Below are positions 1 to 64,000 of a DNA stretch of 64,000 nt, one piece after another (positions within the stretch are counted from its first letter, which is position 1; each line of letters starts with the position of its first letter). The stretch is taken from contig JACDFN010000001.1 of assembly GCA_013815775.1 (NCBI GenBank), positions 241,858 through 305,857 of the forward strand, in the 5' to 3' direction. Source of the stretch: Candidatus Saccharimonadota bacterium. GTDB lineage: Bacteria; Patescibacteriota; Saccharimonadia; Saccharimonadales; UBA10212. A program made the position numbers and the translations under genes. The notes under the pieces were generated by a model. It was given only the letters and a program-made list of their open reading frames with translations, ran no database searches and had not been told where the DNA came from.

Positions 1-903
1 CTGACGGTCCAGCTTGGAATAGAGTTCAAAATGTTTGACTTTGAAAAGCAGTACCAAAGAAAAGTCGTAGACTATATGCTCGATGAATTTAGAGCCGGTC
101 TTACCCCTAACCCCGACATTATGTGCAATCAAGAAGTGAAGTTTAAACTTTTCTTAGATACTGCGCTTGAAGAAGGAGCAGATATGATTGCCACAGGCCA
201 CTATGCCAGGGTGGTACACGGCAAGGAACCCAAGATGCTAGTTGCCAAGGATGGAAATAAAGACCAGACATATTTCTTATACCGCATCTCTCCGGAGGCT
301 CTCAATAAAACTTTGTGGCCCATTGGCGAGCTCACCAAACCCGAAGTTAGGGAACTGGCTAAACAACACGGTCTAGTCACAGCAGATAAAAAAGAGAGCA
401 TGGGCATATGTTTTGTGGGAAAAGTACCGATTAAGGAGTTTTTGCAACAGTTCGTGGAATCAAAGTCCGGGGCCATCATAGACCAACATGGCAAAAAAGT
501 GGGTACGCACGACGGGGCAGTCTTCTACACCATCGGACAACGCCACGGGCTAGATGTGGGAGGTGGGTTACCACTTTATGTGGTTGGAAAAAGCATGGAT
601 AAAAATGAAGTGTATGTAACCACAGATCTGCAAGATAAAAAACTTTGGAATAACATCATCAAGTTTTCGTCCGCCCATTGGATAAACGGCGAACCTAAGA
701 ATAATCAAAAACTGATGGTTCGCACCCGCCATAGAGCAAAACTAATACCTGTAAAATTACTTAACAAGTCAAGTAATTCAATGTGGACAGCTGAACTTGA
801 CGAAGATGTTAAAGCTCTTACACCGGGCCAATCAGCAGCTTTCTACTGTAGTGGAGAATGCATTGGCGGGGGAGTAGTTTCAGTCCTTACCCAGGCAGCA
901 TAA
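1..903 (+). CDS. mnmA: tRNA-specific 2-thiouridylase MnmA, 5'-truncated at window edge (the frame is open back to nt 1)
   Basis: Protein matches the MnmA mid/C-terminal region (TPNPDIMCN...KFK.FL...GADMIATGHYAR). The reading frame extends without stops to position 1. Confidence 0.85.
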   Translation: MTVQLGIEFKMFDFEKQYQRKVVDYMLDEFRAGLTPNPDIMCNQEVKFKLFLDTALEEGADMIATGHYARVVHGKEPKMLVAKDGNKDQTYFLYRISPEALNKTLWPIGELTKPEVRELAKQHGLVTADKKESMGICFVGKVPIKEFLQQFVESKSGAIIDQHGKKVGTHDGAVFYTIGQRHGLDVGGGLPLYVVGKSMDKNEVYVTTDLQDKKLWNNIIKFSSAHWINGEPKNNQKLMVRTRHRAKLIPVKLLNKSSNSMWTAELDEDVKALTPGQSAAFYCSGECIGGGVVSVLTQAA

Positions 904-1253
904 GCTAATTCAACTGCATCTTCCTGTGTTGAGGCGGATGCTCTTGTGGGATGTCGCTGGGCCCAATCCATTGGCAGACCAACTTCCTCTGTAAGAATAC
1001 TAAAGCTTGTGTTGGGACCGCTTGTATCTCTATATAGAGCCTTAGTACGGGGATTGGGTTTTTGAAGCCTAATAAGCTCGTCTTCAGATAAAACTATGGC
1101 TGTGTACCTGCTATCATCAGTTTCGGCCACCGTAAAATCGGTAACCATCATTACGCGGATATTAAATTTTTCGTAAATCTGCTGCACTAGACTTTCCATA
1201 GGAGCAAGTTCGGGCTCCGAACTGAAGGGGTAAGTTTCAGGGCCAATAGACAT
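843..1253 (-). CDS. hypothetical protein (start chosen at internal Met MSIGPETY; the track ORF extends to 1307)
   Basis: 154-aa track ORF convergent with mnmA, overlapping it by 60 nt. Upstream on the minus strand: TTGACA, 19 nt, TAAATA, then ATG, suggesting a short or leaderless transcript. No recognisable domain. Confidence 0.35.
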   Translation of the reverse strand: MSIGPETYPFSSEPELAPMESLVQQIYEKFNIRVMMVTDFTVAETDDSRYTAIVLSEDELIRLQKPNPRTKALYRDTSGPNTSFSILTEEVGLPMDWAQRHPTRASASTQEDAVELAYAAWVRTETTPPPMHSPLQ

Positions 1254-1325
1254 GGCTATATTTACGCTAAAATCTATACAACTTGTCAATAGCGCAATGT
1301 ACCCCATCTGTTACAATAAAAACTA

Positions 1326-3248
1326 ATGACGGCGCAGGAAATAAGAAAAAAATACTTGAATTATTTCGAAACCAGGGCTCATGCAGTTATTCCAAGGGCT
1401 TCATTAGTCCCTGGCGGCGACCCAACCACGCTATTCACTGGCAGCGGCATGCAACCCCTCGTACCGTATTTGCTTGGGCAGCCCCATCCTGCTGGGAATC
1501 GTTTGGTTAACAGCCAAACCTGCTTTAGAGCAGAAGATATGGACGAAGTGAGCGATAATCGCCACACAACTTTTTTTGAAATGTTGGGCAATTGGAGTTT
1601 AGGCGACTATTATCAATCAGAACAGCTAACGTGGTTCTTTGAGTTCTTAACCGACGAACTAGGCCTAGATCCTCAGAAACTCTATGTTACCTGCTTTATC
1701 GGTGATGAGAATTCGGGCGTTCCGCGCGACACACAAAGTGCTAGTATTTGGAATCAGCTTTTTAAGAGTAAAGGTATATCAGCAAAAACTATTGATGTAG
1801 GTAGCGAACAAACAGGCTATGGGGAGGATTTCTTAAAGGATTCCACAAACAGAATTTTTTATTATGATGCAAGTAAGAATTGGTGGAGCCGCATGGGGGT
1901 CCCAGCAAATATGGCGGAGGGCGAGCCAGGAGGTCCCGACAGTGAAGTGTTTTATGACTTCGGTACGCCACACGATGAAAAATACGGTAAAAACTGCCAC
2001 CCTAACTGTGATTGTGGTAGATTTTTAGAAATCGGAAATAGTGTTTTTATGGCATATAAAAAGGTGAACGCCAGGTTTGAAGCTTTGCCAAAGCCAAACG
2101 TAGATTTTGGCGGCGGGTTAGAACGTATAGCAGCTGCTAGTATTAACTCGCCAGATATTTTTGAAATTAGCCTTTTAAGACCAGTAATCGATGGCTTGGA
2201 AAGACTTAGCGGCAGGAATTATGATGCTTATCAGGCTAGTATGCGAGTAATTGCTGATCATTTGCGCGCGGCGGTGTGGTTGGCGGTAGACGGCGTAATC
2301 CCTAGCAACAAGCAGCAGGGGTATGTACTCCGGCGACTACTGAGGAGAGCCATCCGTTACGCTTTTGATCTAGGGATAGAACAAGATTTATGCGAAAAAG
2401 TCGCAACTATTGTAATTGATACTTATGCACCCGATTTTCCAGAGCTAAATGGCCAAAAAAACGAGATTTTGAAGATTCTTTCCCAGGAAGAACGTATTTT
2501 CCGCCAAACCCTCCGTGCTGGAGTAAGAGAATTTGAGAAATTAATGGCTGGACCACTGGGAACGGAAGTACTTGGCGAAGCTGCTTCCAGATTATTAACG
2601 GGTGAATTGACGTTTTTACTATATGACACATATGGTTTTCCGCTTGAACTGAGTAGAGAAGAAGCCAAACGTCGAGGCATTAACGAGGTCAATAGCCTAG
2701 AGGAAGTCCACGTACGGAAGATGGAGGAGCAACGGCAACGAAGTCAAACGGCGAGTCAGGGGATGTTTAAGGGCGGTTTGGCAGACCAGTCCGAGGAGAC
2801 GGTAAAACTCCACACCACCACGCATCTGATGTACCAAGCACTCAAACAGGTTTTAGGGAGCCACGTTATGCAGCGGGGGAGCAACATAACAGCAGAGCGT
2901 ACGCGTTTTGACTTCTCCCATCCGCAGAAAGTTACCTCGGAAGAGATGAAACAAGTAGAAGATATAGTTAACCAAAAAATTACCGAGGATTTACCGGTTA
3001 CATGGAAGGAAGAAAATACAGAAGAAGCATTCAATAAGGGTGCTAGCGGAGCCTTTGGTGACAGGTACGGCAATACTGTAAAAGTTTATACAATTGGTGA
3101 CTCAGAGAACTCCTTCAGTCGTGAGATCTGTGGCGGCCCCCACGTCGAACACACTGGCGCAATTGGGGAAGGTGGTAAAAAATTTAAAATCATCAAAGAA
3201 GAAGCTAGCTCAGCCGGCGTCCGCCGAATCAAAGCCGTTTTACAGTAA
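1326..3248 (+). CDS. alaS: alanine--tRNA ligase, short form (640 aa) lacking the C-terminal C-Ala domain
   Basis: N-terminal class II AlaRS motifs (FETRAHAVIPRASLVP..DPTTLFTGSGMQ; HTTFFEMLGNWSLGDYY). C-terminal editing-domain motif CGGPHVEHTGAIG...AGVRRIKAV. Confidence 0.9.
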   Translation: MTAQEIRKKYLNYFETRAHAVIPRASLVPGGDPTTLFTGSGMQPLVPYLLGQPHPAGNRLVNSQTCFRAEDMDEVSDNRHTTFFEMLGNWSLGDYYQSEQLTWFFEFLTDELGLDPQKLYVTCFIGDENSGVPRDTQSASIWNQLFKSKGISAKTIDVGSEQTGYGEDFLKDSTNRIFYYDASKNWWSRMGVPANMAEGEPGGPDSEVFYDFGTPHDEKYGKNCHPNCDCGRFLEIGNSVFMAYKKVNARFEALPKPNVDFGGGLERIAAASINSPDIFEISLLRPVIDGLERLSGRNYDAYQASMRVIADHLRAAVWLAVDGVIPSNKQQGYVLRRLLRRAIRYAFDLGIEQDLCEKVATIVIDTYAPDFPELNGQKNEILKILSQEERIFRQTLRAGVREFEKLMAGPLGTEVLGEAASRLLTGELTFLLYDTYGFPLELSREEAKRRGINEVNSLEEVHVRKMEEQRQRSQTASQGMFKGGLADQSEETVKLHTTTHLMYQALKQVLGSHVMQRGSNITAERTRFDFSHPQKVTSEEMKQVEDIVNQKITEDLPVTWKEENTEEAFNKGASGAFGDRYGNTVKVYTIGDSENSFSREICGGPHVEHTGAIGEGGKKFKIIKEEASSAGVRRIKAVLQ

Positions 3249-3328
3249 CCGCAAAGCTGCATCTACGGCTTCGGACAAGTCATCCAAGATATGATTACTT
3301 TCAAGTTTAGACCGATGAAGGATAATTA

Positions 3329-3883
3329 TTAAAGGTGGGGAAAGTGTCGCAGGAGCCTGCGGACAGATAGTTCGTCGAACCTGCTGACTTCAAATAGGCT
3401 ACAATAACGCAGAATATTGTAATGGCCTGCCAGTTTCTCGACTTGTTCAAAACACGGCGCCGGGTGCACCCACATGCTTTTTTGGAGCATCATAAAACCC
3501 TTGTCTTGCAGGCGCCTGACAAACACCGCTCGCTGCCTAGAAAATTTAGTTGGTATATCAAAAGAAACAACTCGCCACTTCTTGTCCCAAGCATTGGGTA
3601 TAACGATAGATATTTCATCAATTAATGCTTGCTGTAAGCGATGCGCTCCGTTTGGAGTTAGTGTGTAGCAAAACTTTTCATTGCTCCTCGTAACGTTTAC
3701 CAGATTCTGTCGTTTAAGTTCTGTCAGGATTCTTCGAAAGTCAGCGTCTTTAGCAGAGGATTCTTTAAGCATTATGGACAGTCCCAAAATAGCGCTAGGG
3801 GCAATCACCGATACTCCAGAGAGACCCTCCTCACCAACTTTCTTGAGGGTAGTGTTTATAGAAGTCTTCGTGTCCATATACAT
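3329..3883 (-). CDS. PaaX-family-like transcriptional regulator (N-terminal wHTH plus a Cas2/PaaX_C-like C-terminal domain)
   Basis: C-terminal segment W-x3-W-RVVSFDIP..RQRAVFVRRL..GFMMLQKSMWV resembles the PaaX_C / Cas2-fold beta-alpha-beta core. N-terminal half is helical and basic. Confidence 0.5.
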   Translation of the reverse strand: MYMDTKTSINTTLKKVGEEGLSGVSVIAPSAILGLSIMLKESSAKDADFRRILTELKRQNLVNVTRSNEKFCYTLTPNGAHRLQQALIDEISIVIPNAWDKKWRVVSFDIPTKFSRQRAVFVRRLQDKGFMMLQKSMWVHPAPCFEQVEKLAGHYNILRYCSLFEVSRFDELSVRRLLRHFPHL

Positions 3884-3983
3884 AATTTAAACATATGTTT
3901 GTTTTTTGTATAGTCCATAATGGTCAAACCTTTAAATAAATGGTTCAATGTGGTAATGTTTAGGGGTTAAATAAAATATAAAA

Positions 3984-4967
3984 ATGGCTAAAAAATCCAG
4001 AAGTAGAAAGTTCCAAGGGCGTAGCAACTCATTCACTCAAAAAAGCCGGTTTTTCATACCATGGCCCTATATCTTTTTCCTACTTCTTTGCAGTGGAGTC
4101 CTACTTGTCGGCTGGACATTTAAAATCACTGCCCAGAACATTGTTGTTAGCGCCAAAGTACCGGCCGCTGTTCTAACTGAGCCCGCGGTTATTACTAATC
4201 CAGTTAACGGCCAACGGTTTACCTCCTATCCTATTCCAGTTAGCGGGACATGCCCCTTGAACTCTTATGTAAAACTTTATCGCAACGATGTTTTCTCCGG
4301 TACGGCTATATGCTCGGCTAGCCAGACTTTTTCTCTTTCCAGCGATTTATTTAGTGGCGCCAACGAGTTTAAGGCACGAGTATTCAACACTACAGACGAT
4401 GAAGGGCCACAGTCGAATACGGTAACCGTTTATTTGGACCCAGTGCCAGCAGAACCAGGTGCTCCCAAGCCACCGCCCAGCACCTCATCATCACCACTAA
4501 TAATAAAAACCGATTTTAGGTTCGTGGGCTACTATACTGGCCAAACGGGAAGATGGAAGTTGGAAATAAGTGGCGGTGCTCCCCCTTACGCAGTTAATGT
4601 TGACTGGGGGGATGGAACCAGCAGCATTTTTAGTAGAAAAAAGAGCGGTGATTTAATAATCCAGCACAAATATGAAAAGGCAGGACCAGGAGAGAATAGT
4701 TCATATACAGTCAAGGTAACTGGCTCTGATTCTGATGATAATAAAGCCTATTTGGAATTTTTTGTGATAGTAAACTCCAACAACTTGCCAGAATTAGTCG
4801 GTGACACTATCCCAACCGCCAGGCCGCCTGTCGATACTCGATTGCTTTGGCTGCTTTGGCCTGCATATATTGTTGTGATACTAATGGTTGTGAGCTTCTA
4901 CTTAGGAGAGCGTGAAGAGTTGCTGGAGCTAAGAAAGCGTGGGGCATTGCGAAGGCGGAGAGCCTGA
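3984..4967 (+). CDS. membrane-anchored hypothetical protein (N-terminal signal anchor, Ig/PKD-like middle, C-terminal TM plus poly-Arg tail)
   Basis: 327-aa ORF with a hydrophobic segment after a basic N-terminus, a GAPPYAVNVDWGDGT motif, and a C-terminal hydrophobic helix followed by RKRGALRRRRA. Confidence 0.55.
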   Translation: MAKKSRSRKFQGRSNSFTQKSRFFIPWPYIFFLLLCSGVLLVGWTFKITAQNIVVSAKVPAAVLTEPAVITNPVNGQRFTSYPIPVSGTCPLNSYVKLYRNDVFSGTAICSASQTFSLSSDLFSGANEFKARVFNTTDDEGPQSNTVTVYLDPVPAEPGAPKPPPSTSSSPLIIKTDFRFVGYYTGQTGRWKLEISGGAPPYAVNVDWGDGTSSIFSRKKSGDLIIQHKYEKAGPGENSSYTVKVTGSDSDDNKAYLEFFVIVNSNNLPELVGDTIPTARPPVDTRLLWLLWPAYIVVILMVVSFYLGEREELLELRKRGALRRRRA

Positions 4968-4975
4968 GCTTAACG

Positions 4976-6328
4976 GTGGTTAGCGAACGGTACAAGGGGC
5001 GGAGGCATGCTATAATCAATCTGATTATGCTTGAAAAAGCCAAGTCTTTAAAAGACAAATTACCCCACATTAATCGTATTGCTAAGAACAGCCGACCAAT
5101 AGGCGACTATTTGGTTGCTCTCGATATCGGTACCGAGTATGTAAAAGCCTTAGTTGGTAGAGTAGTAGGCAATGAGGTTGAAATTATCGGTATGGGGCGG
5201 ACCCACCAAGAACTATCCGATATGCAAGCGGGTGCTATAGCTGATATCGGCTCGGTTACAGCTAATTGCGATAAAGCCTTAGCTGCCGCCGAGCAACAGG
5301 CTGGAGTAAGCGCTAGAACGGCAATTATTGGCATTGCCGGTGAGCTGGTAAAAGGCACAACTTCTACGGTTCGCTTTACTAGGGGTAACCCCAGCAAAGA
5401 GTTAGACATTGCAGAAATGGAGCGCATCATCGCTCTTGTGCAGGAGAGGGCCGAAGCTAAAGCCCGCCAACAACTAGCTTGGGAGCTCGGCGGCAAGGAC
5501 GTAGAAGTAAGGTTAGTCAACAGTGCCTTGGTAAGAATAGACATTGATGGATATAAAGTGACCAATCCAGTAGGCTTCCAAGGACGCGATGTTGTTGTGG
5601 AGATGTTTACTGCTTTTGCGCCAATGATTCACATTGGTGCCTTGGAACGCACTGCAGCAGAACTAGATTTGGAGCTACTGGCCGTGGCGGCCGAACCTTT
5701 CGCTGTGGCCCGCTCAGTCGTAGGTGATGACCCTAATGCTTCAATTTCGGCAATTTTAATGGATGTTGGGGGTGGCACCACTGACATCGCGGTAGTGAAT
5801 GAAGGTGGGGTAGAAGGTACAAAGATGTTCGGTATTGGGGGTCGTGCTTTTACGCACAGTATTGAGCGTGAGCTTGACGTAGACTTTGCTAAAGCCGAAT
5901 CTTTAAAGCTTAGCCTAAGCAATGCGAGTGGAATTGGCCAGAAAAACGCAGAAGTAGAAAAATCGCTAAATAAAACATTGAACGTCTGGGCCAACGGCGT
6001 GGAGCTAGCTTTGGCCGAATTTACAAGGTTAGACCATTTACCTAACCGTTTACTTCTGTGCGGTGGTGGCTCGAGCCTAGATTTACTCGTTCAGAGACTT
6101 GAGCAAAGCGAATGGTGGAAGAGCCTACCCTTTACACGCAAGCCGGCAGTGCATCATATAAAAACCGAGGAGGTGGTCGGTATAACCGATACAACAGGCT
6201 CGGTTAGTGATCACACCTTTATCACAGCCATGGGACTGCTGAGAGTCGGCATGGACACCTTGAACACAAACGAAACGGGCAATAGCGGCTCGTTTAAGGA
6301 TAGAATAAATAAGGTACTAAAAGTATGA
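4976..6328 (+). CDS. ftsA: actin-like ATPase FtsA (cell-division protein FtsA / PilM family); start codon uncertain
   Basis: ALDIGTEYVKALVG (phosphate-1) and ILMDVGGGTTDIAVV (phosphate-2 / adenosine motif) match the FtsA/actin fold. Confidence 0.75.
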   Translation: MVSERYKGRRHAIINLIMLEKAKSLKDKLPHINRIAKNSRPIGDYLVALDIGTEYVKALVGRVVGNEVEIIGMGRTHQELSDMQAGAIADIGSVTANCDKALAAAEQQAGVSARTAIIGIAGELVKGTTSTVRFTRGNPSKELDIAEMERIIALVQERAEAKARQQLAWELGGKDVEVRLVNSALVRIDIDGYKVTNPVGFQGRDVVVEMFTAFAPMIHIGALERTAAELDLELLAVAAEPFAVARSVVGDDPNASISAILMDVGGGTTDIAVVNEGGVEGTKMFGIGGRAFTHSIERELDVDFAKAESLKLSLSNASGIGQKNAEVEKSLNKTLNVWANGVELALAEFTRLDHLPNRLLLCGGGSSLDLLVQRLEQSEWWKSLPFTRKPAVHHIKTEEVVGITDTTGSVSDHTFITAMGLLRVGMDTLNTNETGNSGSFKDRINKVLKV

Positions 6329-8034
6329 GCACTACTAAACCTAAAGCAAAACCAGGCAAAGAAGTGGTCTACGTCGACCACGACGATGAGATAACGACTA
6401 TCATCGACAAAGTTGATGCTACCAAACAGAAGGTGGTGGCTTTAGTTTTGCCCAAGCGATTTACCACTCTCCAAAGCATCGTCAATATGCGCTTGCTTAA
6501 GCGAAGCGCCGACACAGCCGGCAAAAGTGTGGTTTTGATTACATCCGAGCAGGCCTTGTTGCCTCTTGCGGGAGTAGCTGGTTTGCATATAGCTAGGAAT
6601 CTTCAGACTAAGCCAGAAATTCCTCCCTCCCCAATCGTGAACGATGAAGGTGCCCCGGTAGACGAACCGACAGATCCGGATACGGAAGTAGATACCAAGG
6701 GTGCCAAGCTTGACTATCATCGCTCAATTGGCGAGCTGGCTGCCTCTCACGAAGTCGAAGAACCCGACGCAATACCACTAGGCGGAGATGAACAGACCGC
6801 TGGTACCGACAAGCCGGGCCCGGGATCCAAAAAAGATAAAAAACTCAAAGTTCCTAACTTTGATCGCTTTCGATTACTACTTGCCGCCGGATTGCTTGGA
6901 CTCATAGCTTTAATCGTGTTTTTAGTCCTTGCTACAAAGGTGTTACCAAAGGCCATAATTATCATCAAGACAACCAGTATTCCAGTGGCGGCAGATTTTA
7001 CTTTAACTGCTTCGGATACGGTTAAAGCCCTGGATGTGGAAAAGAAACAGATACCGGCGGTGCTCAGAAAGTCCGACCAAACTTCAAACCAGCAAGTTCA
7101 GGCCACTGGCCAGAAAAATCAAGGGGAAAAAGCAACTGGTACAGTAGTGCTAAAAAACTGCGGAGCAAATAGCGCTACAATTCCTGCTGGCAGCGGGGTG
7201 AACAGCGGAGGTTTAACTTTTATTACTCAAAAAACTGTAACTCTTGATTCAGGTAACTTTACGCCACCACCAACCAGTACCTGTAAAACTACTGGGGGGC
7301 ACATAGGTAGCGTCAGTGTTACCGCTCAAAGTCCGGGCTCAAAGTATAATATTGGACCTTCTAGTTTTACCGTTTCTGGGTTCTCTAGTGTAACCGGCTC
7401 ATCTAGTAACCCTATGACTGGCGGGACGGATAGTATTCTGACTATCGTTGCTCAGCAAGATCTAGATAGTGCTAAGAAAAAAATCACTGCTGCCGATTCC
7501 GACAAATTCTCTGCAGACTTTCAGAAGCAGCTTGGCGACGAGGGTTTTTACGTTCTTAGTTCAACACTGAAGCTAGGTGACCCCGTGGTTACTGCCACGC
7601 CTGCCGTGGGTCAGGAGGCCACAAACGTTAGTGTAAGCATTAAGATCACTTACTCTGTGTTAGTGGTGCCCAAAGCTGATTTAGAAAAAGCAATTACCGA
7701 CGCTTTGAATAAGCAATTTGATAAGAGCAAACAAAAACTAAGCGACGGGGACGTGCTAGATAAAGTAAAGGTGAGCGTGGTTAATCAAACTGCTCCTACT
7801 ACAACTAACCTGGAGATTAGCATTGATACAACAGCCATACCTATAATTGATGAAGACACAGTTAAAAAACAAATTGCAGGTAAGAAAGACGGTGAAATTC
7901 GTAAAATATTAACTGCATTACCGGGAGTTAAAGAAGTACAGACCAAAATGAGTCCTTTTTGGGTTGCTAAAGCGCCCAGCAAGCCTAGCAAGGTTAATAT
8001 TGTTGTGGAACAGGCGGAAGAGAGCCGACAGTAA
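6325..8034 (+). CDS. hypothetical bitopic membrane protein, translationally coupled to ftsA (ATGA overlap)
   Basis: 569-aa ORF with a ~190-aa cytoplasmic N-domain, one TM (LLLAAGLLGLIALIVFLVLA) and a ~370-aa Ser/Thr/Gly-rich extracytoplasmic domain. Its start overlaps the ftsA stop. Confidence 0.6.
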   Translation: MSTTKPKAKPGKEVVYVDHDDEITTIIDKVDATKQKVVALVLPKRFTTLQSIVNMRLLKRSADTAGKSVVLITSEQALLPLAGVAGLHIARNLQTKPEIPPSPIVNDEGAPVDEPTDPDTEVDTKGAKLDYHRSIGELAASHEVEEPDAIPLGGDEQTAGTDKPGPGSKKDKKLKVPNFDRFRLLLAAGLLGLIALIVFLVLATKVLPKAIIIIKTTSIPVAADFTLTASDTVKALDVEKKQIPAVLRKSDQTSNQQVQATGQKNQGEKATGTVVLKNCGANSATIPAGSGVNSGGLTFITQKTVTLDSGNFTPPPTSTCKTTGGHIGSVSVTAQSPGSKYNIGPSSFTVSGFSSVTGSSSNPMTGGTDSILTIVAQQDLDSAKKKITAADSDKFSADFQKQLGDEGFYVLSSTLKLGDPVVTATPAVGQEATNVSVSIKITYSVLVVPKADLEKAITDALNKQFDKSKQKLSDGDVLDKVKVSVVNQTAPTTTNLEISIDTTAIPIIDEDTVKKQIAGKKDGEIRKILTALPGVKEVQTKMSPFWVAKAPSKPSKVNIVVEQAEESRQ

Positions 8035-8035
8035 A

Positions 8036-8449
8036 ATGGACGCCAAACAACTCCTAGGTCTGGATGTTGGACTAGCTCGCACAGGCGTCGCTAGAGCCTC
8101 AGCAGTGGCGCGTCAAGCAGAACCCCTAATGACCATAGAAACTTCTAAAGCTCTCGGCACTCTAGCTGAGCTCATTGAAAAACAGTCAATTGGTATAATT
8201 GTGGTAGGTCTGCCGAGAAACCTGCAGGGCGAGGATACCGACCAGACTAGATGGGTGAGAAAATGGGTGAAAGAAGCAAAAGCCGCAGTAGAGGTACCTT
8301 TTTATTGGCAAGACGAAGCCTTGACGACCGTAATTGCCCGGGCAGGTGCAGTAGCTCATAAGAAACCCAGGGATGTGGATGCTCTGGCTGCGGCTATCAT
8401 TTTGCAAGACTTCCTTGACACACCTGAAGCAGAAAGGGTAATTTGTTGA
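8036..8449 (+). CDS. ruvX: Holliday-junction resolvase-like / pre-16S rRNA nuclease RuvX (YqgF)
   Basis: MDAKQLLGLDVGLARTGVA at the N-terminus and GLPRNLQGEDTDQT match YqgF. ATG at 8036; the track ORF starts further upstream at an alternative codon. Confidence 0.8.
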   Translation: MDAKQLLGLDVGLARTGVARASAVARQAEPLMTIETSKALGTLAELIEKQSIGIIVVGLPRNLQGEDTDQTRWVRKWVKEAKAAVEVPFYWQDEALTTVIARAGAVAHKKPRDVDALAAAIILQDFLDTPEAERVIC

Positions 8450-8452
8450 ATT

Positions 8453-9493
8453 ATGTATAAGTTAGGTAAGAAACATCGCAGCCCGTTAAGATTTTGGTTA
8501 CTCATCGCGCTAGCTGCCACTATTCTCACTGTGGGTACAGTGGGGGTGCTTCGCAGTTGGTATCAATATAATCTACGTCCTATATCTTCATCACCGCAGA
8601 TTAAATATTTTTCTATTGCTCCAGGCAGCAACGTACTCCAAATAGCTAAGAAATTGGAGAGGGAGGGACTGATTAGAAGTTCAAGGGCGTTTGAGACATA
8701 TGTTAGGAGCAATGAACTACACAATAAGCTAAAGGCTGGAACTTATGCGCTCAATACGTCTATGAGCGTCGAGAAAATTGTAAACATAGTGGTGGAGGGT
8801 GACGTGGCTAAAAACTTATTAACAATTCTACCAGCCAAAAGGATAGACGAGGTCAAGCAAGCTTTTGCTAAAGAAAGCTATAGCCTGTCTGATATTGAGA
8901 CGGCATTCAAGCCATCGACCCACCGAGGACATCCTGCGCTTGAATCTTTGCCTGCAGGCGCTAGCTTAGAGGGCTATTTATATCCCGATTCTTTCCAAAA
9001 AGAAGATCAAACTCCAGCCGAACTCATAGTTAAAAATTCCTTAGACGAAATGAACAAGCATCTAACATCTCGACTAAAAGCTGAGTTTCCCAAGCATAAC
9101 CTTAGCACTTTTCAAGCCATAACCTTGGCCTCAATTGTCCTACAGGAAACCGACGACCCGGCAATACAGCCCATAGTTGCTCAGGTGTTTTTGACTCGAC
9201 TTAAAATGGGAATGTTACTGCAGACCGACCCCACAGTAGATTATGCGTCAGCACTTGCCGGTGTTAAAAAAGACCTGAGTATTGATTCGCCCTACAACAC
9301 CTATAAGTATAAAGGTCTCCCTCCTGGTCCCATCGGTAACGTAACAGTTGATGCCCTCAAGTCTGTTGCCTACCCCGAGAAAACAGATTATTTGTTCTTT
9401 TTTACAGGCGATGACGGTAAGTTTCGCTTTAACCGCACTCAAAAAGATCACGAAGACGGCGTAAGAGAATATTGTAAGAGGAACTGCGGTTAA
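8453..9493 (+). CDS. mltG: endolytic murein transglycosylase MltG (YceG family)
   Basis: N-terminal TM, YceG-like domain and the signature YNTYKYKGLPPGPIGN. Classical yqgF-yceG adjacency. Confidence 0.85.
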   Translation: MYKLGKKHRSPLRFWLLIALAATILTVGTVGVLRSWYQYNLRPISSSPQIKYFSIAPGSNVLQIAKKLEREGLIRSSRAFETYVRSNELHNKLKAGTYALNTSMSVEKIVNIVVEGDVAKNLLTILPAKRIDEVKQAFAKESYSLSDIETAFKPSTHRGHPALESLPAGASLEGYLYPDSFQKEDQTPAELIVKNSLDEMNKHLTSRLKAEFPKHNLSTFQAITLASIVLQETDDPAIQPIVAQVFLTRLKMGMLLQTDPTVDYASALAGVKKDLSIDSPYNTYKYKGLPPGPIGNVTVDALKSVAYPEKTDYLFFFTGDDGKFRFNRTQKDHEDGVREYCKRNCG

Positions 9494-9616
9494 TCCTAAG
9501 GTGTTAACAGAGGGATGGTATTGTTTGACATATCGACAAATTTGGTATAATAGAGAGGCAGCATAAGGGTCTTAAATTGACGAAACAACCATTAACCAAC
9601 CCGTTGCACCAGGAGA

Positions 9617-10789
9617 TTGATTATTCGTAAACCAAGATTTACCCTAATTAGGCGTGGCGGCAAATCGGGCGATGAGCCTCTTTTGGCTTTGCCCAGCGTT
9701 TCATCGCGGTTACCCTCTAGATCCCGTCGTAAATATATTCGGTGGGGTATAATTTCTGGTAACTTTCTATTACTTATTGCGGTAGCTGTATTCATTATGA
9801 CCAATCGTTCTGCTAATCAAACCGTGCGTTCGAGTACAGTAAGCAGTGCTGTTGGTACAGCCAGCTCAATATCAAGTCCTCTGGACGAGCTGTCTTCTGC
9901 AAAGATTGCCCTCCAGGCCGCCCAAATGACTAATTTACCGGAGGCTACGGCGGTTAGAAACCAAGCAGATACAGAAAGCACTCTGCTGGCTGTGGCATCC
10001 AGCGATACAAATATTGTCGCTAAGCCTCAAATTGTGGCCACTGCGCAGAAATCCAAGCACGATATTCGACGCTACACCGCTAAGCCCGGGGATACCATAA
10101 CCGGTCTTGCTACTAAGTTTGGTATAGCTCCCAACGGCATTAGATGGTCTAACGGACTAACCGGTGAGCCTATACCTGCGGGGAAAGTGTTATTAATCCC
10201 TCCCGCTGACGGTATTGTCTATACTGTTAAAGCTGGAGACACCATAGATAGTCTCGTTGGTAAATATCAAGCCAACAAAGATAGCTTCATCACTGTTAAT
10301 GATGCAGAGAGCGGCAGTCTTGCTGTCGGTAGCATTATATGGATACCAAACGGAACCCAACCATTGCCAACACTTAGGTTCAGAGCTACGAATTCTAGCA
10401 GTTTTTTCGGAGCGGTGTATGGCAGCAATGGCTACGACAGAGGATACTGTACTTGGTGGGCAGCTTACCGTCGGACCCAAGTTGGACAACCCATCCCCAG
10501 TAATCTCGGTAACGCAATTACTTGGAAATCTCGTGCTCAAAGTGCTGGTTTTGGTACCGGCAATGTGCCCAGAAAAGGTGCTGTTATTTGGACACCGGCC
10601 TCAAGTGGTTATGGTCATGTGGGCTTTGTAGAAGAAATAAATGCTGACGGAAGCGTTTGGGCGTCTGATATGAATTCAAGAGGTTATGCCCGAATGGATG
10701 TTAATAGTGGTAGTGCAGGTGGTTGGAACAGAGTAAGCTATCGATTATTATCCCCCGAAAAAGCCGCTACCTTTGGATATATCTACTAG
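9617..10789 (+). CDS. secreted peptidoglycan hydrolase with two LysM domains and a C-terminal CHAP amidase/peptidase domain; start uncertain (TTG in track)
   Basis: Two LysM repeats (YTAKPGDTITGLATKFGI..., YTVKAGDTIDSLVGKYQ). CHAP catalytic Cys (GYCTWWAAYRR) and His (GYGHVGFVEE). Confidence 0.75.
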   Translation: MIIRKPRFTLIRRGGKSGDEPLLALPSVSSRLPSRSRRKYIRWGIISGNFLLLIAVAVFIMTNRSANQTVRSSTVSSAVGTASSISSPLDELSSAKIALQAAQMTNLPEATAVRNQADTESTLLAVASSDTNIVAKPQIVATAQKSKHDIRRYTAKPGDTITGLATKFGIAPNGIRWSNGLTGEPIPAGKVLLIPPADGIVYTVKAGDTIDSLVGKYQANKDSFITVNDAESGSLAVGSIIWIPNGTQPLPTLRFRATNSSSFFGAVYGSNGYDRGYCTWWAAYRRTQVGQPIPSNLGNAITWKSRAQSAGFGTGNVPRKGAVIWTPASSGYGHVGFVEEINADGSVWASDMNSRGYARMDVNSGSAGGWNRVSYRLLSPEKAATFGYIY

Positions 10790-10801
10790 GATGTAGACCT
10801 A

Positions 10802-10825
10802 ATGAGAGGGGGACACCCCTCTCAT
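10802..10825 (+). terminator. GC-rich hairpin after the CHAP gene (10-bp stem, ACAC loop), weak U-tail
   Basis: atgagagggggACACcccctctcat is a perfect inverted repeat 13 nt after the stop codon. Confidence 0.35.
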
Positions 10826-10950
10826 CGGTGCTTTCGAAGTAAATTCCCCTAACAAAAAAATCTAGATGACGACGTAGTGACAAGTTAAGAGAGTGACAAA
10901 GTAGTAAGCTTAGCTTGCAAGCAGGACGGTGTGATGCGAAACTCTAGGGT

Positions 10951-12228
10951 ATGTTTGTTGATAGAGCACAGGTGACTTTTCAAGCTGGCGACGGAGGCAA
11001 TGGGGTCACCAGCTTTAGGCACGATAAGTTTAAACACCGAGGTGGTCCTGATGGTGGCGATGGTGGCGATGGCGGTGATATTATCTTGATGGCCAGCCGC
11101 AACCAGAACACTCTGGCCGATTTTCGTTATAAAAAAACCGTTAAGGCGGAAGGTGGTGAGTCGGGTCGCAAGTCTAAAAAGCATGGTAAGAGTGCAAACG
11201 ACATGAAAGTCTTGGTGCCGGTTGGTACAGCGGTGATGGGAATGAACGGAGAAACTATTTCAGATTTAACCACAGACGGCCAGATAACTATTATCGCTCA
11301 AGGGGGGAAAGGAGGTTTTGGTAATGCTCATTTCGTTAGCTCTACAAGGCAAGCCCCGCGAATAGCCGAGAAAGGAGAGAAAGGCGAAGTAGTGGAAACG
11401 GTATTGGAGCTTAAGATGATTGCCGACGTAGGCATTGTAGGTCTGCCAAACGCCGGTAAGTCTACACTACTTTCCGTTATCAGTAACGCAAAGCCAGAAA
11501 TAGCTAGCTACCCCTTTACTACGCTGCGCCCTAACCTAGGTGTGGTAGATATAGATAAACGTACTAGTTTACTTTTTGCGGACATTCCAGGACTGATTGA
11601 AGGTGCTAGTGAAGGAAAGGGTCTAGGCGACGAATTTCTTAGGCATGTAGAACGAACTAGTGTGCTGGTGCACCTCATCGATTCATATAGCGAGGAACTA
11701 GAGGGCGACTACAAGACAATCGTAAATGAACTTAAATCCTACAAGATAGATCTTAGTGAACGTCCCCGAGTGGTGGCATTAACTAAGATCGAAGGTAAAG
11801 AAAGTAGGGAACTAGAATCCAAGATAAAGACTTTAAAAAAGCTAACACCTCGCGGTACCCAAGTATTGTCTATTTCCAGTCCTAGCAGTCAGGGCATACC
11901 AGAACTTTTACGAGTAGTTGAAAAGCGCGTAGAGGCAGCCCAAAAAGCCCAGAGTCGTAAGAAAAGTAAGCCTTCAATTCCAGTTATCACTCTTAAGCAA
12001 ACAGAGGATAGCTGGTATGTGGAAAAGTCTAAAGAAGGGTTTGTAATCACCGGCAAGAAAATTGAACGGTTTGCGCGCCGGACGGACTTTGACGATTATC
12101 ATGGCCGGCAGCGACTGCGTGACATTATGAAAAAAATGGGAATTATTCGCGAACTGGAGCGATACAAAATAGAGCCAGAACAGAAAATAGCTATCGGTTC
12201 ACCAGAAATCGGAACTATAGAGTATTAG
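10951..12228 (+). CDS. obg: GTPase Obg/CgtA
   Basis: Obg-fold N-terminus with a glycine-rich repeat (GGPDGGDGGDGGD), G1 motif GLPNAGKST and a C-terminal OCT-like domain. Confidence 0.9.
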   Translation: MFVDRAQVTFQAGDGGNGVTSFRHDKFKHRGGPDGGDGGDGGDIILMASRNQNTLADFRYKKTVKAEGGESGRKSKKHGKSANDMKVLVPVGTAVMGMNGETISDLTTDGQITIIAQGGKGGFGNAHFVSSTRQAPRIAEKGEKGEVVETVLELKMIADVGIVGLPNAGKSTLLSVISNAKPEIASYPFTTLRPNLGVVDIDKRTSLLFADIPGLIEGASEGKGLGDEFLRHVERTSVLVHLIDSYSEELEGDYKTIVNELKSYKIDLSERPRVVALTKIEGKESRELESKIKTLKKLTPRGTQVLSISSPSSQGIPELLRVVEKRVEAAQKAQSRKKSKPSIPVITLKQTEDSWYVEKSKEGFVITGKKIERFARRTDFDDYHGRQRLRDIMKKMGIIRELERYKIEPEQKIAIGSPEIGTIEY

Positions 12229-12305
12229 TTCTTATCCTTGGTATTGATATGGCCCCAAGGCTATAATTCGTGGATGGAGAGCTATTTAATAATATGGAAT
12301 AAATA

Positions 12306-13730
12306 ATGACATTCTACTTCTATGACCTAGAAACTGGTGGATTAAGCCCTAGAGCAAGCCGGATAATGCAGTTTGCGGGCCAGCGAACCGATATGGAGTT
12401 AAGACCTGTTGGCGAGCCGGATAATATCTTAATCAAGATGACACCGGACGCTTTGCCTGATCCCGACGCGGTCTTAGTAACCGGAATTACCCCGCAGGCT
12501 ACATTAGCAGGTGGAATAACCGAATCCGAGTTTGTAAATTACTTAACAAGTAAAGTATTTTTACCGGACACTATTTTTGTTGGCTACAATAACGTTCGTT
12601 TTGATGACGAATTCATGCGGTTTACGCTGTGGCGAAATCTTGCCGATCCTTATGAATGGCAATGGAAAAACGGTTGCAGCCGGTGGGATATCCTAGATAT
12701 AGCTCGTATGACTCGTGCCCTTAGGCCTGAAGGATTAAAGTGGCCTTATGGGGAAGACGGCACACCAAACGTAAAACTGGAAAAACTAAGCGAACTGAAT
12801 AATTTAACACATAGCAATGCACACGATGCTCTTAGTGACGTAATGGCAGTCATTGGTGTGGCCAAGTTAATTAAGCAAAAGCAACCCAAACTTTATGATT
12901 ACCTGCTAAAAAATAGGTATAAGAAAGAAGTACAGAAATTAGTTGAAAAAAATGAGCCGATTATTTATTCCAGCGGACGTTATCCTGGTAATTACGAAAA
13001 AACAACTGTTACGATTGCTGTGGCCTACCCGTCAGACGGCCGTGGTGCCCTAATGTATGACTTACGCATTATTCCCGATAGTTTTACTGACTTAAGCAGC
13101 GCGGAGCTTGCCGCAATGTGGAGTAAAACTGGCAAGGATGCGCCTTATTTTCCAGTTAAAAGACTTGCCTACAATCGCTGTCCGGTTATTGCTCCATTCT
13201 CTGTTCTCGATAGTAAAAGCGAAAAACGATTGCATATAGACAATAAGCTGGTAGCCGAAAATCTACAGAAACTACGAAAAGCCGATAGTTTCGGGGACAG
13301 ACTGCTTGATTCACTACAGATAATGGATAGGAAAAGACAAACCGAAATAGAGCTAAACGAACAATTAGTGGATGAGTTACTTTACGATAGTTTCATAAGT
13401 GGAACTGATAAAACAAAGATGAGCGTGGTAAGGGCTAGTGATCCCCAAGAGCTCGCCAACCTGAACATTAAGTTTAACGACCAACGGTTAAACTTATTAC
13501 TACCAATATATAAAGCCCGCAACTTTCCTAAATACTTAAACGACGACGAAAAAGCTTGGTGGGAAAAATTTAGAATAGCAAAGCTACTTGCTGGCGGAGA
13601 TAACAGCCGCAGCTCAGCGTATTTTAAACGAATTCGGGGACTATCTAACCAGCCAGGTCTGACAGACCAAGATAAATATTTATTGGAGGAGCTAAACCTT
13701 TACGGGCAGTCTATTATGCCTGGCGCTTAA
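12306..13730 (+). CDS. sbcB: exodeoxyribonuclease I
   Basis: Strong similarity to the ExoI DnaQ-like exonuclease core (FYFYDLETGG; GYNNVRFDDEF; PYEWQWKNGCSRWDILD; HSNAHDALSDV). Confidence 0.8.
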   Translation: MTFYFYDLETGGLSPRASRIMQFAGQRTDMELRPVGEPDNILIKMTPDALPDPDAVLVTGITPQATLAGGITESEFVNYLTSKVFLPDTIFVGYNNVRFDDEFMRFTLWRNLADPYEWQWKNGCSRWDILDIARMTRALRPEGLKWPYGEDGTPNVKLEKLSELNNLTHSNAHDALSDVMAVIGVAKLIKQKQPKLYDYLLKNRYKKEVQKLVEKNEPIIYSSGRYPGNYEKTTVTIAVAYPSDGRGALMYDLRIIPDSFTDLSSAELAAMWSKTGKDAPYFPVKRLAYNRCPVIAPFSVLDSKSEKRLHIDNKLVAENLQKLRKADSFGDRLLDSLQIMDRKRQTEIELNEQLVDELLYDSFISGTDKTKMSVVRASDPQELANLNIKFNDQRLNLLLPIYKARNFPKYLNDDEKAWWEKFRIAKLLAGGDNSRSSAYFKRIRGLSNQPGLTDQDKYLLEELNLYGQSIMPGA

Positions 13731-13980
13731 ACTTCGCCCAAGCCTTCTTTGTTTTTTCTAGGGCCAACTTCATTTGATCGACTAGCCATGATCTAACTTT
13801 TTCTGCAGCCGCGAACTCTGTTGCCAGTATTGCAAATCCACCAAAAATTATTAGCCAGCCCGGACCAGGCAAGGGGAGTAAAACAAGCCCAACTATTACG
13901 ACAAAAGTTCCAATTATAAAAACCAGGGGCTTCCTAACCGCGGCTGGGATGCTCTTCCAGTACCTCTTAAAGCTATCCAT
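13714..13980 (-). CDS. small membrane protein, PGPGW-motif (TIGR02611-like) family
   Basis: 88 aa, two TM helices with LPLPGPGWLIIFGG. Confidence 0.5.
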   Translation of the reverse strand: MDSFKRYWKSIPAAVRKPLVFIIGTFVVIVGLVLLPLPGPGWLIIFGGFAILATEFAAAEKVRSWLVDQMKLALEKTKKAWAKFKRQA

Positions 13981-13996
13981 ATCTTTATTATACTCT

Positions 13997-14179
13997 TTAA
14001 AGTTTAGGTAAACGTAAACGAAGAAGCTGAACTTGAATAAGAAATAGTCTAATTGAGCGTCTCTCTATATAAATTAGCAAAGACACCAGCAACATACCTA
14101 CAATTATTAGGTAGTGGGTGAAACTGATATAGTATTCGGTGCCCGGAATTTGGCCTAGCACAATAAGGTAGTCAATCAT
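13997..14179 (-). CDS. small hypothetical membrane protein (start at internal MIDY...)
   Basis: Hydrophobic 60-aa ORF on the same strand as the PGPGW gene; a GAGAGG-like SD lies 6 nt upstream of the internal ATG. Confidence 0.3.
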   Translation of the reverse strand: MIDYLIVLGQIPGTEYYISFTHYLIIVGMLLVSLLIYIERRSIRLFLIQVQLLRLRLPKL

Positions 14180-14326
14180 AGCCCGCCTCTCTCTAAGCAT
14201 TAATCTACCACATTATTGATATAAATGCAAGTAGATTGTAATAAATCTTATGCTTAATGATTTCCCCTTGCAAGGGCCTAGGGTATGGATTTAGTTTGGT
14301 TTTTTATGTATAATCATTCAGCTTAA

Positions 14327-17137
14327 ATGAGTGATTTAATCAGAGTCAGAGGAGCCCGGGAACACAATCTCAAGAACATTAATCTTGATATCCCGCGCGA
14401 TAAGCTAGTTGTGATAACAGGACTGTCCGGTTCCGGTAAGTCCTCGCTGGCTTTTGACACTATTTATGCCGAAGGCCAACGCCGATATGTTGAATCTCTA
14501 AGTGCCTACGCCAGACAGTTTTTGGGACTTATGGAAAAACCGGATGTCGACCAGATCGATGGACTTAGCCCAGCTATCAGCATTGACCAAAAATCTACTA
14601 GTCGTAACCCCCGCAGTACAGTCGCCACAGTTACCGAGATTTATGATTACCTAAGACTATTGTTTGCTCGTACCGGGGTTCCCCACTGCCCTTTTTGTGG
14701 CAAACCCGTTGCCCGTCAGACAATCGCCGCTGTAGTTGACCAAGTTGCGGGTGCTAACGTTAAGGCGAGACTTATGATTTTAGCGCCAGTTGTTCTTGAT
14801 AAGAAAGGTGTTTTTGAACACATTCCCGAGCAATACCAAAGGGCAGGCTTTGCTCGCGCACGGGTTGACGGCATCATCTATTCTCTAGATGAATTTCCTG
14901 TTTTGGATAGAAAATTCAAACATAAAATTGAAATTATTGTTGATCGATTAATTAACGATGATGAAAACAGGACTCGTCTGGCCCAGAGCGTGGAACAAGC
15001 CTTCGATATTGCAGATGGTTTACTAACGGTAAATAACGCCGATACTAAACAAGATGTGAGCTATAACCTTAAATATGCATGCGAAGACCATCCTGACGTA
15101 GCTATTCCGGAACTAGAGCCACGAACCTTTAGCTTTAATTCTCCTCATGGTGCTTGCCCAATCTGCACAGGTTTGGGTAACCGCCTAGAAGTTGATCCGG
15201 AACTGGTTATTCCTAACGGGCGGCTCACTATCGCCGAGGGAGCTATCCGTCCTTTTAATCGTATTAATACAGACGCTTGGCATATGAAGAGGCTGCAGGC
15301 AGTTTCCGATAGATATGGATTTTCTTTGCATGTTCCAACTTCAAAAATAAGTTCGTCCCAGATGGAAAAAATCTTGTACGGTACAGGGCAGGAAACCTAC
15401 CGAGTAAATCTTGGACTTGGACGGACTTTTAACACCACCTATGAGGGGGTTATCCCTAACTTAGAGCGAAGGCATAAAGAAACCGATAGCGACTTTATGC
15501 GCCGAGACATTGAAAGGTTCATGCAAGAACGTCCTTGCCACGCCTGTAAAGGTCGCAGGCTAAAGCCAGAAGTTTTAGCAATAACAGTTGCCAACATGTC
15601 CATTATGGACATAAGTGAACTAAGTATTGATGATGCCGTAATTTTCTTTAAAGAGATCAAACTGTCGCTTACTCAGCAAAAAATAGCCCACCAAATTTTA
15701 AAAGAAATAAACGCTCGTCTTAAATTCCTGCAAGATGTCGGTTTAAATTATTTAGAACTGGCACGCAGTGCGGTATCGCTTTCCGGCGGCGAAGCCCAGC
15801 GTATCCGGCTGGCCACCCAGATTGGATCCGGTTTACAAGGTGTTCTGTACGTGCTTGATGAGCCCAGCATTGGCTTGCATCAGCGTGATAATAATCGGCT
15901 TCTTAGCACTTTAAAACATTTGCGCGACCTGGGTAACAGCGTAATTGTAGTCGAGCACGATGAGGAAACGATTCGCAGCGCTGATTTTTTGGTAGATATT
16001 GGTCCGGGTGCCGGCATACATGGAGGAGAAGTTATTGCCACAGGCACCCCCCAGCAAGTCTCTAAAGTAAAAACTAGCGTTACTGCCCAGTTTCTAAGAG
16101 GTGAACGTCTCATACCTACGCCTAAAAAACGCCGGCCCGGCAACGGTAAGCGGCTTGAAATAAAAGGCGCCAGGGAACATAACTTAAAAAACATCGATGT
16201 AACAATCCCGCTAGGCCAACTGGTAGTAGTAAGCGGTGTTAGCGGTTCGGGAAAATCAAGCTTAATTAATGATATTCTTGCCCGTGAACTCAGCGCCCAA
16301 CTAATGCGAGCTCAGAGTGTTCCTGGTCGCCACGACGACATTGAAGGCATTTCCGAACTCGACAAAGCTATTGTCATAGATCAGTCGCCTATCGGCAGAA
16401 CCCCGCGCTCCAACCCGGCCACCTATACCGGTGTCTTTACGCCTATCCGGGAGCTTTTCGCATCTACTCCGGAAGCTAAAATCCGCGGCTATCAACCTGG
16501 ACGCTTTAGCTTTAACGTAAAAGGTGGACGGTGCGAGAACTGTGCCGGTGATGGGGTTATTAAAATTGAAATGCATTTTTTGCCTGATGTTTACGTTCCG
16601 TGCGAGGTCTGCCATGGTAAGCGCTATAACCGAGAAGCCTTGGAGATTCATTACAAAGGTAAGACTATTAGCGATGTGCTAGAAATGACTTCTGAGCAAG
16701 CTTTAGAATTTTTTGAAAATATTCCTTCCATCGCCCGCAAACTACAGACTTTGGTGGACGTAGGGCTGGGATACATCACTCTGGGCCAGCCAGCAACCAC
16801 CTTGTCTGGGGGCGAGGCTCAGCGAGTCAAGCTAGCCACTGAGCTTTCCCGGCGTCCCACAGGTCGGACCTTGTACATTTTAGACGAGCCAACAACTGGC
16901 CTTCATATGGCCGATGTAGCAAAATTGCTGGACGTGATTCACGCTTTAGTAGACGCCGGTAACAGCATGGTAATCATTGAGCACAACCTCGACGTAGTTA
17001 AATCAGCTGACTACGTCATTGATATGGGTCCCGAGGGCGGAGAAGCTGGAGGTCAAGTAGTTGCCAGCGGTACCCCAGAGCAATTAGCAAAATCTAATAC
17101 TAGTTACACCGGCCAGTTTTTATCCAAAATGCTATGA
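14327..17137 (+). CDS. uvrA: excinuclease ABC subunit A
   Basis: 936 aa with two ABC ATPase modules ([12 protein letters not shown]; [13 protein letters not shown]; LSGGEAQR x2) and zinc-finger cysteines. Confidence 0.95.
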
Positions 17138-17388
17138 GGACTACGCATAAAAATTTTGGCATTGAAAAAAGTATAAGGATTGAGGCGACCCAAGCCAACC
17201 TGCATGATTTGGAGGTCATTAAGTCTATGGTTAGGTACCGGCAGCGACTCCTTCCCAAGCATTCAAGGCGGCAGCTGCTTGAAGTCTCAATCGATGTCTT
17301 GAAAGAAGCAATAAGACTGGAACAGTCACATCGAAAACACGGGCACTTCAATACAGTTCATGAAGATTCTTGTGACGAAATCTTGTAG
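17134..17388 (+). CDS. small basic hypothetical protein, ATGA-coupled to the uvrA stop
   Basis: 84-aa ORF filling the uvrA-dedA gap exactly, with start overlapping the uvrA TGA. No domain recognised. Confidence 0.3.
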
Positions 17389-17391
17389 AAC

Positions 17392-18045
17392 CTACTTTTT
17401 GCTTCTAAAAAAATGTTCCCATTCTTGGCTAATAGCAGATTTTAGCTGACGGCGTTTTTCCTTGCTTCTAAGTAACTGCAGCAGCACACTGCTTGTCGTC
17501 GCAACAGTAGCCAGAATTACCAGCGGTACGATTATTTTATCCAGATTAGGAATACGGCTGCCTATCCAATAAGCGGCCAGAGTTAAGCCTATGGTCCATA
17601 AAAATCCGCCAACAATGTTATAAAACGTGAAGTATCCTTTAGGCATTTTTCCCACACCCGCCACAAGCGGCACGATAGTTCTTACTATTGGTACGAAACG
17701 CGCAAATATTATGGCTATTGGTCCATGCCTTTTAAAGAAGGCCTCTGCTCGGTCTACATAATCTTCACGGAAGAGTATGCCATCACTACGTTTAAATATC
17801 CGGGGGCCGGCACGCTCTCCTATCAAATAGCCCACTTGATATCCAACCGTAGCAGCCAAAAAAGCAATAGGCAAAACTAAAAGAATCGGAAAAGTCTCTG
17901 GGTTGGTACTGGCAAGTAATCCAGCAGCTACCAGTAACGTATCTCCGGGTAAAAAGAAACCAATCAGCAATCCACATTCTGCAAAAATTATAAGCGCCAG
18001 GATAATTAAGCCTCCGCTTTGCAAAATTGCTTCAACGTCAAACAT
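17392..18045 (-). CDS. DedA/SNARE-associated family membrane protein
   Basis: DedA signature GFFLPGDTLLVAAGLLA with multiple TM helices. Confidence 0.85.
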   Translation of the reverse strand: MFDVEAILQSGGLIILALIIFAECGLLIGFFLPGDTLLVAAGLLASTNPETFPILLVLPIAFLAATVGYQVGYLIGERAGPRIFKRSDGILFREDYVDRAEAFFKRHGPIAIIFARFVPIVRTIVPLVAGVGKMPKGYFTFYNIVGGFLWTIGLTLAAYWIGSRIPNLDKIIVPLVILATVATTSSVLLQLLRSKEKRRQLKSAISQEWEHFFRSKK

Positions 18046-18127
18046 TAATTTAATTGTAACAGGCTGGCGCTAAACCGTTTGATATCTGTTATAATAGCTC
18101 AAGATAATTTAAGAGGTAAGTAGTTTC

Positions 18128-18793
18128 ATGGTAGCCGATGTTGATAAACCGGTTCAGCTTTCTGACCGCGCTGTAGTTCGAAAAGGTCTTGCCGGTCTTA
18201 GGCAGGAAGGATTAGTTCCGGCGGTAATACACAATCACGGGCAGCCTTCATTACACGTAATGGGGGGCGAACTTGAACTGGGTAAAATTTACCGGGTTGC
18301 TGGAAAACACCATCCCCTTGAGCTGCATGTCGGTTCTCAGCAATTTCTAGCGCTTATTAAAGAAGTTCAATTCAATCCAGTTAAACGGCGTATGCAGCAC
18401 ATAGTTTTTCAAGCCATTAGGCGTGATGAAAAAGTTGAGGCTGAGGTTCCTGTTAAGCTCATCGGCGAAGTCCCTGCAGAAAAAGTTGGACTGCTTGTGC
18501 TGCACCAACTGGACCATGTTGAAGTCGAGGCTCTACCTAAAAACCTTCCCGACGAACTAACCCTAGACGCTACAAAACTGGTAGAACTTCATGACAAACT
18601 AACTGTTGGCGATATAACCCCTCCTACAGGCGTTACAGTATTAACCGAACCAGACCACCCCGTCGCAACCGTAGTGGAGACCCGAGCGCAGGTCGCCGAG
18701 GAAGCAGCTGAAGAAACCGCTGAAGTTGAAGAAACGGGCGAAGAATCCGATGGGGCTGAAAACGCCGAAAATCAAGACGCTAAATCTGAATAA
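18128..18793 (+). CDS. rplY: 50S ribosomal protein L25 (general stress protein Ctc form) with an acidic C-terminal tail
   Basis: N-terminus matches the L25/Ctc beta-barrel (RKGLAGLRQEGLVPAVIH...). Long E-rich tail. Confidence 0.85.
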   Translation: MVADVDKPVQLSDRAVVRKGLAGLRQEGLVPAVIHNHGQPSLHVMGGELELGKIYRVAGKHHPLELHVGSQQFLALIKEVQFNPVKRRMQHIVFQAIRRDEKVEAEVPVKLIGEVPAEKVGLLVLHQLDHVEVEALPKNLPDELTLDATKLVELHDKLTVGDITPPTGVTVLTEPDHPVATVVETRAQVAEEAAEETAEVEETGEESDGAENAENQDAKSE

Positions 18794-18844
18794 GCAGTTT
18801 GCTTGCTAATTTTGTAGCAGCAGGGCTGTTTTATAATACTTCTA

Positions 18845-20359
18845 ATGTCAACGTTAAAGCTTAACGACAAACTAGGTAATCTTCCGACTACGCCAGGCGT
18901 ATATTTCCATAAAGGGTCAGACGGAGAGATTATATATATTGGAAAAGCGGCTAATTTAAAAAGCCGGGTACGCCAATACTTTCAAAAAAATCGCCCCCAG
19001 GATACTAAGACTACAGTCTTAATAAATGAAATTATGGACGTTGATTGGATTGAACTGGAAAGTGAAGTTGATGCCCTGTTTTTTGAGGCTGAGCTTGTAC
19101 GTCGCTATCAACCGCGATTTAACATCTTACTTCGTGATGATAAGAGCGCGCAGTATGTAAGAGTAGATTATAAAAGCGATTACCCAACAGTAAGTTTAGT
19201 CAGAAGGCCTTTGGACGATGGCGCCAAGTACTTTGGTCCGTACTTAAACGGGGTAGCGATAAAGAGAGCACTAAGGTTTTTACGTAAAGCCTTTCCGTTT
19301 GCTACCACGCGGCCAATTGGTCAGAAGCGAGCAAACCTTTATTATCATTTGGGCCTAGACCCGGGGCTAGAAGCCGGTAAAACTTCGCTTGAGCAGTATA
19401 GAAGCAATCTCAGAAAACTTATGCAGTACCTAAAAGGCGAGAGGGTAACCTTGGTTAACAGTATAGAAAGAGAAATGAAACGTGCCGCTAAAAACAAAGA
19501 TTTTGAGAAGGCAGCAGCGCTTCGTAACCAACTCTTTTCACTCAAGGAACTTTCCAGGCAGGTGCTGTTTAGCGATCGTGAGCTAGCGGACTCATATCGG
19601 GACGAGGCTATGGCGGAGCTATGTCGTTTGCTTGGTTTAACAAAACCGCCACGACGCATTGAGGGGTTTGACATCAGCCATTTACAGGGCACTGACAATG
19701 TGGCCAGTATGGTAGTCTTTGCTAACGGAGTTCCAGACAAAGTAAGCTATCGTAAATTCAAGATGAGGACGGTTGGGAATGACGACTTTGTCCACATGAG
19801 CGAAGCACTTTCTAGGCGTCTGAGCGAAAAAAATCGTAAGGCATGGGGCTTGCCCGGTTTGATCCTAATTGACGGCGGAAAAGGCCAGCTAAGCGCCGCA
19901 ATTGCCGCCAGAAATAAATCGGAAGCTTCTGGCATTAACATTATTGGGCTTGCTAAACGGCGAGAGGAAGTAGTTATTCATAAAACGGAAAGTTTAAAAG
20001 AGGGTTCTTATGCAAAAATTATCCAAACTGCGCAGGCAATGGAGGCACAGGTTTTTGAGACTGCAGAATTTATAAATATTTTACTTCCAACCAACTCAAA
20101 ATTAATAAAACTTCTTCAACGAATACGCGATGAATCGCATCGTTTCGCCGTTAACTATCACAGCAGTTTGAAACGAACTCGCCAGACCGCTAGTATCCTT
20201 GATGGCATTCCTGGCATAGGTCCAGCTACACGTAAAAAATTAATTAGACACTTTGGTTCAGCGCGGGCAGTTCTGCTCGCCGAACCAACCGAACTCCAAT
20301 CCTTACTGGGCCAACAAAGCGGTGCTAAGATAGCACGCTACTTAAAAACGCTTAGATAA
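18845..20359 (+). CDS. uvrC: excinuclease ABC subunit C (compact 504-aa form)
   Basis: GIY-YIG motif (GVYFHKG..GEIIYIGKAANLKSRVRQYF) and C-terminal helix-hairpin-helix (GIPGIGPATRKKLIRHFGSARAV). Confidence 0.85.
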   Translation: MSTLKLNDKLGNLPTTPGVYFHKGSDGEIIYIGKAANLKSRVRQYFQKNRPQDTKTTVLINEIMDVDWIELESEVDALFFEAELVRRYQPRFNILLRDDKSAQYVRVDYKSDYPTVSLVRRPLDDGAKYFGPYLNGVAIKRALRFLRKAFPFATTRPIGQKRANLYYHLGLDPGLEAGKTSLEQYRSNLRKLMQYLKGERVTLVNSIEREMKRAAKNKDFEKAAALRNQLFSLKELSRQVLFSDRELADSYRDEAMAELCRLLGLTKPPRRIEGFDISHLQGTDNVASMVVFANGVPDKVSYRKFKMRTVGNDDFVHMSEALSRRLSEKNRKAWGLPGLILIDGGKGQLSAAIAARNKSEASGINIIGLAKRREEVVIHKTESLKEGSYAKIIQTAQAMEAQVFETAEFINILLPTNSKLIKLLQRIRDESHRFAVNYHSSLKRTRQTASILDGIPGIGPATRKKLIRHFGSARAVLLAEPTELQSLLGQQSGAKIARYLKTLR

Positions 20360-20383
20360 GCTACTCGCGGATTAAGTAGTCAA

Positions 20384-20773
20384 TTGATACAATATTACTT
20401 AAGCATGAGAGGTCTATTAATTCATTTTGCCGTACGCTGGCTAGCATCTAGCCTGGGTCTTTTTGTGGCAGCCGGGCTGCTGGGAAGCACTAGACTCAGT
20501 GTGGGCGGCAATTTGACCACTGTTGCTGCAGCGGGCTTTTTCTTAGCCCTGGTTAACATGGCTATTAAGCCCGTCCTGGTACTCTTATCATTTCCGGTTA
20601 TTCTCATGAGTATTGGCATTTTTATGTTAGTCATAAACGGCTTTATGATTCTTTTGGTCAGTTATTTGTATAGTCCATTGTTTGTTAAAAACCTAGGGGT
20701 AGCTATAATAGCAGGACTTATAGTAGGTTTTGTAAACTTTCTGGTAAGCAAAGTCTTGGAGGACTTAGTATGA
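20384..20773 (+). CDS. DUF360 / phage-holin-4-like small membrane protein
   Basis: 129 aa with 4 predicted TM helices and YvlD/DUF360-like architecture. ATGA-coupled to secG. Confidence 0.55.
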   Translation: MIQYYLSMRGLLIHFAVRWLASSLGLFVAAGLLGSTRLSVGGNLTTVAAAGFFLALVNMAIKPVLVLLSFPVILMSIGIFMLVINGFMILLVSYLYSPLFVKNLGVAIIAGLIVGFVNFLVSKVLEDLV

Positions 20774-20985
20774 ATATCTGGAACTATTTAACTATCGGAA
20801 GCGTAGTGCTACTTGTGATTTTAATACTTATACAAACGCGGGGGGCTAGTCTAGGTGCCGGGCTGGGTGGGGGCAGTGAAGTTAATACCGTTCGCCGCGG
20901 CTCTGACAAAACTCTGCACCAGCTTACGATTATTCTAGTCTTTATATTTGGTGGAAGTATAATTATGACTCTACTCGTACAGTAG
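20770..20985 (+). CDS. secG: preprotein translocase subunit SecG
   Basis: 71 aa, two TM helices and a glycine-rich loop (SLGAGLGGGS), LHQLT motif. Confidence 0.7.
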   Translation: MNIWNYLTIGSVVLLVILILIQTRGASLGAGLGGGSEVNTVRRGSDKTLHQLTIILVFIFGGSIIMTLLVQ

Positions 20986-21003
20986 CGATGGGCTGACTAA
21001 ACA

Positions 21004-22794
21004 ATGTTAGAAGTTGATGAAAAAACAAAAAAACGTGTCAAAAGGGGTATATTGCGGCGGCGTAAAAATGCTGTAACTCTAGGTGGGCGTGCCGATTTAC
21101 AAATAGAACAGTTATTAATTAGGCGGTTTGAGAGGTTAATTTCGGTCAGGCGCTTTATTTTTTTATGGGTATCGTTGTTTATTATATTGATCTTTCTTGG
21201 GGCCTATCAGCTTAGAGATCTGTCTACTTACTACCAATCGCAGCAGCCGATTCCAGGCGGCATATACCACGAAGGCATAGTTGGCACCTTTACTAACTCA
21301 AATCCGCTTTTTGCTGCCGGTACGGCCAATACCGCTGTTAGCAGGCTAGTATTTTCCGGCCTTTTTAAGTACAACGTCAACAATAAACTCGTAGGAGATT
21401 TAGCCACTGGGTGGAATTTAAATGAACAACAAACTACCTATATCGTGGGCTTAAAAAACGACATCACTTGGCAAGATGGTACTAAGTTTACGGCTGATGA
21501 CGTTGTTTTTACATATAAAGCTATCCAAGATCCAGAAACTCAATCCGTCCTTTACGCTAACTGGAAAGATATAAAAGTTACAAAATTAAACGACTTTGCT
21601 GTTATTTTTGAGCTGCCAAACAGCCTCAGTTCTTTTCCGTATGCCCTAACTGATGGAATTATTCCCAACCATCTCCTAAAAGATACTCCCCACACCCAAC
21701 TTCGAAGTGCTACTTTTAACGCATCGCCAGTGGGCACCGGGCCATTTGAATGGCGGTTTGTGGAAACTATAGGCACCGGTACACCCCAACGCGAGCAGCG
21801 TATCAGTCTTACGCCCTTTGAGAAGTATTGGGAGGGTCGCCCAAAACTCAATGGCTTCAATCTATTAGCATTTACAGATGAACAATACTTACTGGCCGCT
21901 TTTAAAAAGAAACAGCTCAATGCCATGAGCGGCCTGGAAAACTTGCCGAAAGACCTGGCTAAGGATAGCAGCATTAAAACCTATAACACTCCCTTAACTA
22001 GCACCATTATGGCTTTTTTCAATAATTCCAAGCCAATCTATGATGATGTAAATGTCCGTAAAGCCCTTGTTGCCGGAGTTGAAAGAAATAAGGTCATCGA
22101 ACTTTTCTCTTTTCCTGTAAAGCTGGCAAATAGCCCTCTGTTGCCGGCTCAACTTGGTTATGACCCGACCCTAACTCAGATACCTTACAATTTCGATCAA
22201 GCCAATAAACTTTTAGATACTGCTGGCTGGGTTAAGGATGAGAACGGCCAGCGCCAAAAGAATGGCAAACCTCTAGTTATTAACATGAGAGCCCAAGAAA
22301 CGCAGGAGTACACAAAAGTAGCTGATTTTCTGCAACGAGAATGGCAAAAGCTAGGGGCTAAGGTAGCTATCCAGTATCACACCAGCGAAGATCTACAGTC
22401 GTTAGTTATTGCCAATCATGAATACGAGGTATTGCTGTACGGAATTAGCTTAGGGGTAGATCCAGATGTGTACGCCTACTGGGACAGCTCACAGGCCAGC
22501 GTGGGCTCTCAAGGACGTCTTAACCTAAGCGAATACAAGTCGGCAGCTGCCGACCAAGCTATTGAGTCTGCTCGCACCCGGGCAGACCAGGCAACCCGCA
22601 CCATAAAATACAAAGCCTTTTTAACAGAATGGGTGAAAGATGCTCCGGCGCTTGCTCTCTATCAGCCCAATTCTCTATACGTAGCCAGAAATGTGGTGTT
22701 TAATTACGAGCGAAAGTCCAGTAACAGCTCTGCCGACCGTTTTTATAACGTACACCAATGGATGATCCGCCAACAAAAACAAAAAATCCTCTAA
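21004..22794 (+). CDS. ABC transporter substrate-binding protein, family 5 (OppA/DppA-like), membrane-anchored
   Basis: N-terminal TM anchor then SBP_bac_5-like sequence (FTNSNPLFAAGTANT...DITWQDGTKFTADDVVFTY). Confidence 0.8.
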   Translation: MLEVDEKTKKRVKRGILRRRKNAVTLGGRADLQIEQLLIRRFERLISVRRFIFLWVSLFIILIFLGAYQLRDLSTYYQSQQPIPGGIYHEGIVGTFTNSNPLFAAGTANTAVSRLVFSGLFKYNVNNKLVGDLATGWNLNEQQTTYIVGLKNDITWQDGTKFTADDVVFTYKAIQDPETQSVLYANWKDIKVTKLNDFAVIFELPNSLSSFPYALTDGIIPNHLLKDTPHTQLRSATFNASPVGTGPFEWRFVETIGTGTPQREQRISLTPFEKYWEGRPKLNGFNLLAFTDEQYLLAAFKKKQLNAMSGLENLPKDLAKDSSIKTYNTPLTSTIMAFFNNSKPIYDDVNVRKALVAGVERNKVIELFSFPVKLANSPLLPAQLGYDPTLTQIPYNFDQANKLLDTAGWVKDENGQRQKNGKPLVINMRAQETQEYTKVADFLQREWQKLGAKVAIQYHTSEDLQSLVIANHEYEVLLYGISLGVDPDVYAYWDSSQASVGSQGRLNLSEYKSAAADQAIESARTRADQATRTIKYKAFLTEWVKDAPALALYQPNSLYVARNVVFNYERKSSNSSADRFYNVHQWMIRQQKQKIL

Positions 22795-22877
22795 TTTAAC
22801 ACGTACATCTTGGCTAGTCCTCTCTTCCCACCCGATTCAAGTGGGGATACTTGAATCGGAAGGAGCAAAGCCGACTA

Positions 22878-22926
22878 AAAAGAAAAGAACTAAAACTCGT
22901 GCCGTTGCTTAAGTTTTAGTTCTTTC
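22878..22926 (-). terminator. intrinsic terminator of the minus-strand tRNA-Cys/tRNA-Leu pair
   Basis: 14-bp perfect stem (aaagaactaaaact / agttttagttcttt) followed on the minus strand by TCTTTTT, 20 nt beyond the tRNA-Leu 3' end. Confidence 0.55.
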
Positions 22927-22945
22927 TACAAAGTCGAGCTTTGCG

Positions 22946-23029
22946 ATGGTGGGCGAGGTGGGATTCGAACCCACAACCCGTAAGGGCACGGATTTTAAGT
23001 CCGCTATGTAAACCATTCCATCACTCGCC
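22946..23029 (-). tRNA. tRNA-Leu(UAA), type II, CCA encoded
   Basis: Manual fold: 7-bp acceptor GGGCGAG/CTCGCCC, anticodon loop CUUAAAA, long variable arm, canonical T-arm GTGGG-TTCGAAT-CCCAC, ACCA 3' end. Confidence 0.85.
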
Positions 23030-23103
23030 CTGGAGGCGCGTACGAGCTTCGCACTCGTGTAAAAGGTTTTGCAGACCTTTGCCTAACTCCTCGGCCAACG
23101 CGC
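23030..23103 (-). tRNA. tRNA-Cys(GCA)-like with noncanonical T-loop (TGCGAAG); its CCA abuts the first nucleotide of tRNA-Leu
   Basis: Manual fold: acceptor GGCGCGT/ACGCGCC, discriminator U73 (a Cys identity element) and encoded CCA. Anticodon stem AAGGT/ACCTT with loop CUGCAAA (U33, GCA, A37). T-stem ACGAG/CTCGT but T-loop has G at position 55. Confidence 0.5.
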
Positions 23104-23222
23104 CTTAGTCTTACCCCTCACAATTATACAAGATTAGGTCGCTTTAGTAGTTGCAAGATTGCCAAATAAGCGTTATTGTTTAATCACTAGCAATTAACAT
23201 GGGTGGGTAACAGGAGGGAAGT

Positions 23223-23357
23223 ATGGACTGGACTTGGAGCTCACCTATCGCTTTTGGTCTCTTCTTGCTGATGGCCGGCGGAGCACTCGTACTGCTTGGC
23301 TTGGCAATTAGCCTAGCGGCCGGTAGTTCGCCGCTGCCAGCAAAGCGACGACGCTAA
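23223..23357 (+). CDS. unannotated 44-aa small hydrophobic (single-TM) protein
   Basis: ATG preceded by AGGAGGG; sequence MDWTWSSPIAFGLFLLMAGGALVLLGLAISLAAGSSPLPAKRRR. Followed by an intrinsic terminator. Below the track size cutoff. Confidence 0.4.
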   Translation: MDWTWSSPIAFGLFLLMAGGALVLLGLAISLAAGSSPLPAKRRR

Positions 23358-23374
23358 AGAGATTTCTCACAAAA

Positions 23375-23411
23375 AGCCCTAGGTAAATTACCCAGGGCTT
23401 TTTTGTATTTT
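23375..23411. terminator. bidirectional rho-independent terminator
   Basis: agccctagg-taaatta-cccagggct stem-loop flanked by T-runs on both strands. It sits between the small plus-strand ORF and the minus-strand ORF 23424..23648. Confidence 0.55.
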
Positions 23412-23423
23412 AATGAGGGTGAA

Positions 23424-23648
23424 TTAATTAAGTGGTAATCTCGGGCTGAAGCCTAAAAGATTCGCCTCGGCGGTTGCCATATTTGCTAGATTTTGTAGCA
23501 AAGCAACGTCTTGGTGTTCCTCTGGCGTAAGTTTAGAGGGGTCAATATTAGCGTTGATGACTGCCTCTGCCGCCCGGCTACGAAGCTCATGTAATTTATC
23601 ACCCGTCGGTTCATCTTCTGCTGATCCTAGTTTTTCTATATCTGGCAT
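23424..23648 (-). CDS. small acidic hypothetical protein (74 aa from MPDIEKL...)
   Basis: Start chosen at the ATG preceded by AAGAGGA. The track's longer N-terminus is encoded by the 57-bp repeat read in reverse. Confidence 0.5.
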   Translation of the reverse strand: MPDIEKLGSAEDEPTGDKLHELRSRAAEAVINANIDPSKLTPEEHQDVALLQNLANMATAEANLLGFSPRLPLN

Positions 23649-23669
23649 GTTGAAATTCCTCTTCTTATA

Positions 23670-23726
23670 ACATACTAACAAAACTATTGATAAACTGGCC
23701 ATGTGTTGGCGCTAATAAACCTTTGC
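23670..23726 (+). repeat. 57-bp direct repeat, copy 1 (left flank of the abrB-ABC cassette)
   Basis: 48/57 identity with 27499..27555, including a perfectly conserved 25-mer acatactaacaaaactattgataaa. Confidence 0.6.
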
Positions 23727-23794
23727 GGGGTGGACTTATACAATGAAAGTTCAAACTCATTTCATTTCAAGAAGCCGAAAAGGGCCAACGGGTA

Positions 23795-23836
23795 TTGACA
23801 CGGAAACAAATCATACTTATCATACTAATATGATAA
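23795..23836 (+). promoter_or_regulatory. sigma70-like promoter (TTGACA-17-TATCAT) with an overlapping 8-4-8 palindromic operator TTATCATA-ctaa-TATGATAA
   Basis: Read directly from the sequence upstream of the AbrB-like gene. The perfect inverted repeat overlaps the -10 box. Confidence 0.5.
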
Positions 23837-23861
23837 TGTAACAAACCAGGAGTTTTGGAAT

Positions 23862-24101
23862 ATGGATAGTTTTAAGTTTTATGGTTCTGCCACAGTAGGC
23901 ACCAAGGGCCAAATTGTAATCCCAGCAGAGGCTCGTGACGAGCTAAATTTTAAAGAGGGCGACAAAGTGGTCATTATGAAGTCTCCTATGCACGATGGTC
24001 TTATGATGCTTAAAGCCGAAGTATTTGAGCAACATCTGAATCAAATGCAACATGGTATTGAACATCATCGTCAAAAAATGGCCGATAAGGAAAATAACTA
24101 A
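23862..24101 (+). CDS. AbrB/MazE/SpoVT-family DNA-binding protein (swapped-hairpin), putative autoregulator or antitoxin-like
   Basis: N-terminus KGQIVIPAEARDELNFKEGDKVVI matches the SpoVT/AbrB looped-hinge helix domain. Confidence 0.7.
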   Translation: MDSFKFYGSATVGTKGQIVIPAEARDELNFKEGDKVVIMKSPMHDGLMMLKAEVFEQHLNQMQHGIEHHRQKMADKENN

Positions 24102-24110
24102 AAGGAGTTT

Positions 24111-24272
24111 ATGATGCAGAACAAAGTGACAAAGCCGAAGAACCGCAAAAAAATAATTATCGTGTTGATTATTATCGCCTTAGTTGTAGGCGGTATTATC
24201 TATGCAGCAACAAAAGCTTCTGATTTTAAACCGCCATCACATAGTGATTTTCGTAATCAGCATGGCGGGTAG
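24111..24272 (+). CDS. unannotated 53-aa single-TM peptide
   Basis: AAGGAG SD, then ATGATG; MMQNKVTKPKNRKKIIIVLIIIALVVGGIIYAATKASDFKPPSHSDFRNQHGG. Sits between the AbrB-like gene and the ABC ATPase. Confidence 0.4.
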   Translation: MMQNKVTKPKNRKKIIIVLIIIALVVGGIIYAATKASDFKPPSHSDFRNQHGG

Positions 24273-24325
24273 AACGAGTAATAAACAGTTCAAAATTAAC
24301 TGAGAAACTGGAGGTTCAATAATCT

Positions 24326-25033
24326 ATGGTTAATAATCCTAACAAAATCCTAGCAGTCCAGCTACGTGGAGTGGTAAAGGCGTACCAGGTGAGTGCAGGA
24401 AAGTTTACCGCCATCCACCATATAGACCTAGATATCGTGCAGGGTGAATTTGTCGCCATTGTCGGTCAATCCGGCAGTGGCAAGACCACGTTATTAAATC
24501 TCCTTGCTGGAATTGATCGTCCAACGAGTGGCGAGGTACTGGTTGCAGACACGAGTCTGGGCAAGCTCTCAGAGTCGGACTTAGCTGAGTGGCGTGGCAA
24601 GCATGTGGGGCTAGTGTTTCAGTTTTTCCAACTATTACCAACACTGACGGTCGTAGAAAATGTACAATTGCCAATGGACTTTGCTAAAAACATACCGACT
24701 GCCCTGCGCCGAACACGAGCACTTGCACTGCTTGATAGGGTTGGCATAAAAGATCAGGCAAACAAGTTGCCTGCCATGCTTTCGGGGGGTCAGCAACAGC
24801 GAGCAGCCATAGCACGGGCTTTGGCAAACGACCCACCTATTTTGCTCTGCGACGAGCCAACCGGCAATCTTGATTCGGCGAATCGGCTATCGGTTCTTAA
24901 ATTGTTTGCCGACCTAAACGCCGAAGGGCGAACTATTGTCATGGTAACTCATGAACGGGATGCTTCGTCCTTCACCAGCCGACAAGTAACGCTGGTTGAT
25001 GGCCGTGTTGCCATTCCAGCCGGAAGGAGTTAG
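24326..25033 (+). CDS. ABC transporter ATP-binding protein (MacB/LolD/FtsE-like)
   Basis: Walker [16 protein letters not shown] signature [15 protein letters not shown], Walker B ILLCDEPT. Confidence 0.9.
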
Positions 25034-25038
25034 TAAAA

Positions 25039-27492
25039 ATGACAAAGCTACTCCTCATCAAGTTAGTTCGGGATATGCGGACAACCTGGGGGCGAATGGT
25101 GATGATGATCTTCGCTATCAGCCTCAGCCTCATTGCCTTTAGTACTATGTTGCAAGCGCGCACTCTCGTGCAGTCTAATATGACGAGCGGTTATCTCAGC
25201 ACCAATCCTGCTTCGGCTAGAATCACTATTAATCCAGGCGTTGCTCCTGAAAAAATTGAATCCACCCTCAATCTAGCCAAGTCAGAGCCAGGCATTATTG
25301 ATGCCGCTATGCGCTCGGTGCTTAGTCTCAAGATCCAAAAAGACGGCAGCGAATCGGCCACGCTCCAAATGTTTGTCGCCTCACCCGATGATCCAATGCG
25401 TATCGCGACGTTCAAAACCGAACGAGGTAATTGGCCTCCTCCTAAGGACGGTATCTTACTAGAGAAATCTACGCTTGAGGCTATGAAACTAAAGGTCGGC
25501 GAGAGTCTAACTGTCCTCGGTTCCAATGATAAACCGGTGCAACTAAAGATTACTGGCAGCGCTCGTGACCAAAGCCTTTCACCTGCCAGTCAAGACACTG
25601 GATACGGCCACATTTCAACAAATATCTTGCCACTTCTTGGCAAAGAACCTACTCTTAATCAACTAGCAATTACTGTGGCTGACAAGCCAGGCCAGACCGA
25701 ACCTAGCCATAACCGTGACGTAATCGTGCGCACGGCACTTAGTCTCGCCGACCGGCTAAAGCAGGACCCGGGTGTGAGCATTGAGCAGATAGCGGTTCCG
25801 CCGCCCTACGAACACCCACACCAGCAAATAGCCAACGCGCTATTAACGGCACTACTGGCTTTCGGTGCCTTGTCACTCCTTTTGAGTGCCGTTCTGATTG
25901 CCACTATGTTTAACGGATTGCTAACGCAGCACATACCGCAAATCGGCATCATGAAGGCGATTGGTGCTCGTTCGAATCGAATCCTACAATTCTATTTGAT
26001 TATGATTCTTTTGGTGTCAGCGATAGCTACAACTCTGGCCTTTGTGCCTGGTATTGTGCTCGGCCGAGCACTGGCTGATTTGTTACTTAAGGGCGCTTTA
26101 AATATAGATGTTACAAGCCTGTCGGTGCCATTATGGGTATATGCCGTGACTGGTATTGTGGGTATCGGTGTGCCACTGCTGCTAGCACTCATACCACTTG
26201 TGCGGGCTAGTCGTAAAACGGTACGAGAGGCACTTGATGAGCGTGGTGCCACTGATCGCCCGGGACGCTTTACAAAGCGTTTGTATAGCTGGCTTGGCAA
26301 ACTTCGTGGCGTAGATATAACTCTTTTGATGGCTTTTCGTAATATTTTCCGGCGCCAAGCGCGGTTTCTGCTATCAGTCGGGCTGCTGGCAACGGCCGGA
26401 GCGATATTTGTCGGCGGATTAAACCTAAGGGCAGGTTTCCAAGCTATTCCGAAAACAATTACAGACCAGAATAGTTGGGATGTCGGTGTAAGACTAAGAG
26501 AACCAGCTGTTGCCAAACAAGTTACGGATATCGTCGGAAATGTTCCTGGCGTTACAGGTGTTGAAACCTGGAATACTATATCCACGAACATCCAATATCC
26601 AGGGAAAGTCGATGTCACTCGCACTTATCCCGATCAAGGTCACGGTTCATTAAACCTCACTGCCATTCCTGAGGTAACATCAGTATTCAACCCACCTAAG
26701 ATAATTGAGGGGCGATGGCTTGCTGCGGGCGATACCGATGCGATTGTTCTCCCGCAATCTATACGAAAATCATTGCCTGATATGAAAGTCGGCGACAGCG
26801 TCCAATTGCCGATAGATGATGTTCTTACTGATTGGCTTGTCGTAGGCATAGCGCAGGATCTAGCTGGTGGGGCCTGTCCTTGCGTATCGCAAGTAGGTTT
26901 TGAGCAAGCCTCGGGCCAGCAAGGTCATGTTAACCTAATCCGAATTGTGACCGATCGCCATGACAAACAGGCGCGCATTGCTGCTGGACAAGCAGCCACC
27001 GAGGCGCTGGGTCTAGGGCAGATCAAAGCCCAGAGCGCCATGCCGATTGATGCTCTGGTCGACTCTGCAGAAGGTCATTCAAACGTGCTTATAATTCTGA
27101 TCATGTTTATCGCTGCCTCAATCGGTATAGTTGGATTGATCGGGCTGGGTTCCACTATGAGCACAAATGTAATTGAGCGCACCCGTGAATTCGGTGTGAT
27201 GAACGCCATAGGAGCGCCTGCCGGAGTTGTGCGCCGTTTGGTGGTTTACGAAGGTGTTTTTATAGCAGTTGTAAGCTGCGTTGTTGCTATTGTTCCCACT
27301 CTGCTAATCACACTAGTCATGGGGACAGGACTTGGCAATTTGTTCTTTAGTGCGCCCGTACCGTTTCATGTTTCCTTGTGGGCAATCATCATTTGGATTG
27401 CCGTGGTTACGATTGGTGCGACGCTGGCTACCCTGGCACCAGCCTACAGAGCAGCCCGTCTGACCGTTCGCGAAGCACTGGCATACTTATGA
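25039..27492 (+). CDS. ABC transporter permease, FtsX/MacB family, duplicated module (817 aa, ~10 TM, two large extracytoplasmic domains)
   Basis: Two FtsX-like 4-TM blocks, each preceded by a large loop; follows the ATPase with a 5-nt gap. Confidence 0.85.
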   Translation: MTKLLLIKLVRDMRTTWGRMVMMIFAISLSLIAFSTMLQARTLVQSNMTSGYLSTNPASARITINPGVAPEKIESTLNLAKSEPGIIDAAMRSVLSLKIQKDGSESATLQMFVASPDDPMRIATFKTERGNWPPPKDGILLEKSTLEAMKLKVGESLTVLGSNDKPVQLKITGSARDQSLSPASQDTGYGHISTNILPLLGKEPTLNQLAITVADKPGQTEPSHNRDVIVRTALSLADRLKQDPGVSIEQIAVPPPYEHPHQQIANALLTALLAFGALSLLLSAVLIATMFNGLLTQHIPQIGIMKAIGARSNRILQFYLIMILLVSAIATTLAFVPGIVLGRALADLLLKGALNIDVTSLSVPLWVYAVTGIVGIGVPLLLALIPLVRASRKTVREALDERGATDRPGRFTKRLYSWLGKLRGVDITLLMAFRNIFRRQARFLLSVGLLATAGAIFVGGLNLRAGFQAIPKTITDQNSWDVGVRLREPAVAKQVTDIVGNVPGVTGVETWNTISTNIQYPGKVDVTRTYPDQGHGSLNLTAIPEVTSVFNPPKIIEGRWLAAGDTDAIVLPQSIRKSLPDMKVGDSVQLPIDDVLTDWLVVGIAQDLAGGACPCVSQVGFEQASGQQGHVNLIRIVTDRHDKQARIAAGQAATEALGLGQIKAQSAMPIDALVDSAEGHSNVLIILIMFIAASIGIVGLIGLGSTMSTNVIERTREFGVMNAIGAPAGVVRRLVVYEGVFIAVVSCVVAIVPTLLITLVMGTGLGNLFFSAPVPFHVSLWAIIIWIAVVTIGATLATLAPAYRAARLTVREALAYL

Positions 27493-27498
27493 TAGAGG

Positions 27499-27555
27499 AC
27501 ATACTAACAAAACTATTGATAAATTTGCCTTATGTTGCCGCTAATGAGTCTTTGC
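27499..27555 (+). repeat. 57-bp direct repeat, copy 2 (right flank of the abrB-ABC cassette)
   Basis: See copy 1. Begins 7 nt after the permease stop codon. Confidence 0.6.
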
Positions 27556-27620
27556 TTGTGCGCCGTTAGCTACGAAAGTAAAATTTTACTCCTATAGTCT
27601 AAGCCAAAATAGCACCTAGC

Positions 27621-28148
27621 TTAAGATGAGAGTTCGGCAAGCAACTTATTCGCTCTTCTAATGACGGAGTTTGATTTGTGTTTTTGCTGTACGTTGAGTA
27701 ATGAAACTGTATCTTTCTGTGGGACAGAACCGTCTTTCGTAAATTGTACTAATGTTTGCATTGCATTTGCTGCGACGATCCAGTCAACATCTGTATTAGA
27801 CAGCAAATGCTTAAGCCAGTTTATCGCATTGAGTTTCTGTTCTGGACTTAAGCTGACCTGACTATATATCTGAGCCAAATGCCACTGTATTGATGGTTGA
27901 CCGTTTGAACCCAATTCGACTTGAAATTTATCTACGTACGGCAGTAGCCAATCGGGGTGCTGACGACAGATTTTTTCTAATGCGTCTACGGCACGCATTC
28001 TTATCCATGCGTCCTCATTAAATACGCAACTATATAGTTCGTCGAGTTGGTTTTTGTTATTTAATACTTGTTCAATAACTTCATTCGTCCTACCAAGGGA
28101 ATTGGACTTACCCCCGACTGTAAGTATTTCTGCGTAGCTTTCTGTCAT
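27621..28148 (-). CDS. hypothetical alpha-helical protein (possible HEAT-like / DNA-alkylation-repair-like repeat protein)
   Basis: 175 aa, all-helical composition. The WIRMRAVDAL motif is reminiscent of AlkD-like HEAT repeats; that assignment is weak. Confidence 0.5.
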   Translation of the reverse strand: MTESYAEILTVGGKSNSLGRTNEVIEQVLNNKNQLDELYSCVFNEDAWIRMRAVDALEKICRQHPDWLLPYVDKFQVELGSNGQPSIQWHLAQIYSQVSLSPEQKLNAINWLKHLLSNTDVDWIVAANAMQTLVQFTKDGSVPQKDTVSLLNVQQKHKSNSVIRRANKLLAELSS

Positions 28149-28162
28149 ACTCTAACAATAAC

Positions 28163-28190
28163 AAAAGAGACGGTTTTAGCCGTCTCTTTT
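28163..28190 (-). terminator. intrinsic-terminator-like hairpin 15 nt upstream of the 27621..28148 start codon (candidate attenuator)
   Basis: 11-bp perfect stem aaaagagacgg/ccgtctctttt, followed on the minus strand by GUUAUUGUU, then AGAGU and ATG. Confidence 0.45.
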
Positions 28191-28196
28191 GGTTCA

Positions 28197-28298
28197 TCTG
28201 TGGTGCGGGATAGTTGACGCATTTCAAACATCGGCTATCATTGCCGATAACGATTATAAACTAAAGCATTTGGTTGAGGTATTCAACTTATCAGGCAG
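28197..28298 (-). repeat. conserved ~100-nt leader element, copy A (two conserved blocks around a variable hairpin)
   Basis: Aligns with 31046..31146: a 36-nt block at 33/36 identity, a 19-nt nonconserved insert, then a 47-nt block at ~41/47 identity. Both copies lie directly 5' of minus-strand genes. Confidence 0.55.
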
Positions 28299-28354
28299 CT
28301 TGCTTGATGCTTAATTGAATGACTTGAATAAGTCTTTTAGAAAAATATCTACGG

Positions 28355-28918
28355 TTATAGCTGGGCTTTGGGAATTAACAGGCCCGACGACACTATACGC
28401 CTGTTTATTCCTCTAATTGACCACGCTATCAAAATAATTCCTAAAATATTCGCTCCAGTTGCCAGCAGTTGAGTAGCCGCAAACCGCTCGGCACTAAAAT
28501 AAGCTCCTGAGCCAGCTAGAGCTGTAACAAGTGGAGCCACTATAGAAGTTCCACATGATACGCAGTGCGAACCTACCATAGCCACTAGAGCACCGCTATT
28601 ACTCTTAACTGCTCCTAGGCGTTGCTTACTTGACCGCCACATGAACACTAGTAACATTAAGTTAATGGCCAGCAATAAAGAAAATACAAGCCTCGATAGA
28701 TTAACTGGATTACCTATATTGAAGAAGGTAATGTAGGTATCAAAAATAAAACCGAATTTACCTACAGTCGTAAGACTGGGCGAACTTAAAATGTATGCCA
28801 GCAGGTTTATATTTACTAACCATAAGAAAATACTAATAGCGATGAACCAAAACAGCAGAAAATATCTAAAATAAGGTCGTCGCTTAAGAATCTGTTTGGC
28901 GACATTGTATGATTGCAT
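28355..28918 (-). CDS. hypothetical polytopic membrane protein with a single CxxC motif (GSHCVSCG)
   Basis: 187 aa with 4-5 predicted TM helices. Only two Cys, arranged CxxC near a TM boundary. Confidence 0.55.
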   Translation of the reverse strand: MQSYNVAKQILKRRPYFRYFLLFWFIAISIFLWLVNINLLAYILSSPSLTTVGKFGFIFDTYITFFNIGNPVNLSRLVFSLLLAINLMLLVFMWRSSKQRLGAVKSNSGALVAMVGSHCVSCGTSIVAPLVTALAGSGAYFSAERFAATQLLATGANILGIILIAWSIRGINRRIVSSGLLIPKAQL

Positions 28919-28929
28919 GGTTTTTTGCG

Positions 28930-29082
28930 TTATGCCTGTTTTTGACTTTCAACTGCCAGCTTAGTAATTTCCAAATTACAGCTTTTGTATTTATTGCACC
29001 AAGCCTCGCACTTTTTAGCAATCTCTTCGTCATAGTAATAAAGCCCGCATTCTGGGCATTGAAATATCTTCTGCTCGCTCAC
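28930..29082 (-). CDS. unannotated 50-aa zinc-ribbon-like protein (CxxC-x17-CxxxC), GTGA-coupled to the upstream reductase
   Basis: VSEQKIFQCPECGLYYYDEEIAKKCEAWCNKYKSCNLEITKLAVESQKQA. GTG start overlaps the TGA stop of 29079..30419; GAGGT lies 7 nt upstream. Confidence 0.45.
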   Translation of the reverse strand: MSEQKIFQCPECGLYYYDEEIAKKCEAWCNKYKSCNLEITKLAVESQKQA

Positions 29083-30419
29083 AGCATATACCTCGCATCG
29101 TCACTAGGCGAAGGAAAGGCGTAAATTGGGGTTTGGAACTGTTCGGCTGTCAGTCCGGCTTCAATAGCCAGGGCAAACATATTTATCAGGTCTTCGGCAT
29201 GATTGCCGATTATATGAGCACCCATAATTTTGTTGGTTTGCTTGTCGACTAACGTTTTAGCCATCGTGTGCTTAAGGTTTGTCCGTTTTGCATCAAACCA
29301 GCCAGACATATCTTTCGTGTGCACTCGGACATCAATACCTTTATCTTTAGCTTCCTGTTCAGTCAAACCTACCTTTGCAAGAGGCGGCTCTGTAAATACA
29401 ACACTAGGAGTTGAGCGATAGTCGGGCTGCCTTGTCTTCTTGCCAAGTAAGTTATCGGCCACAATTGTGCCGTGCAGCCGTGCTACAGGCGAAAGCGGCG
29501 GTCCAGCGGCTACTGCATCACCGCCTGCATAGACACGAGAATTAGATACACTTTGCAAATACTCATTCACCACTACGCCACGCTGTTCATATTCAATGTT
29601 GGCTGCTTCTAGGTTGAGGGTATCAATGGCAGGTGGGCGGCCAGCTCCGTGTACCGCTAAGTCGGCATTGTATTGTTGGCCGTCAGCAGCGTGAATAACT
29701 AAAGCTCCTCCGATTTTTTCTATCTTGGTAGCAGAGGCATCCAGTATTACATCAACACCAGCTTCCTGCGACGCCGCTACCAAAGTCTTAACTGTATCGG
29801 GGTCAAATATCGGCAGCGGTTTGTTGTCATTGTGCAAAATCATTACTTTTGCCCCGAAGCGAGCTGCAACATGTGCTAACTCAAAAGAAACATAACCACC
29901 GCCCACAAAGACAATACGTTTTGGCAGCTGTGTTAAATTCAAAAAACCATCGCTGGTTATAAGGTGTTCAGCTCCTTCTATGTTCAGTTTGGCTGGTTTC
30001 GCTCCCGTTGCAATGTGAAAGTGCTCGGCAGTTAGCTGCTCGCCGTTAATTTCAAGCGTATTTTCGTTAATAAACTTTGGCGAGCCTTCATATAATTCAA
30101 CACCAGCTTTTTGAAGTGGCTCCTTTGTTTCAGCCGATACATGGTTAGTAAAGGTTGCCTTGAACTTGATTAAAGCTGCCCAGTCTAGCTCAGCAGGCTT
30201 GGTTACTATTCCTAAGTCTTGTAATCGTCTGTTCAAGTCAGACATTTCGGCGGCACCAACCAGAACCTTCTTTGGTATACAGCCACGATTATCACAAGTG
30301 CCGCCCCAGATTTTATTTTCCTCAACAACCGCTACTTTCCAGCCAGCTTCAGCACAACGTGTAGCCACATGGTAACCAGCACCACCACTACCTAAAACTA
30401 CAAGGTCATATTTATGCAT
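29079..30419 (-). CDS. class-I pyridine nucleotide-disulfide oxidoreductase (glutathione reductase / dihydrolipoamide dehydrogenase family flavoprotein)
   Basis: FAD-binding GSGGAG, redox-active disulfide GGTCDNRGCIPKK, NAD(P) site GGGYVSFE. C-terminus reads YAFPSPSDD where the family usually has HPT.SE. Confidence 0.85.
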   Translation of the reverse strand: MHKYDLVVLGSGGAGYHVATRCAEAGWKVAVVEENKIWGGTCDNRGCIPKKVLVGAAEMSDLNRRLQDLGIVTKPAELDWAALIKFKATFTNHVSAETKEPLQKAGVELYEGSPKFINENTLEINGEQLTAEHFHIATGAKPAKLNIEGAEHLITSDGFLNLTQLPKRIVFVGGGYVSFELAHVAARFGAKVMILHNDNKPLPIFDPDTVKTLVAASQEAGVDVILDASATKIEKIGGALVIHAADGQQYNADLAVHGAGRPPAIDTLNLEAANIEYEQRGVVVNEYLQSVSNSRVYAGGDAVAAGPPLSPVARLHGTIVADNLLGKKTRQPDYRSTPSVVFTEPPLAKVGLTEQEAKDKGIDVRVHTKDMSGWFDAKRTNLKHTMAKTLVDKQTNKIMGAHIIGNHAEDLINMFALAIEAGLTAEQFQTPIYAFPSPSDDARYML

Positions 30420-30420
30420 A

Positions 30421-30621
30421 CTAATTCTCCTTTTCGTTTATACTTTGCCGTGCTAATTCATACTCGATACGCTTACCAAAGCCTTTGGCCGAATATAGCA
30501 TCAGCCCAATGCCGATGACATTACTCCATGAAACATTATCATTTCTACTTGCCCAGATTAAATAAATTGCGATAGCGAGCGTTACTTTCGAGTTGCTCAT
30601 GATGGTGCTTAATTTACTCAT
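30421..30621 (-). CDS. small hypothetical membrane protein (66 aa from MSKLST...)
   Basis: The track ORF is trimmed to the first ATG after the upstream ORF stop. It is hydrophobic. Confidence 0.3.
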   Translation of the reverse strand: MSKLSTIMSNSKVTLAIAIYLIWASRNDNVSWSNVIGIGLMLYSAKGFGKRIEYELARQSINEKEN

Positions 30622-30644
30622 TTGAAATAATTTTAATATGAATA

Positions 30645-31022
30645 CTAGTGTGTTTTTAGCCTCAGTAAGTGGTAACCAAAGCCACTGACAAGTACGAGGT
30701 GTAGGGCAACAATCAGTAAGCCCCGCACATTCAGTACGCCACCTATAACTCCAAAGATACTTACCAGTAAAGCAATACACAGGGTTGAGAAGTTGCCGAT
30801 GATAGTTGCCCGCATAACCATGAAGTGGTCATAGTGGGCTGTGTACCAGTTTAAGTAAGAATAACCCACTAAAGACGACCCTAGAAAACGAACAAAAATC
30901 GCTCCTTCGTGCATAGAATGAGTTAAAAATATATTTGCTACTGTAAGGGGCAAGAACAATAGCGCAGCCCCAATAAGTGCGGTGGCTATAGTTGTCATAC
31001 GTAGGAATAATTTTACTGACAT
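30645..31022 (-). CDS. hypothetical 4-TM membrane protein
   Basis: 125 aa, four hydrophobic helices. Preceded by leader-element copy B. Confidence 0.55.
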   Translation of the reverse strand: MSVKLFLRMTTIATALIGAALLFLPLTVANIFLTHSMHEGAIFVRFLGSSLVGYSYLNWYTAHYDHFMVMRATIIGNFSTLCIALLVSIFGVIGGVLNVRGLLIVALHLVLVSGFGYHLLRLKTH

Positions 31023-31045
31023 TATTTTGAGCTTACGTTAAGAAA

Positions 31046-31146
31046 CTGATGGTGCAGGATAGTTGACGTATTTCAAACATCTGCAACAGCTGCTACAAAT
31101 GATTATAAACTAAAACACTTGGCTGAGGTATTCAATTTGTCAGCTA
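31046..31146 (-). repeat. conserved ~100-nt leader element, copy B
   Basis: See copy A. Confidence 0.55.
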
Positions 31147-31227
31147 GTTTCATAACAGAGTAGCTTATTTTTTAACTTGGCAAGGTCATAGCTTAACACT
31201 TTTGGATGTATGGAGTTTTGTATGTAG

Positions 31228-31650
31228 TCATGTTGTTTCTTCTTTTGGGGTATTATGAAAAGCCTTGTTAGTCAACGATAAGTAAACTGTTCCTAGGAAA
31301 ACTGCAAGACCACTCAAAATCCACTCATGATACGATAGGTTGTCTAGAAACACATGCCCTAGAAATACATTCATCCAAGGCTGGTGTGGAGAACCTGCTT
31401 GGTAAAGATAGTCTGGTAGCATTGCGTATTGGTGCAAAGTAAATGCCCAGAAAATAAAGTTACGTGACGGCCGTTTTTGAAGACTCAGGGTTATAAAAAT
31501 TAATAATGCAGCGTTTACTCCGGCCAAACTGTGCAAGAAAAAATGGATGACGGCATCATGAGCTTTGTACTGAGAGAACAAGAATAACTCCACAAAAGCA
31601 ACTCCAATGATTAGGATGTGTTTTAGCTTAGTGTGACTTCTCATTTTCAT
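31228..31650 (-). CDS. hypothetical membrane protein
   Basis: 140 aa with several TM helices. Confidence 0.55.
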   Translation of the reverse strand: MKMRSHTKLKHILIIGVAFVELFLFSQYKAHDAVIHFFLHSLAGVNAALLIFITLSLQKRPSRNFIFWAFTLHQYAMLPDYLYQAGSPHQPWMNVFLGHVFLDNLSYHEWILSGLAVFLGTVYLSLTNKAFHNTPKEETT

Positions 31651-31762
31651 AAGAGCCTTTATCTTTCCCCGAGTGTCCTTTCATCATCACAAACATCATG
31701 ATGCCCATTGCTATAGGGCAGGCTAAAGCTAGTATTAGTAAAATCAGCGAACTTTTTTCCAC
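31628..31762 (-). CDS. possible 44-aa Met/His-rich single-TM peptide (GTG start)
   Basis: GGAGG SD 6 nt before GTG; VEKSSLILLILALACPIAMGIMMFVMMKGHSGKDKGSYENEKSH. Overlaps the start of the downstream membrane-protein ORF in another frame. Confidence 0.25.
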   Translation of the reverse strand: MEKSSLILLILALACPIAMGIMMFVMMKGHSGKDKGSYENEKSH

Positions 31763-32619
31763 GTCCCACCTCCATCGGTAGTTTTGTGTACCACTAAGCT
31801 ACGGTTTATCAGATAGATAGTAGACGGATTTTGAGGGTCGTAGGCAACCTGCATAACCATACTGTCTTCGTAACTAAGTTTATTCCAAGTAATACTTCCA
31901 TCCTTACTCACCACTAAGCCTTGCCCGTCGGTGTAAGCGATTATCTCTTTATCGCTTTTGGGATTCACAGCCAGTGCCATTACTGCGCCTTTCAGATTCA
32001 AGGCTGACCATGTACTGCCTTGATTACTGCTGACAAATAAACCATTAGTCGTTCCAGCGTACACAGTGTCCTGATTAGAAGGACTAGTGGCAAGTATAAT
32101 CACATTACTTATCGTGTTGGGTAGCAGTTTCCAGTTTTTACCTTCATCATCACTTTTTTGTAGCTGTCCTCGGTATGAGCCATAAATAATGCTTGGATTA
32201 GCCTGACTTACTGTCATTGTATGAAAGTCCACTGGGCCATTGACGCCGTCTGATACTTTTTGCCAAGACTTTCCGCCGTCGGTAGATTTTTGAAAACCGA
32301 TGTTACCGCCAGTACTAGGGTGTCCACTACTGTAGAAAGTATTAGGGTCACTAGTGTGAGCCGAAAAGCCCATGTAATCGTCTCTTGCCGTGCCGACATT
32401 TAGCAGTTCGCTGTCATTGCTCATAACCAATAAGCCCTTATGAGTGGCAATGTACACTTTTGTGGGATCTTTGCGGTCAACTGAAAGGCCGTGAGCGTCT
32501 TGAAGACTGCTAACCGTGCCGGACTCATTCATGCTACTTTCTTCTGATGTTTTAGAGAGTAGCAAGAATGCAGAAAGCAAGACGACTCCTATACCAAGCA
32601 CTGTGACAAATCTCTTCAT
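31744..32619 (-). CDS. secreted BNR/Asp-box repeat beta-propeller protein (Ycf48/sialidase-like fold)
   Basis: Signal peptide and repeated S-x-D-x-G-x-T/S-W motifs (STDGGKSW, SNQGSTW, SKDGSITW, TTDGGGTW). Confidence 0.7.
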   Translation of the reverse strand: MKRFVTVLGIGVVLLSAFLLLSKTSEESSMNESGTVSSLQDAHGLSVDRKDPTKVYIATHKGLLVMSNDSELLNVGTARDDYMGFSAHTSDPNTFYSSGHPSTGGNIGFQKSTDGGKSWQKVSDGVNGPVDFHTMTVSQANPSIIYGSYRGQLQKSDDEGKNWKLLPNTISNVIILATSPSNQDTVYAGTTNGLFVSSNQGSTWSALNLKGAVMALAVNPKSDKEIIAYTDGQGLVVSKDGSITWNKLSYEDSMVMQVAYDPQNPSTIYLINRSLVVHKTTDGGGTWKKVR

Positions 32620-32669
32620 CTGTTGAAAATGTTAGAAGGCATACTGTTTGAAAAACGTTTGGGTTGAAA

Positions 32670-32746
32670 TGGTGCGGGTGAGGGGACTCTAACCCCTGGC
32701 CTCTTCCTTGGCAAGGAAGCGCTCTAAACAACTGAGCTACACCCGC
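32670..32746 (-). tRNA. tRNA-Gly(GCC) with an unusual D-loop lacking GG and a T-loop TTAGAGT (possible U19:A56 instead of G19:C56)
   Basis: Manual fold: acceptor GCGGGTG/CACCCGC, anticodon stem CTTCC/GGAAG with loop UUGCCAA, T-stem AGGGG/CCCCT, ACCA end. Confidence 0.75.
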
Positions 32747-32886
32747 GCGGGTGATGAGACAAACCTACGGTTTTTCTCATCGCTCGTCGGCAAAGCCGAG
32801 CCTAAAGGCCAAGCTCGCTGCTCTTTTCCCTCAGCGATAGCCGACTGAACACCGTAAATTGTAGCAAATACCCCTGTTAAAAGCAA

Positions 32887-32912
32887 AGCGCGCGACGGTC
32901 GCGTCGCGCGCT
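32887..32912 (-). terminator. GC-rich hairpin terminator after the 32935..33330 gene
   Basis: agcgcgcgac-ggtcgc-gtcgcgcgct, followed on the minus strand by UUGCUUUU. Confidence 0.5.
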
Positions 32913-32934
32913 TGTTGCTTGTTACAGCCTATAC

Positions 32935-33330
32935 TTAGTTAGCAGGACTAAATGCTGCCGTGCAGAGTTCAGGAATATTAATTCCATCTTGCTGGAATTG
33001 TCCGACTGAACGACCCCTGGTGGGATTGTCTGGATCAGTAGGGTTATTGACGAATGGTCCAGGCGATTGAGTCGGTACCACATTTCCACCTTTAGTACCG
33101 GGCACCTGCTCAGCGGGGCCGCCGGGCGCTCCGTTAGCCATGTTAGGCTCATTGCCGTAGACGATATCGGATATACAATTGCCAACGGTTGGACCACTCT
33201 GCGCATTGCCCGAGGCTAGAACTGGCATTGCTACTCCTGCTAGAAGCACCACGCTGGCTAGACCGGTTGTGATAAATCGCTTAACTTTAGATTTTTCAAG
33301 TTCAATACCATTGTTTAGTTGATATTTCAT
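32935..33330 (-). CDS. small secreted Pro/Gly-rich protein
   Basis: Signal peptide (GLASVVLLAGVAMPVLASG), two Cys, low-complexity P/G/N-rich body. Confidence 0.55.
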   Translation of the reverse strand: MKYQLNNGIELEKSKVKRFITTGLASVVLLAGVAMPVLASGNAQSGPTVGNCISDIVYGNEPNMANGAPGGPAEQVPGTKGGNVVPTQSPGPFVNNPTDPDNPTRGRSVGQFQQDGINIPELCTAAFSPAN

Positions 33331-33513
33331 AGACCCTCCTTTAGTTACAAAGCTTGAGTTTACATATCGTTAAGACGTATTCATGTAAAAATTCTTACTG
33401 CAGTATCGACATAGGCTTTTAAAGCAAAGTGGCGCAGGCTTTATGCCTACGCCTCTTCACTTTTTGTTTGCTTTTATTGTAACGTACTTTAACCGTTAGC
33501 TTTATTTTTAATG

Positions 33514-34746
33514 TTAATTACTTTGATGACCATGGTCGTGGCCAGGGTGGCCGTGCAATTGATGGTTGAAGTAGCTAACGCACTGACCTTGGTTTTTGAA
33601 TGGATTACCCTCGTTGTCTGTTAGGTTCATCCACCCATGTTTTTTACAATCATCCTTAGATGAAGGTTCATTCGTCAGCTCAAAGTCGTATGTAGTTGCA
33701 ACGTCGGCCGCATTTATGACTACATTATCAAAGTAGCCAGCTAAGCCCGTGTCGCTAGCGGAAGTATCTCCAACGTTTAGAGCGATAAAGTCTACAGTGC
33801 TGCCTGCAGGCATCCCGCTAAGTGTAGCTGGGCAAGAGAATGTATCTGGGCGGTCAGCAATCGCGCTCGGTGCATCGGTTGAATTAAATGTAGCTGTTGT
33901 GAAATTTGTTGCAGATCCTGTTGCTGGGACATAGTCGTATCTACAGTCATAGTAATTTGTTGAGCCTGCAAGTTTTGTGTAGACGTTTAAGTAAAATTGA
34001 TCTGCGTCAGCAACAGTACCATTGCCCGCAATCAGGAAATCGTAAGCTACTGATTCAAACGTAGACACAGGTGTTCCGAGAGTTTTAGCGGCTATGAATT
34101 TGTGTGCCGCTGTTGATCCAATCGGCTGTACGTATAGGCTACCGTCTCCAATACTGTATTGATTTTCCGTAAAATTGTACGGCGTAGCATTTGTGGGATC
34201 AGGATTAAATACCCAGCCTTGTGTGTTTGCCGCAGTCACCACTTTAGTATTGGTAGTAGAAGCCGTGCCTGATGTAGTTGCCCATGTGCCGCCTCTACTG
34301 CCTATGCCATCAGGATAATTGTCAGTCCATGTGCCGCTCATGGTTCCACTAGGTGCTACATTTCCCGCCATATTCATATGAGTACTGTCTGCACCTAATG
34401 AATAGTTAACGCTCGTAGTGACCGCATTGCCGCTAACATTGCCCGTGCCGCTCCATTCAAAAGTATGAGAGCCGCCAGCCGGGTAGCCGCCGGCTATATT
34501 GAAGCTACCTGCGCTGTCTTGGCTGGAGATTGTAGCATCATGAGTATATGTACCGCTACAGCCGCTTGTACAGGTAAAAGCTATTTCATATGAGCCGTTT
34601 AAATTCCAGGGAGTTGCAGCTGACGCTCCACCCGCAGTAACAAACATGACTGCCGGTAATGCGAGAGCTACCAGCGCCATTAAAGTTTTTGATAAGTCTA
34701 GTTTTGATCTAATTTTCCTCACACCCTTATAAATTTCATATTGCAC
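33514..34746 (-). CDS. secreted hypothetical protein, Ser/Thr/Gly-rich with a His-rich C-terminus (HGHPGHDHGH)
   Basis: Long n-region signal peptide. Start reassigned to the GTG that has GGAGG 5 nt upstream. Confidence 0.6.
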   Translation of the reverse strand: MQYEIYKGVRKIRSKLDLSKTLMALVALALPAVMFVTAGGASAATPWNLNGSYEIAFTCTSGCSGTYTHDATISSQDSAGSFNIAGGYPAGGSHTFEWSGTGNVSGNAVTTSVNYSLGADSTHMNMAGNVAPSGTMSGTWTDNYPDGIGSRGGTWATTSGTASTTNTKVVTAANTQGWVFNPDPTNATPYNFTENQYSIGDGSLYVQPIGSTAAHKFIAAKTLGTPVSTFESVAYDFLIAGNGTVADADQFYLNVYTKLAGSTNYYDCRYDYVPATGSATNFTTATFNSTDAPSAIADRPDTFSCPATLSGMPAGSTVDFIALNVGDTSASDTGLAGYFDNVVINAADVATTYDFELTNEPSSKDDCKKHGWMNLTDNEGNPFKNQGQCVSYFNHQLHGHPGHDHGHQSN

Positions 34747-34894
34747 AAGCACCTCCTTATTTAACTTAAACAGTATAGTATCATAAATTTGACAATAAAA
34801 ACAGCAATGGCTTGCTGTGGATAACTCGGTACTTAATATTAAATTCGTTACAACACTGAAGTGGCCTAAAAACCAAAGTCATAATAAGGAAGAT

Positions 34895-34924
34895 GGCCCA
34901 AGAACGCTGGTGCGTTCTTGGGCC
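34895..34924 (-). terminator. GC-rich perfect hairpin (13-bp stem, 4-nt loop) plus U-tract terminating the high-GC gene
   Basis: ggcccaagaacgc-tggt-gcgttcttgggcc, followed on the minus strand by a U-rich tract (UUCCUUAUUAUGACUUUGGUUUUU). Confidence 0.55.
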
Positions 34925-35001
34925 GAAGCCCGGGCAAGGCTGTTGGGCTCCTTGTTTAGCGCATACAAAACCTTGCCCGGACTATCAGCCATCGTTCGGT
35001 G

Positions 35002-35394
35002 CTACGCGAGGACCAGCTCGCGCTGCTTGGTGGTCCCGAACTGGACCGGCTGGAGATTCTCGCCGAAGACCTCCTTCAGCGACGGCAGCACGATGTCCTC
35101 CTCGACCGTCGTCCAGTCGGCAGTCGGGGCCTTGTAGACCTTGACCGACTCGGGCCGGAAAGTGATCCGCGAGATCGACTTCTCGAAGCCCTTACCCATG
35201 ATCCGGTCGGCGATCTGCTTGCCGATTGGGCTGAGGCCCTCGAACTGAGCCCCCGAGTCGTACATGGGATGCCAGAACGGCTGGTACGGCTGTCCCGATG
35301 CGGTGAGCTTGATCCCATCACCTTCGAGGTGGTACTCCCGAGCGCTCTCGGTGGACGTCGGGCGAACGATGACCTGCTTGGCTTGCGGGTTCAT
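35002..35394 (-). CDS. hypothetical 130-aa protein encoded in a ~62% GC island with very high GC3, actinobacterial-like codon usage (putative horizontally acquired gene)
   Basis: AAGGAGAAGC-ATG RBS and a non-repetitive protein sequence (MNPQAKQVIVRPTSTESAREYHLEGDGIKL...). Overlapping plus-strand ORFs are R/L/D-rich antisense shadows. Confidence 0.6.
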   Translation of the reverse strand: MNPQAKQVIVRPTSTESAREYHLEGDGIKLTASGQPYQPFWHPMYDSGAQFEGLSPIGKQIADRIMGKGFEKSISRITFRPESVKVYKAPTADWTTVEEDIVLPSLKEVFGENLQPVQFGTTKQRELVLA

Positions 35395-35695
35395 GCTTCT
35401 CCTTTTAAGTCTTTGAATGAACGATGACTTGCGTGTAGTAGCAGCAACTTTAAGCTGCTTAGCTCTTAAACCTCCTTTTTGGTAGGGAACTAGCTACTAC
35501 AACCCCCACCCTTAGTGAGAGTCATTCTTCATTTTGGATATGTTTAATAAAATTTGCAGTAAAAATTCACTCTGGAAGTATATTGATTGTGTGTTCGGGT
35601 AAGTCTTGTTTCTACAAAAACACCCTAAGTTTTAGCATACTGTGAGAATTGTTGCTAAGTAACACCTTATATAATAAAATTATCATGCTAAGCTT

Positions 35696-35771
35696 GGCTC
35701 TTTAGCTCAGTTGGTAGAGCAGAGGCTTGAAGAGCCTTGTGTCCCCAGTTCGAGTCTGGGAGGAGCCACCA
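35696..35771 (+). tRNA. tRNA-Phe(GAA)
   Basis: Manual fold: canonical D-arm GCTCAGTTGGTAGAGC, anticodon loop UUGAAGA, T-arm CCCAG-TTCGAGT-CTGGG, CCA encoded. Confidence 0.85.
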
Positions 35772-35916
35772 GTTTAAGTCGTGACTTCGGCTTTCGTACT
35801 TTACTATAAAGTAAAGTAGTTTCAGCCTTCGCACGCCTTTACGCTTAACAATTTTACAAAAACCTGCACTGCGTGATTTTGCAAAATTGAAAAAGATTAA
35901 GTATCAGCATAAAATC

Positions 35917-36001
35917 GGGTGAGTGGTGAAATTGGTATACACGCAGCCTTGAGGTGGCTGTGCCGCAAGGCGTGGAGGTTCAAGTCCTCTCTCACCCACC
36001 A
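35917..36001 (+). tRNA. tRNA-Leu(GAG), type II
   Basis: Acceptor GGGTGAG/CTCACCC, anticodon loop UUGAGGU, long variable arm, T-loop TTCAAGT, CCA. Confidence 0.85.
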
Positions 36002-36006
36002 GGAAA

Positions 36007-36083
36007 GGGCGCTTAGCTCAGTTGGCTAGAGCATCTCGTTTACACCGAGAGGGTCGGGGGTTCGAGTCCCTCAGCGCCCACCA
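36007..36083 (+). tRNA. tRNA-Val(UAC)
   Basis: Acceptor GGGCGCT/AGCGCCC, anticodon loop UUUACAC, T-loop TTCGAGT, CCA. Only 5 nt after tRNA-Leu. Confidence 0.85.
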
Positions 36084-36100
36084 CATATCGACAAACTAAA

Positions 36101-36140
36101 GAGTCCTGGCGAGAATATAACTAGCCAGGGCTTTTTTATT
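36101..36140 (+). terminator. intrinsic terminator of the Phe-Leu-Val tRNA cluster
   Basis: gagtcctggc-...-gccagggc stem followed by TTTTTTATTT. Confidence 0.55.
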
Positions 36141-36160
36141 TCGCAACGAATTAACCTTAA

Positions 36161-36421
36161 CTAGTTACTCGAGTTTTTCTGGGCGTTTCTTCGACGTTCT
36201 GCGTATGAGCTTAGCCCTCTTAGGGCTACAACCGCCCAGATGATGTTGACCACCATGGTTACGTAAGCCTTGTAGTGAAACTGATAAACCATGACAAGCA
36301 GTGCCCCAACAAAATTATCCAGCTCGTACCAAAAAGACTTTCCGGTCCACTTGCCAACGCTGGTTCTATAAAAACCAAGCAGTATTAGTAATGAGCCGGC
36401 TATTCCTATTGCTGTATACAT
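36161..36421 (-). CDS. small hypothetical membrane protein
   Basis: 86 aa, two or three hydrophobic helices. Confidence 0.5.
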   Translation of the reverse strand: MYTAIGIAGSLLILLGFYRTSVGKWTGKSFWYELDNFVGALLVMVYQFHYKAYVTMVVNIIWAVVALRGLSSYAERRRNAQKNSSN

Positions 36422-36423
36422 AA

Positions 36424-38055
36424 TTAACTTCGGGGGAGATGCTCGTGGCGGTGCGCCAGATTATACTCACCGCGCATTAGTCCCTTTACTTCTTCTCTGG
36501 TGGCCGATTTTACACCGGGGTTTAAGATGCCATAGGGGTCGAAGATCTTTTTTACTTGCTCCATAACATGGTACAGGTCCCGGCCGTACATTCGCTCTAC
36601 GTACGGTGCCCGAACCCGGCCATCTCCGGCCGACGCCGTAATGCTGCCGCCCATTTCTATAACGGTAGAATAAATACTCTCGGCAACCCTAAACAGCTTT
36701 TGACGGTCGCCCGTTTGGCCTAAATCTAGCATTGGCTGCATGCGAACTATACCGTCCCCGGCATGCCCCCATGCGGCGGCAACTAGACCGGCATTGCCGT
36801 ATATTTCTGCTGCCTTTTGAAGAAACTCTGCCAGATGAGTTAGCGGCACAGACACATCCTCTGCAACCGGAACTGCTTTGCTTTGGCCCTGGCTGTGCAT
36901 GAGTATGGTGGAAACGCTTTCCCGAATTTTCCAGATTTTTTCTTGCTCGCTTACCCGAGAGTCATGCGTAATATAGCCGTCAACTTTTTCGACAATTTTT
37001 TGAAGTTTTTTAATGGCCCTCTTTTGGCTGAGGTCTTTTTGAAAGTCAAACTCTACAAATAAATGTATAGCCGAAGCCGGGTGGTCTACCAGGCCAGCCA
37101 AAAGGTGAGGGTTAAGGCGTGAAACTTGCTGAATGGCAGACTTGCTAACCATATCAAAAATACTGGGCTCTAGCTCTAAGATTTTAGGAAGTACATCATG
37201 AAAATCCTTTAAGTCCTGCAAGCTTACCATGGCTAAGTGAGTTGAGGGGTTGTGTGGAATAACATCAAGCGTGGCTTCGGTGATAATACCCAAAGTGCCC
37301 TGGGAGCCAATGAAAAGAGGAGCCAGATCTATCCCGTCTTTGTTTTTTACATCAAAGACATTGTAGCCAGCCGCATTGTGGATTGCTTTTAGCCTATTTC
37401 TGCCCTCGCCTATAATTTGCTCGTTATCTTCCAGTAGCCCGTCAATGGCCCGATATATTTCGCCCTCAAAAGAAGACATGCCAAGTTTTTTATTAAGTTC
37501 TTTCTTACCAATGCGACCGGTTTCTATTACCTCTCCGTTAGCCAAAACTACCCTAAGTTGCCGCACGTGTCTGCCAAGGGGACCGTATTTTACCGATTTT
37601 TCACCAACGGCGTTGTTGGCTATAGAGCCTCCAAGGGTAGCGTAGTGGCTGGAGGTGGGATAGGAAGGTAAGAATAAACCGTGGGTGTAGAGCACTTGCT
37701 CTAGCTTGTCGAAATTGACTCCGGGCTCTACCGTAATCATCTCTTTTTTAGTGTCAAAACTTAAAATTCGGTTGGTATGGGCAGTAAAAACTAGCATTAT
37801 TCCGCTGCCAAGAGCGGCGCCTGAAGTATCGCTACCGCCGCCTCGGGCAGTAATGGGCAATACCCGCCCCCGTTCGGCTAACTGCCAGCAAAAGCGGGCT
37901 GTCTTTCTGACGTCGTTTTCGTTTCTGGGGTAGGCGACTATGGCCGGAGCCAGCCGTAAAATACTGGCATCGTGGGCAAAATGTCTTCTTACCTCTGGGC
38001 TGGCGGTAACTTCACCTAAAAGATGTTCTTGTAAATAGTGGGCGACCTTACTCAT
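36424..38055 (-). CDS. FAD-linked oxidase (GlcD / D-lactate dehydrogenase family, PCMH-type FAD-binding domain)
   Basis: FAD_binding_4-like N-domain (RGGGSDTSGAALGS...; LGGSIANNAVGEKSVKYG) and C-terminal oxidase domain. Confidence 0.8.
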   Translation of the reverse strand: MSKVAHYLQEHLLGEVTASPEVRRHFAHDASILRLAPAIVAYPRNENDVRKTARFCWQLAERGRVLPITARGGGSDTSGAALGSGIMLVFTAHTNRILSFDTKKEMITVEPGVNFDKLEQVLYTHGLFLPSYPTSSHYATLGGSIANNAVGEKSVKYGPLGRHVRQLRVVLANGEVIETGRIGKKELNKKLGMSSFEGEIYRAIDGLLEDNEQIIGEGRNRLKAIHNAAGYNVFDVKNKDGIDLAPLFIGSQGTLGIITEATLDVIPHNPSTHLAMVSLQDLKDFHDVLPKILELEPSIFDMVSKSAIQQVSRLNPHLLAGLVDHPASAIHLFVEFDFQKDLSQKRAIKKLQKIVEKVDGYITHDSRVSEQEKIWKIRESVSTILMHSQGQSKAVPVAEDVSVPLTHLAEFLQKAAEIYGNAGLVAAAWGHAGDGIVRMQPMLDLGQTGDRQKLFRVAESIYSTVIEMGGSITASAGDGRVRAPYVERMYGRDLYHVMEQVKKIFDPYGILNPGVKSATREEVKGLMRGEYNLAHRHEHLPRS

Positions 38056-38181
38056 TTAGAAACAGGACCTCTTTGATGTATCAGCTTATGCTTGTTATAT
38101 ATGCCTTAATATACCACGTTCACCTTGTCATGGTCAGGGAGCTGGAGTACAATTACTGCGCAATTTAAGCTGTTCATGCGA

Positions 38182-38268
38182 GGGCGAATGGCGGAATTGG
38201 TAGACGCGCTACGTTCAGGACGTAGTGAGTGCAAACTCGTGGAGGTTCAAGTCCTCTTTCGCCCACCA
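38182..38268 (+). tRNA. tRNA-Leu(CAG), type II
   Basis: Acceptor GGGCGAA/TTCGCCC, D-arm GGCGGAATTGGTAGACGC, anticodon loop UUCAGGA, long variable arm, CCA. Confidence 0.85.
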
Positions 38269-38312
38269 TCAAATTAAAGCTTCTCCCGCTTGGAGATTTT
38301 GTATATAGAAAT

Positions 38313-39458
38313 TTAGCGGAAAATGCGCCAACGTAGGGCTGGAGCATTAATATCTTGGGCAAGCACTGCTGCAACTTGTTGCTTTTGATTACCGGAGCTT
38401 ACTTCTACAGTCCCTACCTGGCTGCCTTTTTTAATGGGAGTTTCTTGTGGATTAAGACTTGTGGTGAACTTAGTTTTAGATCCTTTCCACCTAAACACCG
38501 AGATATTTTCCTTGGCGTGGGCTGTAACCTTTCCGCCCCAAGCAACTGTGTACTCTCCTAGGCTTTGTCCTTTTTGGACCACAACGACTTCTTCGAACCC
38601 AGTGTCGCTGGCCCTGAGTAATGCTCGGGAGTCTACCATAGCGGTAGTTAGATTTGGCGCCCCCATAACTGCGCCAATGGTAGTTATTTGGTGTCCGGAC
38701 ACCACTCTTTTAGAAGCTACTAGATAGCAACCTCCGGCACCCTCGGTGTTACCTGTCTTTATTCCGACTATGCCGTCTTGGTTAAGCTGTCTATTTACGT
38801 TTCTAATTAACCCGGCTACCGGGATTGTTGCTTCCGGCTGGTTCACTATATCCGCAATTACGGGATTATTTAGAGCTAGTTCGCCTACTTTAACCAGATT
38901 ATTGGCTGTGCTGATGGTTTGGTCAGAAAAGCCTGTGGCGTCGGCTATTTTAGTATCAGTAAGTCCCTGGGCCTGAACGTATTGATTAGAACTCTTTAAA
39001 TAATTATCAACCGACCCAAAGGCCCAAACGGCGAGCGTATCGGCTATATTGTTGGCCGAAGGTAAAAGCAAGGCCTGGAGCGCCTGGTACTGGCTAATTT
39101 GGGACCCCACCGCTACCTGGGTAACCGAGCCACCCAAGGCGTAATATTTTTCATACAAGGCCGCATCGGCATCAGTTAAAGAAATTGCTGGTCCTTGGCT
39201 TCCTGGCTGCAGGGGTTTTTGTTTCAAGACTACAAGCGCTGTTATTACCTTAGCGGTGCTTGCCATGGGAGCGGACTTCTGAGAACCGCTACTGGCTAGG
39301 ACTCCGTGGCCTACTGCCCCAATAGCCGACTGCCCATAAGCGGGCCAGGGCAGACTAACGGCTGCTGCGGCGGGTAAAGTTGGCACCAAGCCTGTAGCCG
39401 CTGCCTGCGGAATGGGACGTGCGTAAGCAAATACCAGCAAAGCTATCAGCAACGACAA
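38313..39458 (-). CDS. D-alanyl-D-alanine carboxypeptidase (PBP5/DacA-like, S11 peptidase)
   Basis: Signal peptide, SxxK (ASTAK) and KTG (GIKTGNT) motifs, C-terminal beta-sandwich domain. Confidence 0.75.
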   Translation of the reverse strand: MSLLIALLVFAYARPIPQAAATGLVPTLPAAAAVSLPWPAYGQSAIGAVGHGVLASSGSQKSAPMASTAKVITALVVLKQKPLQPGSQGPAISLTDADAALYEKYYALGGSVTQVAVGSQISQYQALQALLLPSANNIADTLAVWAFGSVDNYLKSSNQYVQAQGLTDTKIADATGFSDQTISTANNLVKVGELALNNPVIADIVNQPEATIPVAGLIRNVNRQLNQDGIVGIKTGNTEGAGGCYLVASKRVVSGHQITTIGAVMGAPNLTTAMVDSRALLRASDTGFEEVVVVQKGQSLGEYTVAWGGKVTAHAKENISVFRWKGSKTKFTTSLNPQETPIKKGSQVGTVEVSSGNQKQQVAAVLAQDINAPALRWRIFR

Positions 39459-39606
39459 AATACCGACTTCAAGCTTCTTTATTTTTAGAATTCCTTTCGT
39501 GCTTATATCCTAGTCTCATAATACAACCTTACACCTATTTACCCCTTATATTTTCGGTAGATTTACTGTATAATTAAGATTAAATAAGGAGTTTGCAAAG
39601 GATACC

Positions 39607-40191
39607 ATGACACCAATTATTACAATAGCCATCATTCTAGTTTTGCTTGCGGCTGTAGTCTTCATTTATAACAGTCTAGTGCGGGTTAAAATCCGGGTTG
39701 ACGAAGCCTGGAGCGACATAACTGTTCAAATGAAGCGCCGCTATGATTTAATACCCAACCTAATTAACACTGTAAAGGGTTATGCTAAGCACGAAAGGGA
39801 AGTTTTTGAGAAAGTAACCGAAACAAGGGCCCAAGCAATGAGCGCCCAATCAGTTGGCGAAGTTGCCGAAACGGACAATCAGTTTCAGGCAGCCCTAAAG
39901 AGCCTGTTTGCGGTGGCTGAAGCTTATCCTGACTTGAAAGCTAATGAGAACTTTCAGCACCTGCAGGCAGAGCTTGTGGATACTGAAGATAAAATTCAAG
40001 CGGCTCGACGTTTTTATAACGGCGCCGTCCGCGACCTGAACATTAAAATCCAAAGCTTGCCCACAAATTTCTTTGCCAACATATTAGGCTTTAAAGAGCG
40101 GGAATTTTTTGAAGTTGATGCTGGTGAGAGCGCTTCTGTGGAGCAACCCGTTAAAGTAGACTTTTCGGCTGATGCCGCACCTAAGAAATAA
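39607..40191 (+). CDS. lemA: LemA family protein
   Basis: N-terminal TM and LemA core (YNSLVRVKIRVDEAWSDITVQMKRRYDLIPNL). Confidence 0.85.
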   Translation: MTPIITIAIILVLLAAVVFIYNSLVRVKIRVDEAWSDITVQMKRRYDLIPNLINTVKGYAKHEREVFEKVTETRAQAMSAQSVGEVAETDNQFQAALKSLFAVAEAYPDLKANENFQHLQAELVDTEDKIQAARRFYNGAVRDLNIKIQSLPTNFFANILGFKEREFFEVDAGESASVEQPVKVDFSADAAPKK

Positions 40192-40212
40192 TTAGCAGAC
40201 TTTAAAGAAACA

Positions 40213-41082
40213 ATGTACAACCAAATTTCTAGCAATAAACGACGCACTGTTTTCCTTCTTTTAGGGTTTGTGATTATTTTATGGGGGCTTGCATACGTAA
40301 TAAGCAAAGCCACCGGAGAGCCTGGTCTACTCTTTATAATTGGCCTTTTTTCTTTAAGCTATGCGCTTTTTAGTTATTTCGTAGGGAGTCGTATGGCCCT
40401 GGCTATTAACGGGGCCAAGGAAATATCTAAAAAAGACAACCCCCGCTTATGGCGGATAGTTGAAAACCTGGCTATTACCGAAGGTATGCCCATGCCCAAG
40501 GTTTATGTAATGGATGATCCGGCGCCAAACGCTTTTGCCACTGGCCGTAAACCGGACAAATCAGTTGTAGCCGCTACCACCGGACTGTTAAAAATAATGA
40601 ATGATTCTGAGCTTGAGGGTGTTATGGCCCACGAGCTAGGCCACATTAAAAATTACGATATGAGAGTTAATACAATTGCATTCGCCCTGGTTGGAATAAT
40701 TGCTATGATAGGTGACTTTTTCCTGCGGATATCTTTATTTGGACGGGACCGCAACAGTAATGGGAACCAACTTTTTATGGTAATTGCAATTGTGGCGGTT
40801 ATAGTTGCACCAATTGCGGCTACGCTCATTCAGCTGGCAATTAGCCGCCGCCGTGAATTCTTAGCCGACGCAACGGGAGCCCTTACCACTAGATATCCCG
40901 AAGGTTTAGCCAATGCACTGCGAAAAATTGGAAAATATGGAAGCGCTACAAAAAAACAAAACACTGCAACGGCTCACATGTTTTTCGCCAACCCATTGTC
41001 CGGAAAAGTCATAGCCGGGCTGTTTAGCACTCATCCACCGGTTGAGCAACGGGTCAAAATTTTGCTTGAGATGAAGCTTTAA
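40213..41082 (+). CDS. htpX: M48-family zinc metalloprotease HtpX
   Basis: HELGHIKNYD (HExxH) with 4 TM helices; LemA-HtpX pairing. Confidence 0.85.
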   Translation: MYNQISSNKRRTVFLLLGFVIILWGLAYVISKATGEPGLLFIIGLFSLSYALFSYFVGSRMALAINGAKEISKKDNPRLWRIVENLAITEGMPMPKVYVMDDPAPNAFATGRKPDKSVVAATTGLLKIMNDSELEGVMAHELGHIKNYDMRVNTIAFALVGIIAMIGDFFLRISLFGRDRNSNGNQLFMVIAIVAVIVAPIAATLIQLAISRRREFLADATGALTTRYPEGLANALRKIGKYGSATKKQNTATAHMFFANPLSGKVIAGLFSTHPPVEQRVKILLEMKL

Positions 41083-41108
41083 GGCACATCTCAGATATAA
41101 TAATCTTT

Positions 41109-42044
41109 ATGGTGAAGGCTGGAAAAAACAAGCGGCCTGGGAGTAAGATTTCCAAGACATCCCAGAAAAAAAAGGCTACTCAAAAAGCCGCTAGTAAACC
41201 GGTTAAGAGAGTAGTCCATGAGGTTACAAAGATTCCCGGCAGTTTTTATTTAACGAAGTATGTGCTGGGAATATTCAAGCAGAACTGGAGAGTCCTTGGC
41301 GGTATTACGCTTATTTACGTATTAGTTAATTCCCTTTTCGCCAACGGTATTTCTAACTTTACGTCAGCGCTAACTAGCATTGATGACAATACTGGGGCGG
41401 GCAGCGGCACAGTCTTTGGGGCGTTAAATGGGTTTGCCGGTCTGCTGGGGGGTAATGGTTCGCCAACCGGTTCGGCACTGCAGACGGTGCTTGTGATTAT
41501 TGAGAGCTTGGTAATTATTTGGGCGCTGAGGCACCTGGTTGCAGGAAAGCCTATCAGCATAAAGCAGGCTTATTACCACTCTATGGGCCCGCTAGTACCA
41601 TTCGTAATTGTTTTATCGGTTATTGTCATTCAGTTAATACCCCTGACGTTAGGCACCGCGGCCCTCGGGGTCGTCTTATCTAGTGTTTTTACCAGCGAGT
41701 CTTTAGTAATAATTCTTTTCAGCATTTTGTTTACTATTTTGGCCGCTTGGTCGCTTTATATGTTAACCAGCTCTGTACTGGCTCTTTATATTGTTACACT
41801 GCCAGACATGCACCCCAGGCAGGCTCTGCGCGCCGCCAAAAGTCTGGTTAAATCACGCCGCTGGCAACTGATGCGCAGGTTGGTTTACGTACCTCTCTTT
41901 ATTCTCGTGGTCATGGCGGCGGTTGTTTTGCCTCTGGCCATCTTGCTGCCCTGGGCTGCGGTAATTGCTTATTATCTAATTGGGGCGCTGTCTATTTTGT
42001 TTGTACATACCTTTTTGTACAGCCTTTACCGGAGCTTAATATGA
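41109..42044 (+). CDS. hypothetical polytopic membrane protein with a Lys-rich N-terminus, ATGA-coupled to ligA
   Basis: 311 aa, ~6 TM helices. Confidence 0.55.
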   Translation: MVKAGKNKRPGSKISKTSQKKKATQKAASKPVKRVVHEVTKIPGSFYLTKYVLGIFKQNWRVLGGITLIYVLVNSLFANGISNFTSALTSIDDNTGAGSGTVFGALNGFAGLLGGNGSPTGSALQTVLVIIESLVIIWALRHLVAGKPISIKQAYYHSMGPLVPFVIVLSVIVIQLIPLTLGTAALGVVLSSVFTSESLVIILFSILFTILAAWSLYMLTSSVLALYIVTLPDMHPRQALRAAKSLVKSRRWQLMRRLVYVPLFILVVMAAVVLPLAILLPWAAVIAYYLIGALSILFVHTFLYSLYRSLI

Positions 42045-44059
42045 CGAATCCTAAAGATAGAGCCGCCAAGCTAAGAGATTTGATTAACAACTACCGTTAT
42101 AACTATCACGTGCTCAACAAGTCCATTATGAGTGAAGCGGCAGCCGACAGCCTAAAGCATGAGCTGACTCAAATAGAAACTGAAAATCCAGAACTTATAA
42201 CTCCAGACTCGCCGACGCAGCGCGTAGCCGGCAGGCCCCTGCCAGGATTTTCTCAGATTAAACATTCAAGCCGGATGCTCAGTCTAAACGATGTGTTTGA
42301 TGAAGCAGAACTTGGAGCATGGGTTAAACGGATAACCAAACTTTTACCTTCCGATACCAAGCTTGAATATTTCATGGACCTAAAAATGGACGGCTTGGCA
42401 GCGGCTCTTATTTACGAAGATGGAATCTTAAAACAGGCCGTTACCCGTGGGGACGGTTTTGTAGGCGAGGATGTTACGGCTAACGTGCGAACGATAGAGT
42501 CTGTTCCGCTTCGGTTGCGAGAATCTAGCCACCATGCAGACTTTCTGGAAGGCCGAACCGAAGTACGCGGTGAAATTGTAATGTATAAAAAAGACTTCCA
42601 AGCTTTGAACAAACAACGACAAGTCGTGAGCTTACCAACTTTTGCAAACCCCCGAAACCTTGCCGCCGGAACTATTCGACAGCTTGATCCGCAGCTGGTA
42701 GCTGCCCGACCGCTTCAATTCCATGCCTATGACGTTATGCGCGAGCACCCCGAAGAAGTACCCACCAACAAGTTTGCCTACGAAGCCCTTAGAAGTCTTG
42801 GTTTGGTGGCTAATTCGGTGGCTACTTCTGCACATTCTGTAAAGGAAATTTTAAATTTTGCCAGAACCTGGGAGAAAAAGCGTCAAAAACTGCCTTTTAA
42901 CACAGACGGCCTTGTAGTGAAAATCAATGACAGGGTTATTTATGATCAACTAGGTGTGGTTGGTAAGGCGCCACGTGGTGCTGTGGCCTTTAAATATCCC
43001 GCAGAGCAGGCGACAACCAAAGTAAAAGATATATTTGTAAGCATTGGCCGCACCGGAGCTGCTACGCCGGTTGCCATGCTGGAACCTGTAGTTGTTGCTG
43101 GCAGTACGGTGCAAATGGCTACACTGCACAACGAGGGAGAAATAAGCCGTAAAGACATTAGGGTGGGTGACAGCGTTATAGTTCAAAAAGCCGGCGATGT
43201 AATACCTGAGGTGGTACGCCCTTTAAAGGAGCTTAGAGACGGCACAGAAAAGACTTTTGAAATGCCTAAAAATTGCCCAGAATGCGCCACGAAACTTATA
43301 AAAGCAAAAGAAACTGAGGCTATATGGCGTTGTCCAAATAATTCTTGTCCATCCAGGGCCTGGAAGACTATTCAACATTTTGCTTCTAAAGCAGCATTAG
43401 ACATAGAAGGACTTGGCGAGAAGAACGTAATTGCTTTGATTAAAGCTAACCTTGTTAAGGACCCAGCCGAACTCTATAACCTTAACAAGGATGATGTCCT
43501 TAAGCTTGAACGATTCGCCGAAATCTCTGCAGGAAAGCTAGTCAATGCAATCAAGGCCAAAAAACAACCCGACTTGGCAAGATTTATATACGGACTGGGT
43601 ATCCGCCACGTAGGTGTCCAAACCGCAATTGATTTAGCCGCTACCTTTAAATCGCTTAACAAGTTAAGTAATTCTACAATTGACGAGCTTAGCAGAGTGG
43701 AAGGAATAGGCGAGGTGGTTGCCGAGTCTGTGGTGGAATGGTTTTCGCGTCCTTCCAATCAAAAACTTCTAGCCAAATTTGAAAAAAATGGAGTAAAGCC
43801 GCAGAAATCCCACGAAGTGTCGGGTCCTCTGCTGGGCCTAAGTTTTGTGATAACAGGCAATATTGATTCCATGAGCCGTGAACAGGCTGCCGATAAAATA
43901 CGTGAGCTGGGCGGGACTTTTCAAAGCTCGGTAGGAAAGGGCACTAGCTACTTGGTAGTGGGTGAAAACGTTGGAAGCAACAAATTGGATAAAGCCCGTA
44001 AACTGGGCACGAAACTAATAGACGAAAAAGAACTCATGCGGATGCTTGACAAAGCATAA
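42041..44059 (+). CDS. ligA: NAD-dependent DNA ligase LigA
   Basis: Adenylation motif KMDGLAA, OB/Zn-finger cysteines, HhH and a C-terminal BRCT domain. Confidence 0.95.
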   Translation: MTNPKDRAAKLRDLINNYRYNYHVLNKSIMSEAAADSLKHELTQIETENPELITPDSPTQRVAGRPLPGFSQIKHSSRMLSLNDVFDEAELGAWVKRITKLLPSDTKLEYFMDLKMDGLAAALIYEDGILKQAVTRGDGFVGEDVTANVRTIESVPLRLRESSHHADFLEGRTEVRGEIVMYKKDFQALNKQRQVVSLPTFANPRNLAAGTIRQLDPQLVAARPLQFHAYDVMREHPEEVPTNKFAYEALRSLGLVANSVATSAHSVKEILNFARTWEKKRQKLPFNTDGLVVKINDRVIYDQLGVVGKAPRGAVAFKYPAEQATTKVKDIFVSIGRTGAATPVAMLEPVVVAGSTVQMATLHNEGEISRKDIRVGDSVIVQKAGDVIPEVVRPLKELRDGTEKTFEMPKNCPECATKLIKAKETEAIWRCPNNSCPSRAWKTIQHFASKAALDIEGLGEKNVIALIKANLVKDPAELYNLNKDDVLKLERFAEISAGKLVNAIKAKKQPDLARFIYGLGIRHVGVQTAIDLAATFKSLNKLSNSTIDELSRVEGIGEVVAESVVEWFSRPSNQKLLAKFEKNGVKPQKSHEVSGPLLGLSFVITGNIDSMSREQAADKIRELGGTFQSSVGKGTSYLVVGENVGSNKLDKARKLGTKLIDEKELMRMLDKA

Positions 44060-44081
44060 GCGGGTAACGTGTAATAGTGTT

Positions 44082-44235
44082 AGCTTCGCGCACCGGGCCC
44101 GCGCCTTCGGCGTGCGAATAATAAACAGATCTAAAACCAAAGATCAAAACAAACAGCCTAACCCGGGCCCCTCGGGTGGGCTGCGCGAAGTAAAGCAAAA
44201 CCATCCGCTCTTTTTCGCAAGGAGCGGATTTTTGC
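44082..44235 (+). ncRNA. candidate ~150-nt structured small RNA of unknown class with its own promoter and terminator
   Basis: Promoter TTGACA-18-TGTAAT (44046..44075). A 9-bp closing helix cttcgcgca/tgcgcgaag encloses two GC-rich hairpins (one with a UUCG loop) and an A/C-rich single-stranded stretch. Terminator atccgct-N13-agcggat plus TTTTT (44203..44234). Confidence 0.35.
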
Positions 44236-44375
44236 ACTAATTTGACAATTTTGTAAGCCAAGTAGACACTTGCTTGCAAAATTGAGAGGAAGGTCCGACT
44301 ATAAAGTGAGCTAAGATTTTAGAATCACCAGTGATGTAAGAGCTTAGGGAACAAAAAAAGTCGAGACCTGACGAA

Positions 44376-44452
44376 GGGGCATTAGCTCAGATGGCTAGAG
44401 CGCTACATTCGCATTGTAGAGGTCGGCGGTTCGACTCCGCCATGCTCCACCA
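44376..44452 (+). tRNA. tRNA-Ala(CGC) with G3:U70
   Basis: Acceptor GGGGCAT/ATGCTCC, anticodon loop UUCGCAU, T-arm GGCGG-TTCGACT-CCGCC, CCA. Confidence 0.85.
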
Positions 44453-44467
44453 AGCAGCGATAATTCG

Positions 44468-44992
44468 CTATGCAGCTCCTGGTTCAGGGCTTTTGTTAAC
44501 ATTCTTGAGGTAGTAATCAGTCAAGGTCTTCTCGTTGTACGAGTCAAGCTTTAATATTCTATTCCAAGACCTTATAATAATTAATCTATCGTTTTTACTT
44601 CCCGGCATTACAATTGCCTTACTGGGAGTAAATTTTGGGTTTGAATATGGCTTGCTAAATATCTTTTCCAGCTTTTCAATCGTAGCTTTGGGCATGTCCG
44701 GTCTATAGGAAATAACCAGTCCGCCATGCTCCATGTTGTGAACTACTATTTCGTTGGGTATTTCTTGTTTGTAGGCTGCCCAGGGAGCGGGTTGTTCGGC
44801 GTGGGTACCTGAAGTCGGGAACACTGTGCTGTAATTGAAAGTTTGACCTTGTGCAAGGTGCTGGCGACCTTTATCTGGTTGCTTTTGGCCTTCCGGCACT
44901 TTAGAGCTGGAGCTGTCTTTATTAAGCACGGCAAAGCCAGTGAAGCTCAGTATCAAAACGAACATAATGGCGTAAAAAATTTTATTACTCAT
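44468..44992 (-). CDS. DUF3105-like secreted/membrane-anchored protein
   Basis: N-terminal TM and the VHNMEHGGLVISY motif typical of DUF3105. Confidence 0.55.
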   Translation of the reverse strand: MSNKIFYAIMFVLILSFTGFAVLNKDSSSSKVPEGQKQPDKGRQHLAQGQTFNYSTVFPTSGTHAEQPAPWAAYKQEIPNEIVVHNMEHGGLVISYRPDMPKATIEKLEKIFSKPYSNPKFTPSKAIVMPGSKNDRLIIIRSWNRILKLDSYNEKTLTDYYLKNVNKSPEPGAA

Positions 44993-45005
44993 TCTTAATC
45001 TCCCT

Positions 45006-45398
45006 CTACTGCATTATATGCACATCGTGAGATTTAGGCACATCTTTATATCCAAAGTCGCCTTGCCAAGTTTGCATCATATCTATTTCCATTGACTGGG
45101 CAGACATAATTTCCTGACCGAGCTTTTTTAATTCATCGTGCTTAGCATTGGTTTGAGTTAATTTAGCCATTTCAATTGCGCCTTCGTGGTGAGCAATCAT
45201 TTCTTTCAAAAATGCCTTATCAAAGTTATCTCCTTTTAGAGCCTTCAATTCGTTTAAAACTTCTTCATTGTGCTGAGAAGTCGAAGGACTTTTCGAGTTT
45301 CTCTCAGACTGGTCATCGCCTAGGTAATAAGCTGATGAAACAACCAGACCTCCTAAGATAAACCCGATAACTCCACCTAGTAATGCTTTTGGTACCAT
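45006..45398 (-). CDS. DUF305-family metal-binding protein
   Basis: N-terminal TM and MIAHHEGAIEMA (DUF305 HH..A..MA signature). Confidence 0.7.
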   Translation of the reverse strand: MVPKALLGGVIGFILGGLVVSSAYYLGDDQSERNSKSPSTSQHNEEVLNELKALKGDNFDKAFLKEMIAHHEGAIEMAKLTQTNAKHDELKKLGQEIMSAQSMEIDMMQTWQGDFGYKDVPKSHDVHIMQ

Positions 45399-45419
45399 AA
45401 AAATATTCTCCTTTAACTT

Positions 45420-45695
45420 TTATAACATTCTACTAATTGCCCCAACCAATTCATCAGCCTTGTCTATTCCATCTTTCGACTGGTTTTGATTACTAGTGAG
45501 ACAGTGCCGGGCATGGCCGCGCAGAAGCTCTAAGGCAACCTTATCTAAAGCGGCCTGAGCGGCGCTAATTTGGGTAAGAACGTCAATACAATATTTATCG
45601 TCTTGAACCATTTTAGAGATGCCTCGTACCTGGCCTTCAACTCTGTTTAGCCGCTTTTGCAGAGGGTCTTTTGTATCATAGTATCCGTACTTCAT
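45420..45695 (-). CDS. csoR: CsoR/RcnR-family metal-sensing transcriptional repressor
   Basis: 91 aa; RLNRVEGQVRGI, YCIDVLTQISA and H..HC residues consistent with the Cu(I)-sensing C-H-C triad. Confidence 0.75.
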   Translation of the reverse strand: MKYGYYDTKDPLQKRLNRVEGQVRGISKMVQDDKYCIDVLTQISAAQAALDKVALELLRGHARHCLTSNQNQSKDGIDKADELVGAISRML

Positions 45696-45705
45696 AGTTT
45701 CTCCA

Positions 45706-46155
45706 TTAATGATTATGATGGTGTTGGTGCGCTAGGGCGTGGCCCTTGCCTCGCTTAATAAGGTAGTTATTAACCGGTAGTGCAGCAAAGAAGGCAGCAG
45801 TCAACGCTAAAGCCAGCGCCAACCAGAACACAGGGTTAACCAACCCGGCATTCATAGCCCCGGGGACGGCTAGCATCACCGAATTGTCTACGATTTCCAT
45901 GGTCGCAATGGAGAGAGTGTCAGCTGCAAAGGCAATCGACAAGGCCGCACCCAAGGTCAGACCCCCTTTGAGCAGAGGCAGTAAAGATAGAGTGTAACCA
46001 AACAAGAAAGCTAGAGTAACCGCTAAGACAATGGTAACGATATTACTTAGACCGAGCGCAGTTCCGATTAAAAGCCCGAGTACCTCTCCAATCGCACAGC
46101 CTGTCAAGCAGTGAAGGGTGGCGCTAACGGCAATACTGTTTTTAAGCATCTTCAT
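45706..46155 (-). CDS. DUF4396-family membrane protein with a His-rich C-tail (start at MKMLKNS)
   Basis: HCLTGCAIGEVLG motif and C-terminal HALAHQHHHNH. The start is placed downstream of the track start because the operator palindrome abuts it. Confidence 0.65.
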   Translation of the reverse strand: MKMLKNSIAVSATLHCLTGCAIGEVLGLLIGTALGLSNIVTIVLAVTLAFLFGYTLSLLPLLKGGLTLGAALSIAFAADTLSIATMEIVDNSVMLAVPGAMNAGLVNPVFWLALALALTAAFFAALPVNNYLIKRGKGHALAHQHHHNH

Positions 46156-46172
46156 ATACCCCCCTAGGGTAT
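46156..46172 (-). promoter_or_regulatory. candidate CsoR operator: ATACCC-N5-GGGTAT GC-tract inverted repeat abutting the first gene of the csoR operon
   Basis: atacccccctagggtat, read directly from the sequence. Confidence 0.45.
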
Positions 46173-46294
46173 TATGGTCAACAGTGGTTGTCAAGTAAAG
46201 CTAGATTTCTAAGGTGTTACTTAGTATAATTATTTTGTTTTAAGGCATTGGCGCTGCTGGCTAGCGCTTCTTTTAATAATCTAGTTCACGATAC

Positions 46295-46371
<77 letters not shown>

Positions 46372-46416
46372 TAAACGGCCAAATAAACGGTTGTTTAAAA
46401 TTTTATAAGGAGCTAC

Positions 46417-47103
46417 ATGAGACTAAATGCATTTTTGGCTAGGGCAGGCATTACTTCACGCAGAAAAGCAGATGAACTCATTAAAGCTGGCAGAGTAACT
46501 GTGAACGGAAAGAACGGGCAACTTAATTCTAATGTTGACCAAAACGACCAAGTAGCCCTTGATGGCAAGGCGGTTGGGGCTCAAAAACTGCGATACATTT
46601 TGATAAACAAGCCGACAGGTACTGTCACGACCCTAAAAGACCCGCACGGCCGTAAAAAAATAATTGATCTTGTTAATATTTCTGAACGGGTAGTTCCAGT
46701 AGGCAGGCTGGACTGGGATACTACAGGTGCATTGCTGCTGACTAATGACGGGGAGCTAGCAAATCAACTTATGCATCCCTCTTTTAAAGTAAATAAAACT
46801 TACACGGCTACCGTTCAAGGAGAACTTACCGAAGATAAGTTGAACAAATTGCGCCGCGGGGTAATGTTGGATGATGGCCCCAGTGCACCAGCCCAAGTCC
46901 GTGCGCTTACCAGCAGCAAAATCGAGATAATAATTCACGAGGGTCGCAACCATTTGGTTAAACGGATGCTAGGGACGGTCGATTTAAAAGTAACCGCACT
47001 GCATAGGAGCATTTACGAAGAATTAGATTTAACTGAACTTAGACCTGGGCAATGGCGGGATTTGACAAAAAAAGAGATTTTGCAGCTTAGGATGGTAAAA
47101 TAG
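46417..47103 (+). CDS. rRNA pseudouridine synthase, RsuA/RluB family (S4 domain plus PseudoU_synth_2)
   Basis: S4 N-terminus (MRLNAFLARAGITSRRKADELIKAGRVTVNG) and catalytic GRLDWDTTGALLLTNDG. Confidence 0.8.
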   Translation: MRLNAFLARAGITSRRKADELIKAGRVTVNGKNGQLNSNVDQNDQVALDGKAVGAQKLRYILINKPTGTVTTLKDPHGRKKIIDLVNISERVVPVGRLDWDTTGALLLTNDGELANQLMHPSFKVNKTYTATVQGELTEDKLNKLRRGVMLDDGPSAPAQVRALTSSKIEIIIHEGRNHLVKRMLGTVDLKVTALHRSIYEELDLTELRPGQWRDLTKKEILQLRMVK

Positions 47104-47108
47104 CCGAT

Positions 47109-48095
47109 ATGGCAGCGCCGAAGAAGAACCCGAAACGTACAGCTAGTAAAAAAACAAGAAGACCAGTTCGACCCGGTACTAAAGCACCGAGATCCGAGAA
47201 GGTTCAGGCCGCGTTTGTTAAAACCGCGCTCAACCGTACCGTGCTGGTAGTCCTTGCTGCAATAGTTACGGGATTATTGATTGTCGGCGGAATATTTTTA
47301 TGGTTTACGAGGGTGTATGCAGATCCGGAAAATGTATTCTGGGGAATGATCGACAATAACTTGGCCAGTATGAGCGTAACTAAAGAAGCCAGCCAAAAAG
47401 ACCAAGGTGGAAGCAGCGTGGAGTATACGCAGCTCAGCTGGAATCCAGAACCAAAAGTCCGCACTGTCCGACAGCTCTCATATGCTGAGGCTAACGGACC
47501 AGTCAAGCTGGTTCTGGAGGGCATTTTGACCCCCACTGACGAATATCAGCATTATGCCCGGATTGAACGTCCTGGTGACGGCGGTAAGGACTATAGCAAA
47601 ATTTATAGTCTCTGGCTGAAGAATGGGGGAACCGGAGCAAAAGGCGGAGCAGCCGGCTTCAATAACAACGTATATAGCGCAGTTTTATTTGGTAATTTTG
47701 AACGTCCGGATAGGACCAAAATAACGGCTGAGCTAAGGAAAGCATATAAAGTCGATATGACCAGGGTTGACAAGAAAGTTGATAATGGCCGCAGAGTCTA
47801 TATTTACCAGGCCTCCCTGAATCTCCAAAAGTATGCCAGTGCTGCTCGTTTATACGCTCAAAAAATGGGTCTACCTAATGCTGCTTTCATTAACCCAAAC
47901 AATTATAAATCCACAGATTTAGTTCCTCTCAAGCTGACTGTCGATGTATTATCCCGACAAATAAGAACCATAGAGTATCAAGACTCCCGCACCGAAACGT
48001 ATACGGGCTATGGAATACCGGCACAGATAAGTCTACCTCAAAAGACAGCTACCTCAGCCGAACTACAAAAAGCAATTGAAGCTGCTACTAAGTAG
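47109..48095 (+). CDS. hypothetical membrane-anchored protein
   Basis: Basic N-terminus, one TM, ~260-aa extracytoplasmic domain. Confidence 0.55.
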   Translation: MAAPKKNPKRTASKKTRRPVRPGTKAPRSEKVQAAFVKTALNRTVLVVLAAIVTGLLIVGGIFLWFTRVYADPENVFWGMIDNNLASMSVTKEASQKDQGGSSVEYTQLSWNPEPKVRTVRQLSYAEANGPVKLVLEGILTPTDEYQHYARIERPGDGGKDYSKIYSLWLKNGGTGAKGGAAGFNNNVYSAVLFGNFERPDRTKITAELRKAYKVDMTRVDKKVDNGRRVYIYQASLNLQKYASAARLYAQKMGLPNAAFINPNNYKSTDLVPLKLTVDVLSRQIRTIEYQDSRTETYTGYGIPAQISLPQKTATSAELQKAIEAATK

Positions 48096-48155
48096 CTTTT
48101 AAAGAGCAGCGTCTTGCTATACTAAGGGGTATATGAAAAAGGCCCTTCAGCGGCT

Positions 48156-49433
48156 ATGCAAAAATTAGCTAAAGGTATAATAGCCAGTGTCTTGGGGTGG
48201 CAGGTTAAACGCCTGTGCCAAAAAAATAAACTAAAAATTGTTGTCGTAGCTGGAAGCATAGGAAAAACAAGCACTAAACTCGCCATAGCTCAGGTACTGG
48301 GCCAAAAGCATAAAGTTCAATTTCAATCAGGCAACTATAACGACCCGGTGAGTGTGCCGCTAGTTTTTTTTAATCGTAGCTTGCCCAATATTTATAACCC
48401 GCTAGCCTGGCTCTTGATTATCTGGAAGAACGAACAAACAATTTATCAGCAATATCCATATGAGATTGTTGTTTTAGAACTTGGCACGGACGGCCCAGGC
48501 CAAATCGAAAAGTTTAGGCGCTATATTCAAGCGGATATTGCCGTTATTACGGCAATATCCGCTGAGCATATGGAATTTTTTGACGATATTGACGCAGTAG
48601 CAAAAGAGGAATTAGCAGTTCTACCCTTTAGCGATAAAGTATTTGTCAATAAAGACTTAATTCCGCAGGACTACCTGGGTGATTTACCGGTTGAAGCTAT
48701 AACATACGGGGTTAAGTCTCAAGCAGAAGTTCGTATGGTAAATGTTAAATTTGACGACCAGAGCGCTAGCTTTGACATCATCCACGGTTCGGAAACAATT
48801 GCCAAAGCTAAACATGAACAAATTACAGAGCCCCAACTTTATTCCATCTGTGCAGCTGCTGCGGTAGGTGAAAATCTGGGCTTAAGTTCAGAATTAATCG
48901 AGAGAGGTATTACAACTATAAAGCCTGTTGCTGGACGAATGCAGCACTTTCAAGGTGTAAACGGAACCTTAATAATAGACGATACCTACAATGCTAGCCC
49001 AGAAGCTATGCGCGGCGCCTTAGATACGCTTTACCGCCTGAAAGCTAGCCGAAAGATTGCCATTTTAGGCAATATGAACGAACTGGGAGGTTACTCACAA
49101 TCTGAACATCGAAAAATTGGAGAATACTGCGACCCCAGGGAACTATCATTAGTTGCCACTCTAGGACCCGACGCTAACAAATACTTAGCTCCCGCTGCCG
49201 AATTAAAGGGGTGCAGTGTAAAGCAGTTTAATACGCCTTACGAGCTGGGAAGTTATATCAAGTCTATAGTTTCTCCCGGAACGGTCATACTTGCAAAGGG
49301 TTCTCAAAATAAAGTGTTTGCAGAAGAAGCCGTAAAAATACTACTAAGTAACCCTGGCGACGTGTCTCAATTGGTTAGACAGAGCAAAGATTGGCTAAAA
49401 ATAAAACAAAAAAACTTTAAAGGGACCACTTGA
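48156..49433 (+). CDS. murF: Mur ligase, MurF-like (UDP-MurNAc-tripeptide--D-Ala-D-Ala ligase), lacking the N-terminal domain
   Basis: P-loop VAGSIGKTSTK and DDTYNASP signature, with a Mur ligase C-domain. Immediately followed by ddl. Confidence 0.7.
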   Translation: MQKLAKGIIASVLGWQVKRLCQKNKLKIVVVAGSIGKTSTKLAIAQVLGQKHKVQFQSGNYNDPVSVPLVFFNRSLPNIYNPLAWLLIIWKNEQTIYQQYPYEIVVLELGTDGPGQIEKFRRYIQADIAVITAISAEHMEFFDDIDAVAKEELAVLPFSDKVFVNKDLIPQDYLGDLPVEAITYGVKSQAEVRMVNVKFDDQSASFDIIHGSETIAKAKHEQITEPQLYSICAAAAVGENLGLSSELIERGITTIKPVAGRMQHFQGVNGTLIIDDTYNASPEAMRGALDTLYRLKASRKIAILGNMNELGGYSQSEHRKIGEYCDPRELSLVATLGPDANKYLAPAAELKGCSVKQFNTPYELGSYIKSIVSPGTVILAKGSQNKVFAEEAVKILLSNPGDVSQLVRQSKDWLKIKQKNFKGTT

Positions 49434-50341
49434 TGAAGGTAATTATACTGGGCGGAGGCAACTCTCCGGAGAGGGAGGTTTCTCTGCGATCAGCTAGCGC
49501 CGTTGCTGATGCTGCACGGAAAGCGGGTTTCGATGTACAGGAGGAAGACCCAGCTGACGGGCTAGGTTTTTTGGACGATCTGGGTAAATCTGACGTCGTA
49601 TTACCAATCCTACACGGCAAAGGTGGCGAAGATGGTTTAATCCAAAAAGAATTTGAAGATAGGAATTTGATTTTCTTGGGTTCAGGCAGTAGCTCATCGG
49701 CTCGTTGTTTCGATAAATGGCTAACCAGGCAGGACTTATTAAAATCCGAGCTTCCCATACCAGAGGGCGCCTTAGTTACTCATGAAACTTACCGTCAGCA
49801 TGAGTTTTCTCAAAAACCGCATGTTTTGAAAGTTGCCAGAGGGGGGTCAAGCATAGGAACTTTGATAGTGAGGGACAGTAGAAGGGTCACTGAGCTGGAA
49901 GTAGTCGAGATTTTTAAACTAGATAGACAGGCTGTTCTTGAGGAGTTAATTGTTGGCACCGAACTAACAGTACCGATATTAGATCAAAAGGCGCTGACCC
50001 CCATAGAGATTAAGCCTCCAGATGGACTGGAATTCAATTATGAAAACAAATATAACGGTGCTACAGCTGAACTTTGTCCACCAGCGTCTGTGTCCCAAGA
50101 AGTTCAGGACCGCGCTAAGCTCTTAGCAGAGCAAGTTCATCAGGTAATGAAATGTCGACACTTGTCTCGGATCGACATGATAGTAGATAAAGCGGGAGAT
50201 ATTAAGATCTTAGAAATCAATACAATGCCAGGACTAACCGGCCAAAGCTTGTACCCCAAATCAGCAGCCGTCGCCGGACTAGATATGAGCCAATTAGTTA
50301 CAAGATTTGTTGAGCTTGCCACCCGCGACGGCTCCGCCTAG
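49430..50341 (+). CDS. ddl: D-alanine--D-alanine ligase
   Basis: ATP-grasp fold with N-terminal MKVIILGGGNSPEREVSLRSA. ATGA-coupled to murF. Confidence 0.85.
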   Translation: MMKVIILGGGNSPEREVSLRSASAVADAARKAGFDVQEEDPADGLGFLDDLGKSDVVLPILHGKGGEDGLIQKEFEDRNLIFLGSGSSSSARCFDKWLTRQDLLKSELPIPEGALVTHETYRQHEFSQKPHVLKVARGGSSIGTLIVRDSRRVTELEVVEIFKLDRQAVLEELIVGTELTVPILDQKALTPIEIKPPDGLEFNYENKYNGATAELCPPASVSQEVQDRAKLLAEQVHQVMKCRHLSRIDMIVDKAGDIKILEINTMPGLTGQSLYPKSAAVAGLDMSQLVTRFVELATRDGSA

Positions 50342-50386
50342 ACTACCTTTCATCTTTTAATGGGAGTAAGTTAAACTAAAAACAGT

Positions 50387-52843
50387 ATGAGGCGTTACAA
50401 CCCCAAAGAAATTGAACCCAAATGGCAAAAAACATGGCAAGAAAACCAGATTTACCAGGCCACCGAGAGTGATGGTAAGCCGAAGCATTATGTCTTGGAA
50501 TATTTTCCTTATCCTAGTGGATCGGCAATGCATGTTGGGCATGTCCGTAACTATACTATCGGAGATGTAGTTTCCCGAACCAAGCGCATGCAAGGCTTTA
50601 GTGTGCTGCACCCAATGGGCTGGGATGCTTTCGGTCTGCCGGCTGAAAACTACGCAATTAAAACCAATATCAGTCCCCAAGAAGCAGTGGCTAAAAACGT
50701 TGCTAATTTTAAAAAACAGCTAATCCAAATGGGCTTTAGCTATGACTGGAGCCGCGAACTTAATAGCACGGACCCAGAGTATTACAAATGGACCCAATGG
50801 TTCTTCTTACTCTTGTTTAAGAAAGGCTTGGCTTATCAAAAAGAGAGTCTGCAATGGTGGTGCCCGCACGACAAAACCGTACTGGCCAATGAGCAAGTTG
50901 AGAATGGGCGCTGCTGGCGCTGTGGTCATTTGGTAGAAAAAAAAGCTTTGAAGCAATGGTTTTTTAGAATAACTGACTACGCCGATCGACTAGCTAAAGA
51001 CTTGGATAAAGTTGATTGGTCAGAGGGTATAAAAGCCATGCAACGCAACTGGATAGGTAGGAGCGAAGGAGCACAAATAAGCTTTCAAGTTGAAAACAGC
51101 AGCGAGCAGTTAAAAGTTTTTACTACTCGTCCCGACACCATATACGGAGCAACATTTTTAGTTCTGGCACCCGAGCATAAATTAGTTAACAAGTTAAGTA
51201 ATTCTGGCAGACGCTCCGAAATAGAAAAATACACAGCCGAGGCGGAGCGTAAAAACGATATAGACCGCATGGAAACAGAACGCGAAAAAACTGGTGTCTT
51301 TACCGGCTCGTACGGCGTCAACCCGGCAAATGGTCAGAAAATTCCAATCTGGGTAGCCGACTATGTGCTGCCAGGGTATGGAACTGGCGCAATTATGGCT
51401 GTTCCCGCTCACGATGAGCGGGACTGGCAGTTTGCTAAGAAATTTGACTTACCAATTATTCACGCTTACAGCCAGGAGGGTAAGAAAGAAGACCAATCCT
51501 ACTGGGGTGAAGGGGTTATCAAGAATTCCGATAAATACGACGGAATTACTACCCAGGAAGCTAGAAAACAAATTACCTTAGACCTGACGAGTAAAAAAAT
51601 GGCTGAAAACGTAACGAATTATAAAATTAGGGACTGGTTGATTAGCCGACAGCGTTATTGGGGTGCGCCGATTCCGATTATCCATTGTCCTAAGCACGGC
51701 GCTGTACCGGTTCCAGAAGATCAACTACCGGTGATATTACCCGAAATGGACAGCTACGAACCAAGTGGCGATGGCCGCAGCCCTTTGGCACGCGTGCCGG
51801 AATTCGTTAATACTAAATGTCCTGTTTGCGGCGAACCGGCGCAGCGCGAAACTGACACCATGGACGGCTTTGCGTGCTCAAGCTGGTACTTTCTACGTTT
51901 TGCTGATCCCCATAATAGCGTTGAACCCTTTTCTAAAGAGAAGGCTAAGTTTTGGCTACCAGTGGATGATTACATAGGCGGCGCCGAGCATGCCGTAATG
52001 CATCTACTATACGCGCGCTTCTGGACCAAGGTTATGTATGACGAAGGTCTAATAAGTTTTGATGAACCGTTTTCTACACTTCGAAACCACGGTATGATTT
52101 TAGCCCCTGACGGCAATAAGATGAGTAAAAGCAAGAACAATACAATAGAGCCAGACGAAATCATTAATCAGGGTTACGGTGCGGATTCTATAAGGTTGAT
52201 GGAGTTGTTCATCGGGCCGTGGAATCAATCGGCAAACTGGAGTGTTGAGGGTTTGGCTGGCATGTACCGCTTTTTGCAGCGAGTATGGGTGATAGTATTT
52301 GAGTTTACTGAAGCTGGTGAATCAAAGACAGAAAGAAACATTGAATTAGAGCTAGGTATAAACAGGTCGGTCCACAAGGCCATTAAAAAAGTTAACTCAG
52401 ACATAAAGGACTTGGGGTTCAACACAGCACTATCCGCACTGATGGAATGCGTTAACCAGCTTTATAAGATGAAGAGTCCAGAAAATTTCACACAAGCCCA
52501 CGATAGCTGGAAGACCGCATTAGAGAATGTCCTGATTCTTCTGGCGCCGTTTGCACCCCATATCACTGAAGAATTATGGAAAGAGCTGGGTCACAATAAT
52601 TCCATACATCTAAGCGCTTGGCCGAGTTGGGATGAACATCTAGTTGCAGAAAACTTAATAAATCTGGCTATCCAGATTAACGGAAAAGTAAAAGCCGCTA
52701 TTTTAGTTGCAGCAAACGCAACCGAAGAAGAAGTCGTAAGATTGGCACGAAATGAAAAAAGTGTCTCCAAGCATCTTGAGGGTAAAACTATTAAAAAGAC
52801 AGTTTATATTCCTGGACGGATAGTCAGTTTAGTCGTGACTTAA
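50387..52843 (+). CDS. leuS: leucine--tRNA ligase
   Basis: HIGH-class motif HVGHVRNYTIGD, KMSKS, and CP1 editing and zinc-binding domains. Confidence 0.95.
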   Translation: MRRYNPKEIEPKWQKTWQENQIYQATESDGKPKHYVLEYFPYPSGSAMHVGHVRNYTIGDVVSRTKRMQGFSVLHPMGWDAFGLPAENYAIKTNISPQEAVAKNVANFKKQLIQMGFSYDWSRELNSTDPEYYKWTQWFFLLLFKKGLAYQKESLQWWCPHDKTVLANEQVENGRCWRCGHLVEKKALKQWFFRITDYADRLAKDLDKVDWSEGIKAMQRNWIGRSEGAQISFQVENSSEQLKVFTTRPDTIYGATFLVLAPEHKLVNKLSNSGRRSEIEKYTAEAERKNDIDRMETEREKTGVFTGSYGVNPANGQKIPIWVADYVLPGYGTGAIMAVPAHDERDWQFAKKFDLPIIHAYSQEGKKEDQSYWGEGVIKNSDKYDGITTQEARKQITLDLTSKKMAENVTNYKIRDWLISRQRYWGAPIPIIHCPKHGAVPVPEDQLPVILPEMDSYEPSGDGRSPLARVPEFVNTKCPVCGEPAQRETDTMDGFACSSWYFLRFADPHNSVEPFSKEKAKFWLPVDDYIGGAEHAVMHLLYARFWTKVMYDEGLISFDEPFSTLRNHGMILAPDGNKMSKSKNNTIEPDEIINQGYGADSIRLMELFIGPWNQSANWSVEGLAGMYRFLQRVWVIVFEFTEAGESKTERNIELELGINRSVHKAIKKVNSDIKDLGFNTALSALMECVNQLYKMKSPENFTQAHDSWKTALENVLILLAPFAPHITEELWKELGHNNSIHLSAWPSWDEHLVAENLINLAIQINGKVKAAILVAANATEEEVVRLARNEKSVSKHLEGKTIKKTVYIPGRIVSLVVT

Positions 52844-52845
52844 GC

Positions 52846-52873
52846 TTGATATTTAGCCATTAACAGGTATAAT
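52846..52873 (+). promoter_or_regulatory. sigma70-like promoter TTGATA-16-TATAAT upstream of rpmF
   Basis: Read directly from the sequence. Confidence 0.4.
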
Positions 52874-52922
52874 AACCCCTAAGCCTTTTAGTATTAAGTA
52901 TAGGTCCAGGAAGGATTTACTA

Positions 52923-53068
52923 GTGGGAAAACCCAAAAAGAGAACGAGTGCCCGGCGCACGGGCATGCGTAGAAGCCACATAGTGCTCAAGTTGGCCCGA
53001 CGGGTGAATGCCACTAGCCCAGTAGTAGTACGGATAGGCAGGAGACATCAGTTAAAGGCTGAAGTCCC
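52923..53068 (+). CDS. rpmF: 50S ribosomal protein L32 (unannotated small ORF, GTG start)
   Basis: MGKPKKRTSARRTGMRRSHIVLK... matches the bL32 N-terminal consensus (PKKRTS..R...RRSH). AGGAAGGA SD 5 nt upstream. Confidence 0.6.
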
Positions 53069-53157
53069 TAAGGAATAAATAATACTGCCCTAAACCAGTC
53101 GCCAAACCGTGGGGTATACTGGTAGGTAAGCACCTTTAAGAAGAAGGATTTGGAAAT

Positions 53158-53640
53158 ATGGCATCCAATCGTCACCTTGGCCGCATAGTTGCTCTGCAAA
53201 CTCTTTATGAGCAGGATTTTCGTCGTGGGTGCGATGACCAAAATTTTGCCCTTGAAGAGATACTCGTTCGAAATATTGATCGCTATAGAGAAACTATCGA
53301 CGACAAGGAATTCATCGAGCAACTGGTTGCTGGTGTTGACCAGAAGCAGGTCGAACTAGACGAAATTATTCGCCCAGTAGCACCTGAATGGCCCATAGAA
53401 CAAATAGCTCGAATAGACAAGGTGGTACTGCGTATAGGGGTTTATGAGCTGCTGTTTGAAAAAGGCGTACCGCCAAAGGTGGTAATCAACGAAGCTGTGG
53501 AGCTCGCTAAAGCCTTTGGAGGAGATAACTCCTCCAAATTCATTAACGGTGTACTAGGAACGGTCCTTAGAAATCACGAAAATAAAAAAGTTTCTTCCAC
53601 TGCACCAAAAAAAGTAAGCAAACCTAAGAAAGAGGAGTAA
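53158..53640 (+). CDS. nusB: transcription antitermination factor NusB
   Basis: [18 protein letters not shown]-terminus and an all-alpha NusB fold, with a C-terminal basic extension. Confidence 0.8.
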
Positions 53641-53650
53641 ACTTTCTGTC

Positions 53651-54154
53651 GTGAAAAGGCCTAAGCCAATTGTTGGCTTTCGAAAATTGGTTCAAAAGCA
53701 CAGACCAGCAATTTCTGAGGTGGTCCGAGAACCCACCGCCGGCGGTGTAATTTATAGGCATTCTCGGATAAACCCGGGAGTTGTAGAAATTTTATTGATT
53801 CAAGATTCTAAGGGTAGGTGGACAATCCCTAAGGGTCATATTGAAGAAGGTGAAAACGCACGGCAAACCGCCGAGAGAGAGATTCGCGAAGAAACTGGGC
53901 TACAAAAAATGAAAGTCAGCGATTGGCTGGGTAAAATAAATTTCCGCTACCGCCGGGGGAGTAGCTTGGTGCTAATGACTACCGAAATTTTTTTAGTTGA
54001 AGCACTGGGCGACACCAATAAAATAAAACCAGAAAAATGGATGACCAGTCTAGCTTGGCTGCCCGCTCCGCAGGCTCTGGACAAGATCGAATATGAAGAT
54101 ATTGGCAAGCTAATTCTTCTGGGGTTGAAAAAGATTAGAAAAGCGGCATTATAA
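53651..54154 (+). CDS. NUDIX hydrolase
   Basis: Nudix box GHIEEGENARQTAEREIREETGL. Confidence 0.75.
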   Translation: MKRPKPIVGFRKLVQKHRPAISEVVREPTAGGVIYRHSRINPGVVEILLIQDSKGRWTIPKGHIEEGENARQTAEREIREETGLQKMKVSDWLGKINFRYRRGSSLVLMTTEIFLVEALGDTNKIKPEKWMTSLAWLPAPQALDKIEYEDIGKLILLGLKKIRKAAL

Positions 54155-54174
54155 TAAAGAACGTTTAAAAACCT

Positions 54175-54873
54175 ATGGACATTATAAAATACCAAGACTT
54201 TGCTAAAACTCAATTTGATGGCTTTGAAAACATAGAACTATTGATCACCTCCTTTACCCATCGTTCATACATAAACGAGCACAAGAAAACAGCCTCTGGG
54301 CATAATGAGAGACTTGAATTTTTGGGAGACGCAGTGCTTGAACTTATTGTTACAGAATATTTGTACAATAATTATCCAGAACCAGAGGGCATTCTCACCA
54401 ACTGGCGCAGCGCACTGGTACGCACCGAAAGCATCAGTGCTGCTGCGGCGAGAGAAGGGTTTGAACCGCTGTTAAGATTATCTAGAGGCGAAAAGCGCGG
54501 AAGTCAGCGTGCACGCGAGCAAATTCTTGCCAACACATACGAAGCAGTGGTAGGGGCTCTCTATCTCGAAAAAGGTTACGATGCTACTAAGGCATTTATT
54601 GAAAAAAGCCTGTTATCTACCCTAGATGAAATTCTAACCAGTGGTTCATGGCTGGACCCTAAATCTCGTTTGCAGGAAATGGTTCAAAGTAAAGAAGGTT
54701 TTACTCCTATTTACAAACTTATAACCGAAGAGGGCCCTGACCATGATAAGACATTTGTCATTGGAGCATATGTCGACAATGACCTCAAGGGTCAAGGTAC
54801 GGGGCCTAGCAAGCAAGCCGCTCAGGTGGCCGCGGCCACTGCAGCTTTAAAGCGCTACATTAAGGAGAATTGA
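54175..54873 (+). CDS. rnc: ribonuclease III
   Basis: RNase III signature ERLEFLGDAVLELIV plus a C-terminal dsRBD. Confidence 0.9.
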   Translation: MDIIKYQDFAKTQFDGFENIELLITSFTHRSYINEHKKTASGHNERLEFLGDAVLELIVTEYLYNNYPEPEGILTNWRSALVRTESISAAAAREGFEPLLRLSRGEKRGSQRAREQILANTYEAVVGALYLEKGYDATKAFIEKSLLSTLDEILTSGSWLDPKSRLQEMVQSKEGFTPIYKLITEEGPDHDKTFVIGAYVDNDLKGQGTGPSKQAAQVAAATAALKRYIKEN

Positions 54874-54959
54874 CAGAGGTGAACACTTTAGGTACAATAA
54901 GCAATCGAAATCTTAATCGCCAAGCGCGTAGTCAAAACTCCAGGGAGACGGTTTAATAA

Positions 54960-55436
54960 ATGTTAGCTATTCGTATGCAGCGCAAAGGCCGAAGCGGCCA
55001 TGCCCAGTTTCGACTGGTGGTTCAAGATAGCCGATTTACCCCTACCAGCGGTAGGGTAGTGGCTTACCTGGGTAGCTATGATCCTCACACTAAAGTAGCC
55101 GCACTAGACAAAGACAAAGCCACGCAATATTTAAAAAATGGTGCGCAACCTTCTGACCGGGCAGCTCGAATAATGAAAAAAGAGGGCGTTAAAATACCGG
55201 ATTGGGTGAAGCTATCAAGTCCCGGCAAGCGAGCTACTCGTCATCCGGAAAAATTGCGTCGCAATCGTCCAGCGGAAGCAGAGGTCCCAGAGCCAGTCAA
55301 AGAAGAAGCAGCCGCACAGCAGACCGAAGCAATAGAAAATCAAGTCCAAGAGTCAAAAGAGTTGGAAGCAACCGATAAGCAATCTGTAGAAACAGAAGAG
55401 GTTGCAAGCAAGTCAGCTGAAAAAACGAGCACATAA
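54960..55436 (+). CDS. rpsP: 30S ribosomal protein S16 with a C-terminal extension
   Basis: MLAIRMQRKGRSGHAQFRLVV...SGRVVAYLGSYDP. Confidence 0.85.
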   Translation: MLAIRMQRKGRSGHAQFRLVVQDSRFTPTSGRVVAYLGSYDPHTKVAALDKDKATQYLKNGAQPSDRAARIMKKEGVKIPDWVKLSSPGKRATRHPEKLRRNRPAEAEVPEPVKEEAAAQQTEAIENQVQESKELEATDKQSVETEEVASKSAEKTST

Positions 55437-55545
55437 GAAAAACTACCGGCATCGCAAGAGGAGTCAAAGGCCTAAAAACCTAAAATCTTACTCGTCAGCC
55501 CTGATATAATATTAAGTATTCTGCCGTAACTAAAGGAGAGACTAA

Positions 55546-56082
55546 ATGAACAGCATCGACCAGCAATTCATAGAATACATTATCAAATCGCTAGTAAGTA
55601 ACCCGGACGCGGTAAAAGTAGAGCGCCGGATTGATGAAAAAGGAGTTTTATTGGAGCTCACCGTTGACCCCGAAGACCTAGGACGGGTAATCGGAAAGCG
55701 GGGGGCCACCGCTCAAAGCCTTCGTACATTACTACGTGCCCTGGGTACTAAGAATGATGCCCGCTATAATCTTAAGATAGTAGACACAGGCTATCCTTCT
55801 CGTGATAACGAAGGTGGTGGTTCTGATGATGTTGCGTCAACTGGACATAGTTCGGCCACAGCAGCTGATGATACTCAGGCCCCGACTCAAGATGATGATA
55901 CCTCAACCCCACTCGGCGGTACCGACGAGAGCACTTCCGTTTCTACGACCAGAGATGACCTTGATGAGTTACGAGACGAGGATGATGTTGCTCTGCCGCA
56001 GTCGTCAGAAAGCAGTAGGCATTCTGATGTACTCAGCCAAACTCGAAAAGAACTTGCCGAACTCGATGATTTAGACGTCTAG
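55546..56082 (+). CDS. KH-domain RNA-binding protein (YlqC/UPF0109-like) with a long acidic disordered tail
   Basis: KH core VIGKRGATAQSLRTLLRALG; sits in the rpsP neighbourhood. Confidence 0.7.
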   Translation: MNSIDQQFIEYIIKSLVSNPDAVKVERRIDEKGVLLELTVDPEDLGRVIGKRGATAQSLRTLLRALGTKNDARYNLKIVDTGYPSRDNEGGGSDDVASTGHSSATAADDTQAPTQDDDTSTPLGGTDESTSVSTTRDDLDELRDEDDVALPQSSESSRHSDVLSQTRKELAELDDLDV

Positions 56083-56172
56083 TGACATCTGTTGCGCCGA
56101 TGCCCGGATCCGCCAGAATTGACTTATAAGCCTCTTATGGTAATCTGAGGGCAAGAAGTTAAGCATATAAAT

Positions 56173-56949
56173 ATGTCAGAAGAGCCGCCACAAATTCCAC
56201 CCGCTGAGGAGTTATCAGAAGATAACACTACGTCTTTACAGTATGCCGGTGAGGATGAGGTAGTTTCGCCTGAAGGCGCTGCTGACCCCCAAGCTCGTAA
56301 TGAAGGCCATTCGGTCAAAACTTCTGAAGACACCCGCATCCAAGATCCCGAAGAAGCGCATGTAAAGGCACTCGCTGGCAATGAGGAACGTTCAAACGCG
56401 GCTGGTCATAGAGGAGCAGCTGAAATGGTTGGAGGAAACTCTCCTGCCGCAGAAAGAGTTAGTGAAATTGCCGTGAACGCTGCTATAGAAGCAGATTCAA
56501 CAGCGACTAAACTTGAAGAAGAAGTCGGCAAACAATACGAGGAGCAGAAAAGTACTTCACAAGAATTATCTGCAACCACTCAAGAAACACAAACTATTTC
56601 AGGATCTGGAGAGAATACTGCCAGTATAGAGTTAGTACCTAACGAAGAGCTGTCACACGAAGACCAGGCAAGAATATTAGAGCACATGGCTTCGCTTCTA
56701 AGAAAACATTCTATAAGCCCAGCATATCGTGAAGCACATTTATCTATGGGAGGCGATATATCCACGGCGGAAGGACTGGTTACATTAGGCCTCAAAGCTC
56801 ATAGACAGGCGCAGGGGTTTGATGAATTAAAATATAAAGACCCAGTGCAAGCACTTGCTAAATTGGAAGAAGCTAAATCCTTCGTACAAGTACTAGCTGA
56901 TATTGAAAGCGGCGTAGCCAGCAATGACGATTACCAAAAGACTGAGTGA
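56173..56949 (+). CDS. acidic hypothetical protein (not recognisably RimM)
   Basis: 258 aa, E/D/S-rich, occupying the position where rimM usually lies between the KH gene and trmD. Confidence 0.5.
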   Translation: MSEEPPQIPPAEELSEDNTTSLQYAGEDEVVSPEGAADPQARNEGHSVKTSEDTRIQDPEEAHVKALAGNEERSNAAGHRGAAEMVGGNSPAAERVSEIAVNAAIEADSTATKLEEEVGKQYEEQKSTSQELSATTQETQTISGSGENTASIELVPNEELSHEDQARILEHMASLLRKHSISPAYREAHLSMGGDISTAEGLVTLGLKAHRQAQGFDELKYKDPVQALAKLEEAKSFVQVLADIESGVASNDDYQKTE

Positions 56950-57157
56950 TATACTCGACTAGTCAAGTAATTATTAAAGTTCGGGCATAAGACGACGACC
57001 TGATAGCGAGCGTCAAAAGCACAGCATCTAAGCCGCGGACCTGTCGAGCAGCTCTTATAGAATCAACAAGAGCGAGACCGACCAAAGGGAGTTCCGCAGG
57101 CTGTTGTGCTTTTCGACAGGGGAGTGAATCAAGTTGGTGTCGCGCCCGAGAGTTTTA

Positions 57158-57190
57158 CTACTTTGGCGGTCCAAAGTAGAGATTTGTTTG
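57158..57190 (+). terminator. terminator-like hairpin 35 nt upstream of trmD (9-bp stem ctactttgg/ccaaagtag, U-rich tail)
   Basis: Read directly from the sequence. Confidence 0.4.
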
Positions 57191-57222
57191 ATAACACTTT
57201 ACTAAAGTGAGAAAATCTTAGA

Positions 57223-57876
57223 ATGAAGATTCAAATTATTAGCTTATTTCCGGAGATGTTTGAGGGCGTGCTTGGCAGCAGCATGCTCTGGAAAGCCCAG
57301 AAAAACAAACTCGTAAATTACGAACTTATAAATTTACGAGATTTTGGAATCGGTCCCCGCCGTACTGTCGATGATATACCATACGGCGGCGGCGACGGCA
57401 TGGTACTTAAACCTGAGCCTCTATTCGCAGCAGTTGAACACGCCAAGAAAGTAGACCCCTTGGCTAACGTCATATTAATGACCCCGCGCGGAAATAAACT
57501 TAGGCAATCCACGGCCCAAGAACTAGCGATACAAAAAGGGCTTATTATTATTTGTGGCCGTTACGAGGGTTATGATGAGCGCATTACGGAGCTAGTTGAT
57601 TTACAACTCTCGATCGGTGACTATATCCTTACTGGCGGCGAGCTTCCAGCCATGATAGTAGTAGATTCGATGGTCAGATTAATTCCTGGTGTGCTTGGAG
57701 GTGAAACTAGTACCGAATTAGAAAGTTTTACGGACCCAGAGACGATCGAACACCCGCACTATACTCGGCCCGAAAACTTTCAAGGAAGACAGGTTCCAAA
57801 AGTATTACTGGGCGGAAACCATTCCGAGATAGAAGCGTGGCGCCATAGCCAACAAAAAAAGACTTCAAGTGACTAA
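57223..57876 (+). CDS. trmD: tRNA (guanine37-N1)-methyltransferase TrmD
   Basis: SPOUT knot motifs (IISLFPEMF; GGGDGMVL; IICGRYEGYDERI). Confidence 0.9.
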   Translation: MKIQIISLFPEMFEGVLGSSMLWKAQKNKLVNYELINLRDFGIGPRRTVDDIPYGGGDGMVLKPEPLFAAVEHAKKVDPLANVILMTPRGNKLRQSTAQELAIQKGLIIICGRYEGYDERITELVDLQLSIGDYILTGGELPAMIVVDSMVRLIPGVLGGETSTELESFTDPETIEHPHYTRPENFQGRQVPKVLLGGNHSEIEAWRHSQQKKTSSD

Positions 57877-57938
57877 TAACAACTTGCCAGTTGAAGTCAA
57901 AAAGATTATAAAAAGGGGATAACCTAAGGAGGAGAAAA

Positions 57939-58439
57939 ATGAAGAAAATAGACAACCGTTCAAGGCAGTGGAAAGTTAGCACAGTTGATCCTCCCATGCT
58001 AACTCGCCAAGAGTGGGTTATGGCAAATCTGCTGGGCGGACTATTTATTCTTACGGCACTTCTACAGCTAATAAGTTTTGGCGAATTTGCTGACATACTA
58101 AAGCCAATGGGATTGCCCGGTCCCGGGGTCTGGGCTGCTGCGGCAATAGGGGCCGAGCTTCTAGCCGCGGCTAGTTTATTCCGGCTAAAGCTTAGCTACC
58201 TTTTTCGTTTAGTGGCTGGCGCTTCTGCTCTTTTGGTAAGCGGTTTTTGGTTTGTCTTGTCTGCTCAGAACCTAGCCACAGGCAGAGAGCAACTACCCAG
58301 TAGCGGATTGTTTGGTGGTTTCTTTAACCAATCGCCGGGATGGTGGGTAATAGTAGAGGTAACGGTGCTTATGTTTTCCACAATCTATGTAGTGGCCTTA
58401 ACTCGCTACATTATAGTTACTCCCCTAAAACGTAAATAA
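57939..58439 (+). CDS. hypothetical 4-TM membrane protein
   Basis: 166 aa, hydrophobic. Confidence 0.5.
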
Positions 58440-58452
58440 AGGAGAATCCCTC

Positions 58453-59049
58453 ATGTTTAAGTTACCAGAACTTGGTTATAGCTTTGATGCGCTTGAACCG
58501 CACATCGACAAAGAAACCATGCAAATACACTACGGCAAACACCATCAGGCTTACGTGGATAAGCTAAACGATGCAATTGTCAATCATAACGATTTACTAG
58601 ATAAACCAATTGAAGAATTATTAACTAACACTAACGCAGCTGCGGAAAACATTCGACAAGCCGTTATTAATAATGCTGGTGGCCACCACAACCACAGTTT
58701 GTTTTGGGAAACCATGAGGCCAACTTCGTCTCATGACTCCCATTCACATTTGGCTGAAGCCCTTAAGAAAACTTTTGGCAGCCTAGAGAACTTCAAGGCC
58801 AAGTTTACTGACGTGGCAGTTGGTCGATTTGGCTCAGGTTGGGCCTGGCTGGTAGACGAGGGCGGCAAACTCGAGGTTTACTCAACAGCTAATCAGGATA
58901 GTCCTTTGACGGAGGGGAAGAATCCTATATTAGGCCTAGATGTTTGGGAGCACGCTTATTATTTAAAATATCAAAATAAAAGGCCGGACTATATAGCAGC
59001 GTTTTGGAATGTCGTTAATTGGGACGCTGTCGGTACTAGAATTACTTAA
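58453..59049 (+). CDS. sodA: Fe/Mn superoxide dismutase
   Basis: [26 protein letters not shown] and DVWEHAYYL. Confidence 0.9.
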
Positions 59050-59120
59050 CACGTGAAGTATTCCTAAAGAGGAGTTCGTTCATTAACGGCTCAAATTAAG
59101 CTATAATAACCTAGTATTAT

Positions 59121-59194
59121 TGGGACGTGGCCAAGCGGTAAGGCACTGGGTTCTGGTCCCAGGATCGTAGGTTCGAATCCTACCGTCCCAGCCA
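59121..59194 (+). tRNA. tRNA-Gln(CUG) with U1:A72
   Basis: Acceptor TGGGACG/CGTCCCA, anticodon loop UUCUGGU, T-arm GTAGG-TTCGAAT-CCTAC, GCCA end. Confidence 0.85.
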
Positions 59195-59253
59195 GTTTAG
59201 ATTTAATTTAGTCCCGACTCTGGAAAATTCAGGCTTGGTTTAGGGTTGGATTA

Positions 59254-59631
59254 TTATGAAAGCTGTGTCTTTTGCCTGGAATTGCTGATAAAGTACACGC
59301 CTAGGCCCGCTACGCCGAGCGAAAGATGAATCAGGTTGTCCAGCAGGCTGTAGTCGTGACGCAAAAAGCCTAGCAAGCCAGGCGAAATAACCCCAGCGAT
59401 ACCCACGAATAAGTACACTGCTCCTAGCAGTCCAACAACAGTGGAAGCCACTTTTTCGGACTTTTTAAAACCAACCAATGCCATTAACCCGCCGCTAAAC
59501 AGGTGGATTAGGTCTTCCTGAATATCAATGTTTAGTATGCCCAGCAGTGGTTCTTCGCCCAACGCGAAACCGAGCGCGGCGATAATTAGTAAAGTCACCC
59601 CTACAATTTGGGCGTATTTTTTAGCTCTCAT
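59254..59631 (-). CDS. hypothetical 4-TM membrane protein
   Basis: 125 aa, hydrophobic. Confidence 0.5.
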   Translation of the reverse strand: MRAKKYAQIVGVTLLIIAALGFALGEEPLLGILNIDIQEDLIHLFSGGLMALVGFKKSEKVASTVVGLLGAVYLFVGIAGVISPGLLGFLRHDYSLLDNLIHLSLGVAGLGVYFISNSRQKTQLS

Positions 59632-59646
59632 ATTATTAGCCTTTCT

Positions 59647-60873
59647 TCATTTAGTTAATTCTTTAGCGATGACGCGCGGAATCGACATTACCGGTTTAAG
59701 ACGCATAGAGTTGAAAACTGGTGCCCAGGGATTAGCCTGCTTGGTTATCAAATCATGCAGAATCGTGCCGGCGACCATACTGGTGCTAAGCCCCCACTTT
59801 TTAAACCCAGTCGCCACGTACATGTGAGAAGACCACGGATACAACTTGCCGATTAAGGGAATATCATCATAGGCCAGGTAGTCCATACCTTTCCAGCGGT
59901 AGGAAATTGACTTAGCCCCAAAGTGTTTTTCGGCGTAGTCTGCTAGTTGCTGGTGCCGCCTGGTGGGACTGCCTAAACCCGGGATGTGGTTTTGGCCGCC
60001 AATTAAAAGCAGCCGCTCAGCTCCCATTTCTACTGGCAAAATCGAGTAGTGGTCTTCGTCCGGAGAAATATACATGCCGGTTAGACTTTTTTCTAGGGGC
60101 GCGGCCACGATGTATGAAGTGTGCGGGTATTCCAAGGCAGCGTAGGCGCCACGGGCGATAAGTGGGAAGGCCGGTATTTTCGAGGCTATGATGATGTCTT
60201 TGGCGATTACGTCGGCGTGTTTTGTGCGGACTTTGCCAGGCGTGCCATCTCTCATACCTACCGCGTTGCTGCGCTCGAAGACATAGCTGCCCTGTCCATT
60301 CACGGCTGCTGCCAGCCCCTGCATATATTTTTGAATGTGGAATTTAGCTTGATTCGCGAACTTTACCGCACCCTTAACTTTAAATGGCAAGGTTAGCCGG
60401 GTCTCAAAACTGGCTGGCAATCCCAGGCCGGCTGCTAGCGCCGCCTCTTTTTTGAACTTGGCAAGCTGCTGAGGATCGGCGGTAAATACGAAGTTATCAT
60501 CACGCTGCCAATCGCAATCTATCTTTTCTTTATGAATAAGCTGCTCAATGCGTTCCAGGGCCGTTTGGTTAGCCTCACCATATATTCGCGCCGTCTTTTT
60601 ACCGTGGTGTTTGCTCAAATCTGTATAAGTAAGGCCGTGTTGGGAAGTAACTTTACCCGTTGTCTTACTGGATGTGCCGCTGCCAATCGTATTTTTCTCA
60701 AGAACGGCTACTTTTTGTCCCGATTGCTTCAGCAAATGAGCAGCCGTAAGCCCGGTGATACCGCCTCCCACAATTACCACATCGACACTCAAATCTTCTT
60801 GTATTTGCTCGTAACTGGGGCCAGAAACACTATTTTTCCAGTAGGATAGTTCATCATTGGGGAGCTTTAACAT
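59647..60873 (-). CDS. FAD-dependent oxidoreductase (DAO/glycine-oxidase-like)
   Basis: N-terminal Rossmann VVIVGGGITGLTAAHLL. Confidence 0.75.
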   Translation of the reverse strand: MLKLPNDELSYWKNSVSGPSYEQIQEDLSVDVVIVGGGITGLTAAHLLKQSGQKVAVLEKNTIGSGTSSKTTGKVTSQHGLTYTDLSKHHGKKTARIYGEANQTALERIEQLIHKEKIDCDWQRDDNFVFTADPQQLAKFKKEAALAAGLGLPASFETRLTLPFKVKGAVKFANQAKFHIQKYMQGLAAAVNGQGSYVFERSNAVGMRDGTPGKVRTKHADVIAKDIIIASKIPAFPLIARGAYAALEYPHTSYIVAAPLEKSLTGMYISPDEDHYSILPVEMGAERLLLIGGQNHIPGLGSPTRRHQQLADYAEKHFGAKSISYRWKGMDYLAYDDIPLIGKLYPWSSHMYVATGFKKWGLSTSMVAGTILHDLITKQANPWAPVFNSMRLKPVMSIPRVIAKELTK

Positions 60874-60922
60874 AGCCCTAGTCTATCTTGAACTAAAGCG
60901 ACAGTTAGCGAAATATTTCACA

Positions 60923-61225
60923 CTATAAAGCTTTTAATCCAGGGCCCCGGTAGTTAAGCGCTTGAGTTTTATTGTACCGGTTACGCCAATTAATGTGCTC
61001 TTTTTCCAGTTCTGCTATTTCATTAGCCCTTTCTTCGGTTAGTATTGCAACCTTCTGCTCAAAAATAGCCTGACGAGCTGCTTTCCATCCGTGCCTTGTG
61101 CCGTATGACTGCGCAGTAGATTCAGAAATGCCGTAACGATGGGCAACCAATGAATAACTTACATTTACTCCGCTCATGTAAGAAATTTTTGCGAACCAGA
61201 TGTAGTTTGGATGTACCAGACCCAC
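60923..61225 (-). CDS. small putative HTH DNA-binding protein (start uncertain)
   Basis: YSLVAHRYGISESTAQSYGTRHGW resembles an HTH recognition-helix region. Confidence 0.3.
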   Translation of the reverse strand: MGLVHPNYIWFAKISYMSGVNVSYSLVAHRYGISESTAQSYGTRHGWKAARQAIFEQKVAILTEERANEIAELEKEHINWRNRYNKTQALNYRGPGLKAL

Positions 61226-61298
61226 GTTCCCAGCCAGTATTTTTCACAGACTACTTAAAACTGCTTTGAGTACAATGCTAGGGCAGTAAGGAGTAGTA

Positions 61299-61913
61299 AT
61301 GGCAAATAAGATACGCTCATCTGAAAAGTCACTCGAACCTTTAATTGATGTTTTCGAGGCAATTAGGCGGGCTATGATTCGCCACGGTCGTTTTCGACAA
61401 AAGCCAAAAACTAGAATCTCTACTTCTTCGGGGGCTGACACTAAGACTGCCGTCGCAGATAAACATACCGACCAATCTAAGGCTGAAGCTAAAGAAAACG
61501 GGCCTGATGAACTAGTAGATGTAACCGAAAAGGCTCACGAGATACTTTTCAAAGGTGATACAGTTTTCCCTTTTAACCTTTTTCCGGATACCATCACACT
61601 CGATAGAGAAAAGATTACTATCGCCAAGCGCTTCTTTTTCTCTGTTGCTAAAATTACCAGTGTGCCGGTTCGGGACATTTTAAGCGTCGAGGCCGATATA
61701 GGCCCTTTTTTCGGCTCTATACATATAGCTTCGAGGTATTTTGTAACTAACCCATCTGTCGTTACTTTTTTATGGCGAAAAGACACCCTACGATTACAGC
61801 GCTTACTGCAGGGCTATATTATTGCTCATGAGCGGAAACTAGATTGTTCTAACATTCCTACAGATGAACTAATAAAGATATTAGACGATCTTGGTCAAGG
61901 CGACACCGATTAA
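61299..61913 (+). CDS. hypothetical protein
   Basis: 204 aa, soluble, no recognised domain. Confidence 0.5.
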   Translation: MANKIRSSEKSLEPLIDVFEAIRRAMIRHGRFRQKPKTRISTSSGADTKTAVADKHTDQSKAEAKENGPDELVDVTEKAHEILFKGDTVFPFNLFPDTITLDREKITIAKRFFFSVAKITSVPVRDILSVEADIGPFFGSIHIASRYFVTNPSVVTFLWRKDTLRLQRLLQGYIIAHERKLDCSNIPTDELIKILDDLGQGDTD

Positions 61914-61939
61914 AGTAAGTAACGTGACCTATAGTTGCG

Positions 61940-63265
61940 CTATTTTTTATCAGAGGGGCTTGCCATAGTATCTGCGTTAGTGCGCAGGGCACGGCTTTTC
62001 AATAAGAAAGGTACAGACAGTACTTGTATTACGCCGCCAATAGCAAGCGATGTGCCATAGCTCCAGACATCAGCTGCACGACCAAGTGCTGGTTGAATTA
62101 CAACACCACCGCTGCTGCCAATAAGCGAATCGAACGACAATACGGTGGCCCTCTGTTTAGAAGGAATAAGGCCGTTTAAGTAAGCTTGCCGTATCGGTAT
62201 GCTTGCTGCATACATTAACCCCCATAAAGCCAACAGCACTAATGCAGCCATAAAGTTATTTACAAAACCAAGCACTACTAATGCGGTAGAGCTAATAATT
62301 GCCCCCAAAATAAGGGCCGATGTACGGCGGTGGAACAAGCCCCTAATTTTAGGCGCAAAGTAACCTCCCAAAATCTGAGAACCGGCCACTATTGCCGCGG
62401 CCAAACCAGCCACCGAGTAAGCCTCAGGGTTACCGTAAAGATCAAGTAGGAATGGCTGGAGAGCATAAAAGGTATAGAAACCTACGCCGGATATAAATGG
62501 TGCGGAGAGCATTATCCAGCGTACGGGAGGGTTCCTGAGCCCATGGTCGAGGGATGTAATGAACACTTTTTTGGTTGCTTGGAGTGGTTTTTGCCTAGAT
62601 TCAGGCTTAAAGCCCAAATCTTTCATAAGTGTGTAAGCCACCATAAACATTAAACCGAGTACGACAACTCGTATCAAAAAAGGAACTCCAAGCGAGGTAG
62701 CTTGGGCAATAACTCCGCCAGCCACTGACCCGCCAAGCATTGCTGCTCCGCTAACCATTTGAGCTCGGCCGAATACGGCTTCTAAATTGCCCTTAAAATT
62801 AGCGAAGTGCAAGGCATCGACTAGCCATGCCTCTACTGCTCCCGAAAAAAACGTAAAACCAAGCCCAAGCAGCGCTGAGACAACCGCCCATTGCCAAAAC
62901 GGAGCATGGAGCTGCCAAAGAAAGTAGTATAAGAGGGTGGAGCCGGCTAAAGTTATAGTTCCCAGAAGATAGGATGTCCTCCTACCCCACGTATCAGCGA
63001 TTACTCCGGTGGGAACCTCAAAAATCACCATACCTGCCGTAAAGAACGCGTTGGCAGCGAAAGCCTCTAAATTACTTAGCCCTGCATCTAGCAAAAAAAG
63101 CGTATTTATTCCCCAAATAAAGGAAGCCGCTAAAGTATTACCAAGAGTGAGTATTAAATATGTGCGCTGGGTACGGCGCGCCAGCTGATTCATGGCTTTA
63201 ATTGTAGCAGGCTGAGGTAATTTATTAGTAAATATATCCCCTTGACTAAGATGATGATTAGCCAT
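61940..63265 (-). CDS. MFS transporter
   Basis: 441 aa, ~12 TM, MFS loop motif GVIADTWGRR. Confidence 0.85.
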   Translation of the reverse strand: MANHHLSQGDIFTNKLPQPATIKAMNQLARRTQRTYLILTLGNTLAASFIWGINTLFLLDAGLSNLEAFAANAFFTAGMVIFEVPTGVIADTWGRRTSYLLGTITLAGSTLLYYFLWQLHAPFWQWAVVSALLGLGFTFFSGAVEAWLVDALHFANFKGNLEAVFGRAQMVSGAAMLGGSVAGGVIAQATSLGVPFLIRVVVLGLMFMVAYTLMKDLGFKPESRQKPLQATKKVFITSLDHGLRNPPVRWIMLSAPFISGVGFYTFYALQPFLLDLYGNPEAYSVAGLAAAIVAGSQILGGYFAPKIRGLFHRRTSALILGAIISSTALVVLGFVNNFMAALVLLALWGLMYAASIPIRQAYLNGLIPSKQRATVLSFDSLIGSSGGVVIQPALGRAADVWSYGTSLAIGGVIQVLSVPFLLKSRALRTNADTMASPSDKK

Positions 63266-63297
63266 AAGCTTTAAGTGTATTTAAATAGGAATAAAAA

Positions 63298-63864
63298 ATG
63301 AATAAACTCTTTATTAAACGTGTAATTTTCAGTGCTGCTGGTCTAGCTTTACTGGCAACAGGTGGACTAGTTCTATCTGGTGGCGGTTCGGCTTACGCCC
63401 AGGATACCGACAACGAGGTGGGTCAGCCAAAAACTGCGGAACAGCGAAAGGCCAAGCTAGACGCAAATAAGTTACGAGTTTGTGAGAAGCGAGAAGCATC
63501 CATCAATAAAATCATGCAGCGTATTGCCACGAGAGGCGAGAAGCAAATTGGCGTATTTAACAAAATCTCAGAGAGAACCCAGGCGTTTTACGTTAAAAAA
63601 GAAAGAACTCTAAGCAATTACGACGCATTGGTAGCAGATGTTAATGCTAAGAAAGTTGCCGCAGAGACTGCACTGGCCGAAATTAAAGCGACTATTGTAG
63701 ATTTTAAATGTGATGGCACTGACCCACACGGAAAAAGCCAATTGTTTAAAGATAACCTGAAAAAAGAAATTGCAGCCCTAAAAGACTATAAGACAGCCGT
63801 AAAGAATTTAATCAGGGGCGTTAAATCGGCAAATTCAAGCTCAACCAAAGAAGAGAGTCAATAA
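63298..63864 (+). CDS. secreted coiled-coil hypothetical protein
   Basis: Signal peptide, K/E-rich helical body, two Cys. Confidence 0.55.
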   Translation: MNKLFIKRVIFSAAGLALLATGGLVLSGGGSAYAQDTDNEVGQPKTAEQRKAKLDANKLRVCEKREASINKIMQRIATRGEKQIGVFNKISERTQAFYVKKERTLSNYDALVADVNAKKVAAETALAEIKATIVDFKCDGTDPHGKSQLFKDNLKKEIAALKDYKTAVKNLIRGVKSANSSSTKEESQ

Positions 63865-64000
63865 TGAAGACATATCATAAACAATCCGGAATGGCTGGTT
63901 TGGAAATATTGCTCATAGCAGCAGTAGTAGGACTGATTGGATTTGTGGGTTATAGGGTTTACGACTCGGGAAGAACAGTGGACGATCAATATAATAAAAA
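63864..64000 (+). CDS. prepilin-like (type IV pilin / pseudopilin N-terminal domain) protein, 3'-truncated at window edge
   Basis: MKTYHKQSG|MAGLEILLIAAVVGLIGFVG: a basic leader ending in Gly, then a hydrophobic helix with Glu at +5, as in class-III signal peptides. Confidence 0.4.
   Translation, partial: MKTYHKQSGMAGLEILLIAAVVGLIGFVGYRVYDSGRTVDDQYNK

Follow-up and report, generated by a model that had tools for sequence, protein, structure and literature searches.

Results

An exporter cassette in a variable zone of the genome of a Candidatus Saccharimonadota bacterium is bracketed by two imperfect 57-nt direct repeats (R57), and the best explanation of this pair is a recombination scar left by insertion of the module; we put this reading forward tentatively, at a little under an even chance. 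The window, i.e., the whole stretch of DNA analyzed, comprised 64,000 nt (JACDFN010000001.1:241858-305857). A repeat search of the window placed the left copy, R57-A, at 23670..23726 and the right copy, R57-B, at 27499..27555 (neither assigned to a strand), with a spacing of 3829 nt and identity at 49 of 57 positions. The direct repeats and perfect 25-mer of the original prediction were recovered, and its identity of 84% is corrected to 86%. The 25-mer, ACATACTAACAAAACTATTGATAAA, forms the left end of both copies (23670-23694 and 27499-27523) and occurred twice in the window with up to 3 mismatches permitted; 0 occurrences were expected, and none of 100 shuffles of the window gave a single match. 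With a profile of both copies, nhmmer returned E-values of about 1e-16 to 1e-17 for these copies and no third copy in the window, the next match having E=5. The idea, raised with the prediction, that R57 might prove to be a common regulatory motif was not borne out, since the window holds only two copies.

Beyond the 57 nt, alignments of the flanks were at shuffle level (right, p=0.79; left, p=0.14), and a longer duplication masked by drift was rejected because the flanks are dissimilar. Within the repeat, 8 of 8 mismatches fall at positions 26-51, outside the 25-mer. The diverged right-hand 32 nt are 75% identical and significant alone (score 28 vs 10±1.9; 0 of 2000 shuffles). A clean run of at least 25 nt at one end had P=0.013, and one anywhere was marginal (P=0.058). 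That the repeat is real, present in two copies and sharply bounded, and that its mismatches all avoid the 25-mer, supports its origin in an insertion. The arrangement of cassette and R57 was identical on 3 of 3 public contigs carrying these genes, so an assembly artefact is unlikely. Together with the shuffles and E-values, this agreement makes the probability of chance similarity or artefact negligible; an exact repeat of 25 nt would also be too short to mislead assemblers using longer k-mers, and the sole point on the other side is that the source is a metagenome-assembled genome.

R57-A lies 21 nt upstream of the ATG of a minus-strand gene (23424..23648) and 68 nt upstream of the -35 element of the AbrB operon promoter described below. 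R57-B starts 6 nt past the permease stop and ends 65 nt ahead of the stop of the minus-strand gene 27621-28148; these coordinates agree with its predicted place between the permease stop and the 3' end of that gene. The predicted position of R57-A 5' of 23424..23648 was also correct, but the promoter drawn for that gene (TTATCA/TATAAG) is doubtful because transcription would start inside the Shine-Dalgarno sequence. The sole homologue of R57-B anywhere is R57-A. The 25-mer gave 0 matches in JGI metagenome contigs and 0 in IMG/VR, the R57 intergenic region had no match in PLSDB, and no R57-like sequence was found beside related cassettes.

DNA folding revealed no hairpin in either strand of either copy (z from -0.82 to +0.46), and no Rfam family matched R57 at the gathering threshold or at E<=1. 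Lacking a hairpin, an Rfam match and further copies, R57 does not qualify as an attC site, as a terminator or as a widespread motif. It resembles the integron attC ('59-base element') as a repeat of about 57 nt at gene-module junctions, but lacks the imperfect-palindrome hairpin and the R'/R'' core motifs, exists in two copies only and accompanies genes of opposite orientations; with no fold in the 57-mer and no IntI, an integron was rejected. A dif/IMEX site was rejected as well, as there was no terminus skew switch (the cumulative GC skew rises through the 64 kb, with a local dip only at 28-39 kb) and the 25-mer has no dif-type palindromic arms. R57 as a decayed form of the small peptide gene that follows the permease in several relatives was likewise rejected, the alignments being at shuffle level.

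Domain scans of the DNA between the R57 copies found genes for an AbrB-like regulator, a 53-aa membrane peptide, an ABC ATPase and a double-FtsX permease, matching the gene content originally predicted. All are on the plus strand, opposing their minus-strand neighbours. The regulator (23862..24101, 79 aa) is an AbrB/MazE/SpoVT-type swapped-hairpin DNA-binding protein that scored above the curated cut-offs of PF04014 (36.3 bits; cut-off 24.7) and TIGR01439 (47.1 bits; cut-off 28.3). No toxin partner gene is adjacent to it. Its N-terminal domain is 59% identical to that of the regulator of the cassette in locus L009, where similar promoter text stands upstream of the AbrB gene. The best sigma-70-like promoter in the region, TTGACA-17-TATCAT (23795-23823, plus strand, within the feature 23795..23836; 11/12 match), precedes the regulator gene. 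A perfect palindrome, TTATCATA-CTAA-TATGATAA (23817-23836), and a tandem ATCATACT repeat both overlap this promoter, and the region is probably the autoregulatory operator of the AbrB-like protein.

The single-pass membrane peptide (24111..24272, plus strand) combines a basic N-terminus with a single hydrophobic helix and a tail that contains His and ends in HGG. The peptide is 61% identical to a 51-aa peptide encoded upstream of the ATPase in L052, and analogous 40-47-aa peptides are encoded downstream of the permease in L007, L009, L013 and L014; it is a conserved accessory part of the module. The ATPase (24326..25033, plus strand, 235 aa) is of the LolD/FtsE/MacB type (ABC_tran, 125.8 bits) and shares 70-84% identity with its counterparts in related modules. 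The permease (25039..27492, plus strand, 817 aa) is a fused MacB-type dimer with two FtsX domains, scoring 89.9 bits for FtsX across two stretches, and its best sequence matches in PDB were YtrF, MacB and FtsX. An ABC_tran ATPase with an FtsX-domain permease places the cassette among the MacB-type/FtsX-domain ABC exporters; the TIGR03434 (ADOP) score of 88.1 bits against a cut-off of 622.3 places the permease outside the ADOP subfamily. As for function, the module is probably a MacB-type pump, autorepressed and serving efflux or extrusion. Mild deviations in composition mark the ATPase and permease genes (GC3, +1.1 to +1.4 SD; codon choice, about -1.5 SD), and these, with the opposed orientation of the cassette, support insertion.

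The core module, consisting of peptide, ATPase and permease, has a patchy distribution. The permease has >1000 homologues, the best at 74% identity, and is 59-74% identical to proteins in Anaerolineales, Chloroflexi, Devosia nitrariae and contigs of 0.43-0.64 GC. The SBP gene of the host is 78% identical in the nearest relative and 57-68% identical in the other listed Saccharibacteria-type homologues. Among genomes, the module regulators vary (AbrB, TetR or a two-component system), as does the position of the peptide gene, and neighbouring genes are never in common. By this comparison, the core module is mobile on an evolutionary scale, and such mobility, with its changing regulators and neighbours, favours insertion. 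The L007 module is also bracketed by direct repeats (about 155 nt, about 79% identity), one copy forming the undamaged 3' terminus of a histidine-kinase gene and its partner a decayed fragment, which provides further support. Two genes for large serine recombinases lie about 1 kb from the L052 module. The cassette was not found on plasmids or viral contigs (PLSDB, IMG/VR). A Pyr_redox gene adjoins the L009 cassette as well; co-transfer of the window's Pyr_redox gene with the cassette was rejected because these two Pyr_redox genes are only 29% identical.

The variable zone was delimited by comparison with L049, the closest relative. Homology to L049 extends over 20824-23408 with 72.9% identity (SecG-SBP-tRNA-Leu-tRNA-Cys-orf44-terminator) and is then lost; the end of the backbone homology coincides with a bidirectional terminator-like hairpin (23371..23408) identified by its inverted repeat and the L049 comparison. 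The variable zone starts at 23409, beside tRNA-Leu(taa) and tRNA-Cys(gca) (22947..23104, minus strand), a pair also present in L049 and L015. Since the homology ends at 23408, the acidic protein gene 23424..23648, both repeats, the cassette and the HEAT-repeat-like gene all lie in the variable zone. The latter gene (27621-28148, minus strand), with its own 3' flank (27559-27620) that is conserved in L017, occupies 27556..28148; it is patchy and was absent from viral contigs, and at 34 other loci none of its neighbours matched those in the window. The original view that the two cassette flanks are former neighbours, read as neighbours in a conserved backbone, gained no support from these results: the backbone homology stops short of the acidic gene, and the HEAT-like gene is itself patchy, with other neighbours elsewhere. 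Different genes lie between HEAT and tRNA-Cys in L015, and this difference and the divergence of L049 at 23408 both support insertion into the zone.

Homology of the cassette to other modules ends at 27485-27499, DNA homology to L013 ending at 27499, and homology of the HEAT 3' flank to L017 ends at about 27558-27559. R57-B fills the gap between the two. Its location between two independent homology ends supports a scar, and the originally proposed insertion is upheld to this extent: the cassette behaves like horizontally transferred DNA, lies in a variable zone and has a junction-like R57-B. The L017 breakpoint near 27558 is weaker as a natural module boundary because an IS3/IS481-type insertion makes it. 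L017 was also checked for one R57 copy downstream of HEAT; there is none, the end of an IS3/IS481 transposase gene standing in its place.

A second repeat pair, R101 (101 nt), lies 650 nt from R57 and has the same geometry. Both R101 copies are intergenic and upstream of co-oriented genes, and part of the sequence is conserved upstream of HEAT in L017. R101 looks like duplicated 5' regulatory DNA, which suggests that this island is prone to duplication of regulatory DNA and counts against a scar. R57 could similarly be duplicated cis-regulatory DNA, part of an operator or promoter retained at both operon ends, the 25-mer being bound, for example, by the AbrB-like repressor of the cassette or by a regulator of the acidic gene. 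Besides the example of R101, the perfect conservation limited to 25 nt within an otherwise drifted repeat fits this explanation, as does the recurrence of CATACTAA and TGATAA from the 25-mer in the operator palindrome region TTATCATACTAATATGATAA. However, the similarity of R57 to the operator region was insignificant (score 16 vs 13.7±2.5, p=0.2), and the idea that R57 copies the AbrB operator was rejected, the two having only an 8-mer in common. R57-B is also placed where the permease and HEAT genes converge, between their stops, with no regulatable gene on either strand, and further copies are lacking both in the 64 kb and beside related cassettes. We consider a regulatory origin unlikely.

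Searches of Pfam, NCBIfam and PHROGs found no recombinase or transposase in the cassette, the island or the window ORFs tested, in agreement with the original remark that no integrase is present, and Pfam tables covering about 13.6-38 kb of the window contained no recombinase. An empty site with a single 57-mer was not found in this almost unsampled lineage: anchoring on SBP in GTDB genomes gave only one distant Saccharibacteria locus with a different arrangement, the 25-mer was absent from the metagenome and viral collections above, and L049 lacks the whole region beyond 23408. We found neither a circular junction nor polymorphism for presence or absence; the arrangement is the same in all three contigs. 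These negative results weigh against a scar. The missing integrase also bears on the quite improbable alternative that the repeats are attL and attR of an integrative element, CIME-like and with the 25-mer as core, whose integrase was lost or acts in trans. The perfect core at one end with diverged arms has the identical core expected of such sites, and the serine recombinase genes beside the L052 module and the duplicated gene 3' end around that of L007 point the same way. Against it, apart from the missing integrase, are the location of R57 at neither a tRNA nor a gene 3' end, the absence from the 25-mer of the dyad symmetry typical of tyrosine-recombinase core sites, and the lack of matches in IMG/VR or PLSDB. 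Nor would a serine integrase account for a repeat of 57 nt, because the core shared after its action is only 2 bp.

Another explanation, which we rate as distinctly unlikely, is that the 5' region of the acidic gene was duplicated locally, or gene-converted, at an earlier time and independently of the cassette's arrival, giving R57, and that the intervening DNA was later swapped for the cassette by illegitimate or double-crossover recombination. The zone is a patchwork in which HEAT, cassette and acidic gene are distributed separately, R101 lies nearby, and L017 has an IS at the equivalent junction; the 14% divergence of R57 and the nearly ameliorated codon usage would fit an old, multi-step history. 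However, more events are needed than for one insertion, and neither the ending of cassette homology exactly at the left edge of R57-B nor the missing duplicated coding remnant beside R57-B is explained.

Discussion

In the preferred reading, a self-regulated exporter module would have recombined into the DNA 5' of the small acidic gene, in the variable zone adjacent to tRNA-Leu/tRNA-Cys, gain of the module being the presumed direction of the event. Junction sequence would have been duplicated during insertion, giving the two 57-mers. The module most likely entered by one Campbell-type crossover, in which a 57-nt segment carried by a circular or tandem intermediate would have paired with a similar, diverged segment of the chromosome and the exchange would have been resolved inside the perfect 25-nt block by host homologous recombination. 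Differences between donor and recipient may then account for the diverged right-hand 32 nt, and the module, carrying no recombinase, would now be fixed cargo. In Campbell-type integration, too, the homologous segment stands as direct repeats on either side of the insert, and when the partners have diverged, recombination takes place in their longest identical stretch and leaves the rest mismatched, which matches the 25 perfect plus 32 nt of R57. Known cases differ in usually involving plasmids or experimental constructs with longer homology, and the donor circle of the cassette is hypothetical. The model requires a homologue of the 57-mer already on the incoming DNA, an origin that is likewise hypothetical. 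The codon usage is nearly ameliorated; the event is therefore old, and its traces may mislead.

Other known systems resemble the cassette in part. Work on Streptococcus ICEs reportedly describes islets and CIMEs flanked by att-type direct repeats and without integrase. Like CIMEs, the cassette is cargo between direct repeats that are tens of bases long, imperfect overall and identical in their core, has no internal recombinase and lies in a variable zone near tRNA genes; it differs in that R57 is outside a tRNA or gene 3' end, no cognate integrase or ICE was seen in the window, and no excised or empty form is documented. That the target is neither a tRNA nor a conserved gene end also counts against a scar, as does the length of R57, ordinary target-site duplications being far shorter than 57 nt. 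IS1634/IS1549-type elements generate unusually long, variable target duplications and have a transposase gene and terminal inverted repeats. The direct repeats of tens to hundreds of bases around their inserts recall R57, but the cassette has neither a transposase nor inverted repeats pairing its ends, and an IS or transposon with target-site duplication was rejected. With MacB-type (type VII) ABC systems (MacB, LolCDE, FtsEX, YtrEF, ADOP), the cassette shares a LolD/FtsE-like ATPase and an FtsX-domain permease; it differs in the fusion of the permease halves in one 817-aa chain and in its dedicated small membrane peptide and AbrB-type regulator.

If the repeats are a scar, they would record a dated, base-resolved uptake of a complete self-regulated transport module from distant phyla by an ultra-small CPR genome with few mobile-element genes, and long junction duplications could serve as a marker for locating such events. 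Accessory clusters flanked by repeats are a well-known feature of variable zones, which makes the finding one of modest significance; the literature search for Saccharibacteria islands with direct repeats returned only generic genomic-island papers. It is conceivable, though we regard it as very doubtful, that Saccharibacteria enlarge tRNA-adjacent variable zones by recombinase-free insertion that duplicates 57-101 nt of the 5' flank of a resident gene. Such growth would perhaps be coupled to DNA uptake and host repair, R57 and R101 would be successive products of one mechanism, and the duplicated flank would give a co-oriented newcomer a promoter.

The comparison also defines a widespread, uncharacterised module of His-tailed membrane peptide, LolD-like ATPase and double-FtsX permease under AbrB, TetR or two-component control. 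The acidic protein whose gene has R57-A as its 5' flank (23424..23648, minus strand, 74 aa) belongs to a rare small-protein family: a word-indexed search returned only the protein itself, and exhaustive phmmer returned 11 representatives. Eight small proteins of this family were 32-47% identical over the alignment, with the core AEAVIxANxDPSxLTxEEH...EAN.

Properties of the 57-nt repeat and the genes that it brackets

We analyzed the two copies of a 57-nt direct repeat, copy A at 23670-23726 and copy B at 27499-27555. As originally predicted, the copies bracket a cassette of the genes named and share a perfect 25-nt block. They are identical at 49 of 57 positions, and the perfect block occupies the first 25 nt. 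All eight mismatches lie at positions 26-51 (P=0.013 for a clean run of at least 25 nt at one end, P=0.058 for a clean run located anywhere). The right-hand diverged 32 nt of the repeat were significant alone, and similarity stops abruptly at both repeat ends, because the flanks aligned no better than shuffled sequence. Allowing up to three mismatches, the 25-mer matched twice in the window and never in 100 shuffles. The repeat might have been a common regulatory motif, a possibility raised in the original prediction; within the window, a profile search with both copies gave these two copies only. Neither copy folded better than shuffles on either strand, and an Rfam search with the 57-mer returned zero matches.

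The best sigma-70-like site of the region, TTGACA-17-TATCAT at 23795-23823, is overlapped by a perfect palindrome, TTATCATA-CTAA-TATGATAA, and by a tandem ATCATACT repeat. The first cassette protein (23862-24101, plus strand) is an AbrB/MazE-type DNA-binding protein that exceeds the curated cut-offs of both Pfam and NCBIfam. It is followed on the same strand by a 53-aa single-pass peptide, a LolD/FtsE/MacB-like ATPase (24326-25033), and an 817-aa permease with two FtsX domains (25039-27492), whose closest solved relatives by sequence match are YtrF, MacB, and FtsX. We infer that the cassette encodes a putative autorepressed MacB-type exporter.

Occurrence of the module in other genomes

More than 1000 homologues of the permease were found, with a top identity of 74%, and about 120 clusters were at least 59% identical. 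Few homologues are named (Anaerolineales, Chloroflexi, and Devosia nitrariae). Across the 10 genomic contexts read, the ATPase-permease pair was constant and was always accompanied by a small membrane peptide with a His-containing tail. The peptide gene (24111-24272 in the window) lies 3' of the permease in loci L007 (7216-7338), L009 (4786-4929), L013 (3303-3428), and L014 (2899-3021), and 5' of the ATPase in L052 (2701-2856), the P0012 contig, and the Devosia locus L053. The peptide retains a basic N-terminus, one helix, and the His-containing tail, which ends in HGG in three copies, PQH in two, and RRNH in one. It might serve as a subunit of the pump or be related to the substrate. The regulator is of the AbrB type in L009-L012, TetR in L007, the P0012 contig, and Devosia, and a two-component system in L052, where two large serine recombinase genes are also located approximately 1 kb downstream of the module. 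Neighboring genes were not shared among the loci, locus GC ranged from 0.43 to 0.64, and the module was not found on plasmid or viral contigs.

The nearest relatives differ by cassette part. The window ATPase is 78% identical to that of L052 and 84% (partial) to that of L014, the permease is 74% identical to that of L013, the 53-aa peptide 61% to that of L052, and the AbrB N-terminal domain 59% to that of L009. DNA-level homology between the window and the other modules begins at 24102, directly past the stop codon of the AbrB gene, and reaches 27499, where copy B starts. When the cassette was sought elsewhere with the same flanks, as the original prediction suggested, neighbors were never shared and the 57-mer was present in none of the related module loci. 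The codon usage of the ATPase and permease genes was only mildly atypical, and the acquisition is therefore not recent.

In L007, too, a direct repeat flanks the related module, comparably to the arrangement around the window cassette. The repeat is approximately 155 nt long with approximately 79% identity, and its copies (2384-2545 and 8239-8394) are 5.85 kb apart. Besides the TetR-regulated module, they enclose genes for a lipoprotein and an FNR-like protein. On the left, the copy is an intact histidine-kinase 3' end; on the right, it is a decayed fragment with a broken frame. Because the L052 module is also preceded by a kinase, the L007 bracketing may be a rearrangement relic rather than a comparable case.

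Surroundings of the cassette

Exact-protein look-ups assigned the window to a 329-kb contig (JAITZQ012821480.1) from a Candidatus Saccharibacteria metagenome-assembled genome, GCA_020064125.1 (locus tags H0X09). The host lineage is barely sampled: the adjacent SBP gene is 78% identical in the best relative, L049, and 57-68% identical in the other listed homologues. L049 gave a 72.9% alignment with the window that ended at 23408, and the shared run comprises SecG, SBP, tRNA-Leu(taa), tRNA-Cys, a 44-aa ORF, and a terminator hairpin. Past the equivalent of 23408, the genes of L049 are unrelated to those of the window, and one of them is a RibD_C gene. The conserved backbone therefore excludes the acidic gene, the cassette with its two repeats, and everything rightward. 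Neither a recombinase nor a transposase was detected in this island or among the tested window ORFs, in agreement with the earlier statement that no integrase is present. A 412-aa ORF was without a family match and reads as a secreted surface protein.

Comparison of window 22947-38268 with two remoter relatives (L003 and L050) indicated that SBP is directly followed there by tRNA-Leu(cag) and an FAD-linked oxidase gene. In the window, 14-15 kb separate SBP from these two genes (36424-38268), which have the opposite orientation, and the 28-39 kb region shows a local reversal of GC skew and carries minus-strand genes. These observations suggest a rearrangement between tRNA-Leu genes.

To the left of copy A lies the minus-strand gene of a 74-aa acidic protein (23424-23648). 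A first search suggested an orphan, and an exhaustive phmmer search gave 11 representatives among 1.84 billion proteins, eight small proteins among them, with the conserved core AEAVIxANxDPSxLTxEEH...EAN. The gene is a member of a real but rare family. Two longer matches of 1087 and 762 aa were matched in 9 and 10 separate stretches, respectively, suggesting that the motif is repeated within them.

To the right of copy B, the minus-strand HEAT-like gene (27621-28148, 175 aa) has 34 relatives in JGI contigs (L015-L048), 40-80% identical and with GC of 0.38-0.69. No other window gene was found beside these relatives, and the gene appears to be a single-gene module of patchy distribution. The 80% identical gene of L015 lies approximately 1.5 kb from a tRNA-Cys/tRNA-Leu pair, with different genes intervening. 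In L017, the 3' flank is conserved as far as window position ~27559, three bases off the right edge of copy B. At the equivalent of window position ~27558, this flank abuts an IS3/IS481-family transposase, of which the C-terminal end is present (L017 1148-1273; rve_2, 24.7 bits); thus the break in L017 is an IS junction, and the 57-mer is absent past it. A RibD_C gene, like that of L049, adjoins the HEAT-like gene in L037 and L047. A 12-bp terminator-like hairpin (28162-28191, minus strand) is located 13 nt upstream of the ATG, and similar text was found upstream of the homologues in L017 and L016. This candidate attenuator or translational control element may act in the 5' leader.

Origin of the 57-nt repeat

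Copy A forms the 5' flank of the acidic gene and is the sole homologue of copy B, which is wedged between the end of the mobile module on one side and the 3' flank of the HEAT-like gene, likewise patchily distributed, on the other. The module would have recombined into the 5' flank of the acidic gene, so that junction sequence came to lie at either end. If diverged 57-nt partners underwent one crossover that was resolved within the longest identical stretch, the observed pattern, a perfect 25-mer and then 75% identity, would result. A recombination scar is the simplest account of the repeats, and we hold it tentatively, at slightly less than even confidence. The insertion or integration footprint of the original prediction was supported in part. 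No empty site, circle, or presence/absence polymorphism of the cassette was found (three public contigs have the same genes in the same order, and L049 is without the region).

Another intergenic direct repeat, R101 (28201-28301 and 31050-31150; 101 nt, 79% identical), is present in this island. It brackets four minus-strand genes (28355-31022) for a CxxC membrane protein, a zinc-ribbon peptide, a glutathione/mercury-reductase-like flavoprotein, and a membrane protein. A co-oriented gene starts a short distance downstream of each copy, the HEAT-like gene at 28148 and TM125 at 31022. A variable centre separates two conserved blocks, and the proximal block is also kept upstream of the L017 HEAT homologue. 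R101 may represent either another such scar or regulatory DNA that was copied. In the second case, the 57-mer may likewise be copied regulatory DNA; however, copy B has nothing to regulate, and the likeness of the 25-mer to the operator (CATACTAA plus TGATAA) was not statistically significant. The cassette is of a familiar kind, with direct repeats on either side of an accessory module within a variable zone. Its host is unusual and poorly sampled.

The window also contains five copies of a 28-nt palindromic motif with the core AATTACTTAAC-AAG-TTAAGTAATT, at 753-780, 12535-12562, 43648-43675, 51178-51205, and 59038-59065 (71-100% identical). By coordinates, they lie mostly within or at the ends of long ORFs.

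Follow-up and report, generated by a model that had tools for sequence, protein, structure and literature searches.

The closest described counterparts of the element reported here are the raiA motif RNA and the Breaker-Weinberg candidate RNAs, which are stand-alone transcripts with their own promoter and terminator, consist of an invariant core with pseudoknot potential and variable peripheral hairpins, are restricted to particular lineages, and have no assigned function. The element shares all of these features, its promoter and terminator here being predicted ones. It differs from such orphan candidate motifs in having no sequence or structure match in Rfam 15 and in its host, a member of the CPR Saccharibacteria; in size it falls far below OLE, GOLLD, and ROOL. 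The genomes of Saccharibacteria and other CPR/Patescibacteria measure ∼1 Mb and encode few regulators and, to our knowledge, almost no characterized non-coding RNAs; a literature search found nothing relevant on the non-coding RNAs of Saccharibacteria or TM7x. The element was found in a 64,000-nucleotide stretch of a Candidatus Saccharimonadota genome (the window, whose first letter is position 1). The protein encoded by its ligA is identical to one listed by NCBI under Candidatus Saccharibacteria bacterium. An earlier note on this DNA had placed an orphan structured RNA of no described class, running from promoter to terminator, between ligA and a tRNA-Ala gene, a proposal that the analysis supports at the level of sequence, and every element listed in the note sits where the note had placed it. 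The explanation that we favor, with a confidence slightly above even, is that the element encodes, as an independent predicted gene, a structured non-coding RNA of ∼150 nt and founds a family outside Rfam 15 in one clade of the Saccharimonadales (Candidatus Saccharibacteria).

The predicted promoter begins inside the neighboring gene. The ligA open reading frame spans positions 42041 to 44059, and its final codons hold a −35 box, TTGACA (44046-44051, + strand), that was identified in the window sequence and in 22 homologs, where it occupies the same position in 22/22 (as TTGACT once). The −10 box, TGTAAT (44070-44075, + strand), lies within the conserved block AAGCGTGTAAT at a spacing of 18 nt in the window and 17 nt in most homologs. 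The near-consensus promoter read here previously, TTGACA-18-TGTAAT with its −35 box in the 3' end of ligA, is confirmed, and TTGACA-17/18-TGTAAT is present in 22/22 distinct homologs, 8 to 10 nt before the closing helix P1. An automated promoter scan missed it, since the scan accepts only −10 hexamers whose second base is A. The upstream gene varies among loci (ligA, Ham1-like, or GIY-YIG); the promoter is nevertheless kept with the RNA. On the 3' side, an intrinsic terminator (44203-44233, + strand; hairpin 44203-44229) consists of the stem AUCCGCUCUUU/AAGGAGCGGAU followed by U5. The terminator and its U5 tract stand as first described, but the stem is 8 to 11 bp rather than 7 bp. A terminator hairpin with a U-tract was found in 21/21 homologs with enough flanking sequence, L026 being left out of the count (21/22 scored) since its flank is cut by the end of the locus. 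The terminator stems are unrelated in sequence between homologs and share no sequence with P1 or with the conserved strand b' described below. Based on the promoter and terminator geometry, the predicted primary transcript of ∼152 nt (44082-44233, + strand) would start 7 to 8 nt past the −10 box and end at the terminator U-tract. Taken together, these predicted signals strongly support an independent sRNA gene with a sigma-70 promoter and an intrinsic terminator, and the RNA is probably highly expressed. The absence of an open reading frame claimed for this region also held: the core is 75 to 136 nt long among homologs and does not vary in multiples of three, so there is no conserved open reading frame, and a small ORF was rejected because this variation breaks the reading frame.

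The transcript would contain a GC-clamped, structured core of 107 nt (44084-44190, + strand). The minimum free energy of the + strand is −66.4 kcal/mol, as compared to −43.8 ± 3.6 kcal/mol for 200 shuffled sequences (z = −6.2), and 0/200 shuffles were as good; the − strand gave z = −2.9. The core is closed by P1, the 9-bp long-range helix recognized in the earlier note, in which the 5' strand CTTCGCGCA (= CUUCGCGCA; 44084-44092, + strand) pairs with the 3' strand TGCGCGAAG (= UGCGCGAAG; 44182-44190, + strand). A covariance model, R1, matches the same interval, 44084-44190, with 83.7 bits. Across the 22 sequences 99.5% of P1 cells are paired, and three P1 pairs show changes on both sides. The compensatory changes, GCGUG/CACGC in L005 and a terminal U-A pair in L023, each come from a single sequence.

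The 22 distinct homologs are all from Saccharibacteria and all carry the same promoter and core. Thirteen of the 22 were retrieved with a search pattern in which most of P1 and GGGUGGGC was specified, so invariance at these positions is partly by construction, and nine were found by ligA synteny; the depth of covariation is modest, and the way in which the sequences were retrieved introduces some bias into the alignment. A pattern scan of GTDB species returned 22 matches, 15 of them in Saccharibacteria or Saccharimonadales MAGs. The seven non-CPR matches were set aside as chance matches, scoring at most 21 bits or nothing with the model and having no promoter and terminator. A ligA scan of metagenomes yielded eight loci; in one of them (L010) the DNA downstream was usable and contained the RNA. 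In three Saccharimonadales loci of greater distance, the 3 kb downstream of ligA hold no copy, and thus the RNA is not universal there but restricted to a clade. The near-complete contigs Ga0671523_0000001 and ERZ27264405 k141_1556994 have no copy behind ligA. The comparative checks that the earlier note had called for therefore came out in its favor: the promoter is conserved in all 22 sequences with the terminator in every one that could be scored, and covarying changes are present in P1 and in a variable hairpin, with wobble pairs that work on the + strand only.

This variable hairpin, Pv (GCGCC-UUC-GGCGU, UUCG-capped; 44101-44113, + strand), is the UUCG-looped hairpin predicted previously. 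Homologs of subtype A have ten different Pv stems, all of them complementary, and five of the six aligned pairs occur as at least two standard pair types. Both the sequence and the loop of Pv vary, and in L005 and L023 the hairpin is all but missing; Pv is a variable decoration. As the sole apical hairpin it was also considered as a domain IV of SRP RNA (4.5S/ffs), which has conserved loops and a GNRA tetraloop, and was rejected for the same variability, and neither RF00169 nor RF01854 gave a match.

These data also bear on whether the conservation acts on DNA rather than on RNA, as it would if the element were a protein-binding site, a cluster of restriction sites, or the scar of a mobile element beside a tRNA gene. 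GGGCCC, CCCGGG, and CGCG are all palindromic in DNA, and tRNA genes are common integration sites. However, the G·U and U·G pairs work on the + strand only, the fold z-scores are strand-asymmetric, the variable stems carry compensatory changes, and the promoter and terminator flank the element everywhere in the right orientation. The element is also single-copy. R1 found one copy in the 64-kb window and one per related locus, with no dispersed copies of the REP/MITE type in either; a scan of viral contigs with GGGTGGGCYRCGCGAA gave 46 loci, 0 of which match the covariance model, and blastn against phage and plasmid collections gave no match. A DNA-level explanation is thus highly improbable and already largely refuted.

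The most conserved part of the predicted RNA lies directly inside P1. Segment a, GGGCCC (44095-44100, + strand), follows P1 after 2 nt (CC) and is the proposed 5' strand of a pseudoknot. The second GC hairpin, confirmed at 44158-44180, has on the best reading a 7-bp stem, YYYRCCC/GGGUGGG, formed by segment b (CUAACCC, 44158-44164, + strand; consensus YYYRCCC) and the invariant segment b' (GGGUGGG, 44174-44180, + strand). C44181 is the sole nucleotide between b' and the 3' strand of P1. The b/b' pairing accounts for 90.8% of cells, whereas slid controls reach 30 to 51%, and the outer four positions are paired in 70/84 cells versus 37 ± 4.5 for random interior 4-mers, with 15 sequence variants. 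The helix is rich in U·G and G·U pairs, which on the other strand would be C·A mismatches. GGGUGGG is also invariant in the nine homologs recovered by ligA synteny, a search that did not depend on it.

The loop of this hairpin, 7 to 10 nt long, consists of GGGCCC plus 1 to 3 nt and is complementary to the GGGCCY that follows P1. In the window the hexamer is segment a' (44165-44170, + strand), the proposed 3' strand of the pseudoknot. GGGCCC has only 8 occurrences in the 64-kb window, yet two of them fall within 70 nt at this element. The a and a' segments are complementary in 20/21 sequences, the support consisting entirely of a matched insertion in L032 (GGAGCCC/GGGCUCC) and of C-to-U changes; the variants of segment a, GGGCCU and GGGCUC, are all of the latter kind and keep G·U pairs. 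L010 is without the GGGCCC pair altogether. The predicted a/a' duplex is worth −12 to −16 kcal/mol in every sequence. Since the core nucleotides are invariant, the case for the pseudoknot rests on one matched insertion and one-sided changes. RNAalifold favors a mutually exclusive register, a perfect three-way junction (CCGGG/CCCGG and GCCC/GGGC), which is the minimum free energy register in many type A sequences but costs 4 to 15 kcal/mol more in type B sequences. Only the register that combines the hairpin with the pseudoknot is energetically acceptable in both subtypes. We disfavor the three-way junction because it leaves the X4-X7 pairing unexplained and because of its worse energy in type B. 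Pairing of the GGGCCC loop with GGGCCY to form a compact pseudoknot is supported but not settled. The second GC hairpin is the invariant center of the RNA, and it probably forms a pseudoknot with the segment after P1.

The two proposed pseudoknot strands are separated by 30 to 95 nt, a replaceable module that consists of one or two stable-tetraloop hairpins and A-rich linkers. In the window Pv is followed by GCGAA and an A-rich linker (44114-44157, + strand; 61% A). The composition of the A/C-rich stretch was as reported (44117-44157; 61% A, 20% C), but a 5-bp hairpin predicted within it (44128-44132 with 44141-44145; 44128-44145 overall) means that it would not be fully unpaired. All homologs have A-rich runs of the AAAAYAAA type, which vary in sequence and length. 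Such a long and probably single-stranded region, together with a stand-alone architecture ending in a terminator hairpin and U-tail, would suit a regulatory sRNA that pairs with distant mRNAs through the exposed GGGCCC loop, GGGUGGG, or the A-rich linker, perhaps with the help of an A-tract-binding chaperone; the AAUAAUAAA run resembles the A-rich sites of such chaperones. Arguing against this, the invariant nucleotides lie nearly all within predicted helices, with no conserved unpaired seed evident, and the A-rich region, being variable in both respects, would make a poor conserved seed, its length and sequence changing between homologs. In addition, GCCCACCC, the perfect complement of GGGUGGGC, is absent from the 64-kb window. 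We consider a base-pairing sRNA rather unlikely.

The genomic surroundings raise a further explanation. At nearly every locus with enough flanking sequence a tRNA-Ala gene lies ∼40 to 375 nt from the 3' end of the RNA, mostly with the anticodon CGC (GGC in L023, L027, and L041), and at L096 both tRNA-Ala(CGC) and the RNA are absent from the position. This linkage could indicate a cis-acting or co-transcribed element for the tRNA, such as a leader, a processing signal, or a control of terminator read-through, with the read-through being sense in tandem loci and antisense in convergent ones. We regard both the general idea and this read-through version as distinctly unlikely. The tRNA-Ala gene is in tandem with the RNA in some loci and convergent in others, the terminator always intervenes, and no alternative pairing connects P1 with the terminator stems. 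Where the two genes are in tandem, an extended −10 motif (TGnTAnAAT) comes after the U-tract, so that the tRNA probably has its own promoter. The linkage may be mere conserved gene order. Direct pairing of GGGUGGG with the 3' end of tRNA-Ala was considered and dropped: it would give only 6 bp, would require the acceptor stem to melt, and UGGG mismatches A73. A cis-acting riboswitch was likewise rejected, as there is no competing expression platform, the terminator stems differ, and no same-strand ORF lies between the RNA and the downstream tRNA.

Comparison with known RNA families was carried out with the 4227 models of Rfam 15. At gathering thresholds only tRNAs were detected in the whole window and in 20 homologous loci, and at E ≤ 10 the RNA regions of the window, L017, and L034 gave no explanatory family. 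The matches seen at E ≤ 10 (STnc240 on the terminator, terC at 16.8 bits, and others) are non-recurring and were attributed to chance. ARAGORN and Rfam detected tRNAs alone, with no tmRNA. The judgment made by eye in the earlier note, that the element is not SRP RNA, tmRNA, or 6S RNA, agrees with the absence of any model match and of a 6S architecture, and its Rfam check returned no family for the window or the homologs at either threshold. Two chance resemblances were also discarded, namely mimicry of an anti-Shine-Dalgarno sequence, which has a central U·U mismatch, and similarity to P4 of RNase P, which is a 9-mer in L032 alone.

A lineage-specific functional analog of a housekeeping RNA could lie beyond the reach of the Rfam models in CPR, in which case a 6S-like RNA that binds RNA polymerase would be the most plausible candidate. 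The element resembles 6S RNA (RF00013 and lineage-specific families) as a highly structured, putative free RNA with paired ends, a strong, invariant promoter, and a suitable size of ∼150 nt, and the lack of a 6S match in any region scanned counts for this possibility. Against it, neither RF00013 nor a related model matches at the gathering score or at E ≤ 10, and in place of the long, irregular, centrally bubbled hairpin of 6S RNA the folds show a closing helix of just 9 bp over a branched or pseudoknotted interior. The helix sequences are strongly conserved, unlike those of 6S RNA, and the RNA is not universal among relatives, the syntenic site being empty in three related genomes. A 6S-like analog is very unlikely.

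By analogy, a small catalytic or ligand-sensing free transcript, such as a self-cleaving ribozyme or an orphan aptamer, can be imagined as well. Aptamers and small ribozymes typically combine an invariant core with a replaceable periphery, and the GC-rich, predicted pseudoknotted core, the A-rich strands, and the replaceable peripheral domain conform to this pattern. However, no ribozyme or riboswitch family matches even at E ≤ 10 (hammerhead, twister, pistol, hatchet, and HDV-like models included), no regulated downstream ORF or expression platform accompanies the RNA, and no cleavage-site motif was recognized. An HDV-like fold was dropped because its strand order is wrong. We therefore hold a ribozyme or aptamer to be very improbable also.

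Returning to an independent structured RNA as the favored explanation, the proposed sequence of events is as follows. The near-consensus sigma-70 promoter would fire, with transcription beginning at about the first P1 base pair and stopping at the intrinsic terminator. The RNA would then close on itself through the 9-bp P1, placing the GC-rich core directly inside P1, with the 7-bp hairpin tied to the 3' strand of P1 by a single C, and the GGGCCC of the hairpin loop would pair with GGGCCY to give a compact pseudoknot. The A-rich strands may pack into the GC helices through A-minor contacts or may provide a single-stranded platform. Our best guess is that the RNA would act in trans, its invariant, pseudoknotted core binding a conserved partner, for which a protein appears likelier than a small ligand.

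A bolder extension, which we consider doubtful, is that this is a CPR-specific class of RNA with a new biochemical role, in which the P1-clamped invariant pseudoknot serves as a dedicated binding or catalytic module. The pseudoknot would then be GGGCCY / YYYRCCC-GGGCCC-GGGUGGG, and the module would be the core of a new RNP, a trans-acting orphan aptamer, or a small ribozyme of a new kind. The role would possibly be tied to tRNA-Ala biology, because the linkage to tRNA-Ala persists in both orientations. The persistence of the RNA through changes in the surrounding gene order suggests a role that these reduced cells need. The ∼107-nt core is a compact target for probing, pull-downs, and metatranscriptome mapping, and the core could seed a new covariance model with which to annotate CPR genomes.

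Three further systems offer points of comparison. The ZTP riboswitch is, like this RNA, closed by a P1 and has a variable insertion between two conserved parts, a 5' segment and a 3' hairpin, whose GC-rich pseudoknot corresponds to the one proposed here, but the present element does not precede an ORF, has no expression platform overlapping the aptamer, conserves other nucleotides, and lacks an Rfam match. The T-box antiterminator carries the sequence AGGGUGGNACCGCG, to which the invariant GGGUGGGCUGCGCG is superficially similar, and the RNA adjoins a tRNA gene. In contrast to a T-box, the element has neither Stem I nor a specifier and is not followed by an aminoacyl-tRNA synthetase or amino-acid gene; its GGGUGGG pairs with an upstream strand, and UGGG mismatches the A73 discriminator of tRNA-Ala. 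RF00230 gave no match at E ≤ 10, and what lies downstream is a tRNA gene, either in tandem or convergent. Finally, a 6-nt GC palindrome in a hairpin loop of 7 to 10 nt recalls the GCGCGC loop of the HIV-1 DIS. As a palindrome, the GGGCCC loop could in principle pair either intramolecularly or with another copy of the RNA. Unlike the HIV-1 DIS, whose biological context is unrelated, the RNA conserves a second, intramolecular copy of the palindrome 2 nt from P1, and therefore a pseudoknot is favored.

The structured RNA predicted on the + strand between ligA and tRNA-Ala is bounded by the signals of a gene of its own, as an earlier note had proposed. The claimed promoter is borne out (TTGACA, 44046-44051; TGTAAT, 44070-44075; 18-nt spacer), and its -35 box does lie within the 3' end of ligA, a 672-aa ORF (42041-44059) with a complete set of NAD-dependent DNA ligase domains. 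The terminator is likewise present as a stem at 44203-44229 followed by U5. Based on these gene signals, the transcript is predicted to span ∼152 nt (44082-44233). The promoter scan missed this promoter because it accepts only A as the second base of the -10 hexamer; despite that, the promoter is kept across homologues and is therefore considered real. TTGACA occurs in 22 of 22 RNA sequences (once as TTGACT) and is followed by TGTAAT after 17 or 18 nt, a spacer that always holds TAAGC-n-TAAGCG, and the closing helix P1 starts 8-10 nt after TGTAAT. In all 21 sequences whose flank is long enough, the RNA finishes with a hairpin and U-tract, and the stem sequence is lineage-specific. A conserved promoter together with a terminator of differing stems marks an independent transcription unit. 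The promoter also accompanies the RNA when the upstream gene changes, with a Ham1-like gene intervening in loci L003 and L020 and a small GIY-YIG ORF in L007. Whichever gene it is, the upstream ORF reads into the sRNA promoter (window 44044-44059; L003 5048-5070): TTGACA codes L-D(K), the conserved spacer block ATAAGC supplies the stop as its TAA, and the C-termini are ...L-D-K-A-stop for ligA and ...L-D-K-G-stop for the Ham1-like gene. The 85-aa GIY-YIG domain ORF, found between ligA and the promoter in L007 (4548-4805) and L028, may be a mobile homing-endonuclease-like gene.

An NCBI protein named Candidatus Saccharibacteria bacterium matches the window ligase at 100% identity (contig JAITZQ012821480, GCA_020064125.1). 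Homologues were traced via contigs of ligA relatives with 64-80% identity, and the element lies downstream in L002, L003, L005, L007, L010, L017, L020, L023, and L093. In addition, 185,579 GTDB species genomes were scanned with a pattern spanning the invariant 3' motif plus a portion of P1. Of the 22 places matched, 15 are in Saccharibacteria or Saccharimonadales MAGs; the other seven were rejected, being in GC-rich genomes, lacking promoter and terminator, and scoring ≤21 bits or not at all with the covariance model, by which true members reach 54-94 bits. Altogether, 22 distinct RNA sequences were found, which answers the earlier note's question of conservation. No copy was present within 3 kb of ligA in L094-L096, which are more distant Saccharimonadales (two from ∼1 Mb contigs), and L096 also lacks tRNA-Ala(CGC) near ligA; the RNA is thus clade-restricted or relocated in those genomes. 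The covariance model finds a single copy in the 64 kb and one per related locus, ruling out a repeat element. Phage and plasmid collections gave no match to the RNA, nor was it found in 46 viral contigs with the same 16-mer.

The long-range helix P1 was confirmed, with CTTCGCGCA (44084-44092) pairing with TGCGCGAAG (44182-44190) and enclosing, as first described, a UUCG-capped hairpin, an A/C-rich stretch (61% A, 20% C), and a GC hairpin. The + strand folds at -66.4 kcal/mol versus -43.8 ± 3.6 for shuffles (z = -6.2; 0 of 200 as good), and the reverse complement gives z = -2.9. Pairing in P1 reaches 99.5% of cells, versus 30-51% in slid controls. L005 carries a double compensatory change in this helix (GCGUG/CACGC), L023 a terminal U-A pair, and L003 a U.G pair. 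Within P1, a variable module defines type A (the window and 12 others) and type B (eight sequences). In type A, the hairpin Pv occurs as ten different stems that all stay complementary, with UUCG-, CUCG-, or GCAA-type loops, and is followed by GCGAA and an A-rich linker. The type B module consists of a short hairpin AAAAUAAACACCCA, a conserved hairpin UCUAAGG...YUUGGA, and CAAAAACAAAAGCUU. The aberrant L010 (4203-4338; 53.6 bits) retains the promoter, P1, and GGGUGGGC, and both GGGCCC segments are replaced by a 19-bp hairpin (CCCCGCACUUAAAC.../...GUUUAAGUGCGGGG). Separately, long-form type A members (L007, L026, L031, L034, L040, L042) carry internal GCGAAG and UUCGC copies of the P1 strands, so that four segments could pair 1-4 and 2-3 or 1-2 and 3-4, an attenuator-like bistability. 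In the window, GCGAA is the only such copy, used in its core-only MFE, and in type B, CACCC duplicates the b strand; such duplicates are not universal in the family. Comparison of the homologues shows that the promoter, terminator, predicted closing helix, and predicted 3' hairpin are conserved and that the variable hairpin covaries.

The core reads, inside P1, CC, GGGCYY (a), the variable module of 30-95 nt, YYYRCCC (b), GGGCCC (a'), 1-3 nt, GGGUGGG (b'), and C. The b/b' hairpin is 90.8% paired, and all its changes are one-sided because the G-strand is invariant. Fifteen different sequences occur at the outer four b positions, and 70 of 84 cells there are paired with UGGG, against 37 ± 4.5 (maximum 53 in 5000 draws) for 4-mers drawn at random from these A-rich interiors. 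Many of these outer pairs are U.G or G.U, which is sensible only for a + strand RNA, and palindromes acting at the DNA level have hardly any probability. The 3' hairpin loop, GGGCCC(+n) of 7-10 nt, is the exact complement of segment a. Supporting a/a' pairing, the 5' variants GGGCCU and GGGCUC retain G.U pairs, L032 has a matched insertion (GGAGCCC with GGGCUCC), and GGGCCC occurs only eight times in the 64 kb, two of them within 70 nt here. RNAalifold proposes a rival register, a perfect three-way junction (CCGGG/CCCGG and GCCC/GGGC), which many type A sequences have as their MFE and which is 4-15 kcal/mol worse in type B. Because the hairpin register with an a/a' duplex (-12 to -16 kcal/mol) is acceptable in every sequence, we favor a modeled a/a' pseudoknot, for which proof by covariation is blocked by the invariance of the core nucleotides. 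The two registers could be alternative conformers. Since the core helices are invariant, the periphery is replaceable, and A-rich strands flank the GC helices, we infer that the three-dimensional core would be recognized by some partner. That the RNA is instead a base-pairing regulator seems unlikely, though worth keeping in mind.

The 3' end of the RNA faces a tRNA-Ala gene in 20 of 22 sequences, and by eye in L023; L026 ends at the locus edge. This gene, tRNA-Ala(CGC) at 44376-44452 in the window, follows the RNA in tandem at a distance of 40-375 nt in 14 loci, the window among them, and is convergent in seven. Compared with the window, the tRNA-Ala gene, or a tRNA-Ala CGC/GGC pair, is inverted relative to the sRNA in L010, L017, L020, L023, L027, L032, L034, and L041. 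The anticodon is mostly CGC (GGC in L023, L027, L041). Convergent loci have a bidirectional A-tract/U-tract terminator common to both genes (AAAAAUAUCCG...CGGAUAUUUUU), and tandem loci have an extended -10 motif (TGnTAnAAT) after the terminator U-tract, suggesting that the tRNA is probably under its own promoter. A cis element linked to tRNA-Ala is, in our estimate, improbable. The local inversions left sRNA and tRNA-Ala adjacent. In L003, L005, L031, L033, L037, L039, L040, and L044, the extended -10 (TGCTAAAAT, TGTTAAAAT, TGCTATAAT, TGATAGAAT, and similar) lies in the 10-40 nt that follow the sRNA terminator, upstream of tRNA-Ala, and starts in or just past the U-tract; terminator tail and tRNA promoter therefore overlap.

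A second conserved structured element occupies 44245-44372 (+), between the sRNA terminator and tRNA-Ala(CGC), and recurs in L002 (4700-4830) and L007/L028; only loci whose spacer is long (∼180 nt) have it. It consists of a 12-bp hairpin CAAUUUUGUAAG/CUUGCAAAAUUG, then AGAGGAGGAAC...GUUCCGAYGA closing a further, compensatory hairpin (GGUCCGAC/GUCGAGACC in the window), and has an SD-like AGGAGG with no start codon after it; the element may represent either a tRNA leader or another small RNA. Beside two tRNA-Ala genes, an opposite-strand cluster of metal-related appearance (44468-46194, -) encodes DUF3105, DUF305/DUF4142, a CsoR-type metal-sensing repressor (PF02583), and DUF4396, the last usually next after tRNA-Ala in relatives. 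Nine more tRNA genes lie in the window (22947-23104, 32670-32746, 35696-36083, 38182-38268, 46295-46371, 59121-59194), some of them forming a Phe/Leu/Val cluster, and each has an encoded CCA end.

At gathering score, Rfam 15 gave no family in the window or 20 homologous loci, and scans of three representatives at E ≤ 10, covering 6S, both SRP models, tmRNA, RNase P, T-box, all riboswitches, and all small ribozymes, gave only unrelated, non-recurring chance matches. No known Rfam family accounts for the RNA, and a ribozyme or free aptamer is given a very low probability. ARAGORN found no tmRNA, and SRP, RNase P, tmRNA, and 6S RNA are all absent from the 64-kb window. Core lengths range over 75-136 nt and break the reading frame, so the RNA is not coding, in agreement with the earlier claim that it has no ORF with an RBS. 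To our knowledge, essentially no ncRNA biology is known for the host phylum, and a full-text literature search returned nothing on ncRNAs in Saccharibacteria. We consider it somewhat better than an even chance that this is an independent structured RNA gene of a new family with its core as a putative binding site, the weight being mostly on the first half. This is a real and clean family, open to testing, with a narrow distribution.

The note's judgment that the RNA is neither SRP nor 6S holds for its architecture as well. 6S is a long hairpin with a central bubble, which this RNA does not match, and a 6S-like analogue is quite improbable; SRP is a poor fit because the only apical hairpin is variable. 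The family is new, though its kind, the lineage-specific structured sRNA, is familiar.
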